Below the pieces are notes generated by a model. It had not been told where the DNA came from. It was given only the letters and a program-made list of their open reading frames with translations, and did no database searches. Of a stretch of 55,324 bases of DNA, positions 1 to 55,324 are shown piece after piece. A program made the position numbers and the translations under genes. Numbering within the stretch: position 1 is the first letter of the stretch; each line of letters opens with the position of its first letter. The DNA is from a virus. Its lineage: Duplodnaviria > Caudoviricetes. The stretch is from IMG/VR virus record IMGVR_UViG_3300030419_002654, positions 1 through 55,324 of that record, one strand, 5' to 3'.

Positions 1-62
1 ATGAGTAATAAGATAACCGCACGTGGATCTCGTCTTAATATAATATGAAATAGGAGACGTAT

Positions 63-320
63 ATGTCTATTTTTGATAAAGTATTCAACTCATTAGCAGT
101 TGAAGGAAACGAGAGGACAGCTGCTCAGATGGCTAACTTCTACGGTACTACTGTAGGATCTATCCAAGCACGTATCTCAGAAATGAGAACGAAAACTGGC
201 ATAGCTGTTTATGCTAATAAGAGAACTGATACTGCAGGAAGAACTAAAACTTTCTACAGAGTTGGTACTCCTAAAAGAGCAGTCGTTGCAGCAGGTTATC
301 AAGCGCTAGCTGCTTCGTAA
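63..320 (+). CDS. small putative helix-turn-helix DNA-binding protein
   Basis: RBS AGGAG at ~52-56; TAAQMA...VGSIQARISEMR resembles a winged HTH; basic C-terminal half. Confidence 0.6.
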   Translation: MSIFDKVFNSLAVEGNERTAAQMANFYGTTVGSIQARISEMRTKTGIAVYANKRTDTAGRTKTFYRVGTPKRAVVAAGYQALAAS

Positions 321-334
321 GGTTATCACAACCA

Positions 335-475
335 GGATGTCCATGAGGATGTCCACACAGAGGGACCTATCTGAACTCCTTACTTCAATAGTCCCTCACC
401 ACGCTAGGGATGTCCATGAGGATGTCCCTAGCGTACTCTATTAGGATGTCCACAAGGATGTCCACTTGGATGTCC
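335..475. repeat. seven copies of GGATGTCC, mostly at 12-nt spacing
   Basis: copies at 335, 347, 408, 420, 444, 456 and 468; 401-434 forms hairpin ACGCTAGGGA...TCCCTAGCGT. Confidence 0.9.
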
Positions 476-504
476 ACCACAAGCTTTTTATATAAAATAT
501 AAAA

Positions 505-860
505 GGGTCCCCCAAAAGTATCATACTCAAAACTACATATTAATATCCGATAGGGTCCAGGCCGCATTTTATGCGCGGGTCCGTCCGTGGGTCCGGGGAG
601 GGTCAGTACCAGGGTATGATACTTTTTATACTTGAGGGTAGTACCTTATTCGGGTCGGGGGTCCGTACCTTTGGTGAGGGCAGCAGGGTCCAGGGTGGGG
701 TCCTGGCACTGAAAAGTCTACGTGTGAGGGTCTGGGGTGTTTGTGGTCATGGTTGTGGTGAGGGTCGTGGGATTGGTTGAACGCCGCATATTCTGCAGGT
801 TCCTGGTCCTGGGGCTCTATAGTGGGGTCCTGGTGCTGATCAAAAAATTCTGGTCCTGGT
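505..860. repeat. G-rich island of dispersed GG(G)TCC/GGGT repeats
   Basis: many GGGTCC/GGTCC/GGGTC motifs in an otherwise AT-rich genome. Confidence 0.75.
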
Positions 861-967
861 GCATCCCAGTACATCTCATCATTCTCATCAAATCTCACAT
901 TCTCCCATAAAACCACACTAAACACCAACAACCCTAACAAAATCCAAACATACCTAAAATCAATCAT
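626..967 (-). CDS. hypothetical membrane-anchored protein with Pro/His/Gln-rich tail
   Basis: N-terminal TM segment, downstream of leftward promoter at 1079-1107; C-terminal half overlaps the GGTCC repeat island. Confidence 0.45.
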   Translation of the reverse strand: MIDFRYVWILLGLLVFSVVLWENVRFDENDEMYWDAPGPEFFDQHQDPTIEPQDQEPAEYAAFNQSHDPHHNHDHKHPRPSHVDFSVPGPHPGPCCPHQRYGPPTRIRYYPQV

Positions 968-1078
968 TTACAATCACCAAATTATTATATCAATCAAAAT
1001 TATTATTACCAATACTTTCAATATCATATTCAAAACATTATTCAAAATTTCCTCACTTATCAATTTAACATATTACAT

Positions 1079-1107
1079 ATTATATACACATCAATATTTA
1101 AAATCAA
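1079..1107 (-). promoter_or_regulatory. leftward sigma70-type promoter TTGATT-N17-TATAAT
   Basis: reverse complement shows -35 at 1107-1102 and -10 at 1084-1079 with a 17-nt spacer. Confidence 0.75.
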
Positions 1108-1190
1108 CTTTTAATTATATCGAAATAAAAAACTCCACTATTTACAACACTTTACAATATAAAAATAATTAAAATAAATTAAAAAAAGTG

Positions 1191-1219
1191 TTGATTTGAA
1201 ATAAAGTTTATGATATATT
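1191..1219 (+). promoter_or_regulatory. possible promoter TTGATT-N17-TATATT
   Basis: shares the exact 20-mer GTTGATTTGAAATAAAGTTT with the promoter at 1671-1690. Confidence 0.5.
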
Positions 1220-1279
1220 TGGGGTATGTTTTTAATTAATATTAATAATAAATTTTATAAAAATAATTTAATTAGGGTA

Positions 1280-1308
1280 TTGATTTTAAATAAGTTTTAT
1301 AGTATAAT
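1280..1308 (+). promoter_or_regulatory. early sigma70-type promoter TTGATT-N17-TATAAT
   Basis: consensus spacing, followed by RBS AGTAAGGAG and ATG 1343. Confidence 0.8.
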
Positions 1309-1342
1309 AGTTGTATATTTTAAATTAGTAAGGAGTTTTTAA

Positions 1343-1675
1343 ATGAGTAATGTTTATAGAGAATGTAATTTTTTTAATGTTATTAAATTTAGTAGTAGTG
1401 TTAGAGTTTATGATAGTGTTTTAGAATATAGTGATGTTGAGAAATTTGATAGTTTAGAAGATATATTTGAAAAGTATGTTGATGTTGAATTTGTTAAAGA
1501 TTGGTTTAATATTGATGAAGTTAAATTAGAAGATGTATTAGAAGAAAGAAATGGAATATATGTAATGAGTGTTGATGAAGATATGAGTTTATATATTTTT
1601 AAGAATGATAGTTTAGTTGATTTAATTGAGAATTATGTTTTTAGATTAGATGAAATTAGAAAAAATAATAGTTGA
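1343..1675 (+). CDS. hypothetical acidic early protein (C-free gene; no Ala/Pro/Thr/His/Gln)
   Basis: own promoter, strong RBS AGTAAGGAG, intact 110-aa ORF. Confidence 0.8.
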   Translation: MSNVYRECNFFNVIKFSSSVRVYDSVLEYSDVEKFDSLEDIFEKYVDVEFVKDWFNIDEVKLEDVLEERNGIYVMSVDEDMSLYIFKNDSLVDLIENYVFRLDEIRKNNS

Positions 1676-1700
1676 TTTGAAATAAAGTTTTGTATATAAT
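1672..1700 (+). promoter_or_regulatory. early sigma70-type promoter TTGATT-N17-TATAAT
   Basis: consensus spacing; the -35 contains the stop codon of the upstream gene. Confidence 0.8.
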
Positions 1701-1739
1701 GTGTAGTATAAATTGTTAAAAAGTAAGGAGTAATTTATA

Positions 1740-2168
1740 ATGGAAAGATTAGAAAGATATAGTGAAAGTGAAAAAATGGTTGTAAAAAATAATAGAAAGA
1801 TTTTTTATAGAAATGGGTTATATATTATTAATTGTTTATTAGAAAAGAATGGAGATGAAATTAGTTTTAGTGATTTGAAAAAGATTTTTAGAAGTAATTT
1901 ATATTTAAAAGATTTGTATTATAATATTAGTAATGTTGGTGATATGAGAAGTATGTATTGGGATTTTTATAGTTTTAGTGATAGATATATTATTAATATT
2001 AATGGAATGATTAATAGTGATTATGATAATAATATTAATATTGTTAAAAAAGGAAATAGATTATTTTTAGTTAAAGAAAATTTTAGTGTTTTGAAAGATA
2101 ATGGTTATGAAATGATTAAAGATAGTTTAGGTATTTTTAGATTTGTAAGGAGTGAAGATGTTAAGTAA
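1740..2168 (+). CDS. hypothetical early protein (C-free gene)
   Basis: promoter, RBS AGTAAGGAG and a 142-aa ORF. Confidence 0.8.
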   Translation: MERLERYSESEKMVVKNNRKIFYRNGLYIINCLLEKNGDEISFSDLKKIFRSNLYLKDLYYNISNVGDMRSMYWDFYSFSDRYIININGMINSDYDNNINIVKKGNRLFLVKENFSVLKDNGYEMIKDSLGIFRFVRSEDVK

Positions 2169-2544
2169 GGAAAATTTAGTTAAAGAAATTAAAGATAGAG
2201 TTGATATTTTAGAAGGTAGAAATATATTTGAGATATATGATATTTTGAAAGAAAGTATTGGTGAAAATTTAAGTTTAGAGAATGATAAATTTTGTTGTAG
2301 TGAAGATGATAAGTTTGTTGTTTTTGGTTGGGGAGATAGATTAGAATTTAGTGGATTTGATTTTTTTAAATTTGATTATGAAGTATATGAGTATATTGAT
2401 AATTTGATTTATGATGTTGATGAAAGTTATGATAGTTTAGAAGATATTAGTGATAATTTAGATTGTTATAAAGATTGGAAAAAAGATTTTGTATATTTTG
2501 ATATGTATGAAAGTGATAGTTATATTATAGTGAGGTTAAAGTAA
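2152..2544 (+). CDS. hypothetical acidic early protein (C-free gene; start may be ATG 2158)
   Basis: RBS GTAAGGAG at ~2145-2152; 130-aa ORF. Confidence 0.8.
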   Translation: MKMLSKENLVKEIKDRVDILEGRNIFEIYDILKESIGENLSLENDKFCCSEDDKFVVFGWGDRLEFSGFDFFKFDYEVYEYIDNLIYDVDESYDSLEDISDNLDCYKDWKKDFVYFDMYESDSYIIVRLK

Positions 2545-2645
2545 TGGAAATTATATTTTATGTTGGAATGATTGTGTGGGGTTTTTATTTATTAGTAAAT
2601 GAAGATATTGAAGATGTTAAAAGAGATTTTGGTATAGAAGAATAG
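2544..2645 (+). CDS. small membrane peptide MEIIFYVGMIVWGFYLLVNEDIEDVKRDFGIEE (C-free gene)
   Basis: TAATG coupling to the upstream stop, GAGG RBS, hydrophobic N-terminus. Confidence 0.6.
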   Translation: MEIIFYVGMIVWGFYLLVNEDIEDVKRDFGIEE

Positions 2646-2679
2646 GATCCCGCTATACAATTTTTTTTAAATAAATCTG

Positions 2680-2707
2680 TTGACTTCAAATCAAGAATCA
2701 GTATAAT
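2680..2707 (+). promoter_or_regulatory. early promoter TTGACT-N16-TATAAT
   Basis: consensus boxes followed by RBS AGTAAGGAG. Confidence 0.7.
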
Positions 2708-2744
2708 AGATATTATAGATTAAAAAAAGTAAGGAGTAAATCTA

Positions 2745-2966
2745 GTGAATATAAAAATACAAATTGATACTGGTTTTGTTAAAGATGGCGGGACTGGTAG
2801 TAAATGGAAAGTAATAAAAATTAACGAATCTGATTTGGAAGAATTTAGATTGAAAAGAGATTCTTTAGAACCTGATATGGGTTTAGAGGATTTTATTATA
2901 CATGATATTACTAGTCTGATTGAAAATGAGATTGATAATGGATTGTATGGAATATTTAATTATTAG
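2745..2966 (+). CDS. hypothetical protein
   Basis: GTG start after AGTAAGGAG. Confidence 0.65.
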   Translation: MNIKIQIDTGFVKDGGTGSKWKVIKINESDLEEFRLKRDSLEPDMGLEDFIIHDITSLIENEIDNGLYGIFNY

Positions 2967-2973
2967 GAGTAGT

Positions 2974-3066
2974 ATGGAAAATTATTTATTTGGAATTTTG
3001 TTTGTGAGTGTTGTAGTGTTTACAATATTCTTTATAATAGCTATTGATGAGGTATTCTTTAAATAA
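2974..3066 (+). CDS. small membrane peptide (30 aa)
   Basis: RBS AGGAG; MENYLFGILFVSVVVFTIFFIIAIDEVFFK; TAATG coupling to the next gene. Confidence 0.55.
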   Translation: MENYLFGILFVSVVVFTIFFIIAIDEVFFK

Positions 3067-3530
3067 TGGATATGTATTCAAAACAAGAACGAGCGGAAGC
3101 TAATAAAGAACTATCTGATGCCTTAACAGGTGTCAGATGGGAAGACGAAATGATTGAAGATGGAGTCTGTCCTAATTGTGCCGGTACCGGATATCAAGAT
3201 GGTGAATATGAGATCTGGTGTGATGATGCTGAAGAGTATGTAGAAGGAAACGAATGTGATGGTTGGGGAATATTCGGTTGTGATGAAGGTGAGATGACTG
3301 GAGCAAGTTGGGTAGAAATTCTTGAGTACGATAGAAAATGTGCTGACAGAAAAGCATCACTAGAAAGATATGATTTTGATACAGCTGTTAATGAAGTAGC
3401 GGCTTATGTAAAATTTATGTCGGATCCGAGATTATGTGGACAACAAGTCAAGATTGATTATCCTCATTTAGGAAGATACGAAAGAACAAAAGTCGTAACT
3501 GAAGGAATGCGGAAAGCTGGTTTGATCTAA
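3066..3530 (+). CDS. hypothetical protein with CxxCxGxG zinc-finger-like motif
   Basis: CPNCAGTG plus further Cys residues. Confidence 0.7.
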   Translation: MDMYSKQERAEANKELSDALTGVRWEDEMIEDGVCPNCAGTGYQDGEYEIWCDDAEEYVEGNECDGWGIFGCDEGEMTGASWVEILEYDRKCADRKASLERYDFDTAVNEVAAYVKFMSDPRLCGQQVKIDYPHLGRYERTKVVTEGMRKAGLI

Positions 3531-3554
3531 ACCACTAAAAATGAACTCCTTACG

Positions 3555-3581
3555 ACCCTGCCAATTGGCAGGGTTTTTTTT
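3555..3581 (+). terminator. rho-independent terminator
   Basis: ACCCTGCCAATTGGCAGGGT inverted repeat followed by a T-tract. Confidence 0.85.
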
Positions 3582-3590
3582 GTCAAATTG

Positions 3591-3619
3591 TTGACCTCAA
3601 ATCATATAGTTCAGATAAT
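3591..3619 (+). promoter_or_regulatory. early promoter TTGACC-N17-GATAAT
   Basis: same family as the other promoters; RBS AGTAAGGAG downstream. Confidence 0.7.
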
Positions 3620-3646
3620 AGTACTATCAATTAAGTAAGGAGTATT

Positions 3647-3835
3647 ATGGAATATTTAATGATAGAAAAGGAACAGATGGGAATTCCAGCTAGTGCTGAA
3701 TTAATATCTGAGTCTGAATTTAATGATATAATTGACAACAGTAATGTTGGTGATTATAGTCACAGTGCTGGTCTTAGTCATAGTGTATATGATTTTGAAT
3801 TGTTTATGGTTGTAGTTGATAGGAGGGATTCATAA
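3647..3835 (+). CDS. hypothetical protein
   Basis: promoter and RBS. Confidence 0.7.
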   Translation: MEYLMIEKEQMGIPASAELISESEFNDIIDNSNVGDYSHSAGLSHSVYDFELFMVVVDRRDS

Positions 3836-4149
3836 TGGAAAATTTAGTTGACATGATTGAAAGAATCTTAGAAAAATCTAATAGGATCCAACAAGGATTT
3901 TTAGATAGACTTGAAGCTAATGATCTTAGACTGTCTAGGTTAGAAGGACAGATCAAATCTATAGATAATAGACTTGAGGATCTTTATGCAAATCATAATA
4001 ATCAATTAGTTGTGATTGAACAATCAGCAAAATTAAATGCTGGTAATAATGATTCAATATCAAGACAGATTGATGGTATAGCAGATAGACAAAAATTAAT
4101 GTCTGGATTAATTGAAAATATTGAGGACAAGTTGATAGATATGTCTTAG
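3835..4149 (+). CDS. hypothetical coiled-coil protein
   Basis: RBS AGGAGG; heptad-like pattern. Confidence 0.7.
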   Translation: MENLVDMIERILEKSNRIQQGFLDRLEANDLRLSRLEGQIKSIDNRLEDLYANHNNQLVVIEQSAKLNAGNNDSISRQIDGIADRQKLMSGLIENIEDKLIDMS

Positions 4150-4159
4150 GGCATATCTG

Positions 4160-4188
4160 TTGACTTTAAATCAACAATATTGGATAAT
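4160..4188 (+). promoter_or_regulatory. early promoter TTGACT-N17-GATAAT
   Basis: consensus spacing. Confidence 0.7.
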
Positions 4189-4215
4189 AGTTGTATATTT
4201 AGTAAGGAGTAAAGA

Positions 4216-4404
4216 ATGAAAAAATATGAAACTAAAGAAACTAAAAATCTTGGAAACAAAGTTATTGTTTTAAGATATAATGAAGAAAATCCTTTATTAG
4301 AATTTATTGAAGCAGGTCTTCAAGAAGGTTTGTCTTATAAAGGTGAATTAGGTGAACTGTTTGAAAAGGCAGTTGATTTTTGTGTAGATAAAAGGATTAT
4401 ATAA
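4216..4404 (+). CDS. hypothetical protein
   Basis: RBS AGTAAGGAG. Confidence 0.7.
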   Translation: MKKYETKETKNLGNKVIVLRYNEENPLLEFIEAGLQEGLSYKGELGELFEKAVDFCVDKRII

Positions 4405-4417
4405 GGGGGGCATATAT

Positions 4418-5008
4418 ATGAGTTTTTATGGAAGATTTTTTGAACCACAAGAAAAATTAACTTTTAGAAAAGTGTTAGATAGAGTTGGTTCATTTACAGC
4501 AGTAGAATGTAAGGCATATATAGAGTCTAGTAGACAGGCTCTATATGAACTTTATAAAAAAGAAGTAGATGGAAAATATGTTTTTGATAAACAAGCAAAT
4601 CACAAAGTTGATGATGATGTCCAGCCTTTTATAGACTACATAGATGAAGTGATATCTAGACAGGGCAAATCTAGTGAGGGAGATATAGACTGCTGGAATG
4701 ACCTTATATGTATCAGGGACTATATAGTGCAGGATATATTAGGGGTATATGAGGCTGATGGATATGGCTCTCATAATTATGATAATATTAAAGTCATGGA
4801 TATATTGCTAGATGATACTAGCAAGAATCTAACAATGTGGCCTTTATTACAATATGCTAGTGACTGGAATCCTAAAATGCAGGGATATAAGAAGCTGTAT
4901 AATAAGTATGTAGATTTACATTGGAAATTAATTGAAGATTCAGATTCATATGATAGTAATATGACTGTAGAGAAATTTGAATCTAAGATATTATATAATC
5001 TGTTATAA
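4418..5008 (+). CDS. hypothetical protein
   Basis: 196-aa ORF with purine-rich RBS. Confidence 0.7.
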   Translation: MSFYGRFFEPQEKLTFRKVLDRVGSFTAVECKAYIESSRQALYELYKKEVDGKYVFDKQANHKVDDDVQPFIDYIDEVISRQGKSSEGDIDCWNDLICIRDYIVQDILGVYEADGYGSHNYDNIKVMDILLDDTSKNLTMWPLLQYASDWNPKMQGYKKLYNKYVDLHWKLIEDSDSYDSNMTVEKFESKILYNLL

Positions 5009-5196
5009 GATTACTCCTGATCCAATTCTTGGATCACTACTAAGAGAGAGCACTAGTTGCTCTCTCGCTTTATATGCGGCCCTGGCAGGTAGGTAAATTT
5101 GATACCGCATACCATATACCTTCTTTGGAATATAGCACGGATCATATGCGGCGTGTTTTGAAATTTTTTCTGAAAAATTTTTTGGTGTGAAAACTG

Positions 5197-5225
5197 TTGA
5201 CTTTAAATCGTCGTTGTTGTATAAT
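5197..5225 (+). promoter_or_regulatory. early promoter TTGACT-N17-TATAAT
   Basis: consensus spacing. Confidence 0.8.
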
Positions 5226-5253
5226 GGATGCATATTAATTAAGGAGTTTAGTT

Positions 5254-5502
5254 ATGAGTGAAATAGAACATTTAGCAAATATGATTGACAAGTTGATCGA
5301 TAAGGTTGATACGCTTGACAATAAACTTGATACGTTAGAATCTAGTATTGATGATATTAGAATTGAATGCACAAGCACTGAAAGTATGCTAAGTACTATA
5401 GACAGTGAAGTATCTAGTATTTACTCTCAAGTATCTAGTTTAGAAAGTGAGATAACAAGTATCGGATCTACTGTAGATAATATAGACGCGAGGATTGAAT
5501 GA
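5254..5502 (+). CDS. hypothetical coiled-coil protein
   Basis: RBS AAGGAG; regular heptads. Confidence 0.7.
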   Translation: MSEIEHLANMIDKLIDKVDTLDNKLDTLESSIDDIRIECTSTESMLSTIDSEVSSIYSQVSSLESEITSIGSTVDNIDARIE

Positions 5503-5663
5503 GTAAGCCAGATATTAAAGACACGTTTATCGACGATAGTGGTGTAGTGCATCATATAGATGACTTTAGACCTAGTGAAGATGAAGTGCTACAAGAGGGG
5601 CAGTGCATTTGCGGGGCTTTTGATTGCGACGAAGAATACGCGCATTGGACATCAGGATGGTAG
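5499..5663 (+). CDS. small Cys/His-motif protein (CICG...C..EYAHWTSGW)
   Basis: ATGA overlap with the upstream stop, GAGG RBS; translated by hand (54 aa). Confidence 0.6.
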   Translation: MSKPDIKDTFIDDSGVVHHIDDFRPSEDEVLQEGQCICGAFDCDEEYAHWTSGW

Positions 5664-5917
5664 AGTCAGTATTCTTAATGTTAACTATTACGGTTTCGAC
5701 TATTGACGAACCTATTGAGTTTGGTATTAGACAGCCGGACATGGTGTCGTGCGTGGCGGAGCTAGATGGGTTTGATGGTGCTCCGTTCAGTTTATTATTT
5801 ATGGGGCAAAGCATTGATATTAAGACTCAGTGTATAGCGCGCCCTATTGCTAACCAGGTTGTCAATAATGGTAAACCTATTAATGTGTTAGTTAAGGCAA
5901 ATTGTGAGACGAAGTAA
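5657..5917 (+). CDS. hypothetical protein (start likely ATG 5657)
   Basis: in-frame part of ORF 5624..5917. Confidence 0.5.
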   Translation: MVESVFLMLTITVSTIDEPIEFGIRQPDMVSCVAELDGFDGAPFSLLFMGQSIDIKTQCIARPIANQVVNNGKPINVLVKANCETK

Positions 5918-6284
5918 TCTATTTGATATACCTATGAGAAGAGTAAATATGCTAGGCGAGGATTTAACATTGAAAGAGCAGATGTTGGCTGGCCCTGATG
6001 TATTGTTTCCAGATAGCGATTGGAAAGATGAGAAGAGTGTTGACAATGATAAGTATGGTATGAAAGTTCAACATATGATAGGACCTTTTAGTAATGGTTA
6101 TCAGATGAGTGTTATTAAAGGACCTTTTACAATTGGAGGACCTAGCGGGCTATGGGAGATTGCTCCTATGGATATAGGTAGACATTTTATTGGCCAGGCG
6201 TTGCTTGATTGGGGTGATGATGTTATGGGGAGACTTACACTTGACCAAGTATATGAACAATGTAAATTATTGGAGCAGCTATGA
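5904..6284 (+). CDS. hypothetical phage protein
   Basis: SNGYQMSVIKG...GG..GLWEIA motif typical of small phage proteins. Confidence 0.65.
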   Translation: MRRSNLFDIPMRRVNMLGEDLTLKEQMLAGPDVLFPDSDWKDEKSVDNDKYGMKVQHMIGPFSNGYQMSVIKGPFTIGGPSGLWEIAPMDIGRHFIGQALLDWGDDVMGRLTLDQVYEQCKLLEQL

Positions 6285-6415
6285 CAAGAGCTAGATGGAA
6301 GAAAGGTGTTGCCAAAAGAAGAGCAGGTGCACTAGATAGATTGCTAAAGGTTAAAGAACCTAACGAAAGACAATCAAAAGAAATTGAAGTGTTACAGAAA
6401 AGGATAAATAGATAA
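6281..6415 (+). CDS. small basic protein (44 aa)
   Basis: GGAG RBS, ATGA coupling, fills the gap between ORFs. Confidence 0.55.
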   Translation: MTRARWKKGVAKRRAGALDRLLKVKEPNERQSKEIEVLQKRINR

Positions 6416-6416
6416 T

Positions 6417-6608
6417 ATGTTAGATTGGATCTACTTAGATTGGTACATAGTATTATTACCTGTAGCTTTCTTACACGGATGGTTTGTTGGTAGAAGTCAT
6501 GGCGTAAGAAAAGGTGCAGCTGATATGTTCGACCACCTATACGATAAAGGAACAAGAGTTAAAGGAAAACAACATACAAAGATTATTGAAATTAGTTTAG
6601 ATGAGTAA
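6417..6608 (+). CDS. small membrane protein
   Basis: N-terminal TM segment. Confidence 0.65.
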   Translation: MLDWIYLDWYIVLLPVAFLHGWFVGRSHGVRKGAADMFDHLYDKGTRVKGKQHTKIIEISLDE

Positions 6609-6816
6609 TGCGACAAGTAAACCTATACACGAATATAGGTATGAATACAAAGGAAAGCAAAGATGGGCTCAAGTCTATGTTAATGAAGATTCTTTTGATA
6701 TCCATTGTTTTGTGGATAACGTTTTTCAAGGTATAAGAAATATAAAGGGACACAGTGAACTGTATGCAGAGAATGCTGCAGAGAATTTTGTAATGGGATT
6801 ATATGACACCCCGTAA
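6601..6816 (+). CDS. hypothetical phage protein
   Basis: coupled ORF; HSELYAENAAENFV motif. Confidence 0.65.
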   Translation: MSNATSKPIHEYRYEYKGKQRWAQVYVNEDSFDIHCFVDNVFQGIRNIKGHSELYAENAAENFVMGLYDTP

Positions 6817-7105
6817 CCAAGAATTTCATCCAGAAGAAATAGAGAACAGTAAGCGGATATTCAAATCTGCTACTCCCAAGTATACAGCAGACTGGTACAT
6901 TAAATGGGTATCAAGTGTGTTCGTATTAGCGGCCATGTCTATGAGAGGTGTAGAAGGTTATCAATTATATGACCTATATCTTTCTATTGTAGGTATTACA
7001 GGTTGGCTTATAGTATCAGTGTTATGGAAAGACAGAGCATTAATTATACTAAATAGCTTTGGACTTTTGTTCTTATTAAGAACATTGTTCACTACATTAA
7101 CTTAA
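6803..7105 (+). CDS. small three-TM membrane protein
   Basis: three hydrophobic helices; W.DRALIILN motif. Confidence 0.7.
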   Translation: MTPRNQEFHPEEIENSKRIFKSATPKYTADWYIKWVSSVFVLAAMSMRGVEGYQLYDLYLSIVGITGWLIVSVLWKDRALIILNSFGLLFLLRTLFTTLT

Positions 7106-7129
7106 AAGAGATTTATTTTAGGAGACAAA

Positions 7130-8176
7130 ATGGCTGGATTATTATACCAGGGTGATTGGTTAAATCACCATACCAAGATGATCAGCGAAGGATTTAAAGT
7201 TGATCATATCATAGCAGACGTACCTTCGTTCGAAGGAAGATGGCTTGGACTACATGGACCACAAGGTCATGGTACTATTAGAGACTTAGTATCAGCAACG
7301 TGTGTCGCAGCTGAAAAGATGATTGACAATGCAGACGGAACATTAACTATTTCGTGTACTGGTATTGCTCAAGAAAAATTAAACGAATGGGTTAGCACTC
7401 AAGGAGATGACGGTTGGGAATTAATACCTGACAGTACATACGCAATGTTTAGACCTTATATTAGGCTAACAGAATCTAACAAACATTTTTGGGGAAGGAG
7501 AGACGACTGGACTTTCGTACAAACATTTAGAAAGAAAGGTTCATCAGTGACTTTAAATAGAGCTGGATGGCCAGGAAGTACAGCACACGCTAACGCATTT
7601 GATGACTTTCCAATGCCAGCATCAATGAATGATGTTGAAATGTCAGCTTTCAGATCACCATATCATAAAGGTGAGCATGCAGCTAAAGAAAGACAGAAGT
7701 GGTTAGGTAAGCACGGTATCTCTTATGAAGAGGTAGAAAGACTTGACGGAGTTAAAGTTGTAAGTCAATTAGGTTCAGGTGCTCACTTCACTGATGGATA
7801 TATTGTACAGTTTAGTACAGATCCAAAAGACTGGTATCACATTACAAAAAGAATAACACAAATAATGGAGCTTGGTCTTACTACACAGATTAAAGAAATG
7901 TTTGAGAACAATACTCACAGAGGTTGTAGACAATTAGCAGGTGGTAATCATAAACACGTTATGTTTTCTATGTTCCAACTTGCTATTCATACAAAGAAAG
8001 GTGATAAAGTGTTAGATCCTTTCTGCGGAATGGGATCAATGGGAGCAGCATGTGCTATAATGGGAAGAGACTTTGTCGGTGTTGAAATGAACAAGACAAG
8101 AAAAGACATTGCACAGAATGCATTTGACGAACTACTACTACAGGCAAATATAGAGAACGGAGTCTCTGGAAGTTGA
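7130..8176 (+). CDS. N6A/N4C DNA methyltransferase-like protein (beta arrangement), degenerate catalytic motif
   Basis: C-terminal SAM motif GDKVLDPFCGMGS...GRDFVGVE; N-terminal VDHIIADVPSF where DPPY is expected. Confidence 0.75.
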   Translation: MAGLLYQGDWLNHHTKMISEGFKVDHIIADVPSFEGRWLGLHGPQGHGTIRDLVSATCVAAEKMIDNADGTLTISCTGIAQEKLNEWVSTQGDDGWELIPDSTYAMFRPYIRLTESNKHFWGRRDDWTFVQTFRKKGSSVTLNRAGWPGSTAHANAFDDFPMPASMNDVEMSAFRSPYHKGEHAAKERQKWLGKHGISYEEVERLDGVKVVSQLGSGAHFTDGYIVQFSTDPKDWYHITKRITQIMELGLTTQIKEMFENNTHRGCRQLAGGNHKHVMFSMFQLAIHTKKGDKVLDPFCGMGSMGAACAIMGRDFVGVEMNKTRKDIAQNAFDELLLQANIENGVSGS

Positions 8177-8201
8177 CTTTAGTTAGTAAATAAAGTATAA
8201 T
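8173..8201 (+). promoter_or_regulatory. promoter TTGACT-N17-TATAAT
   Basis: consensus; directly upstream of bS21. Confidence 0.8.
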
Positions 8202-8213
8202 ATACATTACATT

Positions 8214-8450
8214 ATGCCAAGAGTGACACCAAAATACAAACAAGAACCGTTTGATAAAATGTTAAGGCGCTTTCGCAACCAATGCGAACGCGCTGGCATT
8301 GTTAAGCGCGTACGTGAAAAAGAATTCTACGTTAAACCTAATCAAAAGAAACACAAAAAGAATCAAGAGATAAAACGCACTCGCGAGAACAACGCTCGTA
8401 AAGAATTAGCAGCAGAACAAAGAAGAAGACAACAATCGCATTGGAGATAG
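8214..8450 (+). CDS. rpsU: ribosomal protein bS21
   Basis: EPFDKMLRRFRNQCERAGIV...REKEFYVKP matches the S21 signature. Confidence 0.9.
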   Translation: MPRVTPKYKQEPFDKMLRRFRNQCERAGIVKRVREKEFYVKPNQKKHKKNQEIKRTRENNARKELAAEQRRRQQSHWR

Positions 8451-8451
8451 T

Positions 8452-9090
8452 ATGGTAAAAATATTTGAAGAAGATAAGCCTCATCTATCAGGACGATCTG
8501 ATATATTAAATGACGTCAACAAGGATGAGAATTTAAACCAATCACTAGAAAGTTCAAGAGGAACACAAAGAAAAAGCTACGGATACTTTCTAGCAATACA
8601 AAACTTCTTTGAGACCCAACAAGAGATACATGATCTATGGCAAAAGAATAGAGAGATGGTAGACTACATTGCTAACGAAGTTGGTTATTGGAATGAAGAA
8701 ACTCTAAACTTTAATATAGATTGGAATGATTATACATTCCATTCGCTCGAAGGATTCGAAGCTGACATTAAAGATAACCCTAAGCCAGTACATTCAATAC
8801 ATGCAAGAAATTTAGGACAGACTTGTGCTAAGTGGACTGCTATTGTTAACTGTAGTGGTAGAGATGACATTCAAGGCGGAGAATTAATTTTTAGAGATTG
8901 GAAAGATCCAGCAAGAAGAGATAACTATGGCAAGGCAGTAGGTGATGATGAAACCTGTCAACCACAATGGATTAATGAACTAGGAACATTAATAATATTT
9001 CCTAGTATAGGAGCTCACGGTCACCAGCTAGTAGTATCAGGTGGCTTTAGAAGAGTGCAATTAGATTTTAAAGGACCTTCATTCAAATGA
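8452..9090 (+). CDS. 2OG-Fe(II) oxygenase-like protein
   Basis: GGELIF...GTLIIFPS...HG..LV.SG.R C-terminal pattern. Confidence 0.65.
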   Translation: MVKIFEEDKPHLSGRSDILNDVNKDENLNQSLESSRGTQRKSYGYFLAIQNFFETQQEIHDLWQKNREMVDYIANEVGYWNEETLNFNIDWNDYTFHSLEGFEADIKDNPKPVHSIHARNLGQTCAKWTAIVNCSGRDDIQGGELIFRDWKDPARRDNYGKAVGDDETCQPQWINELGTLIIFPSIGAHGHQLVVSGGFRRVQLDFKGPSFK

Positions 9091-9257
9091 TAAACATAAA
9101 CATAGACGTACCACTAACTATAGAAGATCAAGATGCATTACAAGAACTTTATGTTCGCCAAGGTGATGGATTGACCTTTGGTGAGTTTTGTAAGAAAATA
9201 CTTCAGCAAGAAATTCGCTGGGCATTAGATAATAGTATAAAACATGGGACAACATAG
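9087..9257 (+). CDS. small hypothetical protein (56 aa)
   Basis: ATGA coupling; fills the intergenic gap. Confidence 0.5.
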   Translation: MININIDVPLTIEDQDALQELYVRQGDGLTFGEFCKKILQQEIRWALDNSIKHGTT

Positions 9258-9558
9258 AGACAAGGTAGAATACCAAGCACTTAAACTAGATGCAGAAGAG
9301 TGGGCTAAAGGTATTAAACAAATACACGTACATCAATTAACTTCTTTATGGTATGAAACTAAAGAGAGCATTAAGGACCTAGAAGAAGGTCATGTCACAG
9401 ACACAATATATAATGATGGCCGTATAGAGAGATCTCAAAACGGCAAAGTAATTAGAACTTTCGGTGATGTGCTAACAGGAGAAGACTTAGTACACGAGTA
9501 TGGAAAGTATAATTTAGTTGGTAAAAACTGGGCTCAATTGTATGACGTCACCACCTGA
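9244..9558 (+). CDS. hypothetical phage protein
   Basis: 104-aa ORF in operon. Confidence 0.65.
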   Translation: MGQHRDKVEYQALKLDAEEWAKGIKQIHVHQLTSLWYETKESIKDLEEGHVTDTIYNDGRIERSQNGKVIRTFGDVLTGEDLVHEYGKYNLVGKNWAQLYDVTT

Positions 9559-10156
9559 AGTATTAGATAATTGCATTTATATTTTTAAAAACCTTCTTAC
9601 AGAACAAGAGTGTGATGAGATAATACAGCACTTTGATTCAATACAATCTAAACAAGCAACAGTTGTTGATTATAATTTTACAAACAACAAAGGAAACACT
9701 TCCCACACCGACCGTCAAGACCATTCATACAGAAAAGGTTCAGTAAAGTTTTCAAAAGATATTCCTAATGTAGAAAAAGCATTAATGGCAATGGAGTTCG
9801 TTGCTAGTGACACAGGTATAGTATTAACTCAAGATATGGTTGACTTTCAATTAGGAATATATGATAATGTAGGTGATTACTTTAGTTGGCATCCAGATCA
9901 TAAAGTGCAAGCAGCTACGTTTTATCAACAAGTTAGAAAGCTCTCTGCATCATTACAACTTACTGATCCTACAGAGTATCAAGGATGTGAATTGCAAGTA
10001 AGAACAGAAGAAGTGTCTGGTAGAAGTTATACGTGCTCTAAGAAGAAAGGAGACTTTATAGTATTTCCTTCTTGGCTAAGTCACAGAGTAACAAAGTTAG
10101 AAAGCGGACACAGAGATTCATTAGTGTTATGGTACAAAGGACCTGAATCAAGATGA
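9542..10156 (+). CDS. 2OG-Fe(II) oxygenase (prolyl-hydroxylase/PKHD type)
   Basis: WHPD, RKLSASLQL, YQGCEL, FPSWLSHRVT, R.SLVLW. Confidence 0.9.
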   Translation: MTSPPEVLDNCIYIFKNLLTEQECDEIIQHFDSIQSKQATVVDYNFTNNKGNTSHTDRQDHSYRKGSVKFSKDIPNVEKALMAMEFVASDTGIVLTQDMVDFQLGIYDNVGDYFSWHPDHKVQAATFYQQVRKLSASLQLTDPTEYQGCELQVRTEEVSGRSYTCSKKKGDFIVFPSWLSHRVTKLESGHRDSLVLWYKGPESR

Positions 10157-10563
10157 CAAGAATTAATATAATACCAACATCAGAGTTAGCAGACCAACAT
10201 TTGGTTGCTGAGTATAGAGAACTATTCATGGTTGGTAGTGCATTAGTAAGAACTCTCAAATCTAAAAATGCTGCTAAAACACTCAGTTCGCTACCAGAAA
10301 AATACACATTAAACACTGGACACGTAAAATTCTTTTACAATAAAGGCAAATACCTCCATAAAAGATACAAAGAACTTATTGCTGAAATGAAAGCAAGAGG
10401 TATGAATCCAGATCCGGAACGCAAGTTTAAAAGAGAACAATGGCCAGACATTTTATATAATGATTGGACACCTTCACCAGAAGAACAATTGATAGTTCGT
10501 CAAAGAATTCAAGAGCGAATTGACCAGAAACCTGACTGGTATAGATGGACAAAAACAAGTTGA
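10153..10563 (+). CDS. denV: pyrimidine-dimer DNA glycosylase / endonuclease V
   Basis: MTRIN..., LADQHLVAEYREL, GHVKFFYNK and KPDWYR match T4 DenV. Confidence 0.95.
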   Translation: MTRINIIPTSELADQHLVAEYRELFMVGSALVRTLKSKNAAKTLSSLPEKYTLNTGHVKFFYNKGKYLHKRYKELIAEMKARGMNPDPERKFKREQWPDILYNDWTPSPEEQLIVRQRIQERIDQKPDWYRWTKTS

Positions 10564-10588
10564 CTTTCGTCAAGATTCAAGGTATAAT
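10560..10588 (+). promoter_or_regulatory. promoter TTGACT-N17-TATAAT
   Basis: consensus; followed by small hairpin AATGATCT-aaga-AGATCATT. Confidence 0.75.
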
Positions 10589-10656
10589 ATATAAGTACGA
10601 ATGATCTAAGAAGATCATTTAAAATTATAATTTAATTTAATAAATTTAAGGAAACT

Positions 10657-10836
10657 ATGACCACTACTGCGCTTCGGGCAGTGAAGTTCGTAGGAAGTAG
10701 AATTGACAAATTTAGAGATAATCAATCCTTAAGCGATTTCGGAAAGAGCGTTGAAGAAGTACTAAAATTCGGGCTATACCTATTCGGACCGATCCTGCTC
10801 CCATGGCTAATAATATATCTTGAAGGTCTTAACTAA
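10657..10836 (+). CDS. small membrane protein (59 aa)
   Basis: RBS AAGGA; C-terminal hydrophobic helix; translated by hand. Confidence 0.55.
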   Translation: MTTTALRAVKFVGSRIDKFRDNQSLSDFGKSVEEVLKFGLYLFGPILLPWLIIYLEGLN

Positions 10837-10854
10837 TAGTTGAGGGGGATAACT

Positions 10855-11115
10855 ATGAAAAAACTATTCGCAATAGCAGTTTGCTGCATGTTCGTTGGAA
10901 ACGTATTTGCCGACGATTGGAGAATGAAAAAATACGACATTAACAGTGACGGTTCAGTCACTCACCAAGAACTACTTGACAAAGGATGCAAATTAAGAGC
11001 AGGTCTCTTTAAGCATGCTGATAAAAGTGGTGACGGTGTCTTATCTCAAAAGGAGCTGAGAAAAGGTTCTACATATCTGTTAAGCAGATGCCCAAAGACT
11101 AGAATCAGAGGGTAA
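10855..11115 (+). CDS. secreted EF-hand protein
   Basis: signal peptide MKKLFAIAV..VFA; DINSDGSVTHQE and DKSGDGVLSQKE loops. Confidence 0.8.
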   Translation: MKKLFAIAVCCMFVGNVFADDWRMKKYDINSDGSVTHQELLDKGCKLRAGLFKHADKSGDGVLSQKELRKGSTYLLSRCPKTRIRG

Positions 11116-11214
11116 ATGAAACGCTATACGAACAGAGAAATACAAGAAGGGCTTGAACTAGCTTGTCTAATATCTCTGTTCGTATTAACAGTTGTATCAA
11201 TGGGACTTGCGTGA
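11116..11214 (+). CDS. small membrane peptide (32 aa)
   Basis: GAGGG RBS, hydrophobic C-terminus. Confidence 0.45.
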   Translation: MKRYTNREIQEGLELACLISLFVLTVVSMGLA

Positions 11215-11333
11215 AACTAGATGATATAGAAAACATCCATCCAATGAGACAGATTTTCTATGCGTCAATAATACAGGTTTGTGTATTTGGTTTTATGATG
11301 TTAGCCTTTTGGACCATAGATTTGTTTGTATAA
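11211..11333 (+). CDS. small membrane peptide (40 aa)
   Basis: GTGA coupling; hydrophobic helix. Confidence 0.45.
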   Translation: MKLDDIENIHPMRQIFYASIIQVCVFGFMMLAFWTIDLFV

Positions 11334-11336
11334 ATA
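11329..11336 (+). promoter_or_regulatory. T4-type late promoter TATAAATA
   Basis: exact gp55 consensus, 5 nt before ATG 11342. Confidence 0.75.
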
Positions 11337-11341
11337 CTTCT

Positions 11342-11686
11342 ATGGCGACTAGAAACTACATTCAAACAGCGGCACCTTATGCCACAATTAATTCAACATG
11401 CTTTGTTGCATCTATACAAAAAAGCAGAGTTGGACCTAAATTACTTATTCCTGTCTATATACCTCCAGGCAAAACAGTCCCATCTAAACAAAACGATATA
11501 ATGAGAATGATTGAGGGAATAGCTGCAACTGAGGACGGAACAAAACCACTTAGTGAGATTCATTCTGATGCCTTTGAAATGTCATTTGCCAAAGGAGAAA
11601 ACGGGTCATGTATAGATGGCGCGAGAGCAGATTATGAACACGCTCAATCAGAATTGGATGCAGAAGTAGAAACGGTGAGCTTCTAA
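11342..11686 (+). CDS. hypothetical late protein
   Basis: start re-assigned to ATG 11342 after the late promoter. Confidence 0.65.
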   Translation: MATRNYIQTAAPYATINSTCFVASIQKSRVGPKLLIPVYIPPGKTVPSKQNDIMRMIEGIAATEDGTKPLSEIHSDAFEMSFAKGENGSCIDGARADYEHAQSELDAEVETVSF

Positions 11687-12567
11687 TGGGTATTAGAAAC
11701 AGCGATCACGCAGCACAATATGGAGTATTAATTCACTCTTTGGAAGTTGCAGGACCACATGTGCAATGGACTGCTCCAATGGAACCAATACCTGGCACAA
11801 AGATATCAAGAACAGATTCAGGCTGGGTTAAGCAGCCATGGAGATGCATATTACAAGCAGGTGGATTAAGAGAATGCAAAGTAGCGTATGGTCCAGCTAA
11901 AGCTCAAGAGTTTAGAAATTTCTTAAACTCTACTCCAGCTCAAATGCACATGTCTAGTGAGTTTGGAAATGACTCTACAGGTTTAACACACGGCGCTCTT
12001 CAAAGATTGTTTACAATAAACAAAATAGACGGAAAGGCTGGGATCCCAGAAGCATATAAAGATAAGAAATACAGCGAGTTATTAGAATTTGATGACACAG
12101 ATTATACCGTGACATGGACTCAAGACTGGTCTTTGGGCGGTGATGGTGTAAAAGAAAGAATAAAGAGTTTAGGTATTTTAGATAAAAATAGCTTCTTCAA
12201 GAATCCAATGCCAGGCATCATTCCTAGTATGCCGTTACGTAATAGATGGAACGCAGACGATAAGGCAACTAACTGGGGAAGATCAAATCCATCTAACATT
12301 TTTTGTTGCACATTCTGGCCACATAATTTAACAACATACGATCAATTATATAAAAACTGGGGACAGTGTGGATACATTAAATTCACAGGCGAAGAGTTAG
12401 AGATTCCTAAAAGAGGAACAAAAGACATCATCTTCGTTTCTTCAGCAGTCACAAAAATGAATAAAGACTTTGAAATAGGTCCTGGAAGACCTTACGAGTT
12501 GAAGTCAGATAGAGTGACACTCACTGCTCCAAATTCCGCGATCATAATACATCTTTATCAGAAATAA
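11686..12567 (+). CDS. hypothetical protein
   Basis: 293-aa ORF coupled to the upstream gene. Confidence 0.75.
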   Translation: MGIRNSDHAAQYGVLIHSLEVAGPHVQWTAPMEPIPGTKISRTDSGWVKQPWRCILQAGGLRECKVAYGPAKAQEFRNFLNSTPAQMHMSSEFGNDSTGLTHGALQRLFTINKIDGKAGIPEAYKDKKYSELLEFDDTDYTVTWTQDWSLGGDGVKERIKSLGILDKNSFFKNPMPGIIPSMPLRNRWNADDKATNWGRSNPSNIFCCTFWPHNLTTYDQLYKNWGQCGYIKFTGEELEIPKRGTKDIIFVSSAVTKMNKDFEIGPGRPYELKSDRVTLTAPNSAIIIHLYQK

Positions 12568-12569
12568 AT

Positions 12570-12577
12570 TATAAATA
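12570..12577 (+). promoter_or_regulatory. T4-type late promoter TATAAATA heading the curli-like module
   Basis: exact consensus, 5 nt before ATG 12583. Confidence 0.8.
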
Positions 12578-12582
12578 CTCGC

Positions 12583-12876
12583 ATGAGTATTACACAATTT
12601 TTAAGTGAAGTTGGTATCCCTATTGGAAGTGCTGTAATAATGGCCTTCTTTATCTTCTTGACTTTAAAGTATATTTTGGAGTCTGTAAAGGGGCAGGTGT
12701 CCGCTCTAACCAACATTATAAACGGGTTAGAGAGTCGAGTGCGTATGATGAACAACGACATGATCAAGATTGACTTGCTAGTTTCAAGCGCGCTAGATTT
12801 AAGACCAGATATAGATAGAATAGCACGTACAGAAAATTTCGTTGAAGATGGAAGTATTGATGCTCGAAGGGATTAA
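12583..12876 (+). CDS. single-TM plus coiled-coil membrane protein (holin-like)
   Basis: VGIPI..TM then coiled coil RMMNNDMIKID; paralogous to the next gene. Confidence 0.7.
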   Translation: MSITQFLSEVGIPIGSAVIMAFFIFLTLKYILESVKGQVSALTNIINGLESRVRMMNNDMIKIDLLVSSALDLRPDIDRIARTENFVEDGSIDARRD

Positions 12877-13145
12877 TGGACAAGGTAGCACAACTAATAT
12901 CCGAGTTCGGATTTCCAGTAGTACTGGCACTCGGAATGGGCTACTTTATATACTTTGTATGGAAGTTTGTAACGCTTGAGTTAAAGCCTCAGCTAGGCAA
13001 ATCTTCCACTGAGCTGATCCGACTTCTGGATCAAATTAGAATGTTAGATAATGATTTGATTAGACTTCAACAGAAAGTTGATACTGTATTGGAGTATAAA
13101 GAGACGCAAGAGAAAAAAGCGTTAGAGGTAAAGAAGAAGAAATGA
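12876..13145 (+). CDS. single-TM plus coiled-coil membrane protein (holin-like)
   Basis: FGFPVV..TM then RMLDNDLIRLQ; basic C-terminus. Confidence 0.7.
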   Translation: MDKVAQLISEFGFPVVLALGMGYFIYFVWKFVTLELKPQLGKSSTELIRLLDQIRMLDNDLIRLQQKVDTVLEYKETQEKKALEVKKKK

Positions 13146-13654
13146 AAAGACTTTTAATATTATTACTATGTGCACCAATGGTCAATGCAGACATTGTGCA
13201 CAAATTCAAAAACCCATCCTTTAGTGGACAAGGCACTGGGGCGCATTATTTGACTATAGAGAACCAGGAATTCTCAAGAAAGAAAGCGATAGAAGAGGCT
13301 CTCGAGGCAGCTCGTAAAGCAGCAGAAAGAGAAGCTAACAATACAACTCTGGCAAAATTCATCAGAAATTTAGAGAGCAGGATCTATGCACAAATGGCAA
13401 AGCAATTAGTCGAGTCAATGTTCTCTAACGATACAGCAGCAAGTTATGGGTCATTTATATTAGAAGGATCCACAGTCACCTGGCAAGTAATAACAGGTGA
13501 AGACGGAACAGATTATATCCGTTTAACAATTGTTGCAGAAGATGGTACAACAACAGAAATAGAGATACCTGTAGGAACAGGATACTTTGGAGGAGATGTA
13601 GATGATAGCGGCGGTTCGAGCGACGGCGGCGGTGGTTCTGACGGCGGTTCTTAG
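13142..13654 (+). CDS. csgF: curli assembly protein CsgF-like
   Basis: signal peptide, then HKFKNPSFSG (cf. F.F.NP.FGG), FIRNLESRIYAQMAKQL, GTTTEIEIP. Confidence 0.85.
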   Translation: MKRLLILLLCAPMVNADIVHKFKNPSFSGQGTGAHYLTIENQEFSRKKAIEEALEAARKAAEREANNTTLAKFIRNLESRIYAQMAKQLVESMFSNDTAASYGSFILEGSTVTWQVITGEDGTDYIRLTIVAEDGTTTEIEIPVGTGYFGGDVDDSGGSSDGGGGSDGGS

Positions 13655-14498
13655 TAGCTGCGCTTCAATACCACAGTGGTCAGACAATCCACAAGATTGC
13701 ACACCAGATCCAGTAGTAGACGTAGTCACTGCTGTTAAGTATCCGTTTAAAAGAAACTATATCTGTGTTAATGAACCAGAGGTAGTTAAACTACCATCAT
13801 ACATTCAATTATTAGAACTACCACCAGCAGAAACTAAGCCGGTAGTTGCAGTATATAAATTTTTAGACAAGACAGGACAAAGAAAAGAAGCTCCAAATAT
13901 TGCATTGTTTTCAACAGCAGTGACACAAGGTGGAGTTGAAATGTTAATAGATGCTCTAAAGACAGCAGGTGGAGGTACCTGGTTTAGAGTAGTAGAAAGA
14001 CAAGGGATTGATCATCTAGTTAGAGAAAGGCAGATCATTAGAAGTGCAAGAGATGAAGCTGCTAAGAAACTAGGTGAAGAATCTAAAGGGGTTGGCCCAC
14101 TGTTATTCGCAGGAATAATAATTGAGGGCGGCGTAATAGGTTATGATAGTAATGTCAGAACGGGAGGACGTGGAGCACGTTATCTCGGAATTGGCAGAAC
14201 GAAGCAATATCGAGAAGATGTTGTTACAGTTTCATTAAGAGCAGTTTCTGTTCTTAGTGGAGAAGTTTTATTAAACGTCCAGAGTACAAAGACTATTCTA
14301 AGTTATGGATCCAGCGGTGATATTTTTAGATTTATTGAGCAGGGTACAAGATTAGTTGAGTATGAGGATGGTGTCGGTAATAATGAGTCAGTGACATACG
14401 CAGTACGAACAGCAATTGAAGCTGCAGTACTGGAATTAGTATACCAGGGCGACGAACGTGGCTTCTGGACAATTAAAGAGGAAAATGAAAATGAATAA
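13602..14498 (+). CDS. csgG: curli secretion channel CsgG (lipoprotein)
   Basis: lipobox LSSC; VAVYKFLDKTGQRK, FSTAVTQG, WFRVVERQG, ERQIIR, IIEGGVIGYDSN. Confidence 0.92.
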   Translation: MIAAVRATAAVVLTAVLSSCASIPQWSDNPQDCTPDPVVDVVTAVKYPFKRNYICVNEPEVVKLPSYIQLLELPPAETKPVVAVYKFLDKTGQRKEAPNIALFSTAVTQGGVEMLIDALKTAGGGTWFRVVERQGIDHLVRERQIIRSARDEAAKKLGEESKGVGPLLFAGIIIEGGVIGYDSNVRTGGRGARYLGIGRTKQYREDVVTVSLRAVSVLSGEVLLNVQSTKTILSYGSSGDIFRFIEQGTRLVEYEDGVGNNESVTYAVRTAIEAAVLELVYQGDERGFWTIKEENENE

Positions 14499-15219
14499 AT
14501 TTATATTAGGCCTAAGTTTAATCATGTTTCCATTCTTTACATATGCTGCTGCCACTGATGATAACGAAATTAATATAGACCAAGTTGGTGACACTCTTGT
14601 TCTATACATTGACCAAATCGGTTATGGTAACAAAATGGGACTGAATAACTTTTCAAGTGGTTCAAGTGCTATGCCAATAACTGGTTCGTCTTTAACCTTC
14701 AATATCGATCAGATTGGTAATGAAAATTTGCTTTATGGAGAGGTTACAGCGGATAGTTCATCTTACACTTTAGAGTGGAATGGTGATTCTAACGTATGGG
14801 ACTGGATGATTGGTGATTCAGGTAGTTCAGATAACTCGAACTTCCTAGTAGACATCACTGGTGATTCCAATACTATGGATCTCGACCAAGGGACAAATTT
14901 ATCAGCTGAAAGATTGGATCTTGATTTAACCGTCATAGGTGACTCAAACGTATTTGATGTAGACATTGACGTAGATGATGCTGTTTGGAACATGGACATT
15001 ACAGGTGGTTCAAACAACATAAACACAATGCAGAAAGATGGAGCTGAACAAGAAATTAATTTAACACTTGTTGGTTCTTCTGCTGATGTTGATATCAACC
15101 AAATGAGTGGAACATGCCCTCAAGGTATTTCTACTTGTAATGGTATCATAACATTAGACATTGATTCAGAAAATGCTACTATTCAAATCAATCAGAAAGA
15201 CGCTACTAACGACAGTTAG
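14491..15219 (+). CDS. curlin-repeat secreted protein (CsgA/B-like)
   Basis: signal peptide; repeated I.Q.G..N / I.GDSN beta-arc units. Confidence 0.75.
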   Translation: MNKFILGLSLIMFPFFTYAAATDDNEINIDQVGDTLVLYIDQIGYGNKMGLNNFSSGSSAMPITGSSLTFNIDQIGNENLLYGEVTADSSSYTLEWNGDSNVWDWMIGDSGSSDNSNFLVDITGDSNTMDLDQGTNLSAERLDLDLTVIGDSNVFDVDIDVDDAVWNMDITGGSNNINTMQKDGAEQEINLTLVGSSADVDINQMSGTCPQGISTCNGIITLDIDSENATIQINQKDATNDS

Positions 15220-16327
15220 TGTTGCAACGATAACTGTGGGTTCGCTCTATGCGAGTGAGCCCATAGGTTCTATCACCGAACACAAAGGTGAAGCATACCT
15301 TACAAGAGACTTAGACGAAACACCAATAGCAGTTGGTGATGTTATTCCTGAGGTGTTATTAAACGACACAGCAGAAACAAAAGACGGAAGGATGCTAATT
15401 AAGTTTTTAGATGATGCACAATTAGATATGACTGAATGGACAAAAGCATATCTTGACAAAGTATATTATGACCCAGATCCAAGTAAGTCTAAAATGACAA
15501 TGCGTTTCGTTCAAGGAACAGCAAGATTTACTTCAGGTAGATTAGGAATGGTTCCTAAAAAGAACATTGATCTATCAACACCAACAGCACAGATAGCAGT
15601 TAGAGGAACAGACTTCACAACTACAATTGATGAGTTGGGGAGAACATTAGTTATATTATTACCAGACAAGTGGGGAGGCCCATCAGGAGTTATAGATGTT
15701 TTTAATGATGGTGGATCAATAACTTTAGACCAAGCATATCAAGCTACAATGGTTTCCAGTTTCGATTCTCCACCAACACCACCAGTAACAATAGCGAACT
15801 TAACTATTAGTATGATCGATAATATGTTTATTGTCAATCCTCCAAACGAAGTTAAGAAAGCAATACAAGAACAAGTAGCAGATGACTTAGAACAAGATAA
15901 AGGAATTTTAGATGTAGACTTTTTAGAGTTTAATGAGTTAGAAGGAGATGCAGGATTATCAAATGATGCACTAGATGAGTTTAGTGAGTTAGATATTGAT
16001 GCATTAAATGTTGACTTCTTACCAGACTTATTAGATGTTGTAGAAGAGTTAGTTAGAACGACAGCTAAGTTAGAAGATAAACAAGCTGGCCAGGTAGGTA
16101 CATTTAATTTAGATGGAGCTACTGGAGGCTTTAATAAAGATTCACAATATAATATCTTTGAACAAGATGGAGATATTGTATTCTTCAGAGATGTTAATGG
16201 TACGATTAGATTACAATTTGCAACGGACGCATCTGTAAGATTAGATACCTTTACAGAAACATACGAAGGAACTATATTATTAAATGGTGGTGACGATATT
16301 TTAATTGTCATTACTCAAAGGAACTAA
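15161..16327 (+). CDS. FecR-domain secreted protein
   Basis: D.AET..GRM.I.F.DD, STPTAQIAVRGTDF typical of FecR domains; acidic C-terminal part. Confidence 0.8.
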   Translation: MIQKMLLFKSIRKTLLTTVSVATITVGSLYASEPIGSITEHKGEAYLTRDLDETPIAVGDVIPEVLLNDTAETKDGRMLIKFLDDAQLDMTEWTKAYLDKVYYDPDPSKSKMTMRFVQGTARFTSGRLGMVPKKNIDLSTPTAQIAVRGTDFTTTIDELGRTLVILLPDKWGGPSGVIDVFNDGGSITLDQAYQATMVSSFDSPPTPPVTIANLTISMIDNMFIVNPPNEVKKAIQEQVADDLEQDKGILDVDFLEFNELEGDAGLSNDALDEFSELDIDALNVDFLPDLLDVVEELVRTTAKLEDKQAGQVGTFNLDGATGGFNKDSQYNIFEQDGDIVFFRDVNGTIRLQFATDASVRLDTFTETYEGTILLNGGDDILIVITQRN

Positions 16328-16345
16328 ATATAACAGAGGTACAAA

Positions 16346-16561
16346 ATGTTAGAAAGAATATTAGCAGAAAGATTAGATGTAGATGCAGATTCTATATCAG
16401 ATGAAAAAAATATAGTAGAGGACTTAGGAGCAGACTCATTATCAGTAGTTGAGATAATTATGGATATAGAAAGTGAGTTTGATATTAGCATTCCAGACGA
16501 AGATGCAGAAGAGCTTCATACTGTAGGACAATTAAGAGAGTACATTGAAAACTATGCGTAA
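16346..16561 (+). CDS. acpP: acyl carrier protein
   Basis: EDLGADSLSVVEIIMDIESEFDISIPDEDAE with the phosphopantetheine Ser. Confidence 0.92.
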   Translation: MLERILAERLDVDADSISDEKNIVEDLGADSLSVVEIIMDIESEFDISIPDEDAEELHTVGQLREYIENYA

Positions 16562-17198
16562 GTTATTGTTATTACTATTATTATCTACGCCAGTGTTTGC
16601 TGGAGATAATCACGTGCACGTTGAGCAAGTGGGTAATGGTGGTGATAATGTTGACCTTACAATAGATCAAATTGGTTATGATAATTTAATTAACTTTTCT
16701 TTTGCTCACCAGAATAACGTATTCGAATTTATGCAATCTGGTTCAGGCAACTCTATATCTTGGGTTCCATATTGGGGATCAGGTAAGAGCTGGGGCGGTG
16801 ATGTTGATGGAACAGGTAATAGTGAAGACATAGCTCAGTATGATGGAGCAACATATGGTAGACATATATGGGGCAACAATAATACAGTTGAAGTATATCA
16901 AGATGGAGAGCATACACACTACTTAGATATACATGCTAGCTCTGTAGAAGTAGACACTCACCAAGAAGGAAGTGGCGAACATTATAGTCATGCTTATTTC
17001 TACGGTACCACTTCTAACTCAGAAGTAAACATTACACAAAAAGATAATGCAAATCATAACGCACAAATTAAAATACAAGGTAACCAACCTACAACTTTAA
17101 ATTTAACTCAACAGGGTTCAACTAATCAAAGTTATAACCTCACACAAACATGTTACACTACTGGAGGATGTACAGTAAACGTAACGCAAGGAAACTAA
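16554..17198 (+). CDS. second curlin-repeat secreted protein
   Basis: signal peptide MRKLLLLLLLSTPVFA; repeated x.Q.G..N units; ends VNVTQGN. Confidence 0.75.
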   Translation: MRKLLLLLLLSTPVFAGDNHVHVEQVGNGGDNVDLTIDQIGYDNLINFSFAHQNNVFEFMQSGSGNSISWVPYWGSGKSWGGDVDGTGNSEDIAQYDGATYGRHIWGNNNTVEVYQDGEHTHYLDIHASSVEVDTHQEGSGEHYSHAYFYGTTSNSEVNITQKDNANHNAQIKIQGNQPTTLNLTQQGSTNQSYNLTQTCYTTGGCTVNVTQGN

Positions 17199-17281
17199 TG
17201 AAGGTAAAAGCAAAACTCATGCGTTTTTTAGAATGCTGTTTGGTCAAAGTATCTAAGTGGTAGAGTGACCGAGGTTTTATT

Positions 17282-19087
17282 ATGACTAAATGGTGGACAG
17301 TTTTAATCACAATAGCCTTATTGGCATCAGTAAAGATTTGGAATCCAGATCCATTAAAATCTTTACGATACATTCAATACGATTTCTTTCAACAGAAACA
17401 GGAGCAAGTACAAGTAGATGATATTGTGCTTGTTAACATAGACGAAAAAGCAATACAACAAGAAGGACAATATCCATGGCCACGTGATATAGTTGCTAAG
17501 TATATAAACGAAGGTCCTGCAAATAGTCTTTATGTTTTGAATATGATATATTCTGAACAAGATAGATTTGGAGGCGACCAAGCATTACGAGAAGCACTAT
17601 ATCAAAAAGCTGTGGTCCTATCATCTGCACCGACCAATCAATTATCTGATGGGGTAGGAAACTTTGTTGGTGTTGCAACATTAGGACAAGATCCAGGAGG
17701 ATGGTTAAATGAATATCCAGGACTCCTTTATCCGATTGACGATCTGTCTACTGCTGCTTACGGTGTTGGCGCTACCGCTAGCGTTGGTGATGTACCCACG
17801 GGCGTCGTGCGACGTGCTCCTTTGGTCATCAGAGCCAACGGGGTTCAGTACCCTCAACTTGCACTCGACGTACTTAGAGTGTATTCAGGAGAGCCAAGCT
17901 ATTCAATCAAAGCAGGAGACAACGGAGTCGAGTGGGTAAGGATAGGTAGATTGGATCCAATCACAACTGATAGTTATAGTAATGTTCCAATAGCATTTTG
18001 GAATCAATTTAAAAGTCAGAGTATTTTGGATCCATTACCAACTGATAAGATCCTAGTGTTTGGTGTCACAGCTGAAGGCTATGCTAATCCAGTTTCAACC
18101 CCAATGGGTGCAGTGTATCCCCACGAAGTTCAAGCCCATCTGATCCAAACAATGTTATCAGGCGTTCAAATAACTGAACCCGACTGGTCTGCAATAGCAG
18201 AGCTTGGTCTTCTGGTGATCTTGTGTCTAGGAATGCTTGTAGTGGTCTATACCTTTCCCACAGCTCTTGCGGGGACATTTGGCGTTCTTCTTTTAGGCGT
18301 CGGGCCTGGAGTAAGTTATTGGCTCTGGACCGATTTAGTCTTTTTAGATGCAACTTTTTCTTTCTTTGGTTCACTAATAGTATTTGCGCAAAGTTCTTTC
18401 AATAAGTACTTTACTACTTATAAGCTGAAAGAACAAATTAAAAAGCAGTTCGGTACTTATTTATCTCCCGACATGGTTAAAATGCTACAGGACGATCCAA
18501 GTTTATTAAAGTTAGGTGGAGAAAGAAGAGAGATGAGTTTTATGTTTATGGACATATGTGGATTCACTCCCATATCAGAGCATTATAAGAATAATAATGA
18601 CCCAGAAGGTCTTGTAGAACTTGTAAACAAGTTTTTAGATTTACAAACAAAGATCATTCTAAATAATAATGGAACAGTAGACAAGTACATGGGCGATTGT
18701 ATCATGGCATTCTGGAATGCACCACTGCCTTGTGAGAATCATGCCGACATGGCAATTAAAACATCTATAGAAATCATTGAGGCAACTAAAGAATTAAATG
18801 AAGAACTTAAACCGCTTAATCTTCCTCCTATTAACGTTGGCATTGGTGTTAACACCGGCGACTGTATTGTCGGAAACATGGGATCAGAAGTTAGATTTGA
18901 CTATTCCGTCATTGGAGATGCCGTCAATCTCGCCGCTAGACTCGAAAGCCAAACAAGAAATTATGATGGGGTGGACTTGTTGCTATCAGAATTCACTCGT
19001 GAAGCAAGTACAGATGGAACATTTACAGAAGTCGATCGCATCACAGTTAAAGGCAAAACCGAGCCAGTTACAATTTACACTTACTGA
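17282..19087 (+). CDS. CHASE2-domain class III adenylate/guanylate cyclase
   Basis: IVLVNIDE, GQYPWPR (CHASE2); TM helices; FMDICGFT, DKYMGDCIM, DYSVIGDAVNLAARLE. Confidence 0.92.
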   Translation: MTKWWTVLITIALLASVKIWNPDPLKSLRYIQYDFFQQKQEQVQVDDIVLVNIDEKAIQQEGQYPWPRDIVAKYINEGPANSLYVLNMIYSEQDRFGGDQALREALYQKAVVLSSAPTNQLSDGVGNFVGVATLGQDPGGWLNEYPGLLYPIDDLSTAAYGVGATASVGDVPTGVVRRAPLVIRANGVQYPQLALDVLRVYSGEPSYSIKAGDNGVEWVRIGRLDPITTDSYSNVPIAFWNQFKSQSILDPLPTDKILVFGVTAEGYANPVSTPMGAVYPHEVQAHLIQTMLSGVQITEPDWSAIAELGLLVILCLGMLVVVYTFPTALAGTFGVLLLGVGPGVSYWLWTDLVFLDATFSFFGSLIVFAQSSFNKYFTTYKLKEQIKKQFGTYLSPDMVKMLQDDPSLLKLGGERREMSFMFMDICGFTPISEHYKNNNDPEGLVELVNKFLDLQTKIILNNNGTVDKYMGDCIMAFWNAPLPCENHADMAIKTSIEIIEATKELNEELKPLNLPPINVGIGVNTGDCIVGNMGSEVRFDYSVIGDAVNLAARLESQTRNYDGVDLLLSEFTREASTDGTFTEVDRITVKGKTEPVTIYTY

Positions 19088-19394
19088 GCCAATCACTAAA
19101 GCACAAATAGCTACATTCGTAGCATTTCAACTTGCAGACATATACACTACTTACAAAGGACTTCAATACGAATGTGTTAGAGAATTAAATCCTTTTGTTG
19201 GCGACAGGCCATCAGTGGGAAGAATGTTTGCAACTAAAATTGCAATCCTTACACCAGCTTTTCAATATGATTATAAGCATGGTAATTTATCACCTAGAGT
19301 TATAAATGAAATGAACTTCTTAATGGCGCTTGTAATTATAAACAACCACGACGTCACTAACAAAGCATCAAAAAATTGTCAAAAAAGATCTTGA
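18798..19394 (+). CDS. hypothetical exported/membrane protein overlapping the cyclase (start uncertain)
   Basis: C-terminal LADIYTTY..L...ELNPF segment is outside the overlap; N-terminus looks like a signal peptide. Confidence 0.55.
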   Translation: MKNLNRLIFLLLTLALVLTPATVLSETWDQKLDLTIPSLEMPSISPLDSKAKQEIMMGWTCCYQNSLVKQVQMEHLQKSIASQLKAKPSQLQFTLTEPITKAQIATFVAFQLADIYTTYKGLQYECVRELNPFVGDRPSVGRMFATKIAILTPAFQYDYKHGNLSPRVINEMNFLMALVIINNHDVTNKASKNCQKRS

Positions 19395-19419
19395 CTTTAA
19401 ATCATACTTATAGTATAAT
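19391..19419 (+). promoter_or_regulatory. promoter TTGACT-N17-TATAAT
   Basis: consensus. Confidence 0.8.
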
Positions 19420-19445
19420 GGAGTCATTAGTAAGGAAATCAAAAA

Positions 19446-20054
19446 ATGGTAAAATCAAAAGTTGAACAAGTAAAGAAAATAATAGTTTGTGATGTTGACG
19501 GTGTTCTTTTAAACTGGGAAGACGCTTTTCAAGTTTGGATGGAGCATCAAGGGTTCGAAAGAATTAAAGGTCACCAATTTATCTACAACGCAGCTGCTCA
19601 ATTTGGACTTTCTCCAGGAGAAGGTAAGAAATGGGTTAGGTTATTCAACCAATCAGCTGCAATAGGATTTTTACCACCACTTAGAGACGCTCAAGAAGTG
19701 TTAAAATTATTAAACAAGAACTACGGATATAGATTTGTGATATGTTCATCACTTTCTAAAGATAAAAATGCTCAAGAACTTAGGATCCGAAACTTAGAAA
19801 AGATATTTGGTGATATTTTTGAAGAGCATGTCTACTTAGACACGGGAGAAGACAAAGATGCTGCTCTTTATAAGCTAGGCAAGAAGTATAGAGGGTGTTT
19901 ATGGGTCGAAGATAAGGTAGAAAATGCGTTTGCAGGTGAAAAAGTCGACTTTGAATCGATTGTTATGGAGCATGGATACAATATGAACGAAGAACATCCG
20001 TTTTTTGTTGCAAAATCATGGGAAGACATCTACTTCAAGGTGGTAAAGGGATGA
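19446..20054 (+). CDS. HAD-family phosphatase, T4 gp30.2-like
   Basis: CDVDGVLLNW motif I; WVEDK motif. Confidence 0.8.
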   Translation: MVKSKVEQVKKIIVCDVDGVLLNWEDAFQVWMEHQGFERIKGHQFIYNAAAQFGLSPGEGKKWVRLFNQSAAIGFLPPLRDAQEVLKLLNKNYGYRFVICSSLSKDKNAQELRIRNLEKIFGDIFEEHVYLDTGEDKDAALYKLGKKYRGCLWVEDKVENAFAGEKVDFESIVMEHGYNMNEEHPFFVAKSWEDIYFKVVKG

Positions 20055-20509
20055 TTTTCTTTCTAACTGGAGTAAAAGGTGGCGATTTTGGCAAAAAATT
20101 CGAAAAAAGACTCGAAAAAGTGTTCCATTTATGCGTAGAAGAGCTAAATTTATCGAATTTCAAGGGCGTTGTCCATGTTGAGATGCCAAGAAAGAAAGGT
20201 TTACTTGATGAAAGGTATCATGGATACGTAGAAATGGAAGATAAACAAATGATCGAAGGCACAAATTACTGGTGGGCAGTTGTAAGATTAGCTAACACTC
20301 ACAATTTTCACGACGTTGTCGAGACATTTTGTCACGAAATGGTTCATGTAAAGCAATTTTTACGTAGAGAACTAACATCAAATGGCATGAAATGGAAAGG
20401 ACAACCCAATCCTAACACAGATGATCCGTGTAATGAACCACATGAATTGGAAGCATATAAGCTAGAAAAAGTTTTATACAACAAATGCGTTGACCTTAAA
20501 CTCATATAA
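20051..20509 (+). CDS. HExxH metallopeptidase-like protein
   Basis: TFCHEMVHVKQ...PHELEAY. Confidence 0.75.
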   Translation: MIFFLTGVKGGDFGKKFEKRLEKVFHLCVEELNLSNFKGVVHVEMPRKKGLLDERYHGYVEMEDKQMIEGTNYWWAVVRLANTHNFHDVVETFCHEMVHVKQFLRRELTSNGMKWKGQPNPNTDDPCNEPHELEAYKLEKVLYNKCVDLKLI

Positions 20510-20518
20510 TAGTATAAT
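20490..20518 (+). promoter_or_regulatory. promoter TTGACC-N17-TATAAT
   Basis: consensus spacing. Confidence 0.7.
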
Positions 20519-20538
20519 AGCGGTTCACACATTAATTA

Positions 20539-20790
20539 ATGGAGAAAGAAATGGCAGAAAAAGATAATGATTTTTCTAATATAGACAAACAAGTCTTTGC
20601 TATCGCTGGTTTGCTAGATGCTCAATTAAGAGTAGCTGGTTTAAACGCAGGCGAGTTTTCTGAACTAGAGGTAGACTATCTTAAAAATTGGTTAAACAAA
20701 GAGCAAGATCCTTTACTAGGAACTATTGTTGCTCAATTAATTGGTTTAAGAGAACTACCTTCAAAAGAAGAAGGTGATGATAATGAGTAA
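20539..20790 (+). CDS. hypothetical protein (start possibly 20551)
   Basis: ORF after promoter; GGAG before the second ATG. Confidence 0.65.
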   Translation: MEKEMAEKDNDFSNIDKQVFAIAGLLDAQLRVAGLNAGEFSELEVDYLKNWLNKEQDPLLGTIVAQLIGLRELPSKEEGDDNE

Positions 20791-21316
20791 ACCTATGATT
20801 CGAAAAGGAGATGGGTTTCCTTTATTCAACTACCTAGACAGAAAAGCAGGTGAGTTTGTTAAAATCGATTTCAATTCTGAAATCAAAGGTAAGAAAGTTT
20901 TAATATTTGGCTTACCTGGAGCATTTACACCAACTTGCTCAAGTAAACAATTACCTGGGTACGAGAGTTTATTCAATAAATTCAATGAGTTAGGTGTAGA
21001 TCATATATACTGCACATCTGTAAATGATCCATTTACAATGAATGCCTGGTTTGATAATCAGAACATTGTAAACGTAAGATCATTACCTGATGGAAATGGA
21101 GACTTAGCACAATCACTTGGAATGTTTGTATCTAAAAGAAACCTTAACTTCGGTCATAGGTCTTGGAGATATGCATTGCTTGTTGATGGCACGTCTGGTA
21201 AAGTAATCGAAGTATTTGCAGAACCTGAAAAGAGGGACATGGCTGATGATGATAGCTATGTTGTAAGTACTCCAGAAGCAGTTCTTAAATGGTTGCAGAA
21301 CAATCCCCAGAACTAA
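20783..21316 (+). CDS. peroxiredoxin (Prx5-like)
   Basis: LPGAFTPTCS, SVNDPF, LPDGNG, RSWRYA. Confidence 0.92.
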   Translation: MSKPMIRKGDGFPLFNYLDRKAGEFVKIDFNSEIKGKKVLIFGLPGAFTPTCSSKQLPGYESLFNKFNELGVDHIYCTSVNDPFTMNAWFDNQNIVNVRSLPDGNGDLAQSLGMFVSKRNLNFGHRSWRYALLVDGTSGKVIEVFAEPEKRDMADDDSYVVSTPEAVLKWLQNNPQN

Positions 21317-21744
21317 GAAGAGTTTTAACTTGGGATGACTATAATGAGCTAGTCTCATCTATAGCGTCCCAAATGGGCGATTGGGAACCACAGGCGATAG
21401 TTGGATTAACTCGTGGCGGGTTAATTCCAGCTGTACAATTTTCACACATGTTCAATGTTAAATTATATACATTGAATATTTCACTTAGAGATGGCAAAGC
21501 ACCTTCTACCAAATTCAATTGGAAACAGTTGGAGAAATATGATAGAATTTTAATTGTTGATGATATCAATGATAGTGGTGCTACATTACATGAAGTGCAT
21601 AATCAGTTTTATGGGAATGCACTACACAATCCACGTTTTGCTACTTTACTAAGTAAGCGTTCTTCAAAAATGAATGTAGACTACGCTGGAGAACATATAA
21701 ATACTTCTAAGGAAAACGATTGGATTGTTTTTCCTTGGGAATAA
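21289..21744 (+). CDS. type I phosphoribosyltransferase (Gpt-like)
   Basis: GLTRGGLIPA, ILIVDDINDSGATL, WIVFPWE. Confidence 0.9.
   Translation: MVAEQSPELRRVLTWDDYNELVSSIASQMGDWEPQAIVGLTRGGLIPAVQFSHMFNVKLYTLNISLRDGKAPSTKFNWKQLEKYDRILIVDDINDSGATLHEVHNQFYGNALHNPRFATLLSKRSSKMNVDYAGEHINTSKENDWIVFPWE
21696..21703 (+). promoter_or_regulatory. T4-type late promoter TATAAATA
   Basis: exact consensus near the end of the PRT gene. Confidence 0.55.
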
Positions 21745-21761
21745 TAAAATAGGAGAAATCT

Positions 21762-21926
21762 ATGTTAGATTGGATAAAAGGCCGTATAGCTGAAAGAACA
21801 AGTCTTGATGGACTTGCATTAGTAGGTATATGTGGTGGATTTTTATTATTTGATGGTTTAGCTGTATTAGCTGCTTGGGCAGGTTTAATATACGGCATTT
21901 GGACTATAGTACAACCGGAGAAATAA
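21762..21926 (+). CDS. small two-TM membrane protein (54 aa)
   Basis: RBS AGGAG; MLDWIKGRIAERTSLDG...AWAGLIYGIWTI. Confidence 0.7.
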   Translation: MLDWIKGRIAERTSLDGLALVGICGGFLLFDGLAVLAAWAGLIYGIWTIVQPEK

Positions 21927-21929
21927 TTT

Positions 21930-22778
21930 ATGTGGAATTTATCAAAGATATTCAAAACTACTAGGTATCTAATGAAAACAGATGCAAGTGGTTTTGGTGA
22001 CCATGACAACCCTGACATGAATGGACAACACAGATTGGATCACATAGTTAATATGTACCGTGAAATGAATATTCCATTTGGTCCTATGATGGCATCAGCC
22101 AACAGAAAAACAAAAGCAGGAAGAGATATAATTTGGGCTAGAGGAGACTTTACCGAAGATAATATTGATAATGTTGTCGTACCTACTTTGATGGATTTCG
22201 AATACCTAAAGAGTTTGGCACCTAACACGGTAGGTGCCCACTACTACCATCTAGTTAAAGGATGGGGCATAGAAGAACTATACAATCAAAGGTTTAAACA
22301 TTCAGAGACAGATCTTTTAGGAGATTTTGCTGCAGAGATAAGAACGAACCTTTCAAGACACTTATTATTGAGTCACGACTTATGGCATGTGTTGTTTAGA
22401 TACGATACTTGTACAATGGGTGAAGCAATGATTCAAGAAGTCACAGCACACTTATCTAAATTTAAACCGCCAAGACTAGTATCATTTTTTGGTACTTGGA
22501 AAATGGCAAGGAAGTTAAAATCTAAACTTCCATGGAAAGTTAGAAAAGAATGTATTCAACTTTCAAGGGCATGTTCGCGAGAACTATTTTTTCAACCTCC
22601 ACTATCTCTATTAGAAAAGGATATTCAAGAGGTTAGAGACACCTACAATATTGGAGTACCAGTTTTGTACAAACAATATGTAGAAGAATTTGGTCCACTA
22701 GGTGAAGCAAGAATGGATACATTCCATCCTCAATACAATGACGCCAAGTGGAATGAAGTGGAACCAATCAGTATATAA
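21930..22778 (+). CDS. Coq4-like protein
   Basis: LKSLAPNTVG.HY, HDLWHVLFRY...GE (HDxxH-x11-E metal motif), LLEKDIQEVR..YNI. Confidence 0.75.
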   Translation: MWNLSKIFKTTRYLMKTDASGFGDHDNPDMNGQHRLDHIVNMYREMNIPFGPMMASANRKTKAGRDIIWARGDFTEDNIDNVVVPTLMDFEYLKSLAPNTVGAHYYHLVKGWGIEELYNQRFKHSETDLLGDFAAEIRTNLSRHLLLSHDLWHVLFRYDTCTMGEAMIQEVTAHLSKFKPPRLVSFFGTWKMARKLKSKLPWKVRKECIQLSRACSRELFFQPPLSLLEKDIQEVRDTYNIGVPVLYKQYVEEFGPLGEARMDTFHPQYNDAKWNEVEPISI

Positions 22779-22782
22779 AATT

Positions 22783-23001
22783 ATGTTTATAAAAAATGGC
22801 AAATGGGATTGGCCCATTGCGAAAAAGATTGCCGACGTTTATAAAGAACACGGTTTAATAAAATGTATACTTTACATCATACTAATCATTTTAGGTATTA
22901 AGTTAGTAGTTATAAATGCTATTATCTTTGTACTTAATCTTTTACCTTGGTTTGATATACAGTATGCACCAATATTGAGGAGTATTGGCTTAATAGGTTA
23001 A
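22783..23001 (+). CDS. small membrane protein
   Basis: long hydrophobic stretch; start re-assigned. Confidence 0.55.
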   Translation: MFIKNGKWDWPIAKKIADVYKEHGLIKCILYIILIILGIKLVVINAIIFVLNLLPWFDIQYAPILRSIGLIG

Positions 23002-23063
23002 TGACAATCGAACAGATACTAGTGCTAGCTGTGGTTGTTGCAACCATTTGGGCTCTAAGTTAG

Positions 23064-23480
23064 ATGGCATATAGTAAAAAGGTCGTAGAAAGATTCGAAA
23101 ATGTATTAAACAATCCAGAGGCTCACTCTGTAGGCCGTTTTGATCCTCAAGATCCCAATGTAGCAACAGGAATGACAGGTGCACCAGCTTGTGGTGATGT
23201 TATGAAGCTACAACTTAAACTAAACATTGATGGATTGATAGAAGATGTAAAGTTTAAAACATATGGCTGTGGTTCAGCAATAGCATCATCTACAATGTTT
23301 GTAGAAATGTTAAAAGGCAAAACCATAGAAGAAGCAAAACAAGTTAAAGATAAGGACATAGCAAAAGCATTAGAGCTACCTCCAATTAAATTGCACTGCT
23401 CAGTATTAGCAGAAGATAGTATTAAAAAAGCAATAGAGAACTGGGAGGAAAAAACGGCTCACAGGAGACATAACCAGTGA
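23064..23480 (+). CDS. iscU: Fe-S cluster scaffold IscU
   Basis: GAPACGDVMKLQ, FKTYGCGSAIAS, LPPIKLHCSVLAED. Confidence 0.95.
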   Translation: MAYSKKVVERFENVLNNPEAHSVGRFDPQDPNVATGMTGAPACGDVMKLQLKLNIDGLIEDVKFKTYGCGSAIASSTMFVEMLKGKTIEEAKQVKDKDIAKALELPPIKLHCSVLAEDSIKKAIENWEEKTAHRRHNQ

Positions 23481-23797
23481 TCGAATTATCAGATGCAGCG
23501 ATATCTAAAGCAATTGAAAGAACGTCGCAAGCGAATAGACCGAATATACGGCTGGGTGTTACTGGTGGTGGTTGTGCTGGCTTTGAGTATATTATTGAAT
23601 ATGCTGATAGTCCTAATCAAGATGATCTGGTAGAAGATTACGGAAAGTTTAAATTAGTAGTAGATAAGATGTCATCACCTTACCTTGAAGGTGCAACGCT
23701 CGATTGGGTTAAAGATGGTATCAATGAATACTTTAAAATAATAAATCCACAAGAAGTATCTTCATGTGGATGCGGAGTAAGCGTACAATTCGGTTGA
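23477..23797 (+). CDS. iscA: A-type Fe-S carrier IscA/HesB
   Basis: GGGCAGFEY, INPQ...CGCGVS. Confidence 0.92.
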   Translation: MIELSDAAISKAIERTSQANRPNIRLGVTGGGCAGFEYIIEYADSPNQDDLVEDYGKFKLVVDKMSSPYLEGATLDWVKDGINEYFKIINPQEVSSCGCGVSVQFG

Positions 23798-23822
23798 CTT
23801 TTATTTCTAAATAATATATAAT
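23794..23822 (+). promoter_or_regulatory. promoter TTGACT-N17-TATAAT
   Basis: consensus. Confidence 0.75.
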
Positions 23823-23831
23823 GGAGTTATT

Positions 23832-24062
23832 ATGAGCAAGTGGTTAATATATTCAAAAAACAACTGTCCTTATTGTGATAAAGCAAAGTTTGCTTTAAAA
23901 GATGAGGATGTCGAAATTAAAAACATAAACGATAAGCCTGGATACTTACAAGAACTATTAGAAAAGAATCCTAATGCTAGAACTATGCCTCAGATCTATA
24001 AAGATGATAAACTGATCGGAGGATATGATCAACTAAAAGTCTATTTGGAATTAAATAAATGA
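23832..24062 (+). CDS. glutaredoxin
   Basis: CPYC, RTMPQI, IGGYDQL. Confidence 0.92.
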   Translation: MSKWLIYSKNNCPYCDKAKFALKDEDVEIKNINDKPGYLQELLEKNPNARTMPQIYKDDKLIGGYDQLKVYLELNK

Positions 24063-25096
24063 AATTAAACATACTCGGTGATCCAAACGTACAAACAAAT
24101 GAAGTAGATAAGAATGCTATGGGTGGTACAGAGCTAATGAAGTATGCTCTGTATGATAAACTACCTAAAAACTTATTAGATCACTTCCAGATTATTCCTT
24201 CAAGGTTTAGAGGATTAGAAGATGGTAAGAAACCTATCTATTGGGTGCACGACTTAGCTTTAGATCCAGAAATGGCTCATCTTAAAGATGGTGGCTGGGA
24301 TAGATTTGAAGCAATTGTTTGTGTATCGCATTGGCAGAGACAACAAATAGAAAACTATCTTGGCGTTCCAGCTAGTAAGATGGTTGTATTACAGAATGCA
24401 ATAGAACCAATACCAGCTCACGAGAAACCAGATCCTAAAGAATGTGTTAATATAATTTATCATACAACACCACATAGAGGATTAGATTTATTAGTACCAG
24501 TTATGGATTGGATTGAAGAACAATTACCTGACATCAACTGGCACTTAGATGTTTATAGTTCATTTGGAATATATGGATGGGCAGAAAGAGATAAACCTTA
24601 TCAAGATTTATTTCAAAGAATAAAAGACCATCCTAAAATGACTTATCACGGTCATGTACCAAATGAAGAAGTACACAAAGCATTACAGAAAGCTCATATC
24701 TTTGCCTTACCTAGTATATGGCCTGAGACTTCCTGTATCGCTCTTATAGAGGCTATGAGCGCTAGATGTATATGTGTGCACAGCAGTCTTGCGGCACTGC
24801 CTGAGACAGCCGCTAATTGGACCTTACAGTATGATTTTACAGAGGACATGAAAGACCATGCAAGCAGACATGCTTTGACGTTAGCAGATGCAATGAGGTT
24901 ATGTGATGAACCTAATATGGTAGAAAGATTAAATATGCAGAAAGCATATACAGATGGTTTCTATGGTTGGGAAGTAAGATCAAAACAATGGGAAGTATAT
25001 TTAACGTCATTATTAAGTAAAGGAACAGATGGAAACGCTACAAAGTCAACAAGCAAGGGAAATAGCAAGTCTAGCACAGGAAGTAAAACAACTTAA
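24059..25096 (+). CDS. glycosyltransferase, GT4-like (GT-B fold)
   Basis: GGTE, HIFALPSIWPETSCIALIEAMS. Confidence 0.85.
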   Translation: MKLNILGDPNVQTNEVDKNAMGGTELMKYALYDKLPKNLLDHFQIIPSRFRGLEDGKKPIYWVHDLALDPEMAHLKDGGWDRFEAIVCVSHWQRQQIENYLGVPASKMVVLQNAIEPIPAHEKPDPKECVNIIYHTTPHRGLDLLVPVMDWIEEQLPDINWHLDVYSSFGIYGWAERDKPYQDLFQRIKDHPKMTYHGHVPNEEVHKALQKAHIFALPSIWPETSCIALIEAMSARCICVHSSLAALPETAANWTLQYDFTEDMKDHASRHALTLADAMRLCDEPNMVERLNMQKAYTDGFYGWEVRSKQWEVYLTSLLSKGTDGNATKSTSKGNSKSSTGSKTT

Positions 25097-25190
25097 AAGA
25101 GAAATCCAAGAGTTAGAAAAGGCTAAGTACGAAGCCTATAAAAGAATAGGTGAATTAACTAGTCAGAAACCTCGTCGTACTGCTTCCTAA
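25029..25190 (+). CDS. small coiled-coil protein (53 aa)
   Basis: AAAGGA RBS; translated by hand. Confidence 0.5.
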   Translation: METLQSQQAREIASLAQEVKQLKREIQELEKAKYEAYKRIGELTSQKPRRTAS

Positions 25191-25839
25191 GTTCTAAAAA
25201 TTGTAATAAGTATTGATTTCTTTCTTTAGTGTTTTTGGTAAACACTTGAGGTTCATCTTCTCCATCCACACCAATCATAATTACTAGCTGAGGTATTTGA
25301 ATGTTAGTTCTTTCCTCAAACATAAAACTATAAGCTGCGGCTTGGACAAAATAGTTTTGGATCCATGCTTCAGGTTTCTTTTTCTTTGATGTCTTAAAAT
25401 CTATTACAGATAATTTTCCATCATATTCTGCTATACAGTCAACTTGACCAGCACTACGCAAAAAGTCTGAATATAAAAAACCTTCTACACATCTAATATT
25501 ATCTACCTTAGCAGCAAGATGGTTTGACATTGCATCAAACATCTCTTTATTGCTTGGCATTAATTTAACATCATCCATTGTACCAAGAATATAATGTTCA
25601 CATAACTTATGAATAGAAGTACCTCTTGCTGAGGCTACTTTTGTGACTCTATTTGCTTCCGCTTCTCCGACTCTAGCTCTCCATTCCTGGATTGCTTTCT
25701 TCGTCATCTGACCGGTTATAGTCGTCACAGAAGGATAGAAAGATCCATCTGGTGTCTCATATAGTCTCTTACCGTCAACGTTCCTTCTAGGAAGTTTCTG
25801 AAGGTCTGAGAGCATAAGATTGAACTGTTTGTCGATCAT
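25159..25839 (-). CDS. PD-(D/E)XK exonuclease (Cas4-like, T4-like phage core)
   Basis: YPSVTT, RGTSIH, GQVDCIAEYDG, IDFKTS, YFVQ..AY. Confidence 0.88.
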   Translation of the reverse strand: MIDKQFNLMLSDLQKLPRRNVDGKRLYETPDGSFYPSVTTITGQMTKKAIQEWRARVGEAEANRVTKVASARGTSIHKLCEHYILGTMDDVKLMPSNKEMFDAMSNHLAAKVDNIRCVEGFLYSDFLRSAGQVDCIAEYDGKLSVIDFKTSKKKKPEAWIQNYFVQAAAYSFMFEERTNIQIPQLVIMIGVDGEDEPQVFTKNTKERNQYLLQFLELRKQYDEVSD

Positions 25840-26159
25840 TTTTGGTGATGCTTCCTATAAGTTGCGGATCTTTTCCATTTATCTACAGCTTTATTAACTG
25901 CGCCACCTTTAGCTGTAGTTGATTTATTGACTTCACGTCCGAAAGGTGTCTGTGGATTCTGTTCTCCAATCTTAGATAATACTTCTTGGAAACCTTCATC
26001 CGGTTTACGCAGACCATCAACACCACCTACGATCATTGGTGCACTGATTACTTGCTTGAGGTTAGGATTAGCTTTTAAAAAGTCTTCCTTCTCAGCAATT
26101 TTTAGGTTAAGCTCGAACACTTCACCTGTTTCAGTGTCTTCAAAGTCGTAGTATGGCAT
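25836..26159 (-). CDS. FmdB-like small protein of T4-like phages (Cys-less)
   Basis: MPYYDF.D..TGE.FE; GF.EVLSKI. Confidence 0.65.
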   Translation of the reverse strand: MPYYDFEDTETGEVFELNLKIAEKEDFLKANPNLKQVISAPMIVGGVDGLRKPDEGFQEVLSKIGEQNPQTPFGREVNKSTTAKGGAVNKAVDKWKRSATYRKHHQK

Positions 26160-26611
26160 TACTTGGTATCTTGGTTTGCTGGATCATCCAAAAAGAAGTC
26201 AGCATGGAATGCTTTCTTCACTGTTGATTTGCTACAACCTAAAATCTTTCTGTCTTTAGCTTGTATTACTAAAGCTGCATCATCAGGATCCAATTGTTCT
26301 AACAACTGAACAAAAGATTGCTCTCTTTTAGCCTGAGGCATATTAGCTTTTCCTTCTAAGAATATATACATCCTTCTCATCTCTTGTAAAAGCATTTGTT
26401 GATTATCAAATGATTTATCTAAAGGTTCGTAAGGAGGTTTTCCTTCTGGAAGTGCCCACTTCAATCTATTGTCGTATGCCAACTCAAAGATACCTCTAAG
26501 TTCTCTACTATCATTAGCTTGAAGAATTTTAATTTTCTCGTTTACAGACTTAGCTTCTTTTACTTCTTTAATAATTTCGCCTAAGCCTTTAACAATTTCA
26601 TTTACTGCCAT
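26159..26611 (-). CDS. conserved hypothetical T4-like protein
   Basis: LPEG.PPY, KRE..F.QLLE.L...DA pattern; typical neighbour of rnh. Confidence 0.7.
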   Translation of the reverse strand: MAVNEIVKGLGEIIKEVKEAKSVNEKIKILQANDSRELRGIFELAYDNRLKWALPEGKPPYEPLDKSFDNQQMLLQEMRRMYIFLEGKANMPQAKREQSFVQLLEQLDPDDAALVIQAKDRKILGCSKSTVKKAFHADFFLDDPANQDTK

Positions 26612-26612
26612 T

Positions 26613-27482
26613 TTAAAACTCACTTATGTTTTCGATAAGATTATTTAATCTACTTTTAACAAAATAGTTAAACAATCCATCTCGGCCACCTGGATCTACT
26701 TCGAACTGTTGTAATATTTGTTCTTGTAGTTCATTAGGTGTGTTAATTAAATCAACTAGCACTTGATTTCTCTTGTAGCCAGTTGCCCATTCATATGAGC
26801 CATTTAGTTCTTTATTATTTTGAACTGCGCTCATAATTTCTTCTAATCTATTTGCTCGCATTGGCTTTTGACGTCCGCCACTTACAAATGTATCATCAGC
26901 TGACAAAGCATTTGGAATTCCATCACCTCTATCTCCTTTAGCAATATGCTCTAAAAGATATTGTGCTGGATCTTTATGCTTTACCATTTTCTTTCTAACT
27001 GGATCATACTGATATACATTTGAATATACTTGCAACTGTATAAAGTCTTTATCTCCACTTAGAATTAAAATCTTTTCTTTGCCGTCACCCATGACGACAC
27101 CTTCAGTATGACAGATTGTTCCTATTATATCATCTGCCTCTGCTCTGTTAACTCTTATATGTTTATATGGAAAGAATTCCTTTAGTTCATCTCTAATAAC
27201 ATTTAAACAATTAAAAATGTTTGGCCAATCTAAGTCAGATTGATCTCTATTTGTTTTTCTATGTGCTTTGTAATATGGAAAATGATCTTTTCTCCAATTG
27301 TTAGTATCATCACAACAGATAACTAACTCTCCATATTCTTCTTTGAATTTGTTTCGGTAGGAACGAATACCATTAAGAACCATATGTCTTAATAAGTCCT
27401 CATCTACCTCGTTGGATCTACTTGAGTGTAGTTGAGCCATCAGGTTAGAAATCATAACCTGGTTTAAATCAACTAATATCAT
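26613..27482 (-). CDS. rnh: T4 RNase H (5'-3' exonuclease)
   Basis: MILVDLNQ, WRK..FPYYKA.RK, EADDIIG, ILSGDKDFIQL, GDRGDGIPN. Confidence 0.93.
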   Translation of the reverse strand: MILVDLNQVMISNLMAQLHSSRSNEVDEDLLRHMVLNGIRSYRNKFKEEYGELVICCDDTNNWRKDHFPYYKAHRKTNRDQSDLDWPNIFNCLNVIRDELKEFFPYKHIRVNRAEADDIIGTICHTEGVVMGDGKEKILILSGDKDFIQLQVYSNVYQYDPVRKKMVKHKDPAQYLLEHIAKGDRGDGIPNALSADDTFVSGGRQKPMRANRLEEIMSAVQNNKELNGSYEWATGYKRNQVLVDLINTPNELQEQILQQFEVDPGGRDGLFNYFVKSRLNNLIENISEF

Positions 27483-27508
27483 AATATCTTCTCATATCTA
27501 AACTTACC

Positions 27509-27537
27509 ATTATACACTCTTCAGTATATAAGGTCAA
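27509..27537 (-). promoter_or_regulatory. promoter TTGACC-N17-TATAAT (minus strand)
   Basis: upstream of rnh. Confidence 0.75.
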
Positions 27538-27540
27538 CTG

Positions 27541-27879
27541 TTAATCTTTATATAAATTCTGCCAAGTTGAAGTAAACACTTCACTCTCATCTTTATTAAC
27601 AACTTCTTTTACGATCGCTTGTAGTGGGTGATCGTGACCACATGCTTTGAGTAATGCCGACTTTAATGATTCACATACCATTAATAAATCTTGATCTAAA
27701 CCTTTTTCTCTCAACTTGATACCTCTTGATTCGATCTCTTCGAACAAATGGTATGTGAGCTCAATGGATGTACTAAGAGAAAGCTCAGCTTGATACCTTT
27801 TTATATTGGCAAGCCTTTCCTCCTCACTTATCGGAACACTCTCGCGCTTCATCTTCGGGAATTGAATAACTTTACCCAT
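27541..27879 (-). CDS. hypothetical protein (MGKVIQFP...)
   Basis: start re-assigned; TATAAATA lies 5 nt upstream. Confidence 0.7.
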   Translation of the reverse strand: MGKVIQFPKMKRESVPISEEERLANIKRYQAELSLSTSIELTYHLFEEIESRGIKLREKGLDQDLLMVCESLKSALLKACGHDHPLQAIVKEVVNKDESEVFTSTWQNLYKD

Positions 27880-27884
27880 GCAGT

Positions 27885-27892
27885 TATTTATA
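27885..27892 (-). promoter_or_regulatory. T4-type late promoter TATAAATA
   Basis: TATTTATA on the + strand. Confidence 0.65.
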
Positions 27893-28510
27893 TCAGTTTT
27901 GTTTGGCTTCACGTGCCTTTCTCATTCTTTCAACAAACGCTTTCTTTTGAGCTTCAGTCATAGGTTTTCTTTTTCTAGTGGTTTTCTTTTTCTTTTTCTT
28001 ACCACCCTCAACTAAGATTGCTCCATCTTCTCTATATGTTAAAGGTTTCAAGCCCCACGAGACTCGTTCCTCATTATCTAACTCTGGTGTCCATACGTCT
28101 CTTACGTCTGGATACCAAACACCTAGCTCACGTTTAGGTCTACCATCTGGATAGTAGGCCATTGCTATACATTGTGTTTTCACTTTACGCTCCATTCTTG
28201 GTCCAGCAAATTTACTTTGCCAGTCCCCTGTTCTCAAATAGCTTTCCATTTGACCGATATAACTTTCCCAAGTTGTCTTTTTAGCAAGTGCTCCTTTAAC
28301 ACCTTGCACATGATTTCTATGCTCTGCTTGCTTTAATGCTTTAGCTTCTTTAATCCATTCACGAACATTCTTTAAACTAAATTCGTCGTCGTCTGGTTTT
28401 GCTACCACGCTTGCATCATAGTGTTTATATTTCGGTGGATTCTTTTTGAATCTTTCTTCTCTTGCTTTCGCTAGCCTATCAATTCTTTCTTGTTTATCAT
28501 TATTTGTCAT
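27893..28510 (-). CDS. basic hypothetical protein
   Basis: ERL.KARE motif at both termini; YLRTGDW. Confidence 0.7.
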   Translation of the reverse strand: MTNNDKQERIDRLAKAREERFKKNPPKYKHYDASVVAKPDDDEFSLKNVREWIKEAKALKQAEHRNHVQGVKGALAKKTTWESYIGQMESYLRTGDWQSKFAGPRMERKVKTQCIAMAYYPDGRPKRELGVWYPDVRDVWTPELDNEERVSWGLKPLTYREDGAILVEGGKKKKKKTTRKRKPMTEAQKKAFVERMRKAREAKQN

Positions 28511-29300
28511 AGAGTTTCTCCAGTATATGAAATTGTCGCATTGTACCTTTATGATATTGAGCGTCTCCGATTTCTTCGTGATGCCTTAGAGTATTGTGGC
28601 CAGGGAAATAACATTGAGTGATAGGTGCATTTTGTAATCCAACTTTACCTTTAAGAACTCGAGTTAAGTCATTACCCATTCCTAATTTCAAATCATTATG
28701 AAGAGTGGGCCAAAGAACTCTTTGTCTTTTCTTTAAACCTAACTCAGAAAGTATTTGATGTTCTACTTTAGAGTCATAACGTCTAATATGTGCATCCCAT
28801 TCTTCTAATGCAGTCCACAATTCTGCCATAGGTCCAGCATCTATTCTATCACCGACTGTTAACCACTTCTTCATACAATACTGTGCGAACCTTACAGACA
28901 TGGAACAACATTCCATAGCCATACCAGGTATCCAAATATCTTTCTCATCCATATCATCAACTAGTTGAGTCATCTTCTTTGGATTAAGCACATAAGCATC
29001 ATGCTCTAAAATGATAACACGTTCACCAGTTTCAGCTATATGCTTCCACCAATGAAACATAGATGTTAGACATGCTTTCTCTGTTGGAGTGATCTCGTGA
29101 CGAACCTTTTTATACTTTCCCGCACTACTATACCTACCCCAATTAATTTTAAAAGGGGCATCATTAATAGTGTCGGGAGTGTAGCATTGGAATCGCTCCA
29201 CTTCAACATTCCTTACATCCTCCCAAGTCTTCAATGCTATTTTAGAATAAGCAACTGAGATTGGGTTTCTGTAATCACAAATCATTACAGCTCGAATCAT
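28500..29300 (-). CDS. glycosyltransferase family 25-like protein
   Basis: EKAC..S...WW......VIILEHDA resembles the GT25 GC..SH..LW...ILEDD motif. Confidence 0.65.
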   Translation of the reverse strand: MIRAVMICDYRNPISVAYSKIALKTWEDVRNVEVERFQCYTPDTINDAPFKINWGRYSSAGKYKKVRHEITPTEKACLTSMFHWWKHIAETGERVIILEHDAYVLNPKKMTQLVDDMDEKDIWIPGMAMECCSMSVRFAQYCMKKWLTVGDRIDAGPMAELWTALEEWDAHIRRYDSKVEHQILSELGLKKRQRVLWPTLHNDLKLGMGNDLTRVLKGKVGLQNAPITQCYFPGHNTLRHHEEIGDAQYHKGTMRQFHILEKLYDK

Positions 29301-29311
29301 ATTTAAACTCC

Positions 29312-29340
29312 ATTATACTACATTTGCGATTTGAAATCAA
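29312..29340 (-). promoter_or_regulatory. promoter TTGATT-N17-TATAAT (minus strand)
   Basis: upstream of the GT25-like gene. Confidence 0.7.
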
Positions 29341-29394
29341 CCATGCGTATTTCTAGGAATATATATAATAATAGAAAAATAATGCAATTAACTG

Positions 29395-29423
29395 TTGACT
29401 TTTAAGATGGAATCAACTATACT
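29395..29423 (+). promoter_or_regulatory. promoter TTGACT-N17-TATACT
   Basis: divergent partner of the previous promoter, upstream of flavodoxin. Confidence 0.65.
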
Positions 29424-29454
29424 CCTTCTTTGTAAGTAGGGCAGGTAATAATCA

Positions 29455-29973
29455 ATGAGTAAACTTAAAATAATAACAGGAAGCGATACTGGCAACACAG
29501 AACAAATTGCCAAGGATCTCTACGACATGATCAGCCCAGTGCACAATGTTGATGTCGATATTGTCAAGGTGCACGAAATAACTCCAGAGGATTGGACTAC
29601 ACATGATTTCTATATCCTGGGCTGTCCAACATGGTTTGATGGAGAATGCTCTCAAGACTGGAACTGGTACTTAAAAGATTTCGGAGGCGTTGACTTTGAA
29701 GGAAAGAAAGTTGCCATATATGGTCTTGGCGATCAAGTAGGTTATCCAGACTACTATTGTGATGCTATTGGTATATTAGCTAAGATAGTTTTACATAATG
29801 GTGGAGAAATAGTTGGATATACTTCTACTGCAGGACATGACTTCAATTATTCGCAAGGAATAGATGAAGGAACTGATATGTTTTACGGTTTACCTCTTGA
29901 TGAAGACAATCAACCACATCTAACTCACGAAAGATTAGAACAGTGGGTCCAAAATATTTCAATTTATTTCTAA
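29455..29973 (+). CDS. fldA: long-chain flavodoxin
   Basis: GSDTGNTE, LGCPTW..GE, YGLGDQ.GY, GLPLDEDNQ. Confidence 0.93.
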   Translation: MSKLKIITGSDTGNTEQIAKDLYDMISPVHNVDVDIVKVHEITPEDWTTHDFYILGCPTWFDGECSQDWNWYLKDFGGVDFEGKKVAIYGLGDQVGYPDYYCDAIGILAKIVLHNGGEIVGYTSTAGHDFNYSQGIDEGTDMFYGLPLDEDNQPHLTHERLEQWVQNISIYF

Positions 29974-29980
29974 ATAACTG

Positions 29981-30009
29981 TTGACTTCAAATCGAACATT
30001 TAGTATAAT
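29981..30009 (+). promoter_or_regulatory. promoter TTGACT-N17-TATAAT
   Basis: consensus. Confidence 0.8.
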
Positions 30010-30048
30010 GTACGCATATGTTAATCAATAATCAGAAGGAGATATAAG

Positions 30049-31023
30049 ATGGCACATATGGTAGAAACAATGGCTTACGCAGGGGAACTTCCTTGGCACG
30101 GGCTAGGTGTAAAAGTAGATGATGGAATCGGTGTAGATGACATGATCAAAGAAGCTGGATTAGATTGGAATGTTGAAAAAATTCCTGCTTATTCAGAATT
30201 TAATGGTACTCAGATTTATTCTGGGCACGATATGTTAGTGAGAAGTTCTGATGGACAACCACTAGACATGGTGAAAGAGAACTGGGTTCCAGTTCAAAAC
30301 GCAGAAGCGTTTGAATTTTTCAGAGAGTTTTGTGATGCTGGCGATATGGAAATGCATACTGCTGGTTCTTTACAGAACGGTAAGAGAGTATGGGCTCTTG
30401 CAAAAGTGAAAGATGATTTCACCATTAACGGAACAGATAAGGTTGATTCTTATTTGTTATTAACTAACCCTCATATGTATGGTAGAGCAGTGGATATCAG
30501 ATTCACACCAATTAGAGTTGTATGTAATAATACTTTAACTCTTTCATTGGCTCAAAAAGGAGACTATCAAGTTTCTTTAAACCATAAAAAAGCATTCGAC
30601 GTTCAAGAAGCTAAAGAGCTACTTGGAGTTGCTAAAGGCAAAATGGAGACATATAAAGATATGGCTACATTCTTATCTTCAAAAAGATATACGCCTGAAA
30701 CATTGAGAACTTATTACTCAACTGTTTTTGCTAACCAAAATCCTAAAGTTAAAGGATTACCTTTCAACCCTGCTGACACAGTAGACTTTGAAAAGTATGG
30801 TTCTAAGAATGCTAAACTTGCAATGGAAGTGACTAACACTCAACCAGGTGCACATTTAGGTGAAGGTAGTTTCTGGCAAGCATTTAATGCTGTCACATAC
30901 TTAACTGACCATCAGTTAGGTAGAGAAGCTGACTCAAGACTTAACAGTGCTTGGTACGGTGTTAATAAAGTTAAGAAAGCTAAGGCTCTCGAAACTGCAC
31001 TTGAGTTTGCACAGGCTGCTTAA
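30049..31023 (+). CDS. DUF932/DUF945-family phage protein
   Basis: PWHGLG, VQN.EAF.FF, TAGSL..GK.VW, TPIRVVCNNTL, W.AFNAVT. Confidence 0.85.
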   Translation: MAHMVETMAYAGELPWHGLGVKVDDGIGVDDMIKEAGLDWNVEKIPAYSEFNGTQIYSGHDMLVRSSDGQPLDMVKENWVPVQNAEAFEFFREFCDAGDMEMHTAGSLQNGKRVWALAKVKDDFTINGTDKVDSYLLLTNPHMYGRAVDIRFTPIRVVCNNTLTLSLAQKGDYQVSLNHKKAFDVQEAKELLGVAKGKMETYKDMATFLSSKRYTPETLRTYYSTVFANQNPKVKGLPFNPADTVDFEKYGSKNAKLAMEVTNTQPGAHLGEGSFWQAFNAVTYLTDHQLGREADSRLNSAWYGVNKVKKAKALETALEFAQAA

Positions 31024-31040
31024 TTAGAGTGGACCTAAAT

Positions 31041-31066
31041 AAAAGGGCGCACAAGCGCCCTTTTTA
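31041..31066 (+). terminator. rho-independent (probably bidirectional) terminator
   Basis: AAAAGGGCGC-acaa-GCGCCCTTTTT. Confidence 0.85.
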
Positions 31067-31071
31067 TTATT

Positions 31072-31614
31072 ATGTATTATAAGCTAGAGAATATAATTAC
31101 CCAAGAAGACAGACATCAACTAATAGATGTTTATAGGTCTTTAAAACCTGAGTTGGCTCATCAAGATTATAATTTATTTGATGTTGATAAACGACATCCG
31201 TCCAAAGAACACATACAACGAGATTGCTTTAAAAAGATAGACCAATATGCAAGCAATTACAAACAATCATTTAGACATTATTTTTTAAACTATACAGAAG
31301 AAGGTTTTACAAAGTTTCATACAGATGATGATGGTAATGTTGGGCTAACAATAGTGACACTTATAGACAGGTCAAGGGATCTTGTAGGCGGTGAAGCATT
31401 AGCAATGCTACCTTATACAAAGAGAGAAAGACCATCAACACATTATAGAAAAGGAGACGCTCATCCACCAGGCGATAGAATAATTCCTAAAGTTATTAAT
31501 ATGGAAGTTGGTCAGTCATTAGTATATGACAAATCATTAATGCATGGTGTAGGACAAGTTGAAAAAGGCAGTCGTTTAGTACTGATAAGTTGGTATGGCA
31601 ATCCAGTTCAATAA
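31072..31614 (+). CDS. 2OG-Fe(II) oxygenase
   Basis: FHTD, GGE, HGV..V..GSR.VL..W. Confidence 0.8.
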   Translation: MYYKLENIITQEDRHQLIDVYRSLKPELAHQDYNLFDVDKRHPSKEHIQRDCFKKIDQYASNYKQSFRHYFLNYTEEGFTKFHTDDDGNVGLTIVTLIDRSRDLVGGEALAMLPYTKRERPSTHYRKGDAHPPGDRIIPKVINMEVGQSLVYDKSLMHGVGQVEKGSRLVLISWYGNPVQ

Positions 31615-32116
31615 ATTACAAGGAACAAACGTATACGATAGTTTGTTAGAAGGCTATGATGCGGGATTTAAAGTTTATAGAAACCTGGTAGATATTGATA
31701 TCACAGCAATGGATGTAGCTGAACAATATTTCCGCGCTAAAAAACAAGATGTACTAATTAAAGAAGACAAAGCTAATTATAATAATAGATGGTTCCAACC
31801 AAATTTTAAAAATGGAACTAAGCGAATACAAAGAATACATGACTATATTCAAAAGCAATATAAAACTGAACAATGTGATATCTATGCTAATTGGATAAGG
31901 GACGGACATAATTATGGTCGCCATAATGATACAATGGACGTACTAATATTACAAATATGGAACGAAGTGGCTTACTGTATAGAAAGTCCTTTTGGAGAGA
32001 AAGAACATACCTCATTTACATTATCGCCAGGTGATGCATTATATATAAGAAGTGAGGTATACCATACACCTATCATCCTAGGAGAAAGGATGACAATGTC
32101 TTTCAGTTGGGGTTGA
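31595..32116 (+). CDS. JmjC/cupin-fold oxygenase
   Basis: H.D..DV..LQ, LSPGDALYI....YH. Confidence 0.75.
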   Translation: MAIQFNKLQGTNVYDSLLEGYDAGFKVYRNLVDIDITAMDVAEQYFRAKKQDVLIKEDKANYNNRWFQPNFKNGTKRIQRIHDYIQKQYKTEQCDIYANWIRDGHNYGRHNDTMDVLILQIWNEVAYCIESPFGEKEHTSFTLSPGDALYIRSEVYHTPIILGERMTMSFSWG

Positions 32117-32141
32117 CTTTTGTGAACAACCACTGTATAAT
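32113..32141 (+). promoter_or_regulatory. promoter TTGACT-N17-TATAAT
   Basis: consensus. Confidence 0.75.
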
Positions 32142-32275
32142 AGACATATGAATCGGTGCACTCAGTCTGGTAGAGTTGCACCCAGCGGAAAGACAGACGG
32201 AGCGGGGGTTTGTCGGTTAATTGAGCGAGGGTCATAACGAGGGGCTACATTAACACCTAATAATGAGAGAAGTGA

Positions 32276-33178
32276 ATGCCAAATAATCCACATACAGAAC
32301 TAAGAGTAGATGATCCGTTAGGGGATTCAAAGGACATTAGTGTGCGTGACACCATTAATCCTATAGTTATAAACTGGAAAGGAAAAATAGGATACGGCGA
32401 TATCATTTCTCCAATATCTTATGCATATAACATAGCAGAGAAGAATAGTACTAATGTTGTACTAAGATTTCACTGGAAAGATTCAGAACCAGTAAAGTAT
32501 AAAGAGAAAGACACAGAAACTATCCAACAATGGATAGACATTACAAACAACAATATAATAAAGCCAGCGTTCTGGGACGTAAAGATAGAGCATGTATATG
32601 ATAGTGACTTACCATATGCACATGATAACTATGATGCTAAAGATATGAAACTTCACAACATGAGGTTTTCAATTTATGGTATGAATGATGGCAAGAATGC
32701 TTATAAGACATATAATAAAATAACATTTGTCACAAGTATTAAACATAAACAATCATTACAAGAGTACGGGAAAGCATGGAAGGATCCGTTGGCAGCAACT
32801 CCTTCTGGTATGGCTTGGCCTCGTGTTGCAGATTTAATTAAGAAACGTGGTTGGGATCCAAGATTCGTTCACTATGAAACACCAATGAAGAAATGTATAG
32901 ATACTATGCTAGCTTCAAGATGTGTTATAGGATATCATGGAGCTCATATGTGGATAGCAAGGTGGCTGGGAATGCCAATGATAATATTTTCAAAAGGAAC
33001 GCTAACAGAGAAGGCTTTTCCTTGGGCAATGAAATTTGATTATTGGTCAGACTTCCATCCAGAACTAATTGAAGAGTATATTGAAAAGAGTATACAAAAA
33101 AGAGAGGAAATGATAGATGAGTACAAATACTGGCTCACAGAACCAAATTTTCATAGGCTACGACAGCAGAGAAGTTAG
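32276..33178 (+). CDS. glycosyltransferase-like protein (GT-B-like)
   Basis: G.GD near the N-terminus; VIGYHGA.MWIA..LG.P.IIF; adjacent to other GTs. Confidence 0.55.
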   Translation: MPNNPHTELRVDDPLGDSKDISVRDTINPIVINWKGKIGYGDIISPISYAYNIAEKNSTNVVLRFHWKDSEPVKYKEKDTETIQQWIDITNNNIIKPAFWDVKIEHVYDSDLPYAHDNYDAKDMKLHNMRFSIYGMNDGKNAYKTYNKITFVTSIKHKQSLQEYGKAWKDPLAATPSGMAWPRVADLIKKRGWDPRFVHYETPMKKCIDTMLASRCVIGYHGAHMWIARWLGMPMIIFSKGTLTEKAFPWAMKFDYWSDFHPELIEEYIEKSIQKREEMIDEYKYWLTEPNFHRLRQQRS

Positions 33179-33884
33179 AGCGTATGATGTTTGCGTACAT
33201 AGTTTAAGATATTCTACACTTAAAGTAAATAAACTTTTTAGTGAAGATATAGAAGAATATAATAGAGATTGGGGAGAGCCTCAGTCTACTGATTTTACAT
33301 TTACTAGATTTTGGGTTCCATATCTTTCAGATTATAAAGGGTGGTCATTCTTTGTTGATTGTGATTTTTTATTCTTAGCAGATCCTGCTATGCTAATACC
33401 AACATTTGATAAAGACAAAGCTGCTTACGTTTGCAAGCATCCAGGATACATTCCTAACAGTCAAATAAAGATGGACGGAATTCCACAACATAGAGCATAT
33501 AGAAAAAATTGGGCTAGCTTTATGGCTTTTAATAATGAACATGAGAGTAATAAAGTACTCACTCCAGAATATTTAAACAACCATAGACCTGGTTTAGACT
33601 TCCATCAACTTAGATGGTTAAAGGACGAAGAGATTGGATCAATACCATTAGAGTGGAATTGCTTAGATGAGTATTATCATTTAGAACATCCTAAAGCTAT
33701 TCATTATACTGATGGTGGTCCGTGGTTCGAGGACTATCAAGATACGTTCTATGGAGACTTGTGGAAAGAAGCAGAACACAATTTAATTATGCAAAGAGAA
33801 TGGGAAGAAGAAAAAGGCGATAAAGATTTTAAAGAAACACAATCCAAATTAACAGATCTAAATTGGGATGGCAATGAGAGCTAA
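33117..33884 (+). CDS. GT-A glycosyltransferase (GT8-like)
   Basis: IFIGYDSRE, STDFTFTRF, FVDCDFL, RKNWAS, LEWN, IHYTDGGPW. Confidence 0.85.
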   Translation: MSTNTGSQNQIFIGYDSREVRAYDVCVHSLRYSTLKVNKLFSEDIEEYNRDWGEPQSTDFTFTRFWVPYLSDYKGWSFFVDCDFLFLADPAMLIPTFDKDKAAYVCKHPGYIPNSQIKMDGIPQHRAYRKNWASFMAFNNEHESNKVLTPEYLNNHRPGLDFHQLRWLKDEEIGSIPLEWNCLDEYYHLEHPKAIHYTDGGPWFEDYQDTFYGDLWKEAEHNLIMQREWEEEKGDKDFKETQSKLTDLNWDGNES

Positions 33885-34671
33885 ATTTTTAAATGATGTC
33901 ACAGTTGTAATGACCTGGTATGGTCAGGAGAATCATTTGTTTAATCAAATGCAATTCTATAACAGAATGACTCAAACATATCCAAAGCTCACACCAAGAC
34001 TAATTGTTATTAATGACGGACATGAGAAAGGAAGAGAATACTTCCATGAAGTAATTAAAGTACATAGAGAAAGATTTGATCTTACAGGTATAGATGTATT
34101 AAAGGATGTAGGATTTAATTCACACGCATGTAGAAACTTAGGTGTTAAGCAATGCAAGACAGATTGGATGTTATTAATGGACGTTGATTGTTTTGAATCA
34201 CCTGGCATGTATAAACATTTAAGGTTCTTTAAGAACTTAGATCGTAATATGTACTATGTTCCTAAAGCAGATATGGAGATGCCAGAACACATGGGAGCAT
34301 ATGAATTATTATGTCCAAAAGGAATAGTAAAATATAAGACACATCCTAATACTTGGATAATGACTAAAGAAGCATTTTGGTCAACAGGTGGATACGATAT
34401 AGAATTTCAAGGAGTCAGGCATGGAGATGCTGAATTTTTCACAGGGATAGGTAGGCCAGGAGTAAAGGAATGGGACTATGATTTATTATCAGATGATGAC
34501 GATAAGAGAATGGTCGTTAAGGTTCCAAGAAGAGATCCATTCTACATTAGACAAGAAAGAGGAAAGCAAAAGCAAGCTAAAGAAATAATAGACTTCGTGA
34601 GAGTAAAAAATAATGATCCATATAGAAAATACAGGAAGAAGTTATGGAACACAGAATGGGAGTTTGTGTGA
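33874..34671 (+). CDS. GT2-like glycosyltransferase
   Basis: VINDG, CRNLG, LLMDVD, GGYD.EF....GD.EF. Confidence 0.8.
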   Translation: MRAKFLNDVTVVMTWYGQENHLFNQMQFYNRMTQTYPKLTPRLIVINDGHEKGREYFHEVIKVHRERFDLTGIDVLKDVGFNSHACRNLGVKQCKTDWMLLMDVDCFESPGMYKHLRFFKNLDRNMYYVPKADMEMPEHMGAYELLCPKGIVKYKTHPNTWIMTKEAFWSTGGYDIEFQGVRHGDAEFFTGIGRPGVKEWDYDLLSDDDDKRMVVKVPRRDPFYIRQERGKQKQAKEIIDFVRVKNNDPYRKYRKKLWNTEWEFV

Positions 34672-34928
34672 GCAAGAAACAAGTAGAACTAAAAGTTTTA
34701 AGCTCAGCTCAATTTGCGAAAGCTATTCAAGAATTAGTTGATGAGTCAGGTGGACAAATTACACACTTAGAAGCAGTTCAAGAGTTTTTAGAAACAAATG
34801 AAGAGGTAGAACCCGAAACACTAGCATCACTTATACAAAGAAATCAAAAGTTAAAAGCGATCTTATATGAAGACGCAGAAGAATTAAATTTAGTTGTTAA
34901 AGAAAGTAGACTGCCAGTAGATGAATAG
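34668..34928 (+). CDS. gp33: late-transcription co-activator gp33
   Basis: F...I..LV, LEA....E...EPE, LK......AE.LN; synteny with gp59 and gp32. Confidence 0.75.
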   Translation: MSKKQVELKVLSSAQFAKAIQELVDESGGQITHLEAVQEFLETNEEVEPETLASLIQRNQKLKAILYEDAEELNLVVKESRLPVDE

Positions 34929-35508
34929 AGTGGAACCGTACGAAGCATATGTAAAATACCTAGCACTAAAGAGTCATTTTAGTGATAAGAACTATGATTA
35001 TTTCAAGTACAATGGTAAGGTTAAGGCTTGGCGTACCACATTTGAACAAAGAAAAGACAAGTATTTTTTCTATAAACTAAGCAAAAAGAAGGATCCAATT
35101 GACTATCTTGTTGCTAATTTTGTAGGATCTGACGATTTTTATATAGGAAGCATAAGAGAAGACAAGTCTGATCAGGTGTATATAGAGTGGAAAAAGAGAA
35201 AAGAAGCTCTTAGTTATACCTTCAAAAGCGACCTATCTAAAATGAAAGAGGACTTTAATTCGAACATAATAGTCCCTGAAAATGAGCATCCATATCTATT
35301 AAGGTTATACATGCGTGGAGATATTTGTATTGAAACGTTGACTTTAATTAATAAATGCTGTAAAATGTTCGCATACTGGGATAAAGAATTGAAAGATGAT
35401 ATCATGTGGCCCGATATAAAATTAAAGGCAACAAAGTATGATCCCTTCATCTCAGTTGATATAAATAAGTATAAGGGACTAATAATCTCTTATTTTAATA
35501 AAACGTAA
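34921..35508 (+). CDS. gp59: helicase loader gp59
   Basis: YLALK.HF....YDYFKY.GK, RKDKYFFYKL, I..ETL. Confidence 0.85.
   Translation: MNRVEPYEAYVKYLALKSHFSDKNYDYFKYNGKVKAWRTTFEQRKDKYFFYKLSKKKDPIDYLVANFVGSDDFYIGSIREDKSDQVYIEWKKRKEALSYTFKSDLSKMKEDFNSNIIVPENEHPYLLRLYMRGDICIETLTLINKCCKMFAYWDKELKDDIMWPDIKLKATKYDPFISVDINKYKGLIISYFNKT
35460..35467 (+). promoter_or_regulatory. late promoter TATAAATA upstream of gp32
   Basis: exact consensus. Confidence 0.55.
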
Positions 35509-35539
35509 TACAACGAATATAACGATATACAACGTATAT
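35502..35539 (+). repeat. four ~10-nt AACG(T/A)... repeats in the gp32 leader
   Basis: AACGTAATAC/AACGAATAT/AACGATATAC/AACGTATAT directly before RBS AAGGAG. Confidence 0.7.
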
Positions 35540-35550
35540 AAGGAGAAAAT

Positions 35551-36444
35551 ATGACTGATTCGTTTGGCGCACTCAAGCGCAACAAAGCAGAGAACTTCGA
35601 CAAGTTAACTGCATCCCTCAATAAACTAAACTCTAAATCCGGCGGACCTGGACCTGATGAGCGTTTCTGGAAACCAGAAGTCGACAAAGCAGGTAATGGT
35701 TATGCTGTGATTAGATTTTTACCTGAGTCTGAAGGAGAAGATGTACCATTCGTAAGAAAATGGGATCATGGTTTCCAAGGACCTGGTGGTTGGTATATTG
35801 AAGACTCTTTGACTACTCTTGGTCAAAAAGATCCAGTATCTGAATATAACTCAATGTTATGGAACTCAGGTATTGAGTCTAACAAAGATAAAGCTAGAAA
35901 GCAAAAGCGTAGACTTTCTTTCATTAGTAATATCTATGTTGTTAAAGATCCATCTAACCCAGACAACGAAGGAAAAGTATTCCTTTACAAGTATGGTAAG
36001 AAAATCTTTGACAAATTAAACGAGGCTATGAATCCTCAGTTCGAAGATGAGTCACCTGTAAACCCATTTGATCTTTGGGAAGGCGCTGACTTCAAATTGA
36101 AGATTAGAAATGTTGAAGGATTTAGAAATTATGATAAATCTGAATTAGATGTTTCTGCACCTTTGTTTGATGACGACGAAGAACTAGAGAAAGTTTGGAA
36201 ATCACAACATGCTCTTCAAGAGTTTGTTAATCCAACTAACTTTAAAACCTACGAAGAACTTCAAACTAAACTTAACAGAGTGTTAGGTCTTGATGGAGCT
36301 GCTCCAAGCACAACTGCTGAAAGCAACTTCCAAGCTGAACCACCTGCTGAAATCCCTGAAGCTCCTGCTGCTGTACAACCAGAGGTTGCTGCATCAGAAG
36401 ATGATGAGAGTTTAGATTTCTTTAAAAAATTAGCAGAAGACTAA
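35551..36444 (+). CDS. gp32: single-stranded DNA-binding protein gp32
   Basis: DERFWKP.VDKAGNGYAVIRFLP, HGFQGPGGWYIE, YGKKIFDK, acidic tail. Confidence 0.95.
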   Translation: MTDSFGALKRNKAENFDKLTASLNKLNSKSGGPGPDERFWKPEVDKAGNGYAVIRFLPESEGEDVPFVRKWDHGFQGPGGWYIEDSLTTLGQKDPVSEYNSMLWNSGIESNKDKARKQKRRLSFISNIYVVKDPSNPDNEGKVFLYKYGKKIFDKLNEAMNPQFEDESPVNPFDLWEGADFKLKIRNVEGFRNYDKSELDVSAPLFDDDEELEKVWKSQHALQEFVNPTNFKTYEELQTKLNRVLGLDGAAPSTTAESNFQAEPPAEIPEAPAAVQPEVAASEDDESLDFFKKLAED

Positions 36445-38382
36445 TTAGTTAGGTACCGCGACGAATCCTCGGCCGTCTTGAGGACTGCCTGAGGATGCGT
36501 CCTCCATTATAATTGTTTTATTTGAACTGGAAGTTTGAGATCCACCTATAACAGTTTGGGTGTTATTAGTTGTTCCACTATCTTTAGCAGATGCATCTGC
36601 TTCTGCTTGAGCATCAGCTGTATCTAATGAGTCATCTCCAAGGTCTTGTCCTACTGTACTTTCATCAACACCCAACAGCTTAGCAAAGTCCATACCAGCT
36701 TCCCCTTGGGTAGGTTCGATTGGTGTTAGACTTTTCTTAGCTGCATTAGCCAACATGTTAAAGGACTGCCTGAGTGGATGGCCTGAAAGATCAACAATCT
36801 GACCAGATGGGCTATAGAAATCATAATTTCCATGTTCATCCATACTCTCTGGATCAAACATTACCTTCTTAATCACTCCGTTGGAAGCCTCAGACAAGTC
36901 CATTGAAATTAATTTTATTGGTTCACCATCTGGTGTGTCAATTGTTTCTTCTTTAAGATCATACTTTTCAACTGCCTCTTGTCTTCGCTTTTCTGCATCT
37001 TCTCTAAATTTCTTTTTATTCTTCCTTAACTTCTCAGCAGTCTTTTCATTCATCTCACCTGAATCTACTTTAGCTTGTATCTGTGCATCAATAGTTTCAT
37101 CATCTTGAGACCAGTCAATTAACTTTTTCTGTTCCTTGGATTCATCTTTTTCAATTGGATCCATTTTCATTTCTCTTACTTCATCACCCTTACCAAAGAA
37201 GTCTGCTAACCATGCAACTGCTTCAATAAGTCCATTCCACATAGCAATCAATCCATTAAAGAATCCCATAATCAGATTACCAACAAACTCAACAATCGGA
37301 GTTAATATATTAAATATTGGTAGTAGTATGGTTTCGAAAAGGAACATGAACACATCTAATACAATCTGAACAATTGGCATTAATATATCAAGTACCATTT
37401 CAATAATTGGCATTAATGCATCAACAATACTCATTATAACTGGTACTAATGCATCAACAATACTAATAATAACAGGCACTAACATATCTACAAGTGCCAT
37501 GATTGGAGGAATCAATGCATTGACTACCTGCATTCCAACATCAACTATTAGAGCAAATACATCCATTAACGGAGGCAATAACTGATTAATTAAATCAATT
37601 ATAATTCCAAATACTTGGGTCATAACAGGCAGAACCTTTTGCATAACCACACCAATTATTTGAGTAAATGCTTTCATTATAGAACCAAACAGTTCTTTTA
37701 ATTTTGTGAATATTTCTGCATTAGCTGTTAGCAATACAGCTACTATTCCTACTATGATTAAATTGAATACGCTAAATAGCTTGCCTATCTTTTTAAGGAA
37801 CTTACCAATTGCTCCAAGTCCTTTTGCTTTTTTAGGAGCCTTGCCTTCTTTTGCGCCCTCTTCACCTACATCAGGTTCAGCATCATCACCACCAGTATCT
37901 CGAGCGTCGTCTCCACTCTCTTCCATTACTGCCCTAATAGCAGCAACGTCATCAGCTATTCTTTCTAATACTGGCGTACCATCATCTTCACGAGTATCTT
38001 CTGATTCTTCTTCTGCTACCTCTGCTTGTGGTCCAAGTGTTTCCTCTTCTGGATCTACTGCATCTGCATCAGACTCCTCATCACCATCATCACCAACTTC
38101 CTCAGCATCTTTTGCAAGATGACCTTCAATCTTTTCTAATACTTTGAATGCTTGATCTTGTTTTAATTTTAGGGCTTGCGTGTGGGCATCTATAAATCCT
38201 AACTTAGGAATATAGTTTCTCATTACCTCAGTGAATGAGGATATTAATGCTAGCTGTTCTGTAAGTACACTTGATTGAGCTCCCTCTTCCTCTTTAATCT
38301 TATTCATTAAAGCGGCAGTTTCCGGGGCATCTTTAGATGGTCTGCCCTCTCTTGGATCTGTATTTGGAAGCCCTTTTGCCAT
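36445..38382 (-). CDS. probable tape measure / baseplate hub protein (gp29-like)
   Basis: 645 aa with central amphipathic ~11-residue repeats (VDALVPVIMSI); lies downstream of gp26/gp51. Confidence 0.6.
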   Translation of the reverse strand: MAKGLPNTDPREGRPSKDAPETAALMNKIKEEEGAQSSVLTEQLALISSFTEVMRNYIPKLGFIDAHTQALKLKQDQAFKVLEKIEGHLAKDAEEVGDDGDEESDADAVDPEEETLGPQAEVAEEESEDTREDDGTPVLERIADDVAAIRAVMEESGDDARDTGGDDAEPDVGEEGAKEGKAPKKAKGLGAIGKFLKKIGKLFSVFNLIIVGIVAVLLTANAEIFTKLKELFGSIMKAFTQIIGVVMQKVLPVMTQVFGIIIDLINQLLPPLMDVFALIVDVGMQVVNALIPPIMALVDMLVPVIISIVDALVPVIMSIVDALMPIIEMVLDILMPIVQIVLDVFMFLFETILLPIFNILTPIVEFVGNLIMGFFNGLIAMWNGLIEAVAWLADFFGKGDEVREMKMDPIEKDESKEQKKLIDWSQDDETIDAQIQAKVDSGEMNEKTAEKLRKNKKKFREDAEKRRQEAVEKYDLKEETIDTPDGEPIKLISMDLSEASNGVIKKVMFDPESMDEHGNYDFYSPSGQIVDLSGHPLRQSFNMLANAAKKSLTPIEPTQGEAGMDFAKLLGVDESTVGQDLGDDSLDTADAQAEADASAKDSGTTNNTQTVIGGSQTSSSNKTIIMEDASSGSPQDGRGFVAVPN

Positions 38383-38386
38383 TTAC

Positions 38387-38773
38387 TTACTTATTACTGT
38401 TTGCGTTAGTGTCGTGTTCTTTTGCTGCACTGTTTACATATAAACCAAACCAAGCTGCACCAGCACCAACTAAGATACTAATTAAACCTGATTGTTCCAT
38501 ACTTGGTTCTGGTAATTCCATAAACCACATTGCTGCATAATAGACTAATACAATATAAACTGTTAAGAAAGCTCTTGGCCAGATTCTCCATGCATCAATT
38601 GTACGTGCTAAGTGCACCCACTTCTGCCATGGATTTACTGTATCATTTGCTTTAAGGTCCCTGATCTCATCTTTGAGAGCAGCGTTCTCTTGTATCATTT
38701 CCATGAACTTGGATAAGTCCATTTCGACTTCGTTACGTGACATATCGCCACCGAATCTATCTCTGTCGCTCAT
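38387..38773 (-). CDS. two-TM membrane protein
   Basis: DAWRIWPR, two TM helices, GAGAAWFGLY. Confidence 0.75.
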   Translation of the reverse strand: MSDRDRFGGDMSRNEVEMDLSKFMEMIQENAALKDEIRDLKANDTVNPWQKWVHLARTIDAWRIWPRAFLTVYIVLVYYAAMWFMELPEPSMEQSGLISILVGAGAAWFGLYVNSAAKEHDTNANSNK

Positions 38774-38775
38774 TG

Positions 38776-39015
38776 TTATCTCCTATATCGACTAAACTGT
38801 TTAAAATTTCTTCGAGGAGGCATTTTTACACCTTGTTTCCTCTGTTCAGCTCTTTCCTTCTCTGCTTTCAAATGAGCAGATAACATAGCAACATACATCT
38901 CACGTTCGTAAGGAATGAGATTTTCTATCTCTGTTATACTATATTTATGATGCTGAACCAGTGCGAAACAAAGTTCGTAATAATTCGCTAATGTATTATG
39001 GCTCAGCAGAATTAA
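38776..39015 (-). CDS. gp51: gp51-like baseplate hub assembly protein, lacking its own upstream ATG (probably reached by -1 frameshift from gp26)
   Basis: LSHNTLANYY...QHHKYSITEIENLIPYERE.YV.ML in the -1 frame relative to gp26. Confidence 0.75.
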   Translation of the reverse strand, partial: LILLSHNTLANYYELCFALVQHHKYSITEIENLIPYEREMYVAMLSAHLKAEKERAEQRKQGVKMPPRRNFKQFSRYRR

Positions 39016-39737
39016 AAAAAATCTGCTACACCTTGTAATACTATTTCTCTATTATTGCCTAAACTATTTGTATAAGTTAAAGTATGAGTCAGTTTTGGTG
39101 CAGTCTCAAAAAATTCTTGAACGGCCTCAAACGATTTAACATCAATACTTTGTACAAAGTTAATAGCTTCGTCTATAGTAAAGTCATCATAAACTTCTTT
39201 TGAATCCCAGACACTTTCAAGACAATGTGCAACCAACTTAAATACGCTTTCAGATTGTGACAGTTGGTCTGCACCTTCTTGTACGGTATCTAAATCCATC
39301 CCACATGCTTTAATAGCAGTCATTGTTGGATCCTTTAACTTCATCATTAGACCATTGCTGAGTTCAACTTCATAACTCCTATCTTTTACAATAGTAGGTT
39401 CTATGTCGTCAATATCAACTTCAAAGTCATAGATTTGTTCATCTTCTTTATCTTTATACTTTAATTGAACAATATTGTTTACAGACTTACCACGTAAGTG
39501 CATAAACAAATATTCAACATCTGTAGATGTCAAGTCACCAGGATTAAAATTCTTGGGACTTATAACAACGTTTTGCAAAACTTGCAACATTGCATTCATC
39601 TGATCTTGTGCGGTACCTTCCTTACCGACTAACAACACCTTTTCCTCTTTTACTAGGAAAGGTCTAAATTTTACTTTTTTTCCAATTACAGGAAGGGTAA
39701 TTTCAAACTCAGGCTGAGTTATTTTTGGTAATGCCAT
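39012..39737 (-). CDS. gp26: baseplate hub assembly chaperone gp26
   Basis: MALPKI, FRPFLVKEEK.LL, D.EYLF..LR.KSV, FFET.PKL, QG..DFF. Confidence 0.9.
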   Translation of the reverse strand: MALPKITQPEFEITLPVIGKKVKFRPFLVKEEKVLLVGKEGTAQDQMNAMLQVLQNVVISPKNFNPGDLTSTDVEYLFMHLRGKSVNNIVQLKYKDKEDEQIYDFEVDIDDIEPTIVKDRSYEVELSNGLMMKLKDPTMTAIKACGMDLDTVQEGADQLSQSESVFKLVAHCLESVWDSKEVYDDFTIDEAINFVQSIDVKSFEAVQEFFETAPKLTHTLTYTNSLGNNREIVLQGVADFF

Positions 39738-39752
39738 AATATTTCTCCATTA

Positions 39753-40646
39753 TTATCCTTTTCTACCACCGAAAGATCCCAAGAATGTCTGTGCGTTAGA
39801 TACTATGTTTATAACATCACCAACGTTGCTTGGTTTCTTCCAACTTGCTTTCAAAGCTGTTCCAGTTTGACCTATTCTTAAAAGCTGTTCCATTGGGGAC
39901 AAAGCTCTGTTTGCATATACTGCAGGATCTTGTCCTTCTGGTAACTGATGATTCTCAGCCACCCAGTTTCTTACTTGAAAGTTAATAGTCACTCTAGCTA
40001 TTTCATCATTTTGTGCCCAGCCTAAAGTCACATCACCTAATTGTGAAGGCCAGACTTCATACATTGTAGTTGTATTTATATGTTGTGCTGCCATATCAAA
40101 TGTCTTAATTCTCATTGTAGTAATGTATTCAGATCTATATGCTATTTCACCAAACGCAGCACCTTGAGGGTTGACCATTACATCTGATGCCTTTTCTGGT
40201 CCGCCCATGTATACAATATTAGATACCCAGTTTTGAAAGAAAGCTAAATTTCTTCCTCTAGCATCTAACATAAAACTTGCTGATATCTCTGATGGAACTA
40301 CTGCTTGTGCTCTTCTATCAAATGGACCAATAGTGTTTCTTCTATGGTCTACTGGAATTACTGCAGCACCTGGTATGTTAATGTTATCACAAAAGAACGA
40401 TAGACTTTGAATAGCTGATGAGTCACTAACCCAGCCACCTCGAGGTGGATCTATTTCTACAAGATATCTATTGGCTCTTGAAAAACCATTGTTCTCTTGA
40501 ACCTTACCAAGAAACGTTCCAATGTTAAATTTTCCTTCTGGTGAATCAGCACCAAGAGATGAGGAACCTTTTTTATCTTTTTCTAATGCCTTACCTTTAG
40601 CAAGATTAAAAACATCTTTGGCGATATTAAATACCTTTTTAGCCAT
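39753..40646 (-). CDS. gp54: baseplate tail-tube initiator gp54-like
   Basis: SR.NRY.V.I, C.NINIPG, FF.NW, Y..EY, EVWP..LG.V.L.W. Confidence 0.7.
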   Translation of the reverse strand: MAKKVFNIAKDVFNLAKGKALEKDKKGSSSLGADSPEGKFNIGTFLGKVQENNGFSRANRYLVEIDPPRGGWVSDSSAIQSLSFFCDNINIPGAAVIPVDHRRNTIGPFDRRAQAVVPSEISASFMLDARGRNLAFFQNWVSNIVYMGGPEKASDVMVNPQGAAFGEIAYRSEYITTMRIKTFDMAAQHINTTTMYEVWPSQLGDVTLGWAQNDEIARVTINFQVRNWVAENHQLPEGQDPAVYANRALSPMEQLLRIGQTGTALKASWKKPSNVGDVINIVSNAQTFLGSFGGRKG

Positions 40647-40767
40647 TCTTGTTTTCCTCAAACCATCTATCAATTGCTTTCTTGAACGTATAGATAACTC
40701 CTATCCATACAGTAAACAAAATCCCATCTAAGTAGGATAATTCATACCACAAATTTGCTGCGTCCAT
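40639..40767 (-). CDS. small membrane protein (42 aa)
   Basis: MDAANLWYELSYLDGILFTVWIGVIY...; abuts both neighbours. Confidence 0.55.
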   Translation of the reverse strand: MDAANLWYELSYLDGILFTVWIGVIYTFKKAIDRWFEENKNG

Positions 40768-41469
40768 TTATCTTGTTCTCTTTTTATATTTTGCTCTAGT
40801 TCTATCAGATTTCTTTCTCATACGTCTTTCCATTTGAGAATCCATCCATATTCTATTTATGCCACTCTTACGAGGCATTGCTAAAGGAAGCATGACAATT
40901 GTATCCCAACCTATTGGCGGAATATATAAAAATTGTCCTACCACTCTTTTAAAATCATACCTTTTCCACATTGGCAAGAAACTTCTCATGTCCATTCTCT
41001 TTTTCATAAACGTATAATCTAATCTTTTAACATTAACTCTAGCTCTAATAGAAGTACCAATATCTTTTCCTTCTACATTAGGGAAAATAGTAAACGGATA
41101 TATTGCATCCATTAATTCTGCTCTAAACTTTGGAGGCATATAATGAAAGTTTAACATACTAAAATAACCTTTATCTCTATTAACTCCCATACACAATCCA
41201 GCTGGAAACATATCATAGTATGGTAATTGATCTCTCATCTTAGGTAGATACTTAAAGAAGTAAAATCTACCTGGCATTAATCTTCTAGTCTTACCAGCAC
41301 CAGATAATATAGTACTCGGAGCATCTTTACTATGCTCTTCTGCCATTGCTCTAAGCCTTTCAACTGGATCACCTTGCTCAGTCTTATACAGTTGTTGCAT
41401 AGACTTGAACTTAGTATCAAATTCTTCACCTGTTAAATGTACTAAATCTTCGAAAAAATATGCTGGCAT
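40768..41469 (-). CDS. gp2: DNA end protector gp2
   Basis: PGRFYFF.Y.PK....LPYYD.FP, LNFHY.PP..R, KRY. Confidence 0.85.
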   Translation of the reverse strand: MPAYFFEDLVHLTGEEFDTKFKSMQQLYKTEQGDPVERLRAMAEEHSKDAPSTILSGAGKTRRLMPGRFYFFKYLPKMRDQLPYYDMFPAGLCMGVNRDKGYFSMLNFHYMPPKFRAELMDAIYPFTIFPNVEGKDIGTSIRARVNVKRLDYTFMKKRMDMRSFLPMWKRYDFKRVVGQFLYIPPIGWDTIVMLPLAMPRKSGINRIWMDSQMERRMRKKSDRTRAKYKKRTR

Positions 41470-41894
41470 TATTTGATTCCTAACTCATCTTGAGTCATTA
41501 TTTGAAATTTCATACCTTTATTTTTGCAAAATTCTTTTGCAACTTCGAACTTTCTTTGATTAACTGCGAACGTTCTCATCTCTCTAAGGTACTTTACTGT
41601 CTGTCTTTTTGGCTTTTTAGGCGGTACTAAGTGCTGTTTTGGTTTAACTTCTATCACTAATTGCTCGCCATTATTCTTTTCAACCCAGAAATCTGGGAAG
41701 TATCTATGCATCTTTCTATCAATTGGACTGCGATATGGTATGCAAAATTCTTCAGAACTCCACCTTTCTATCTGTGTGTGGTCATCTAAATACTTCATAA
41801 GTTTAAATTCCCATAAACTTCTATAAATAATATTAGAGGAATCCCCTCTATACTTGTCGGGGTTCTTGGGAACAAATTTACCAGAATAAGCCAT
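41469..41894 (-). CDS. gp4: head completion nuclease gp4
   Basis: G.F.PKNP.KY.GD, YRS.WE, WSSEE..IPY, HRYFPDF, IEVKP. Confidence 0.92.
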   Translation of the reverse strand: MAYSGKFVPKNPDKYRGDSSNIIYRSLWEFKLMKYLDDHTQIERWSSEEFCIPYRSPIDRKMHRYFPDFWVEKNNGEQLVIEVKPKQHLVPPKKPKRQTVKYLREMRTFAVNQRKFEVAKEFCKNKGMKFQIMTQDELGIK

Positions 41895-41919
41895 AAAGGT
41901 ATTTAGGATAAAAAATTAA

Positions 41920-42825
41920 ATGAAATTAGGACCATATATAGGAAAATACAGCAAAAGCTCACAAGGTGGCTTAGCTCCTACAGAAAAGATTAAAAAGAAA
42001 TTAGAGGCTGGTGGTTCATACCATTTCCCTAAAGACCTTGGTGTTCATCAGTTTATGATGATTTTTCACAAATACTCATACCAAGCAGAATCAGTTAACA
42101 TAGCAGAATCGATTGTACTACCAATGCCTCAGGCATTAGTAGACACATATGGAATGGAATATGGAGCAGAAGATTTAGGAACATTAGTTGCAGCAGGAGC
42201 TAGTGCATTTGGTGACATTGTAGATAGTTTTAAAAAAGCAGGTACAGCAGAAGGTCAAAAGAAAGCAGCTGAAAGAGCCGCTGCAATGAATCCTGAAGAT
42301 ATATCTAAATCATTAAGTCAGTTAGGTATGGCTGGGATCAGGCAACAGGTAGCCAAAGCAAGTGGCGATATAGAAAAAGCAGTTGCTGTTTCAACAGGAA
42401 CAATTGTTAATCCACACACAGCATTATTATTTAATAAAGTTAATTTAAAAGAATTTGAATTTACATGGAAACTGTATCCACAAGATGTAGAAGAATCTAA
42501 AATGCTAAAAGAGATTATAAAACTTTTAAAGATGAGATCACATCCAACATTTATGAGTAAAGAAAATAACTACATGATGGACTATCCGCACGAAGTAGAT
42601 TTATATTATCTTGGTAACGGTGACAGCTTACATAGATTTAAAAGAGCTGCTATTACTGGATTAAGTTTTAATTATTCACCAGAAGGATCTCCAGCGTTCT
42701 TTGCAGGAACAGGTAATCCAGTGTTTACAGAAATGAGCGTTAAGTTTACAGAGACTCAAATCTGGACTGGTGAAGATTTTGAAGATGAGCCATCTGCAGG
42801 TGGTAATCAGGAACCAGGAGCATAG
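41920..42825 (+). CDS. gp48: baseplate tail-tube cap gp48
   Basis: LPMP, NP...LLF....L.EF.F.W.L.P, YP, NYSP.G, F.E. Confidence 0.8.
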   Translation: MKLGPYIGKYSKSSQGGLAPTEKIKKKLEAGGSYHFPKDLGVHQFMMIFHKYSYQAESVNIAESIVLPMPQALVDTYGMEYGAEDLGTLVAAGASAFGDIVDSFKKAGTAEGQKKAAERAAAMNPEDISKSLSQLGMAGIRQQVAKASGDIEKAVAVSTGTIVNPHTALLFNKVNLKEFEFTWKLYPQDVEESKMLKEIIKLLKMRSHPTFMSKENNYMMDYPHEVDLYYLGNGDSLHRFKRAAITGLSFNYSPEGSPAFFAGTGNPVFTEMSVKFTETQIWTGEDFEDEPSAGGNQEPGA

Positions 42826-43362
42826 ATGAGATATACTAAAGGATATTTTTCAGACTTTCCAGTTATAGAGTATGGTGGCAAGATTGCTAGAAACATTATA
42901 GCTCGTCCTGGAATTAAAGACCAGCTAATGAATAGTCCAACTGCTTTTTATGACTATGTTGTTGAAGATGGACAAAGACCAGATCAAATAGCATATCTTT
43001 ATTATGACGATCCTCAATTAGTATGGTTAATATTTTTAGCTAATGATATTGTTGATCCATATTATGACTGGCCTCTTACACAAAATCAATTTGCAGATTT
43101 TTTAATTTCGAAATACGGAACAGTTGCTGCAGCACAAGCTAAAATACTTCATTACAAACACAAGACAAAAGGAACATTAATTACAAAAGAGACATACGAT
43201 CTCAATGCTACATTTGGTAAAATAGTTGCTGGCCAATATTCACCAGTGTATGCATATAATTATGAAATGGACCTTAATGAGTCTAAAAGGAAAATAAAAT
43301 TAATTGATGCTAGATTAGCTAATAAGGCAAAGAACCTATTGCGCGAAATAATGATAGGATAA
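42826..43362 (+). CDS. gp53: baseplate wedge gp53
   Basis: YF..FP...Y, RPD.IA..YY.D....W.I.LANDI.DPYYDWP, NE.KR.IKL. Confidence 0.9.
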   Translation: MRYTKGYFSDFPVIEYGGKIARNIIARPGIKDQLMNSPTAFYDYVVEDGQRPDQIAYLYYDDPQLVWLIFLANDIVDPYYDWPLTQNQFADFLISKYGTVAAAQAKILHYKHKTKGTLITKETYDLNATFGKIVAGQYSPVYAYNYEMDLNESKRKIKLIDARLANKAKNLLREIMIG

Positions 43363-43366
43363 TATT

Positions 43367-44839
43367 ATGAGTAGAGGGACCGTATTCATCCCAGGAAAAG
43401 GAACAGCGACAGCACCAGCAACGGATCCGTTGACTGGAAGAACAGCTGCTGAACCAACAAGTGGACCTCCAACAAGCGAGGGTGGTAGATCAGATGAAGG
43501 TACATATACTGGAGCTGGTGGTGGTGAAGGAGATAAGAATACAGATGCTCAATCAGGTCCACAAGTATATGAACCTAAAAATGTTGTTATTGACTTTTTA
43601 GAAATCAACCACAAAGACGGAACACTTAATTTAGAAAATTCTTTTCATTCAGTTATTATAACAGAAAGTATTTTTCAACCATCATTATCTTGTAGAGTAG
43701 CTGTATTAGATGCAGATGAGAAATTAGCTAATTTAGACTTAGATGGTTCAGAAGAACTTAAAATAGGATGGCACTCAGAAAAGAATAGACAATGTAAAAA
43801 TTCATATAGAGTTTATAGAGTAAACATAACACCAGATGATAGTTCTGGTTCTAAAGGTAAAGTGTATCAGTTATTTGGTATGTCTGAAGAATGGGTAGCA
43901 CAATCTACTATGGACATTAATAGATCATTTGTAGGCACAATAGATAAAGCAGCACAGTCTGTCTGGAAAGAAGTAAAAAAGAAAACTAAAACTAGAAAGA
44001 ACTTATTTGTGCACACAACTTCAGGTCACACCACAACAATTGTTCCAGGACTTACACCTTTTGAAGCAATGAGTATGTTTGAACGAAGAGCGTATAGCGG
44101 GAAGTATTCATCTTCAATTTATAAATTCTATGAAAATCAAAGAGGATACCACTTTGTAAATTTAGAAAAATTAATTGCATTTACAAGAAACAGAGCAATA
44201 AAATACAAATATAGTCCTGGTATGCCTATTGATGATCAAAAGAATATTGAAGGTCAATACACTATAGAATCAATAGATTTCCCAAAACAAAAAGACCTTG
44301 TAGCTAAAATCAAGAGTGGTGCATATGCATCAGCAGTAAAAGAGATTGATATTCTTAATCAAAAAGTAGATACAACAGAATTTAGAGTTAAAGATAACTT
44401 TAAAGATTTTTATCATTTAGACAAACCAGCAATATCATTAGATAAAAAAAGTATAATAGACGAATCACTTAATACAATTAATAGTACTAAGTGGATAAAC
44501 AAGTATGTTGACGGCAGAAGACACAGAGATAATAACTTTGGGCCAGCAATAACAAGAAGAAAATTCTATGGAGACAGCTTAGGACAAGTTAAAATGAACT
44601 GTGTTGTTCCTGGAAATTCAGATCTTGGTGTTGGCATGTGTATAGATTTAGACATGATTGAGTCATCAGCAAACAAAGAAACTGCAGATCAAGAGAAAAA
44701 AATCAGTGGTAAATACTTTATAACAGAAGTTAATCATCAAATATTAGCTAACAAATATACATGTACTTTAGCTTGTAGTAAAGAAAGCTATAGAGCAAAT
44801 GTATTTGACTCATTAAAATATGTAAAAGGTAAAAGATAA
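43367..44839 (+). CDS. baseplate hub protein (gp27-like)
   Basis: ITESIF, FYEN..GY.F, VPGNS.L.VG, SGKY.IT.V.H; located between gp53 and gp5. Confidence 0.7.
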   Translation: MSRGTVFIPGKGTATAPATDPLTGRTAAEPTSGPPTSEGGRSDEGTYTGAGGGEGDKNTDAQSGPQVYEPKNVVIDFLEINHKDGTLNLENSFHSVIITESIFQPSLSCRVAVLDADEKLANLDLDGSEELKIGWHSEKNRQCKNSYRVYRVNITPDDSSGSKGKVYQLFGMSEEWVAQSTMDINRSFVGTIDKAAQSVWKEVKKKTKTRKNLFVHTTSGHTTTIVPGLTPFEAMSMFERRAYSGKYSSSIYKFYENQRGYHFVNLEKLIAFTRNRAIKYKYSPGMPIDDQKNIEGQYTIESIDFPKQKDLVAKIKSGAYASAVKEIDILNQKVDTTEFRVKDNFKDFYHLDKPAISLDKKSIIDESLNTINSTKWINKYVDGRRHRDNNFGPAITRRKFYGDSLGQVKMNCVVPGNSDLGVGMCIDLDMIESSANKETADQEKKISGKYFITEVNHQILANKYTCTLACSKESYRANVFDSLKYVKGKR

Positions 44840-46329
44840 TGCAAAGTGGAGTAGGAAGTTTTACTAATCTAAGATCATTCATAGGTGTAGTAGAAGATAG
44901 AAATGACCCAAACCAATTAGGTAGAGTTAAGGTCAGAATCTATTCTGTCCACAATGAAGACAGAAGTCAAATACCTACAAGAGATTTGCCATGGGCTATG
45001 GTATTACAGTCAGCAAGTAATCCATCAACAAGTGGTATTGGAATGTCAGGAACAGGTATTGTAGAAGGTACTTGGGTATTTGGTGTCTTTTTAGACGAAG
45101 GCGAATTCCAAAATCCATTAGTGTTAGGTTCTTTACATGGTAAGCCAGACTTAGGACCAAAGAAAGATCAAGGGTTTAATGATCCACGTGGCGTGTATCC
45201 AAAAGATGATGGCGATACACATACACTTGGTGAATCTTCTATATCAAGATTAGCAAGAGGAAGAAAGCATGCAGAGAAGCATGCTGTGTTAATTAGTAAA
45301 AGAGAAGGTAAAGATAAGTTAGGAGATGTTGATATCGCTAAAGGTCCAGCAATGGGCAGTGTTATTGAAAGAGCTGTTAAAAAAATATTTGAAAGAAGAG
45401 ACACATGGACAGAACCTCATCCAAGACAAGGTCAAGGCAGTTTAAAGAAATGGTGGGAAGGAAAAAACAATTATTCTACATATCCATTCTGTCATGTATG
45501 GTATACAGAAAGCGGTCATGCATTAGAAGTAGATGATACTCCTGGTGCAGAAAGATTACATTGGTATCATAGGTCAGGAACATTCCAAGAAATAATAGCT
45601 AGCGGTGATCAGATTGAAAAGGTAATTGGCGATAGCTATGAGATTGATTTAAAGAATAAACATATGTACATTGGTGGAGACTTCACCATCACAGTAGATG
45701 GAGACCATAAAGAATTAGTACATGGAAATAAAATAGTAGAAGTGGATGGAGAATATCTACTCACTGTAAGAAAAGATTATAGTAAAAAGGTCACAGGTAA
45801 TGAACTAAAAGAAATAGGTTCAGATAAGTCAACTCAAATAAACGGAAGTCATAATGAAAGAGTAAGTCAGAACTTTATTAAGACTGTAGTTGGTGCTGCG
45901 ACAGAAAGTATTAAAGGTCCATTTACAAAAACTACAAAAGGCGAAGAGAAGAGAACTAACCTTGCACAGGTGACACAAATACTACCAGACAACTATCAAT
46001 TGATAGGTGCAAATAATTTAACTATTGCAGCTGGTGGTAATTTAACAGTTAAAGCAGATGGCCAATTAAATTTAAGGTCAGAAGGAAATACAGTATCGAC
46101 AGCACAGACAGGAATTACATTTGCTGCTAATACTGGAATTATGGATATAGATGCTCCACAAATAACTATGGATGCTCCAGTCCTAAGTATTGATGGTCCA
46201 GATGGAAACATTACATCTAAAACTGTCACATTGGATACACATACACATGAGATCACTCATAAAGATTCAGGTGATGGCTCATTAAACAACTCAACTAACG
46301 AATCAGCTTCACCGACGGATGGTACATAA
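44839..46329 (+). CDS. gp5: baseplate central spike gp5 (OB fold plus beta-helix, no lysozyme domain evident)
   Basis: GVVEDRNDP..LGRVKVR, LPWA, EGTWV.G.FLD, YP..HV..TESGH..E.DDTPG.ER. Confidence 0.9.
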   Translation: MQSGVGSFTNLRSFIGVVEDRNDPNQLGRVKVRIYSVHNEDRSQIPTRDLPWAMVLQSASNPSTSGIGMSGTGIVEGTWVFGVFLDEGEFQNPLVLGSLHGKPDLGPKKDQGFNDPRGVYPKDDGDTHTLGESSISRLARGRKHAEKHAVLISKREGKDKLGDVDIAKGPAMGSVIERAVKKIFERRDTWTEPHPRQGQGSLKKWWEGKNNYSTYPFCHVWYTESGHALEVDDTPGAERLHWYHRSGTFQEIIASGDQIEKVIGDSYEIDLKNKHMYIGGDFTITVDGDHKELVHGNKIVEVDGEYLLTVRKDYSKKVTGNELKEIGSDKSTQINGSHNERVSQNFIKTVVGAATESIKGPFTKTTKGEEKRTNLAQVTQILPDNYQLIGANNLTIAAGGNLTVKADGQLNLRSEGNTVSTAQTGITFAANTGIMDIDAPQITMDAPVLSIDGPDGNITSKTVTLDTHTHEITHKDSGDGSLNNSTNESASPTDGT

Positions 46330-47627
46330 TGAGTAAAGATTGTGGAATAAGTGAAGGCGCAGCTAAATTAAGTGCTGGCATTGAAAGTGCTAAAGGCGAA
46401 ATAGATAGCCTTATTGGAGATGCTGTTGGCGGAATAGCTGATAGTGCTGTTAATATTAAAGATAAGATATCTGGATTAACAGATGGCATTGGAGCTGACT
46501 TAGAAAGTATGGCACCTGAAATACCAGTACCTGAATTTAAACTTCAAGATCAAATGACTAACCTGTTAAGTAATACAGGTAATCCTGCTGCAATGATTCA
46601 GCAAATGGATGAGATGAAAGAGAAGTTTGGAGATAAAGTTAATCTTGATAAAGTGTTTGATGATATAGGATTAGATTCAAAAGAATTAAATGCTATGAAT
46701 CTTGACTATAAAGATAAGTTAGCAGCTGGAACAAAACTAAAAGAAGAACAAGACAAATTAAATCTCAAAGATAAATTAGCAGGTGGATTAGGTAAAGTAG
46801 GTGAAATAGTAAACAGTGCTAAAGACAGCGAACTACTTGCTCTAGCATCAGGTGATTTAACTGCAGTAGGAAATTTAATAGGTGGTGCAGCTGATAAGTT
46901 ATTTAAAAAGTCACCAACAGATATGTTAGATAATGTTTGTAACCAAGTACCTAATTTAGAAATGGATGCAGCTGGCAAAGTAATAGAAAAAGGAATTCCA
47001 GCATTAGCAGCTACAGTGGATGCAGAAGCAGATGAGGATAGTGTAGATCCAAAGACTGATATTCTACCAGAGATTAAAGACCAAGCATTGGAAATAGCTG
47101 AAAAGATTATGGCTGAACCTAACCCAGACACAGAACCATTTGACTTTGGACCACCAATTGATCAAGAAAAGCTAACAGAAGCAAGTGAACAATATGATGC
47201 TGACCAACAAAAATTAAAAGATCACATGGAAGCTCTTAGAGAATCAAGAATAGAATATGAGAAAAAACTTAGAGTAGCAGCTTTCTTTGGCATGAGATCA
47301 GCAAAGAGTGCACTTAGTTTAGATAAAGAATTTTATCATACAGCGTACACACAATTTATTAACTACTATAAAACTAACATGGAGATTGAATATAATCAAA
47401 AAGATCCAAATGTAGAAAGAAAACTAAGTAGTGATGAATTTAAAGTACGTGACTCAGAATTTACAGCAACACCTCCACCTGATAGAAAGAAACACATAAT
47501 ACCAAAAGACCAATATGAAACATTCTTTGTTAAGGCTCCAAAGCAGACTGAAAACAAACATATACCGCTAAGAGATGAGCTACTAAAAATGAAATGGATC
47601 GAAGTAGCTGGGCTTGAGGAGGCATAA
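46329..47627 (+). CDS. hypothetical structural-region protein
   Basis: 432-aa ORF coupled to gp5. Confidence 0.7.
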   Translation: MSKDCGISEGAAKLSAGIESAKGEIDSLIGDAVGGIADSAVNIKDKISGLTDGIGADLESMAPEIPVPEFKLQDQMTNLLSNTGNPAAMIQQMDEMKEKFGDKVNLDKVFDDIGLDSKELNAMNLDYKDKLAAGTKLKEEQDKLNLKDKLAGGLGKVGEIVNSAKDSELLALASGDLTAVGNLIGGAADKLFKKSPTDMLDNVCNQVPNLEMDAAGKVIEKGIPALAATVDAEADEDSVDPKTDILPEIKDQALEIAEKIMAEPNPDTEPFDFGPPIDQEKLTEASEQYDADQQKLKDHMEALRESRIEYEKKLRVAAFFGMRSAKSALSLDKEFYHTAYTQFINYYKTNMEIEYNQKDPNVERKLSSDEFKVRDSEFTATPPPDRKKHIIPKDQYETFFVKAPKQTENKHIPLRDELLKMKWIEVAGLEEA

Positions 47628-47635
47628 ATAAAAAC

Positions 47636-48016
47636 ATGGCAATTTTTTCTGATTTTAACACATCTTTAACAGCACATCCTATTAATAAGGATCTAGCGCT
47701 TAAATCTGATGTGGAAGCAGTTAAACAGTCTATAAAGAATCTTGTATTAACTGATAAAATGGAAAGACCATTTCAACCAACGATTGGTTGTGATGTTAGA
47801 AAGGCTTTATTTGAAAACTTTACACCACAAACAGTTATGATGGTAAAGTCTTATATAGCAGAAACAATAGAACAATATGAACCTAGATGTAATCTTGTAA
47901 ACATAGAAACATCACCAGATGAGGATAACAACACATTAAACGTAACTGTTATGTTTAGTATAATAAATAGTGAGAGGATAAATCAATTAAACCTCGTTTT
48001 AGAGAGAATAAGATAA
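47636..48016 (+). CDS. gp25: baseplate wedge gp25
   Basis: AVKQSIKNLVLT...ERPFQP.IG, LFE, I..YEPR. Confidence 0.92.
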   Translation: MAIFSDFNTSLTAHPINKDLALKSDVEAVKQSIKNLVLTDKMERPFQPTIGCDVRKALFENFTPQTVMMVKSYIAETIEQYEPRCNLVNIETSPDEDNNTLNVTVMFSIINSERINQLNLVLERIR

Positions 48017-48017
48017 A

Positions 48018-49811
48018 ATGGCAAACAGTGCACTATCAGTAGCAAATACAGACTTCGCAGATATCAAAGGTGAGCTTAAAACTTATCTTGAGTCGCAAAG
48101 TATACTTTCAGACTACAATTTTTCAGGATCCAACTTAAACGTCCTATTGGATGTATTGGCATATAACACATTCATGCAAAATTTTTATTTAAACCAGGTT
48201 GCATCAGAATCATTTTTAGATAGCGCACAACTAAGAGACAGTATAATGTCTCATGCTAAAACTTTAAACTACTTACCAAAGTCTCAAACATCAGCAAGAG
48301 CAGAAGTAGATATAGAAATCTTCCCAGCAAATACACCTGGTACAATTACAATGCCAAAGTACACTACATTTACAACAGCAGTAGATAGTAGCTCATATAC
48401 ATTTACAACAGACGAAGGTAAAACAATTCAAGCAGATGCTAATGGAAGATATTATGCTAATAGTGTTTCAATATATGAGGGAGAAATAGTCACAGAATTA
48501 TTCCAAGTTAATACAGCCAATACAGATCAAAGATTTGTATTAAGCAACCCAGAAATAGATACAAGCAGTTTAGCAGTTAAGATTACTACATCATCTAGTG
48601 ATACATCAAATGCAGAATGGAAGAGCAGTTTAACAACTATTGGTCTTTCTGGAACATCTAATGTATATTATATTGTACCAGCAGAAGGTGGTAAGTACGA
48701 ATTACAATTTGGTGATGGAATATTAGGTAGAGAATTAATTAATGGAAATATTGTTGAGGCTACTTATAGAAAATGTAATGCTAATACAGCAAATGAAGCA
48801 ACAGTATTTACAAACAGTGATGACATTCAAGGACACAGCAATGTTGTAGTGACAACTGTGTCAGCAGCATCAGGTGGAGGATTTGCAGAAAGCAACAACT
48901 CTGTTAAGTTTAATGCACCTAAGTCTTTAGCAATTCAAGACAGAACAGTCACAACAGATGACTATAAAACAATATTAAAACAAGAATTTAATGACATTGA
49001 AGCAATCAATGTGTATGGTGGAGAAGAAGCAAGTCCGCCTGAATTTGGTAAAGTACTAATATCAATCGATTTAAAAAATGCAGACGGTATACCAAATAGT
49101 AAGAAAAAGCTAATAGAAGACTTCGTTTCTTTAAGAGCACCTTTAGGAATAACACCAAAAGTTATTGATCCAACGTTTTTATATGTTGACGTTACAAGCA
49201 AAGTGTTGTATAATCCTAATATCACAACTAAAAGTGACAGCGAGATTGAAACAATAGTTTCAGCTGCAATTAATACACACGCAACAGACACCATAAATGA
49301 TTTTAACTCTAAATTAAGAGTATCTAAATTATCAGCAGCAATTGATGCAGCAGATGCATCAATATTAAACAGTGAGAATAGTATATTGCTACAAAAGAAA
49401 TTTACACCAACATTAAATACTAGTGGTAATCATACGTTAGATTTTGTAAACGAGATTTACAGGGAGTTACCGGACAGTTCGAGTCTGTTCGCGGATGGAT
49501 CCGCACCTGTTTCTTCTTCGTTATTTACATACTCTGGTTTAGGAGGCTGTTCATTAAGAGATAATGGCAATGGTGTATTACAAGTTGTACAACAAGAAAG
49601 CTCAGTGCTAACAGTAGTGAACAACGATATAGGAACAGTCGACTATACTAATGGAAAAGTCACAATTTCAAAATTCTTAGTATCTTCATTTGTTGGTGAT
49701 GCTATTACAGTATCAGTTAATCCAGTATCTAAAACACTAAAATCAAATAAGAATATAATACTATCTTATAACAAAACACCGAGCATAGCGATAGAACAAG
49801 AGAGAATCTAA
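48018..49811 (+). CDS. gp6: baseplate wedge gp6
   Basis: DF..IK..L..YL, DYNFSGS.L.VLLDVLAYNT, E.FLDSAQLR, FGDG.LG, Q.R.VT..DY, YGGE. Confidence 0.95.
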   Translation: MANSALSVANTDFADIKGELKTYLESQSILSDYNFSGSNLNVLLDVLAYNTFMQNFYLNQVASESFLDSAQLRDSIMSHAKTLNYLPKSQTSARAEVDIEIFPANTPGTITMPKYTTFTTAVDSSSYTFTTDEGKTIQADANGRYYANSVSIYEGEIVTELFQVNTANTDQRFVLSNPEIDTSSLAVKITTSSSDTSNAEWKSSLTTIGLSGTSNVYYIVPAEGGKYELQFGDGILGRELINGNIVEATYRKCNANTANEATVFTNSDDIQGHSNVVVTTVSAASGGGFAESNNSVKFNAPKSLAIQDRTVTTDDYKTILKQEFNDIEAINVYGGEEASPPEFGKVLISIDLKNADGIPNSKKKLIEDFVSLRAPLGITPKVIDPTFLYVDVTSKVLYNPNITTKSDSEIETIVSAAINTHATDTINDFNSKLRVSKLSAAIDAADASILNSENSILLQKKFTPTLNTSGNHTLDFVNEIYRELPDSSSLFADGSAPVSSSLFTYSGLGGCSLRDNGNGVLQVVQQESSVLTVVNNDIGTVDYTNGKVTISKFLVSSFVGDAITVSVNPVSKTLKSNKNIILSYNKTPSIAIEQERI

Positions 49812-52800
49812 TGCCGGCAGAGATTAACGATAAGATCTCGATTTTCGTAAAAGATCACTTTCCTCAATTTTATAGAGAAGACGGGCTCATGTTTGAGAAG
49901 TTCGTTGAGGCGTACTATGAGTATCTTGAACAAACTGGCCAGTCATTAGATTATGCAAGAAATCTAATAGAATATCAAGACATTGATCAATCAACAGCTG
50001 CATTTTTAGATCAATTTAAAAAGCTATACCTAGAGCAATTACCAGGATTAATAAAATCAGATGATAGATTAACTATTAAACATATACTTGATTTTTATAG
50101 AGCTAAAGGTAGTGACAGATCAATTCAATTATTATTCAGGATGGTTTTTGATCAAGATGCAAAAACAACAAATCCAGCTGATGACGTTATTAGACCTTCA
50201 ACAAGCGACTTTAGAATACCAAGATATATTGAGGTGTACGCAAGAGACTTAGACACTCTTATAGGATTAGAAGGATCAGAAATTATTGGTGCTACTAGTG
50301 GAGCAAAAGGATTCATAGAAAGCATATCAACTAAGAACATGGGAGGCGTACGAACTCATGTAATTCAATTATCAAATTTAAGAGGAAACTTTTTACGTGG
50401 TGAAATCATTGCTAAGACTTCGGATGGGCTTACGGATAACATGCCAGTGGTTACTGGTTCTCTATCTTCTGTGGACATTACTTTGGGTGGCCAAGATTTT
50501 AGTATCGGGGACACTTTCGATCTAATAGCAGACACTGGTAAGCAAGGACAGGTTAGAGTGACATCTATTGATAACGCTACTGGATTAGTAGAATATCAAT
50601 TTGCAAATGGTGGTTTTGGTTTCTCAACAAATACAAGTTTTACTACAATAAATGTTAACACACAAAACTTAGAAGTCGCTAATGTTGTTAATGCTGCTCA
50701 ATCATATTCAAACACATCTAAAGTAGACAATGCTCAATTCTTAATGAGAGAAAGAGTAGATCAAAAAGTAGAAAAGATAAGTTATCTAAGTGGCTCACAA
50801 ATGAACGAAGACATGGCCATATTAATTAATGCTGGCACAACACCTTATCTAGTTGGTAAAAAATCTGGTGGAACTGTTGTAGCAAATGGATATGTATTAA
50901 GTAGAACTACAGATGGAGCTAATGGAACATTATTCGTTGCTCCATTCACAGGTACATTTGGTGACCAATTAGCATTATCAGCAAACTTAACTGTTAACAC
51001 TCACATATTTGAAGCAGGTGAAGAACTAGATGAAGAAAGCCATGTCACGTTAAACATTACAGGAACAAGTGGTTCATTCTCAGTTGGAGATCATGTTAGA
51101 GGAGATTCAAGCAGTGCTAATGGATTAGTTAAGACAGTTAATTCAACAGTAATGACAGTTAATGGTTCATTTGGTGCTTGGTCAACTGATGACAATGTAC
51201 AAGATATAACTTCTGGTACAGCAAACACTGCAAACGTAACAGGGGTTTCAGTGACAACAACAGGTGCTAATGGTATAATAGGTACGTTTACAAACTCAAG
51301 TGCTAAAGTTTATACATTAAATATGCATGAAATATCAGGTGCTTTTACTAATGGCCAGAAATTAAAAGGTAGAAGATCAAATGCAATAGCATCACTTACT
51401 TCTAGTACAGATACAGGTGCAGCCGATATTTACATACAAGGCAACAATGGATCTAATGCAACAGTTGATACATACAGTAATGCATCAGTACATGCACAAG
51501 TTATTGGATCAAATACAACTAATGTTGGTTTTAGAAATCCATTATTCTCAAATGGAGCAACAGGAACATTCTATGCTAACGCAGCTGCATTTATAAAAGG
51601 GTTTGATTCAAATACATATGCTAATGTTGTATCAGTTGGATCAGGAACTGGATCTACTTTTAAAATAGGAACATTAGAAAACGAAGAATCAATAACAATA
51701 TACACAGACTTTATTTCAGATAACAATACAGCTAACGTAGCATTCCTTGATTGTGTAATAGCTGGACACTTATCAAATACTGCTGGAGGTAATACTGGTG
51801 TAGGTTTTGTAGACACAGTTGATATTAGAAATGCTGGTGCAGGCTCTAGCAACAAATATGCTAATGGTGAAGTAGTAACATTTTCAACAGGTGGAGCAGG
51901 TGGTGGTGCACCAACAACAAATGCAACAGCAAACGTCACAACTAATGCTGATGGTGAAATTATAAGCACAACAGTAATAACAGCAGGTGCAGGTTTCTAT
52001 AGTCAGAATATAGTAGGAACAATAGCAACATCAGCTGGTGCTGATGCAGTACTAACAGCTAATGTAGACTTTGGATATGGATTTATTAAAGATCCAAATG
52101 GAGATTACGACACTATTATTGATAACGTACTAACAAGATATAGTGGAAACATTGGATCAGTTGCAACAATAACAGACATTAACCCAGGTAATAATTATAA
52201 TTTCGATCCATTTGTATCAGTATACACACAAGGTATTGCTAAATTTGATAGAAGAGATATAGTAGTTAATTTAACATCAATGAATGAATCAACACCTGGA
52301 ACATATAAAGATTTTACATTAGGAGAAGTTGTAAACCAGACTGTCACAGAAGGAGGACAAACACTTACTCTTAATACTATTACAGTACAAAATACATCAT
52401 CATCAAGTAATACAACAACAGGAAACACACAACATTTCCCAATTGGAAGTTCGGTAATTCAAGTTAAGAACAGTACTGTTAATGCTATTGGTGATGTTGG
52501 ATCATCTAATAGTACAGTTATTAATATCAAAAACGGCAGGGTTAAGACTACTGCTGCTAATGGTCTAGTAACATTTGTTGTAAATGCTCAACCATTTACA
52601 TCTAACTCGACGATAAATGCCATTTCAATCGGGTCAGCAAATACAGCAAATAATGAAACTAATGTATACAGCACAGTAGCAAGTAATGGTTCAATATCAT
52701 TCTCATCTGTATCAAAAGGAACTGTATACAAATTTAATAATAATGGAGATGGAACAGGTGACGTTGGTATAAGAAGATTATCATTTAGCGTTGGATTTAA

Positions 52801-53296
52801 TGATACTGGATCATTAACTGGTGCTACATCTGGAGCAGGTGGAACAATTGATAGTTTATATCAAGATACTGATACTAGACCAATTGGTGACAACTTCTCA
52901 ATCAATGCTACTGCTAAAGCAGCAAACGGTATTGTGTCAAATGTAGAAGTTATTGATAGTGGTATTGGATACCAACACGGAGCAAATTTAACATTAAGAC
53001 ACACAGGAAATTCTAACATTGTTGTTAGCGGAACAGCAAATGTAACAACTACTGGTCTAGGAAATGGATATTGGGCATCATCAGAGTCTGAATTGAATGC
53101 TAAATATATACACGACAACGATTATTACCAATCTCACTCTTATGTTGTAGAGACTGGGCTTTCTCTTGATAAATATAGAGACATACTATTAAAAGCAGCT
53201 CACGTTTCAGGTACAAGATTGTTTGGTAAAGTAATTAAAGAAAGTACAGTAAACAATGCTGTGACAGTAAGTAATAGCTCAATAGGGGCAGTATAG
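49811..53296 (+). CDS. gp7: baseplate wedge gp7-like (large, with beta-rich insertions)
   Basis: FP.F.RE....F..F..AYYEYLE, FYRAKG...S...LFR, IHDNDYYQ..SY, H.SG..LFG. Confidence 0.8.
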   Translation: MPAEINDKISIFVKDHFPQFYREDGLMFEKFVEAYYEYLEQTGQSLDYARNLIEYQDIDQSTAAFLDQFKKLYLEQLPGLIKSDDRLTIKHILDFYRAKGSDRSIQLLFRMVFDQDAKTTNPADDVIRPSTSDFRIPRYIEVYARDLDTLIGLEGSEIIGATSGAKGFIESISTKNMGGVRTHVIQLSNLRGNFLRGEIIAKTSDGLTDNMPVVTGSLSSVDITLGGQDFSIGDTFDLIADTGKQGQVRVTSIDNATGLVEYQFANGGFGFSTNTSFTTINVNTQNLEVANVVNAAQSYSNTSKVDNAQFLMRERVDQKVEKISYLSGSQMNEDMAILINAGTTPYLVGKKSGGTVVANGYVLSRTTDGANGTLFVAPFTGTFGDQLALSANLTVNTHIFEAGEELDEESHVTLNITGTSGSFSVGDHVRGDSSSANGLVKTVNSTVMTVNGSFGAWSTDDNVQDITSGTANTANVTGVSVTTTGANGIIGTFTNSSAKVYTLNMHEISGAFTNGQKLKGRRSNAIASLTSSTDTGAADIYIQGNNGSNATVDTYSNASVHAQVIGSNTTNVGFRNPLFSNGATGTFYANAAAFIKGFDSNTYANVVSVGSGTGSTFKIGTLENEESITIYTDFISDNNTANVAFLDCVIAGHLSNTAGGNTGVGFVDTVDIRNAGAGSSNKYANGEVVTFSTGGAGGGAPTTNATANVTTNADGEIISTTVITAGAGFYSQNIVGTIATSAGADAVLTANVDFGYGFIKDPNGDYDTIIDNVLTRYSGNIGSVATITDINPGNNYNFDPFVSVYTQGIAKFDRRDIVVNLTSMNESTPGTYKDFTLGEVVNQTVTEGGQTLTLNTITVQNTSSSSNTTTGNTQHFPIGSSVIQVKNSTVNAIGDVGSSNSTVINIKNGRVKTTAANGLVTFVVNAQPFTSNSTINAISIGSANTANNETNVYSTVASNGSISFSSVSKGTVYKFNNNGDGTGDVGIRRLSFSVGFNDTGSLTGATSGAGGTIDSLYQDTDTRPIGDNFSINATAKAANGIVSNVEVIDSGIGYQHGANLTLRHTGNSNIVVSGTANVTTTGLGNGYWASSESELNAKYIHDNDYYQSHSYVVETGLSLDKYRDILLKAAHVSGTRLFGKVIKESTVNNAVTVSNSSIGAV

Positions 53297-53300
53297 GTAA

Positions 53301-55324
53301 ATGGGTAAATTAGTAAAAACAAATCTTAACACTCACAATGCAAAACAATTTGTAGAGTCACTAAATGAGTCAGCGAACTCTCTTTACTATGTCTACTTAG
53401 GTAAACATACAACATTTAGTGATGACAGTACACCACCTACAGCTAACAACTCAGAAGAAGATTCATTCTATCAACAGTATAGAGATATGATTTATGGTAA
53501 GCAGATTACCACAAGTGATATTAAGCACATGGTTAATAAGAACGCATGGGCAAATGGAACAGTTTATACACAATACGATAATACAGAAGGTGCATTAAAA
53601 GATAAAAGTTTCTTTGTATCAGTAGAAGAAGCAAATGGAAACTTTAGTGTATTCAAATGTCTATACAATAATAAAGGTGCTGCATCAACAGATAAACCAA
53701 CTTTAACAGAAACAGCTGCTAATGATGACATTTATATTACAACTGCTGACAAATATCAGTGGAAGTATATGTACGAACTAACAGCAGCACAACACACAAA
53801 ATTTAATACAGCAGATAAAATACCATTAGTTATTGATACAAACGTAACAGGCAATGCAGTAGCCGGCGCTATTGATACAGTATCAGTTGTTAATGGTGGT
53901 ACCAGATATAATTCAGTTGCTAATGGTGTTGTAAAAGATGCTGCAGTAGGTGGTAATAATTTAATAATAGAACTTGAATCATTAGTAAGCGCTAATGTCA
54001 CAATTGCAAATACAACAGCAGCTGGATCAAATACAGCATTAGAAGTAGAAAGAATTGATCTTTGGGGCAAATTTGCAAATGGAGATTTGTATAATAGTAA
54101 TACAGATCCTAACACTTCTAACAGTGTTGCTAATGGTGTTGTAGTTTCAGCTAATAGTACAGTATTAAAAGTTGTTGATATAGCTGGAGATTTATTTGGA
54201 GCTAATTCAACTAACGTAGTAATAAAAGGACAAAGCTCAAAAGTACTAACACAAGTGTCAAGCATTGCATCAGACACTTCATCAATTTCATCAAATACAG
54301 ATTTTTATAAAGGGTCTGCTTTTACTATAGTACATGGTACTGGTAGTGGACAGACAAAAACAATTAGTGAATATATTGTCACTGGATCAGCAAGAAGAGT
54401 ATTAATTGCAAATGCATTCAGCACAACTATCGACACCACATCAAGATTTGAGATTACACCTAAGGTGACTATCACAGGTGATGGTACGGGAGCAGAGGGT
54501 AGAGCAATAGTTAATACAGCAAACTTCTCAGTTGATACAATTGAGGTGACAAACAGAGGGTCAGGTTATACATTCGCAAGTGCTCAAGTGTTGGGGAACA
54601 CAGGAATTGTAGAAAGTAATACAACTGCTCAAGCTAATAATGCAAATGTTGTACCTATTATAGGGCCACCAGGCGGCCATGGTTCTGATCCTATTAACGA
54701 ATTATATGCAGACACTGTTGGGGTATCTGTAGATTTCGTTGATGATGAAGGCGGAAACACTCCGGCACAAAATGATTTTAGAACAGTTGGTATATTAAAA
54801 GATCCACTGTTTGCAAATGTTGTACTAACATTGAACACTACAGCAAGTTCAGCTAATTCAGAAGGTACAGACTTTACAGCAGGAGAATTAATAACTCAAT
54901 CTTCTAATGCAACACATGGTGGCGCTTATGGTATAGTGTCAGCAAGAGCAACAGGAACAATGAATCTAGCAAATGTTTACGGACAATTTTCTACTGGATT
55001 ACAAATTACAGGCAATACATCAGCAAATGCATCAGCAACTGGTAATGTTCACTCAATAAAAACATCAGATAAATCAACATCAAATGCATCAACATTTGAT
55101 CAAAGACTAAGATTAACTGGCTTTGTTAATACATCTAGTGTTGCTTTTACAGCTGATGAAGTAATTAAACAGGATTCTACTGACGCGAATGGTGCTGTTC
55201 ACTTTATAAATACCTCTAGTGGATCGGTAATGTCGATTACTAATAAGAAAGGAAACTTCTTAGCAAGTGACACTGCAAGTGGTACCTACTATTATGTAAG
55301 AGGTCAATCAAGTGGAGCTGTAGG
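53301..55324 (+). CDS. gp8: baseplate wedge gp8-like (runs off the window)
   Basis: MGKLVK...HNAKQFVES, W.NGT.Y..YD, VFKCL.NN.G..ST.KP, D.Y.WKYMY, PPGGHGSD...EL. Confidence 0.85.
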   Translation, partial: MGKLVKTNLNTHNAKQFVESLNESANSLYYVYLGKHTTFSDDSTPPTANNSEEDSFYQQYRDMIYGKQITTSDIKHMVNKNAWANGTVYTQYDNTEGALKDKSFFVSVEEANGNFSVFKCLYNNKGAASTDKPTLTETAANDDIYITTADKYQWKYMYELTAAQHTKFNTADKIPLVIDTNVTGNAVAGAIDTVSVVNGGTRYNSVANGVVKDAAVGGNNLIIELESLVSANVTIANTTAAGSNTALEVERIDLWGKFANGDLYNSNTDPNTSNSVANGVVVSANSTVLKVVDIAGDLFGANSTNVVIKGQSSKVLTQVSSIASDTSSISSNTDFYKGSAFTIVHGTGSGQTKTISEYIVTGSARRVLIANAFSTTIDTTSRFEITPKVTITGDGTGAEGRAIVNTANFSVDTIEVTNRGSGYTFASAQVLGNTGIVESNTTAQANNANVVPIIGPPGGHGSDPINELYADTVGVSVDFVDDEGGNTPAQNDFRTVGILKDPLFANVVLTLNTTASSANSEGTDFTAGELITQSSNATHGGAYGIVSARATGTMNLANVYGQFSTGLQITGNTSANASATGNVHSIKTSDKSTSNASTFDQRLRLTGFVNTSSVAFTADEVIKQDSTDANGAVHFINTSSGSVMSITNKKGNFLASDTASGTYYYVRGQSSGAV

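What the first reader, a model, noticed from the sequence alone, without database searches (positions are those of the whole stretch)
870..1187. Mirror-image C-free unit on the opposite strand, with polarity switching between divergent promoters
Seen: the + strand has only one G (position 1122) between 870 and 1187, so the - strand is almost C-free. That single exception lies upstream of the leftward promoter (1079-1107), outside its transcript. The leftward transcript carries a possible ~23-aa hydrophobic ORF and the first ~32 codons of ORF 626-967. C avoidance therefore follows the direction of transcription on both sides of a pure A/T spacer (1156-1187). This argues against a one-strand chemical artefact and for a mechanism coupled to transcription or bidirectional replication.
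Basis: partly seen in the sequence, partly recalled or inferred. Interest (0 to 1): 0.85.

Follow-up and report, generated by a model that had tools for sequence, protein, structure and literature searches.

The report
Cytosine-free leftward early unit in phage
A marine T4-like phage starts two back-to-back early gene units whose messages contain no cytosine at all, a rule kept in many wild relatives and not described before, and this finding is the short leftward one of the two.

Summary
On the + strand, 870-1187 has A149 T100 C68 G1, with the only G at 1122. Positions 1156-1187 are pure A/T, and the + strand has no C from 1156 to 2648.

The stretch is the short leftward arm of a divergent early-promoter region in a fragment of a pelagimyophage-like T4-type phage. 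Its promoter (1107-1079, - strand) belongs to the phage's own promoter family, which has 9 matches against 0.02 expected. It drives a 23-aa hydrophobic ORF and a conserved 113-aa gene.

Independent metagenome contigs carry the same polarity switch: strict in L004 and L005, relaxed in L007. Of 109 homologues of a rightward C-free protein, 78 have no Pro, His, Gln, Thr or Ala. In relatives, C is tolerated in promoter spacers but not downstream, so the constraint acts on the transcribed part.

Polarity has to follow transcription, because ATG and Shine-Dalgarno sites need G. A replication explanation is therefore not required and is not supported.

The cause is unresolved. I rank escape from Rho first (about 0.3), then CTP sparing, then a C-directed nuclease or deaminase. 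Eight literature searches found no description.

The parts
1079..1107 (-). Leftward early promoter: -35 TTGATT at 1107-1102, 17-nt spacer, -10 TATAAT at 1084-1079. The predicted start is near 1072.
   Evidence: Consensus scan. It is one of 9 matches to the phage's extended promoter motif, against 0.02 expected in shuffles. It aligns with the leftward promoters of L004, L005 and L007. The start site is not mapped.
870..1072 (-). C-free 5' part of the predicted leftward transcript. The RNA would contain only A, U and G.
   Evidence: No C on the - strand in 870-1121. The RNA folds weakly: -10.4 kcal/mol for 146 nt, z = +2.66 against shuffles.
974..1045 (-). 23-aa hydrophobic ORF. It has a TTG start 5 nt after a GAGGAAA Shine-Dalgarno-like site and is in frame with the listed 29-aa ORF 974-1063. 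Probably a small membrane peptide.
   Evidence: No homologue was sought or found for it. Relatives carry a different small membrane peptide gene at this position.
626..967 (-). 113-aa gene with an N-terminal transmembrane segment and a Pro/His/Gln/Asp-rich tail. Codons 1-32 are C-free. From codon 33 it is C-rich and prefers C-ending codons.
   Evidence: Three homologues at 67-95% identity, plus a distant positional homologue in L007. The C-free to C-rich border falls after the same YWD motif in all close homologues. Beyond the border, 13 of 19 NNY codons end in C, against a 27.6% baseline.
588..827 (-). C-rich, G-poor stretch of the leftward sense strand, about 40% C and 17% G. Candidate Rho-utilisation region. 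It overlaps the GGGTCC motifs.
   Evidence: 60-nt profile. Positions 672-771 have C 48 and G 13 per 100 nt, the top value for - strand RNA in the contig (tied with an antisense window at 3216-3315) and the top one lying in the sense direction of a gene. Rho dependence was not tested.
1156..1187 (.). Pure A/T spacer where the two C-free zones overlap. It lies upstream of the rightward promoter and is probably UP-element-like.
   Evidence: The overlap is only 9 nt in L005 (164-172). The UP-element role is inferred.
1108..1155 (.). Non-transcribed stretch between the divergent promoters, with 10 C and 1 G (1122) on the + strand.
   Evidence: L005 and L007 have a similar C-rich, G-poor + strand patch here. 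A transcript-only rule does not explain it.
1191..1219 (+). First rightward early promoter, the C-purged version of the family motif. Further copies are at 1280-1308 and 1672-1700.
1343..2645 (+). Rightward C-free operon with genes at 1343-1675, 1740-2168, 2152/2158-2544 and 2544-2645. The proteins contain no Pro, His, Gln, Thr or Ala.
   Evidence: None of 245 NNY codons ends in C. 109 homologues of the second gene: 78 have none of the five residues and none has Pro or Ala.
505..830 (+). Eight same-orientation GGGTCC motifs, out of 9 on the + strand in the whole window and none on the - strand.
   Evidence: L007 has five, in the same position and orientation.
335..475 (+). Seven GGATGTCC repeats in 12-nt register. 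These are all the copies in the window. They lie next to a small gene at 63-320.
   Evidence: L007 has seven in the same relative place. Function unknown.

Best explanation
Shown:
- 870-1187 is the leftward arm of a conserved pair of divergent early promoters in a pelagimyophage-like T4-type phage.
- Each arm starts at a sigma-70-like promoter of the phage's own family.
- Each arm has a sense strand without cytosine: about 200 nt leftward, covering a 23-aa hydrophobic ORF and the first 32 codons of a membrane-anchored 113-aa gene, and about 1.45 kb rightward, covering four small genes.

Inferred, about 0.7:
- The rule is kept by selection on the transcribed part, meaning the nascent RNA or the displaced non-template strand.
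- It is not a rule on duplex DNA, and it is not set by replication.
- It sits on the sense strand of both arms simply because a coding strand cannot do without G.

Inferred, my first choice among causes, about 0.3:
- The very first phage transcripts are made invisible to the host termination factor Rho. Rho must bind pyrimidine-C dinucleotides in unstructured C-rich, G-poor RNA (recalled).
- A-U-G-only RNA gives Rho nothing to load on before ribosomes and phage factors are in place.
- The abrupt change at 869 to the most C-rich, G-poor sense stretch of the contig would then be the opposite signal: a Rho loading site. It would stop leftward transcription before the repeat arrays and the convergent gene at 63-320. 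C-free RNA cannot form the G-C hairpin of an intrinsic terminator.
- By analogy with T4 immediate-early genes, the small membrane peptides are probably immediate-early takeover or exclusion functions.
For: Anatomy:
- Promoter at 1107-1079.
- Promoter family: 9 matches, all correctly placed before genes, against 0.02 in shuffles.
- The ORFs.
- Homologues of ORF 626-967, with the C-free/C-rich border conserved after the YWD motif.

Conservation of the mirror polarity in independent contigs:
- L004 has 1 C in 182 nt leftward, and its rightward strand is C-free over 255-1410 except for one C at 613.
- L005 has 0 C in 172 nt leftward and 0 in 819 nt rightward.
- L007 is relaxed leftward and C-free rightward.

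Selection:
- 78 of 109 homologues at 59-96% identity have no P/H/Q/T/A. Only 45 such residues occur in 14,546, against a 23.7% baseline.
- 0 of 245 and 0 of 22 synonymous NNY codons end in C.
- The small-peptide family has a conserved T-E-P in 16 of 17 hits, but N-E-D in the C-free type.

Action on the transcribed part:
- In L007, all 3 C of the 229-nt rightward zone lie in the 17-nt promoter spacer.
- In L004, the rightward spacer has 1 C. The leftward promoter has 3 C, against 1 in the 182 nt downstream.
- Genes behind the same promoter class elsewhere (5197, 19391, 29981, 29340) have 11-16% C.

Pointing to Rho:
- - strand 672-771 has C 48 and G 13 per 100 nt, the extreme of the contig among sense-direction windows.
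- 13 of 19 synonymous codons there end in C.
- Tolerated C are mostly in the A-C context: 15 of 23, against T-C 5, G-C 2 and C-C 1. They lie in promoters or near operon ends.
- C depletion fades gradually over the next early genes: 5, 3, 11, 8, 10, 6, 10% and then about 15%.
- In T4, adding Rho in vitro restricts transcription to immediate-early RNA, and rut sites are unstructured and C-rich (PMC2988021, passages read).
Against:
- Rho needs several C within about 80 nt (recalled), so escape from Rho does not obviously require zero C in 1493 nt or the loss of five amino acids.
- T4 immediate-early RNA is not C-free.
- The operon's genes have strong Shine-Dalgarno sites and would be shielded by ribosomes anyway.
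- The C-rich stretch lies inside a conserved ORF and carries same-orientation GGGTCC motifs read in two frames. Its composition may therefore serve a DNA element or the His/Pro-rich protein rather than Rho.
- The - strand is also nearly C-free for 80 nt upstream of the leftward -35, with 1 C against 10 G. A transcript-only rule does not predict this.
- HTVC008M and Melnitz, the nearest isolates, have no such region.
- The leftward arm is relaxed in L007, and 16 of 17 small-peptide homologues are C-containing (the query was biased to the L007 type).
- The host and its Rho are unknown.
Confidence: 0.3

Rival explanations
1. CTP-independent early expression. The first phage messages can be made with ATP, GTP and UTP only. 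They are therefore unaffected when CTP is the scarce nucleotide in a tiny starved host. They would also be unaffected if CTP were depleted or replaced by a chain-terminating analogue such as the ddhCTP of prokaryotic viperins. The C-rich tail of the leftward gene would then be a built-in delay.
For: - Exclusion is absolute, even at the cost of five amino acids. This fits a cost paid at every single C.
- The zone starts at the transcription start.
- C are tolerated towards operon ends, where they delay nothing upstream.
- C depletion is graded in the following early genes.
- The idea that CTP supply shapes viral C content exists for an animal RNA virus (bioRxiv 10.1101/2020.06.20.162933, seen as a search listing and start of abstract only).
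Against: - No evidence here on nucleotide pools, or on viperin or a CTP-depleting system in the unknown host.
- In L005, the C lying 37 nt before the stop of the last C-free gene would stall that message.
- The nearest isolate on a very small host, HTVC008M, has no C-free region.
- Later phage genes need CTP as usual.
Confidence: 0.22
2. Escape from a C-directed enzyme: a host ribonuclease that cuts at C, or a cytidine deaminase acting on early RNA or on the non-template strand exposed during transcription. Either every C is a liability and is selected out, or enzyme-driven C-to-U changes have erased them.
For: - Exclusion is absolute and strand-specific, and it starts at the transcription start.
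- About 70% of the missing C appears as extra T: T is 41% against about 30% genome-wide, and A is 39% against 35%.
- The -35 hexamer reads TTGATT in place of TTGACT.
- Tolerated C are mostly in the A-C context, as expected for an enzyme with a context preference.
- Viruses purging the target of a host enzyme is a known theme, for example APOBEC and ZAP footprints (recalled).
Against: - The conserved leftward gene is very C-rich from codon 33 on. Its RNA and non-template strand would be fully exposed.
- Genes behind the same promoter class elsewhere keep normal C.
- Spontaneous transcription-linked deamination gives skews of 0.04-0.3 here, not 1.0.
- I know of no characterised anti-phage enzyme of this kind (recalled, not searched specifically).
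Confidence: 0.17
3. A rule on duplex DNA. Keeping G and C on separate strands removes every G/C-containing palindrome, and so nearly all restriction sites, from the first-expressed region. The polarity can flip only across an A/T-only spacer.
For: - 870-2648 has one G/C-containing 4-nt palindrome (TCGA at 1120) and no 6-nt one. Three control stretches of equal length have 26-39 and 9-13.
- The polarity does flip across an A/T-only spacer.
Against: - The depletion follows automatically from C-freeness, so it is not independent evidence.
- In relatives, C sits next to G in promoters, including a GTCAAC site in L004 and L007, while transcribed parts stay C-free.
- Avoiding sites does not require removing every C.
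- T4-type phages inject the whole genome quickly (recalled), so protecting 1.8 kb would gain little.
Confidence: 0.05
4. A bidirectional replication origin near 1170, with leading-strand G excess on both sides.
For: - Iteron-like repeat arrays lie at 335-475 and 505-830.
- There is an 80-85% A+T zone next to them.
- Divergent promoters sit at the switch.
- T4 origins use promoter-primed R-loops (recalled).
Against: - Skew tracks gene orientation everywhere in the window. It reverses at 25.1-29.3 kb and 36.4-41.9 kb, where genes lie on the - strand.
- Left of 870 the + strand is G-rich, the wrong sign for a leftward leading strand.
- Replication skews are small, not 1.0.
- The zero-C rule reaches synonymous sites and amino-acid choice of conserved genes.
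- The contig is only 33% of a genome.
Confidence: 0.03
5. Chance, local A+T richness with hydrophobic codons, or an assembly or sequencing artefact.
For: The region is very A+T-rich, and part of it encodes membrane segments whose codons are T-rich.
Against: - P is about 1e-14 to 1e-19.
- No C- or G-free run longer than 127 nt was found in about 958 kb of other viral DNA, outside the related loci L004-L007.
- The whole HTVC008M genome has none longer than 83 nt, and the first 62 kb of Melnitz none longer than 63 nt.
- Three independent contigs show the same switch.
- Intact conserved ORFs.
Confidence: 0.01

Closest known systems
Immediate-early units of T4-type phages (strong sigma-70-like early promoters driving many small takeover genes)
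   Same: - Host-type promoters with -35/-10 hexamers and A/T-rich upstream DNA.
- Clusters of tiny genes of unknown function, including membrane peptides.
- A T4-like virion module in the same contig.
- In T4, Rho delimits the immediate-early RNA (PMC2988021, passages).
   Different: - T4 early genes are not C-free (recalled).
- Here one nucleotide is excluded from promoter to operon end, and the proteins use 15 amino acids.
- Pelagimyophages are reported to lack the T4 early and middle regulators alt, modA, modB, asiA and motA (PMC7029224, passages).
Transcription-linked strand asymmetry (sense strand G>C; non-template C-to-T deamination; Szybalski purine loading). Recalled.
   Same: The sign is the same as the genome-wide rule in this contig: sense-strand skew is +0.04 to +0.3 for real genes on both strands. 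Most of the lost C appears as T.
   Different: - The magnitude is 1.0 with a sharp border, not a bias.
- It is kept through up to 41% protein divergence.
- The same promoter class elsewhere does not produce it.
Rho utilisation sites and Rho's requirement for cytidine in the nascent RNA
   Same: The two compositions seen on the leftward transcript are the two extremes of what Rho reads: no C at all, then 40-48% C with 13-17% G in weakly structured RNA.
   Different: Nothing here shows Rho action. Known Rho-resistant transcripts rely on ribosomes or antitermination factors, not on leaving out a nucleotide (recalled).
G-less / C-less cassettes used for in vitro transcription (synthetic). Recalled.
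   Same: A transcribed segment that lacks one nucleotide, so that it can be made without one NTP.
   Different: Cassettes are man-made and non-coding. This is natural and protein-coding, and is conserved in more than 100 environmental relatives.
Viral purging of a host-targeted nucleotide or motif (restriction-site avoidance in phages; CpG and APOBEC-motif depletion in animal viruses; ACA-less messages resisting MazF). Recalled.
   Same: The logic of removing what the host recognises. G/C palindromes are indeed absent.
   Different: Those cases deplete a motif genome-wide and incompletely. Here a single base is removed completely, on one strand, in about 1.8 kb only.

Membership tests
Sigma-70-type phage early promoter (leftward, 1107-1079) | -35 and -10 hexamers close to consensus with 16-18 nt spacing | tested here: met
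   TTGATT, 17 nt, TATAAT: 10 of 12.
Sigma-70-type phage early promoter (leftward, 1107-1079) | Member of a recurrent promoter motif of the same genome, placed before genes | tested here: met
   Extended motif: 9 matches on both strands, against a mean of 0.02 in 200 shuffles. Each lies upstream of co-oriented genes.
Sigma-70-type phage early promoter (leftward, 1107-1079) | Conserved in relatives at the same place | tested here: met
   Aligned leftward promoters in L004, L005 and L007.
Sigma-70-type phage early promoter (leftward, 1107-1079) | Mapped transcription start and early timing | not testable with these tools
No culture exists.
Replication origin marked by a GC-skew switch | Genome-scale extremum of cumulative skew, independent of gene orientation | tested here: not met
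   Skew sign follows gene orientation throughout. The contig is 33% of a genome, so the test is partial.
Replication origin marked by a GC-skew switch | Initiator-binding repeats next to an A/T-rich unwinding zone | tested here: inconclusive
   GGATGTCC x7 and GGGTCC x8 lie beside the A/T-rich zone. No initiator was identified.
Rho-dependent terminator / rut site (588-827, - strand) | At least about 80 nt of C-rich, G-poor, weakly structured RNA | tested here: met
   About 40% C and 17% G over 240 nt. Positions 672-771 have C 48 and G 13, the contig extreme among sense-direction windows. Structure was tested only for 500-640: z = -0.82.
Rho-dependent terminator / rut site (588-827, - strand) | Untranslated or poorly translated RNA, and termination that depends on Rho | not testable with these tools
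   The stretch lies inside a conserved ORF.
Restriction-site (palindrome) avoidance | Depletion of G/C-containing palindromes | tested here: met
   1 four-mer and 0 six-mers in 870-2648, against 26-39 and 9-13 in controls. This is a trivial consequence of C-freeness.
Restriction-site (palindrome) avoidance | The rule holds for duplex DNA whether or not it is transcribed | tested here: not met
   In L004 and L007, C occurs beside G in the -35 or spacer, while the transcribed parts stay C-free.
Transcription-associated mutational asymmetry as sole cause | Skew scales with transcription from a given promoter class and stays a bias | tested here: not met
   The same promoter class drives genes with 11-16% C. 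Here C is 0 of 1493 and is kept so in 78 of 109 homologues.

The most novel reading that the evidence does not exclude
A lineage of abundant marine T4-like phages runs its very first genes on a three-letter message alphabet (A, U, G), with proteins built from 15 amino acids. These genes lie in two divergent units. Immediate-early expression would then need no CTP and offer no cytosine to any host surveillance, whether Rho, a nuclease, a deaminase or a chain-terminating analogue. The switch to extreme C-richness in the leftward gene would act as a built-in stop or timer.
Probability: 0.5. Interest if true: 0.9.

Novelty: categorically new. Interest (0 to 1): 0.8.

Why it matters
- Complete exclusion of one nucleotide from natural, conserved, protein-coding transcripts has, as far as eight full-text searches show, not been described.
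- It would reveal a pressure on the first minute of infection that is strong enough to give up five amino acids.
- It gives natural proof that 15-letter proteins fold. The model of the 142-aa protein has pLDDT 86.
- It offers a simple sequence signature (long one-base-free runs beside promoters) for finding immediate-early genes in uncultured phages.
- The mirror arm studied here matters because it shows the rule is tied to each transcription unit, not to one DNA strand.
- Its sharp C-free to C-rich border gives a compact test object for the Rho, CTP and nuclease hypotheses.

Tried and rejected
- Relatives in IMG/VR: a protein query, a profile query and a neighbour-gene query all found none. 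The exact promoter word had 0 hits. The GGATGTCC-N4-GGATGTCC pattern gave 119 stretches, none related: none has a long one-base-free run.
- GenBank phages: no DNA match to 1-6000 and no tblastn match to the 142-aa protein.
- Function of the C-free proteins:
  - No significant PHROG or Pfam match (best E 0.0069, below the Pfam cut-off).
  - The confident model of the 142-aa protein has no PDB match below E 0.18; there are vague winged-helix rows only.
  - The Atlas gave no usable lead.
- 'Selected for unstructured RNA beyond composition': rejected. The mean z of nine 150-nt sense windows is -0.59, against -0.81 for 16 control windows. Only the two 5' leaders are less folded than shuffles.
- Intrinsic terminator at the right end of the C-free operon: a weak A/U-rich hairpin of -10 kcal/mol, z = -1.72, whose 3' arm uses the first C. 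Not convincing.
- A second leftward promoter upstream of 1107, which would explain the C-poor - strand in 1108-1187: none seen by eye or.
- Expression: two marine metatranscriptome runs hold 13% and 7% of the sampled words of 500-3000.
- Supplementary files of papers were not opened. Those of PMC7029224 might list related genomes.
Full report
**What the sequence shows.** The count is exact.
- On the + strand, 870-1187 holds A149, T100, C68 and a single G at 1122.
- The G-free runs are 252 nt (870-1121) and 65 nt (1123-1187). The next longest in the 55,324-nt window is 61 nt.
- The + strand has no C from 1156 to 2648 (1493 nt; next longest 106 nt).
- The two zones therefore overlap in a pure A/T stretch, 1156-1187.

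Chance is excluded. At most one G among 69 G/C positions has P about 1e-19 at equal odds, and about 2e-15 at the usual sense-strand C share. With local composition, log10 P is -14.

The controls agree.
- About 958 kb from 123 loci (119 unrelated IMG/VR stretches plus the four related loci L004-L007) has, outside L004-L007, no C- or G-free run above 127 nt.
- The whole genome of the nearest isolate, Pelagibacter phage HTVC008M, has maxima of 83 (C) and 46 (G).
- The first 62 kb of Methylophilales phage Melnitz has maxima of 63 and 43.

**What the contig is.** The window is a linear IMG/VR record, estimated 33% complete.
- It carries T4-type baseplate and tail genes.
- The baseplate wedge protein is at most 39% identical to any GenBank phage.
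- A 601-aa cyclase-like gene is shared only with HTVC008M (42%), Melnitz (35%) and two partial Acinetobacter-phage records (24% coverage).
- It is therefore a marine pelagimyophage-like T4-type phage. The host is unknown.

**Anatomy of the leftward arm.**
- On the - strand, a promoter reads TTGATT, 17 nt, TATAAT at 1107-1079.
- It is one of nine matches in the window to an extended motif, TTGAYYTNAAWT, 9-12 nt, TAKADT. Shuffles give 0.02.
- The other eight lie before co-oriented genes: 1191, 1280, 1672, 2680, 5197, 19391 and 29981 on +, and 29340 on -.
- Inside the C-free zones the motif is itself C-purged (TTGATT..AAATAA in place of TTGACT..AAATCA).
- Downstream come a GAGGAAA ribosome-binding-like site and a TTG-started 23-aa hydrophobic ORF (1045-974).
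- Then comes ORF 967-626. This ORF is real. It has three homologues at 95, 86 and 67% identity and a distant positional homologue in L007 (E 4e-4).
- It has an N-terminal membrane segment and a His/Pro/Gln/Asp-rich tail.
- Its first 32 codons are C-free. The first C is in codon 33, at 869.
- After that the sense strand jumps to 37-47% C with 10-20% G.
- Positions 672-771 have 48 C and 13 G. This ties the top - strand value in the contig and is the only one lying in the sense direction of a gene.
- Synonymous sites flip as well. 0 of 22 NNY codons end in C inside the zone, and 13 of 19 after it, against a baseline of 27.6%.
- The border falls after the same YWD motif in all close homologues. 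They have no Pro, His, Gln or Ala, and a single Thr (in P0112), before it.

**The rightward arm.** The rightward arm is the larger twin.
- Three promoters (1191, 1280, 1672) precede four small genes: 1343-1675, 1740-2168, 2152-2544 and 2544-2645.
- These genes have no C at all. None of 245 NNY codons ends in C, and the proteins have no Pro, His, Gln, Thr or Ala.
- C depletion then fades over the next early genes: 5.4, 2.7, 11.4, 7.9, 9.8, 6.3 and 10.0%, reaching a baseline near 15%.

**Relatives.**
- The 142-aa protein has 109 metagenomic homologues at 59-96% identity.
- 78 of the 109 have none of the five C-requiring residues, and none has Pro or Ala. Only 45 such residues occur in 14,546, against a baseline of 23.7%.
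- Four metagenome contigs could be fetched.
- Three of them span the junction.
  - L004 is G-poor on + over 1-182 (one G). After a 72-nt promoter region it is C-free over 255-1410, apart from one C at 613.
  - L005 is G-free over 1-172 and C-free over 164-982.
  - L007 has a relaxed leftward arm, with 9 C in 197 nt, and a C-free rightward arm from 924.
  - So the mirror arrangement is strict in 3 of the 4 loci that have the junction, counting the window.
- The fourth contig, L006, has no junction. It is C-free over 1-703.
- This rules out an assembly junction or a damage artefact.
- In the relatives, the leftward arm encodes a homologue of the window's 33-aa membrane peptide. In the window that gene sits at the end of the rightward operon. 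Genes therefore move between arms and stay C-free.
- That peptide family has a conserved Thr/Ser-Glu-Pro in 16 of 17 hits, and Asn-Glu-Asp in the C-free type (the query was biased to the L007 type). The C rule thus overrides a conserved proline.

**Where the rule acts.**
- In L007, the only three C of the 229-nt rightward zone all lie in the 17-nt spacer between -35 and -10.
- In L004, the rightward spacer has one C. The leftward promoter has three (in the -35, in the spacer and just after the -10), against one in the 182 nt downstream.
- The rule therefore begins at about the transcription start. This points to the RNA or the transcription bubble, not to duplex DNA.
- Genes behind the same promoter class elsewhere have normal C. 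Promoter activity as such is therefore not the cause.
- One thing does not fit. In the window, the - strand is also almost C-free for 80 nt upstream of the leftward -35, with 1 C against 10 G. L005 and L007 show a similar patch.

- The polarity does follow transcription, but it has to. A sense strand needs G for start codons, for the ribosome-binding site and for six amino acids. If G and C are to be kept apart, only the C-free option can code.
- The switch is therefore not independent evidence for a transcription- or replication-coupled mechanism.
- The evidence for transcription comes instead from the promoter-spacer exceptions above.
- Replication is not supported. Sense-strand skew is positive for real genes on both strands, and the + strand skew reverses wherever genes reverse.
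- The + strand left of 870 is G-rich, which is the wrong sign.
- A genome-scale test is impossible on a third of a genome.

**Mechanism.** What is shown is the anatomy, the conservation and the position of the borders. What is inferred is selection on the transcribed part (about 0.7). The agent is open, and I rank the candidates as follows.

1. Escape from Rho, about 0.3.
   - For it: the leftward transcript shows both extremes of what Rho reads, no C and then the most C-rich, G-poor sense stretch of the contig.
   - For it: C-free RNA cannot build a G-C terminator hairpin, so a factor-dependent stop is needed before the convergent gene at 63-320.
   - For it: tolerated C are mostly in the A-C context (15 of 23). 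They lie in promoters or near operon ends.
   - For it: in T4, Rho limits transcription to immediate-early RNA in vitro (PMC2988021, passages).
   - Against it: Rho needs several C, T4 manages without this device, and ribosomes would shield these well-initiated genes.
2. CTP-independent expression, about 0.22. This covers scarce CTP in a tiny host, depletion, or a ddhCTP-type terminator. It explains the absoluteness best, but nothing here supports it directly.
3. A C-directed nuclease or deaminase, about 0.17. It fits the T gain and the context bias, but clashes with the C-rich tail of the leftward gene.
4. Restriction-site avoidance (0.05), a replication origin (0.03) and chance (0.01) are weak, for the reasons given above.

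**Function of the genes.**
- No family match was found for any gene of either arm.
- The 142-aa protein folds confidently (pLDDT 86.2) but matches nothing solved (best E 0.18).
- The Atlas gave no lead.
- By position and size, these are immediate-early takeover or exclusion functions. This is an inference by analogy with T4.

**Novelty.**
- Eight full-text searches found no description of C-free phage genes.
- The pelagimyophage survey does not contain the words 'cytosine' or 'GC skew' (PMC7029224, term search).
- Supplements were not seen.
- I know of no natural precedent (recall). The nearest things are synthetic G-less cassettes and ordinary strand bias.

**What could not be done.**
- The exhaustive profile search accepted no jobs.
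- Contigs behind the ENA proteins could not be fetched.

Noticed in passing
window 2649-7000: Sense-strand C depletion fades gradually after the C-free operon. Per-gene C is 5.4, 2.7, 11.4, 7.9, 9.8, 6.3, 10.0 and 11.2%, then about 15%, while G stays near 20%. A further 106-nt C-free run lies at 2917-3022.
   Followed up: partly
window 335-475 and 505-830; L007 10-113 and 192-467: There are two same-orientation repeat families: GGATGTCC x7 in 12-nt register, and GGGTCC x8. Both are confined to this place in the window and are conserved in order and orientation in L007. They lie beside a small gene at 63-320. GGGTCC is read in two different frames inside ORF 626-967, so it looks like a DNA signal (binding array, origin or other) rather than a protein motif.
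   Followed up: partly
window 1740-2168: A 142-aa protein made of only 15 kinds of amino acid is predicted to fold confidently (mean pLDDT 86.2, pTM 0.80). It has no solved look-alike (best Foldseek E 0.18; weak winged-helix rows).
   Followed up: yes
window 2544-2645 (+); L004 50-148 (-); L005 1-80 (-); L007 693-797 (-): The same roughly 33-aa membrane peptide gene sits at the end of the rightward operon in the window but heads the leftward arm in three relatives. C-containing family members have Thr/Ser-Glu-Pro where the C-free ones have Asn-Glu-Asp.
   Followed up: partly
window 1108-1155; L005 about 144-172; L007 about 856-886: The non-transcribed patch upstream of the leftward -35 is C-rich and G-poor on the + strand in three loci, with CCCCAC-like words. 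A transcript-only rule does not explain this. It may be a binding site.
   Followed up: no
window 29312-29340 (-) and 29981-30009 (+): This is a second pair of outward-facing promoters of the same family, about 640 nt apart. The genes behind them have normal C content (15-16%). This shows that divergence and promoter class do not by themselves give C loss.
   Followed up: partly
window 17282-19087: A 601-aa adenylate/guanylate-cyclase-like gene (the name is from the GenBank records). Among 50,697 GenBank phage records it matches over its full length only in HTVC008M and the Melnitz phages, with two partial Acinetobacter-phage hits. It is a useful marker of this phage group.
   Followed up: no
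window 1156-2648, - strand: Antisense RNA of the C-free operon would be G-free with 20-29% C, which is ideal Rho substrate composition. Any antisense transcription through the early operon should therefore be efficiently terminated (inference).
   Followed up: no

What the first reader, a model, noticed from the sequence alone, without database searches (positions are those of the whole stretch)
1156..2648. A 1.5-kb operon written in three letters: no cytosine on the coding strand
Seen: there is no C on the + strand from 1156 to 2648. The stretch still holds four intact ORFs (1343-1675, 1740-2168, 2152-2544, 2544-2645), strong AGTAAGGAG-type RBSs and correctly spaced promoters. The proteins contain no Ala, Pro, Thr, His or Gln, the five residues whose codons require C; Ser, Leu and Arg use only AGT, TTR and AGR. 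Promoters here read TTGATT where most others in the window read TTGACT/TTGACC. The run ends 3 nt after the last stop, at GGATCC, and C stays scarce for several hundred more bases. Inference: these are immediate-early genes under selection or strand-specific mutation. Candidate explanations: (a) mRNA can be made without CTP, or lacks C-containing cleavage sites of toxins such as MazF (ACA); (b) the template strand has no G, which avoids G-targeting defences or a phage-modified G that host RNA polymerase reads poorly; (c) no palindromic restriction site containing G/C can occur; (d) chronic C-to-T deamination of a displaced non-template strand in R-loops or at an origin. I know of no described system like this.
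Basis: partly seen in the sequence, partly recalled or inferred. Interest (0 to 1): 0.95.

Follow-up and report, generated by a model that had tools for sequence, protein, structure and literature searches.

The report
Phage early operon written without cytosine
An uncultured marine T4-like phage lineage keeps its first-transcribed genes, on both strands, completely free of cytosine in the sense strand, a conserved three-letter design with no described precedent whose cause is still unknown.

Summary
The + strand has no C from 1156 to 2648 (1,493 nt; next longest run 106 nt). Just upstream, 870-1187 has a single G, so the minus strand is C-free there. The two zones are divergent transcription units with sigma70-like promoters. 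The four ORFs are real genes with strong RBSs. Stops are expected every ~8 codons in this composition, and pN/pS is below 1.

It is not an artefact. Ten independent metagenome contigs show the same architecture. 78 of 109 ORF2 homologs and 64 of 70 ORF1 homologs (59-96% identical) have no Ala/Pro/Thr/His/Gln. Synonymous C is also absent (0 of 181 Y-ending codons against 31% baseline), although synonymous sites have diverged heavily. The run starts at the promoter, never later than -19 from the estimated start. The 33-aa gene stays C-free or C-poor on whichever strand it lies.

Best reading: selection keeps immediate-early transcripts, or their non-template strand, free of C against a hazard that acts per cytidine. 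The agent is unidentified. General palindrome avoidance and structure-free mRNA are not supported. Deamination, template-G avoidance and Rho evasion remain rivals. I found no precedent in six literature searches.

The parts
1156..2648 (+). Strict C-free zone of the rightward immediate-early unit (1,493 nt; promoters, leaders, four ORFs, intergenic spacers)
   Evidence: 0 C; the homologous zone is C-free in all 10 related loci, for 192-1,493 nt, and some runs are cut by contig ends.
870..1187 (-). C-free zone of the divergent leftward unit (the + strand has a single G, at 1122)
   Evidence: In 7 other loci the equivalent segment encodes the ORF4 homolog on the minus strand.
1079..1107 (-). Leftward early promoter TTGATTTTAAAT...TATAAT
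   Evidence: 10 of 12 consensus matches; same family motif as the rightward promoters.
974..1063 (-). 29-aa C-free ORF (TTG start after GTGAGGAAA) in the leftward unit; unconfirmed as a gene
   Evidence: No homolog was found in the other loci.
626..967 (-). 113-aa ORF: TM-like N-terminus, then a P/H/Q/D-rich tail. The first ~32 codons are C-free, the rest is C-rich.
   Evidence: 84% identical homolog in L008. No Pfam or PHROG match.
1156..1187 (.). A/T-only spacer where the two C-free zones overlap, between the divergent promoters (UP-element-like)
1191..1219 (+). Rightward promoter P1 (TTGATT-17-TATATT, TG-extended)
1280..1308 (+). Rightward promoter P2 (TTGATT-17-TATAAT)
1343..1675 (+). ORF1, 110 aa, acidic, no known family
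   Evidence: 70 homologs, 64 of them without A/P/T/H/Q. pN/pS 0.22-0.56. AF2 pLDDT 74, with no significant fold match.
1672..1700 (+). Internal promoter P3 (TTGATT-17-TATAAT)
1740..2168 (+). ORF2, 142 aa, basic; the one gene present in all related loci; possibly winged-helix-like
   Evidence: 109 homologs, 78 of them without A/P/T/H/Q. 43 invariant columns. pLDDT 84.7. Fold matches are weak only, E > 0.4.
2158..2544 (+). ORF3, 128 aa from ATG 2158 (130 aa from GTG 2152), acidic
   Evidence: 6 representatives in the 50%-clustered library. 43% identical homolog in L007.
2544..2645 (+). ORF4, 33-aa membrane-type peptide. Homologs lie on the opposite strand, in the leftward unit, in 7 other loci.
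2649..6300 (+). C-poor transition zone: sense-strand C 0.05-0.11 and A/P/T/H/Q 0.08-0.17 in most genes (up to 0.15 and 0.21 near its end), with its own TTGACT promoters at 2680 and 5197
   Evidence: The 73-aa gene family (2745-2966) is constantly C-poor: 8.7% A/P/T/H/Q in 90 homologs.
3554..3575 (+). First intrinsic-terminator-like hairpin downstream of the C-free unit

Best explanation
Two divergent immediate-early transcription units of an uncultured pelagimyophage-like (T4-type) phage lineage are kept free of cytosine in the sense strand by strong, long-standing selection at the nucleotide level. Host RNA polymerase starts at sigma70-like promoters around 1079-1308 and makes mRNAs that contain only A, G and U. 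Equivalently, the template has no G and the displaced strand has no C. I infer that at the very start of infection something penalises each cytidine in the nascent RNA or each C in the exposed non-template strand. Candidates, none tested: scarcity of CTP, the smallest NTP pool; CTP-derived chain terminators of the viperin/ddhCTP type; a C-requiring endoribonuclease or deaminase of the host; or the phage's own C-directed host shut-off weapon. The first proteins (ORF1, ORF2, and ORF3/ORF4 where present) can therefore be made under that hazard. Genes further downstream, expressed once it is relieved, are C-poor and then normal. Shown: the composition, its conservation, its promoter-bounded and strand-following geometry, that the ORFs are coding, and that the constraint acts on nucleotides rather than amino acids. 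Inferred: early timing, selection rather than mutation bias, and the nature of the hazard.
For: (1) There is zero C over 1,493 nt, plus a divergent minus-strand zone. (2) It is conserved. All 10 loci recovered from metagenome contigs show a G-free or G-poor segment followed by a C-free run of 192-1,493 nt. 78 of 109 ORF2 homologs (59-96% identity) and 64 of 70 ORF1 homologs have no A/P/T/H/Q, and there is no Ala or Pro in 14,546 ORF2-family residues. (3) The constraint is at the nucleotide level. 0 of 181 two-fold Y-ending codons end in C, against 0.313 baseline (P 10^-29.5). Leaders and spacers are also C-free. Nine ORF2 genes (3,726 nt) hold 8 C in all, of which 7 are non-synonymous (6 ACA, 1 CAA) and 1 is synonymous. 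Five ORF1 genes hold none. (4) It is actively maintained. Synonymous divergence on the three-letter alphabet reaches 0.2-0.65 with no C appearing. (5) It is bounded by transcription. In 10 distinct loci no sense-strand C lies between -19 (relative to the estimated start) and +173 to +1,423. In L005, L007, L009 and L013 the promoter's -35 hexamer or spacer has C and the run starts just before the -10. (6) It follows the strand. ORF4 is on the + strand in the window and on the minus strand in 7 loci. It is C-free or holds one C in the window, L005 and L008, and C-poor in four others. (7) It overrides promoter optimality. 12 family promoters inside C-free runs read TTGATT, while 9 outside read TTGACT. 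(8) It is unit-specific. The same promoter class at 2680 and 5197 drives C-containing genes, and the next gene family is constantly C-poor, not C-free. This argues against a process that hits every early transcript alike. (9) The genes are real. P(stop per codon) is 0.127, yet ORFs of 110, 142 and 128 codons are open, and the longest open stretch in 1,000 shuffles is 91 codons. RBSs are canonical, pN/pS is 0.22-0.86, and the AF2 models are confident.
Against: There are no expression data. No candidate hazard is identified. The host is unknown, and there was no hit in prokaryotic genome contigs. ORF1 and ORF2 resemble nothing known, so nothing links them to a counter-defence. Selection and a strongly strand-biased C-to-T mutation process make nearly the same predictions for composition. 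The excess of T over A at Val/Gly/Ile third positions (0.75 in the window's C-free ORFs, 0.57-0.88 in ORF1/ORF2 homologs, against 0.51 baseline and 0.57 if all baseline C became T) is what a C-to-T flux predicts and is not predicted by simple purging of C. The leftward unit is strictly C-free only in some lineages: the ORF4 homologs of L009, L010, L012 and L013 carry 6-10 C, and L007 has only a 70-nt G-free stretch. In the window the minus-strand 113-aa ORF runs from the C-free zone into C-rich sequence. All early promoters should fire together, so a purely temporal hazard does not by itself explain why some units are strict and others only C-poor.
Confidence: 0.5

Rival explanations
1. Mutational origin. 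The non-template strand of these very heavily transcribed (or R-loop or origin-proximal) units is chronically single-stranded and loses C by deamination to U and then T, spontaneously or through a host ssDNA cytosine deaminase. C-lessness would then be a mutational equilibrium, not an adaptation.
For: It is strand-specific, bounded by the promoter and flips sign at divergent promoters. T exceeds A at synonymous third positions beyond what replacing C by T gives. In-zone promoters differ from out-of-zone ones by C-to-T exactly, TTGACT to TTGATT. Phe, Tyr, Ile and Val, the C-to-T products of Ser/Leu/Pro, His, Thr and Ala codons, are enriched. G content is unchanged at 19.8% against 19.5% window-wide. 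An iteron array and an AT-rich stretch lie next to the switch point.
Against: Reaching fewer than 1 synonymous C per ~1,000 codons from a 31% baseline needs a C-to-T rate hundreds of times normal. That estimate, and the view that spontaneous ssDNA deamination at ocean temperature is too slow, are my own reasoning, not measurements. Conserved proteins under purifying selection (43 and 35 invariant columns, pN/pS below 1) would be expected to retain some Ala, Pro, Thr, His or Gln at constrained sites, but they have essentially none. Units driven by the same, more consensus-like promoter (TTGACT at 2680 and 5197) keep C. The 73-aa family holds a stable 8.7% of C-requiring residues at conserved positions. 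The remaining C in the C-poor genes shows no clear 5'-neighbour signature of a motif-specific deaminase (ratios 0.56-0.75 for all four 5' bases). There is no A-to-G signal in R-ending codons.
Confidence: 0.17
2. Template-strand reading. What matters is that the template has no G. Parental virion DNA would carry a modified or damaged guanine (for example a 7-deazaguanine derivative or oxidised G) that host RNA polymerase reads poorly, so the genes that must be read from the injected molecule are written on a G-free template.
For: It is geometrically identical to the observation. The graded C-poverty of the neighbouring early genes would fit genes that are read before replication supplies unmodified copies. 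The window encodes several 2OG-Fe(II) oxygenases, glycosyltransferases and a DNA-methylase-like domain.
Against: No queuosine/archaeosine-type or other guanine-modification gene was seen among the 30 ORFs scanned with Pfam or the 10 scanned with PHROGs. However, only 55 kb of a genome expected (from relatives of ~141-147 kb) to be much larger is held. The oxygenase and glycosyltransferase set is shared with HTVC008M, which has no base-free run. Replication genes must also be read from parental DNA, yet the other genes in the window have normal composition.
Confidence: 0.1
3. Rho evasion. Rho loads on unstructured, C-rich, G-poor RNA through YC dinucleotides (recalled biochemistry, not from a call). 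A C-free nascent RNA cannot be bound, so the first transcripts escape Rho-dependent silencing of foreign or poorly translated RNA.
For: There are no YC dinucleotides, and GC skew is +1 in the strict zone and +0.3 to +0.6 in the following early genes, the opposite of a rut site. The property belongs to the transcript and begins at the promoter. T4-type early transcription is known to be Rho-sensitive (recalled).
Against: Rho needs several YC within tens of nucleotides, so isolated C should be nearly neutral. Yet synonymous C is absent (0 of 181 in the window, 1 in nine ORF2 genes). The ORFs are tightly packed with strong RBSs, so ribosomes should shield most of the RNA anyway.
Confidence: 0.1
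4. DNA-level defence evasion. With C confined to one strand, no G/C-containing palindrome and no site with both G and C can occur, and asymmetric sites can occur in only one orientation. The first DNA to act, or to enter, would then be immune to most restriction enzymes.
For: G/C-containing palindromes are absent from 1156-2648 by construction. Precedents recalled from the literature, not from a call: T7's one-orientation EcoP15I sites and the site-poor first-step-transfer DNA of T5.
Against: AT-only palindromes are not avoided (4-mers 137 observed against 138.0 expected; 6-mers 44 against 42.1). The other ~53 kb has normal composition and would still be cut. The boundary tracks the transcription start and the sense strand in both orientations, which restriction avoidance does not require. 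It is unknown whether this end enters first, and the contig end is not a demonstrated genome end.
Confidence: 0.04
5. Artefact or engineered insert: bisulfite-like conversion, misassembly, or a synthetic C-less cassette closed by a BamHI site.
For: GGATCC sits exactly at the end of the run. C-less cassettes exist as laboratory tools (listing).
Against: The same architecture occurs in 10 contigs from different metagenome assemblies and in 109 + 70 diverged homologs from several sources. C-to-T conversion of normal genes would create stops from CAA, CAG and CGA codons, but the ORFs are intact and conserved. GGATCC is absent at the run ends of the other 9 loci.
Confidence: 0.01

Closest known systems
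T4/T7-type immediate-early transcription units (tandem strong host-polymerase promoters driving small anti-host genes)
   Same: Tandem sigma70-like promoters with an AT-rich upstream tract, strong RBSs, and small acidic or basic ORFs without known families at the head of a same-strand early cluster in a T4-like myovirus.
   Different: No described early unit excludes a nucleotide. The nearest cultured relative, HTVC008M, has no base-free run longer than 83 nt.
Laboratory G-less / C-less cassettes for in-vitro transcription
   Same: A promoter followed by a stretch lacking one nucleotide, so polymerase can run without that NTP and stops at its first occurrence. Here the first C is at 2649.
   Different: This one is natural, 1.4 kb long, encodes four proteins and is conserved across a diverged phage lineage. 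Whether it is ever transcribed without CTP is untested.
Replication- or transcription-associated GC skew and deaminase (APOBEC/AID-type) footprints in viral genomes
   Same: Strand-specific loss of C with gain of T on the exposed strand, and a sign flip at a divergence point.
   Different: Known skews and footprints are partial and depend on sequence context. Here the loss is total, bounded by the promoter, extends to amino-acid usage in conserved proteins, and shows no clear neighbour-base signature in the adjacent C-poor genes.
Restriction-site avoidance and one-orientation site bias in phage genomes (T7 versus EcoP15I; T5 first-step-transfer DNA; recalled)
   Same: A compositional way to make DNA unrecognisable to sequence-specific host nucleases. 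All G/C-containing palindromes are impossible in the zone.
   Different: AT-only palindromes are not avoided. Only ~1.8 kb of the genome is affected. The pattern follows the sense strand and the transcription start.
Whole-genome base replacement in phages (hydroxymethyl-C in T4, uracil in PBS1, 2-aminoadenine in S-2L; recalled)
   Same: It removes a canonical base from what host enzymes encounter.
   Different: Those phages change the chemistry of a base genome-wide. Here an ordinary base is simply not used, on one strand, in one small module.

Membership tests
T4-type immediate-early transcription unit | Host sigma70-type promoters close to consensus, upstream of small genes | tested here: met
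   TTGATT-17-TATAAT at 1280 and 1672, P1 at 1191, and the minus-strand copy at 1107-1079. The same motif is conserved in 9 other loci.
T4-type immediate-early transcription unit | Transcribed in the first minutes of infection without phage protein synthesis | not testable with these tools
RNA runs are listed with small shares only.
Replication-origin GC-skew switch | Skew changes sign at a point and persists over replichore-scale distances | tested here: not met
   The sign flips at about 1122-1156, but the extreme skew lasts ~0.3 kb leftward and 1.5 kb rightward and decays to baseline by ~6-7 kb. The edges coincide with promoters.
Replication-origin GC-skew switch | Iterons plus an AT-rich unwinding element | tested here: inconclusive
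   Eight GGATGTCCA(C) repeats at 331-477 and GC of 14-17% at 1000-1300. No initiator was identified and no functional test was made.
Deaminase (APOBEC/AID/bacterial ssDNA deaminase) footprint | Strand-specific C depletion with matching T gain | tested here: met
   (compatible with this family, not specific to it).
Deaminase (APOBEC/AID/bacterial ssDNA deaminase) footprint | Depletion concentrated in the enzyme's preferred neighbour context | tested here: not met
   in the C-poor genes the early/baseline ratios by 5' base are A 0.62, C 0.56, G 0.75, T 0.74. The 3' context shows CA and CC lower (0.51, 0.56) than CG and CT (0.93, 0.89). This is confounded by codon usage.
Restriction-site avoidance / anti-restriction leading region | Under-representation of palindromic sites in general | tested here: not met
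   AT-only 4-mers 137 against 138.0 (sd 9.4); 6-mers 44 against 42.1 (sd 6.3).
Restriction-site avoidance / anti-restriction leading region | Region enters the cell first, or lies at a fixed genome end | not testable with these tools
   The held genome is one open-ended 55,324-nt contig.
Restriction-site avoidance / anti-restriction leading region | Encodes a recognisable anti-restriction protein (Ocr/ArdA-like DNA mimic) | tested here: inconclusive
   ORF1 and ORF3 are acidic. ORF1 and ORF2 models have no significant match in PDB, and ORF2 has none in BFVD. ORF3 was not folded.
Rho-resistant (rut-free) transcript | No C-rich, G-poor unstructured tract; no YC dinucleotides | tested here: met
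   Trivially met by 0 C. The functional consequence was not tested.
Engineered C-less cassette / sequencing artefact | Confined to one construct or one data set | tested here: not met
   independent contigs and 59-96% identical homologs with the same property.
Phage with hypermodified guanine or cytosine | Genes for base modification (DpdA/Que-type, dCMP hydroxymethylase and the like) | tested here: inconclusive
   None among 30 ORFs scanned with Pfam and 10 with PHROGs. Most of the genome is not held.

The most novel reading that the evidence does not exclude
A widespread marine phage lineage writes its first operon in a three-letter alphabet so that host RNA polymerase can complete it when CTP is unavailable or poisoned (pool exhaustion in very small cells, CTP-derived chain terminators, or CTP depletion caused by the phage itself or by a defence), or so that the RNA is untouchable by a C-directed nuclease or deaminase. 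This would be immunity by composition at the level of single nucleotides. It would point to a still-unknown C-directed process acting in the first minutes of infection in abundant ocean bacteria.
Probability: 0.35. Interest if true: 0.95.

Novelty: categorically new. Interest (0 to 1): 0.88.

Why it matters
Complete exclusion of one nucleotide from a multi-gene, protein-coding operon, conserved while the proteins diverge to about 60% identity, is to my knowledge undescribed. Six full-text searches found only laboratory C-less cassettes. It shows that functional, foldable proteins can be maintained for long periods on 24 sense codons and 15 amino acids. It also implies a strong force acting on single cytidines, or on template guanines, at the onset of infection. 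Identifying that force could reveal a new defence, or a new host-takeover mechanism, in the ocean's most abundant phage-host systems. The sequences are also a natural reagent: a 1.4-kb coding template transcribable without CTP. The design is easy to test by synonymous recoding.

Tried and rejected
Structure-free mRNA. Predicted folding is weak (-17.2 kcal/mol per 150 nt against -28.3 for baseline). The same windows with G split at random into G and C, at the same GC content, give -17.7. Lack of C as such does not lower predicted structure, so I rejected this as the reason.

General palindrome avoidance: rejected.

Chance: rejected.

Known families for ORF1-4 and neighbours: Pfam and PHROGs gave only sub-threshold noise. 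tblastn of ORF1, ORF2 and the 154-aa neighbour against 50,697 phage records found no match. megablast of window 1-6000 found no match. Rfam found nothing in 1-7000. There are no tRNA genes in the window.

Fold searches: ORF2 against PDB (best E 0.58) and BFVD (best E 0.45), and ORF1 against PDB (best E 0.09), were not significant. The ESM Atlas gave ORF2 no feature score of 0.9 or more and no TM of 0.5 or more. The winged-helix resemblance of ORF2 is a weak lead only.

Relatives in IMG/VR: protein-pattern scans with ORF2, the 154-aa protein and alignment A1 found none. A 16-mer promoter scan gave 71 loci, none related. A1 against genome contigs found none, so there is no host hint.

Sequencing runs: one search lists 20 of 24 rows holding part of window 900-3400. 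Sixteen are DNA runs with shares of 0.37-0.96, and four are metatranscriptome runs with shares of 0.05-0.13. None was laid, so the RNA shares are no evidence of expression, and I name no habitat beyond the labels the tool printed.

Supplementary files of papers were not consulted and no paper was read beyond search listings.

Full report
OBSERVATION. The + strand of the window has no cytosine from 1156 to 2648: 1,493 nt, made up of A 589, T 608 and G 296. The next longest C-free run in the 55,324-nt window is 106 nt. With C at 0.159, an independent-base model gives 10^-112.6 for such a run at a given start. Two controls agree. The nearest cultured relative, Pelagibacter phage HTVC008M (147,284 nt), has no single-base-free run above 83 nt, and its lowest C fraction in any 500-nt window is 0.088. 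Seventy-one unrelated IMG/VR loci (651,634 nt) have none above 117 nt. Immediately to the left, + strand 870-1187 has a single G, so the minus strand is C-free there and GC skew flips from -1 to +1 at about 1122-1156.

WHAT GENOME THIS IS. The held genome is this one contig, open at its right end. Baseplate, tail and tape-measure proteins match T4-type PHROGs. A 601-aa CHASE2-cyclase protein is 42% identical to that of HTVC008M and 35% identical to that of Methylophilales phage Melnitz. Curli CsgF/CsgG, 2OG oxygenases, denV, RNase H and glycosyltransferases mirror HTVC008M. It is an uncultured pelagimyophage-like myovirus, and its host is unknown.

THE ORFS ARE REAL GENES. All three stop codons are C-free, so in this composition a stop is expected every 7.9 codons. 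ORFs of 110, 142 and 128 codons have probabilities of 3e-7, 4e-9 and 3e-8, and the longest open stretch in 1,000 shuffles is 91 codons. Each ORF follows AGTAAGGAG, GTAAGGAG or GTGAGG at the right distance. ORF2 has 109 homologs and ORF1 has 70 in the 5.8-billion-protein collection, with 43 and 35 invariant columns respectively. AlphaFold models are confident (pLDDT 84.7 and 74.2). When sites are counted on the three-letter alphabet, pN/pS is 0.22-0.56 for ORF1 and 0.32-0.86 for ORF2. None of the four proteins matches Pfam, PHROGs, PDB or BFVD significantly. ORF2 shows only a weak winged-helix resemblance.

IT IS CONSERVED, SO IT IS NOT AN ARTEFACT. A scan of metagenome contigs with the ORF2 alignment returned 10 loci, out of 241 pattern matches. 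One of them, L004, is 100% identical to the window. All ten show the same order on the gene strand. First comes a G-free or G-poor, C-rich segment. Then comes a C-free run: 1,493 nt in L004; 358 + 797 with one C between in L005; 819, 901, 1,180, 419 and 963 nt in L006, L007, L008, L009 and L012; and at least 804, 703 and 192 nt in L010, L011 and L013, where contigs end. After that, C returns gradually. At the protein level, 78 of 109 ORF2 homologs (59-96% identity) contain no Ala, Pro, Thr, His or Gln. The other 31 carry 1-5 such residues. In 14,546 residues there are 38 Thr, 5 His, 2 Gln, 0 Ala and 0 Pro. In the ORF1 family, 64 of 70 have none. Of the six exceptions, four carry the residues in segments that do not align to ORF1, one has a Gln in a C-terminal extension, and one has a single Thr. 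GGATCC at the end of the run occurs only in this phage.

THE CONSTRAINT IS ON THE NUCLEOTIDE AND IS ACTIVELY MAINTAINED. In baseline genes of the window, 31.3% of two-fold pyrimidine-ending codons end in C (1,075 of 3,436). The figure is 15.1% (41 of 271) in the C-poor early genes and 0 of 181 in the C-free ORFs (P 10^-29.5). A/P/T/H/Q make up 22.9% of baseline residues and 0 of 411 in the C-free ORFs (P 10^-46.5). Leaders, spacers and internal promoters are C-free too. Nine ORF2 genes (3,726 nt) contain 8 C in all: six ACA (Thr), one CAA (Gln) and one synonymous AAC. Five ORF1 genes (1,659 nt) contain none. Synonymous divergence between loci is 0.07-0.66 on allowed sites. Synonymous positions have therefore turned over repeatedly without C being retained.

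GEOMETRY: IT BELONGS TO TRANSCRIPTION UNITS. The lineage shares an early promoter, TTGAYTTnAAAT-N-TATAAT. The window has three copies on the + strand in the run (1191, 1280, 1672) and one on the minus strand (1107 to 1079), separated by an A/T-only spacer (1156-1187). In 10 distinct loci no sense-strand C lies between -19, relative to the estimated start, and +173 to +1,423. In L005, L007, L009 and L013 the -35 hexamer or spacer still has C, and the run begins just before the -10. Twelve family promoters inside C-free runs read TTGATT, and nine outside read TTGACT, so avoiding C overrides the better -35 match. The 33-aa ORF4, which ends the + strand run in the window, lies on the opposite strand, inside the G-free segment, in seven other loci. 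There it carries one C in L005 and L008 and 6-10 C in L009, L010, L012 and L013. C-lessness thus follows the sense strand in either orientation, strictly in some lineages and partially in others. Where the run ends inside a contig, it ends near the 3' end of ORF2 or at the next promoter.

GRADIENT AND UNIT SPECIFICITY. Sense-strand C is 0 in ORF1-4. It is then 0.054, 0.114, 0.079, 0.098, 0.063, 0.100 and 0.112 in the following genes, and reaches about 0.15 by ~6.8 kb. A/P/T/H/Q rises in parallel, from 0 through 0.08-0.17 to about 0.22. The next gene (73 aa) is constantly C-poor across 90 homologs: 8.7% C-requiring residues, with 87 of 90 proteins carrying 4-9 at conserved positions. The strict and relaxed states are therefore stable properties of particular units, although the relaxed units are driven by the same promoter class (2680, 5197).

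MECHANISM. The data require something that makes each sense-strand C (equivalently each RNA cytidine or each template G) costly in these units, or else a C-to-T process hundreds of times faster than normal on exactly this strand. I favour selection (confidence 0.5) for four reasons. Five amino acids are wholly given up in conserved proteins. Promoter quality is sacrificed. The boundary sits at the transcription start. Neighbouring units with the same promoters are spared. The most economical model is that the first mRNAs must be completed or survive under a C-directed hazard present at the moment of infection. Candidates are too little CTP, CTP-derived chain terminators, a C-requiring RNase or deaminase, or the phage's own C-directed shut-off. 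ORF1 and ORF2 would act before the hazard is lifted. A polar hazard (stalling or chain termination) would also explain why the few tolerated C sit at the 3' end of the last strict gene. None of these agents is identified, and all of this paragraph is inference.

RIVALS. (i) Deamination of the displaced strand explains the C-to-T character. In particular it explains the excess of T over A at Val/Gly/Ile third positions: 64:21 (0.75) in the window and 0.57-0.88 in ORF1/ORF2 homologs, against a baseline of 0.51, or 0.57 if all baseline C became T. Simple purging of C does not predict this excess. It remains the main rival (0.17). It struggles with the total loss of C at constrained codons, with the spared neighbouring units, and with the lack of a neighbour-base signature. 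(ii) A G-free template for modified or damaged parental DNA (0.10) is geometrically equivalent. No modification genes were seen in the 55 kb held. (iii) Rho evasion (0.10) fits a C-free, G-skewed transcript but does not need zero C. (iv) Restriction avoidance (0.04) is weakened because AT-only palindromes occur at expectation (137 against 138; 44 against 42) and because of the transcription-linked geometry. (v) An artefact or engineered insert (0.01) is contradicted by the conservation. The idea that lack of C yields structure-free mRNA is rejected: a control at the same GC content folds equally weakly (-17.7 against -17.2 kcal/mol per 150 nt).

COMPARISON WITH WHAT IS KNOWN. The module works like a T4/T7-type immediate-early unit and, formally, like a laboratory C-less cassette. 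It resembles GC skew, deaminase footprints and restriction-site avoidance in kind but not in degree or geometry (see the membership tests). Six full-text searches found no natural nucleotide-free operon. I saw only the search listings and opened no paper.

LIMITS. Transcription starts are estimates from consensus promoters. Statements about Rho, viperin, NTP pools, deamination rates and T4/T7/T5 biology are recalled knowledge, not tool results.

VERDICT. This is a real, conserved and apparently undescribed feature: divergent immediate-early units written without cytosine. The anatomy is solid and the cause is open. Interest 0.88; novelty: categorically new.

Noticed in passing
window 331-477: Eight copies of GGATGTCCA(C), arranged as four 26-nt double units with one inverted pair (401-434). 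They lie directly downstream of an 85-aa ORF (63-320) of normal composition. This could be an iteron or operator array, and possibly an origin together with the AT-rich stretch at 1000-1300.
   Followed up: partly
window 626-967 (-) and L008 1-279 (-): A 113-aa ORF with a hydrophobic N-terminus and a Pro/His/Gln/Asp-rich low-complexity tail. Its coding DNA carries many GGACC/GGGTCC-type repeats. It is 84% identical in L008. It begins in the C-free zone and continues into C-rich sequence.
   Followed up: partly
window 13142-19087: A curli-type CsgF and CsgG, a curlin-repeat-like protein, a FecR-domain protein and a CHASE2-adenylate/guanylate cyclase lie together, as in Pelagibacter phage HTVC008M gp014-gp019.
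   Followed up: partly
window 1191-5225 and loci L005-L013: A lineage-specific early promoter with a conserved extended motif TTGAYTTnAAAT in the -35 region and spacer. It recurs at least 6 times in the first 5.3 kb of the window and in every related locus.
   Followed up: partly
window 1343-2645, and ORF1/ORF2 homologs in L005-L012: At Val, Gly and Ile third positions T outnumbers A by about 3:1 in the C-free genes. Baseline genes and the C-poor early genes show about 1:1. This is unexplained by simple replacement of C.
   Followed up: partly
window 10153-10563, 19446-20054, 21289-21744: A denV-type pyrimidine-dimer glycosylase, an HAD/NT5C-like nucleotidase and a phosphoribosyltransferase-domain protein are encoded a few kb downstream. 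These are nucleotide- and DNA-damage-related functions that might bear on pool or damage hypotheses.
   Followed up: no
P0165, P0175, P0183, P0184: Some metagenomic 'ORF1 homologs' are chimeras. An ORF1-like part without C-requiring residues is fused to an unrelated part of normal composition. This probably reflects contig ends, frameshifts or recombination junctions at the edge of the C-free zone.
   Followed up: no
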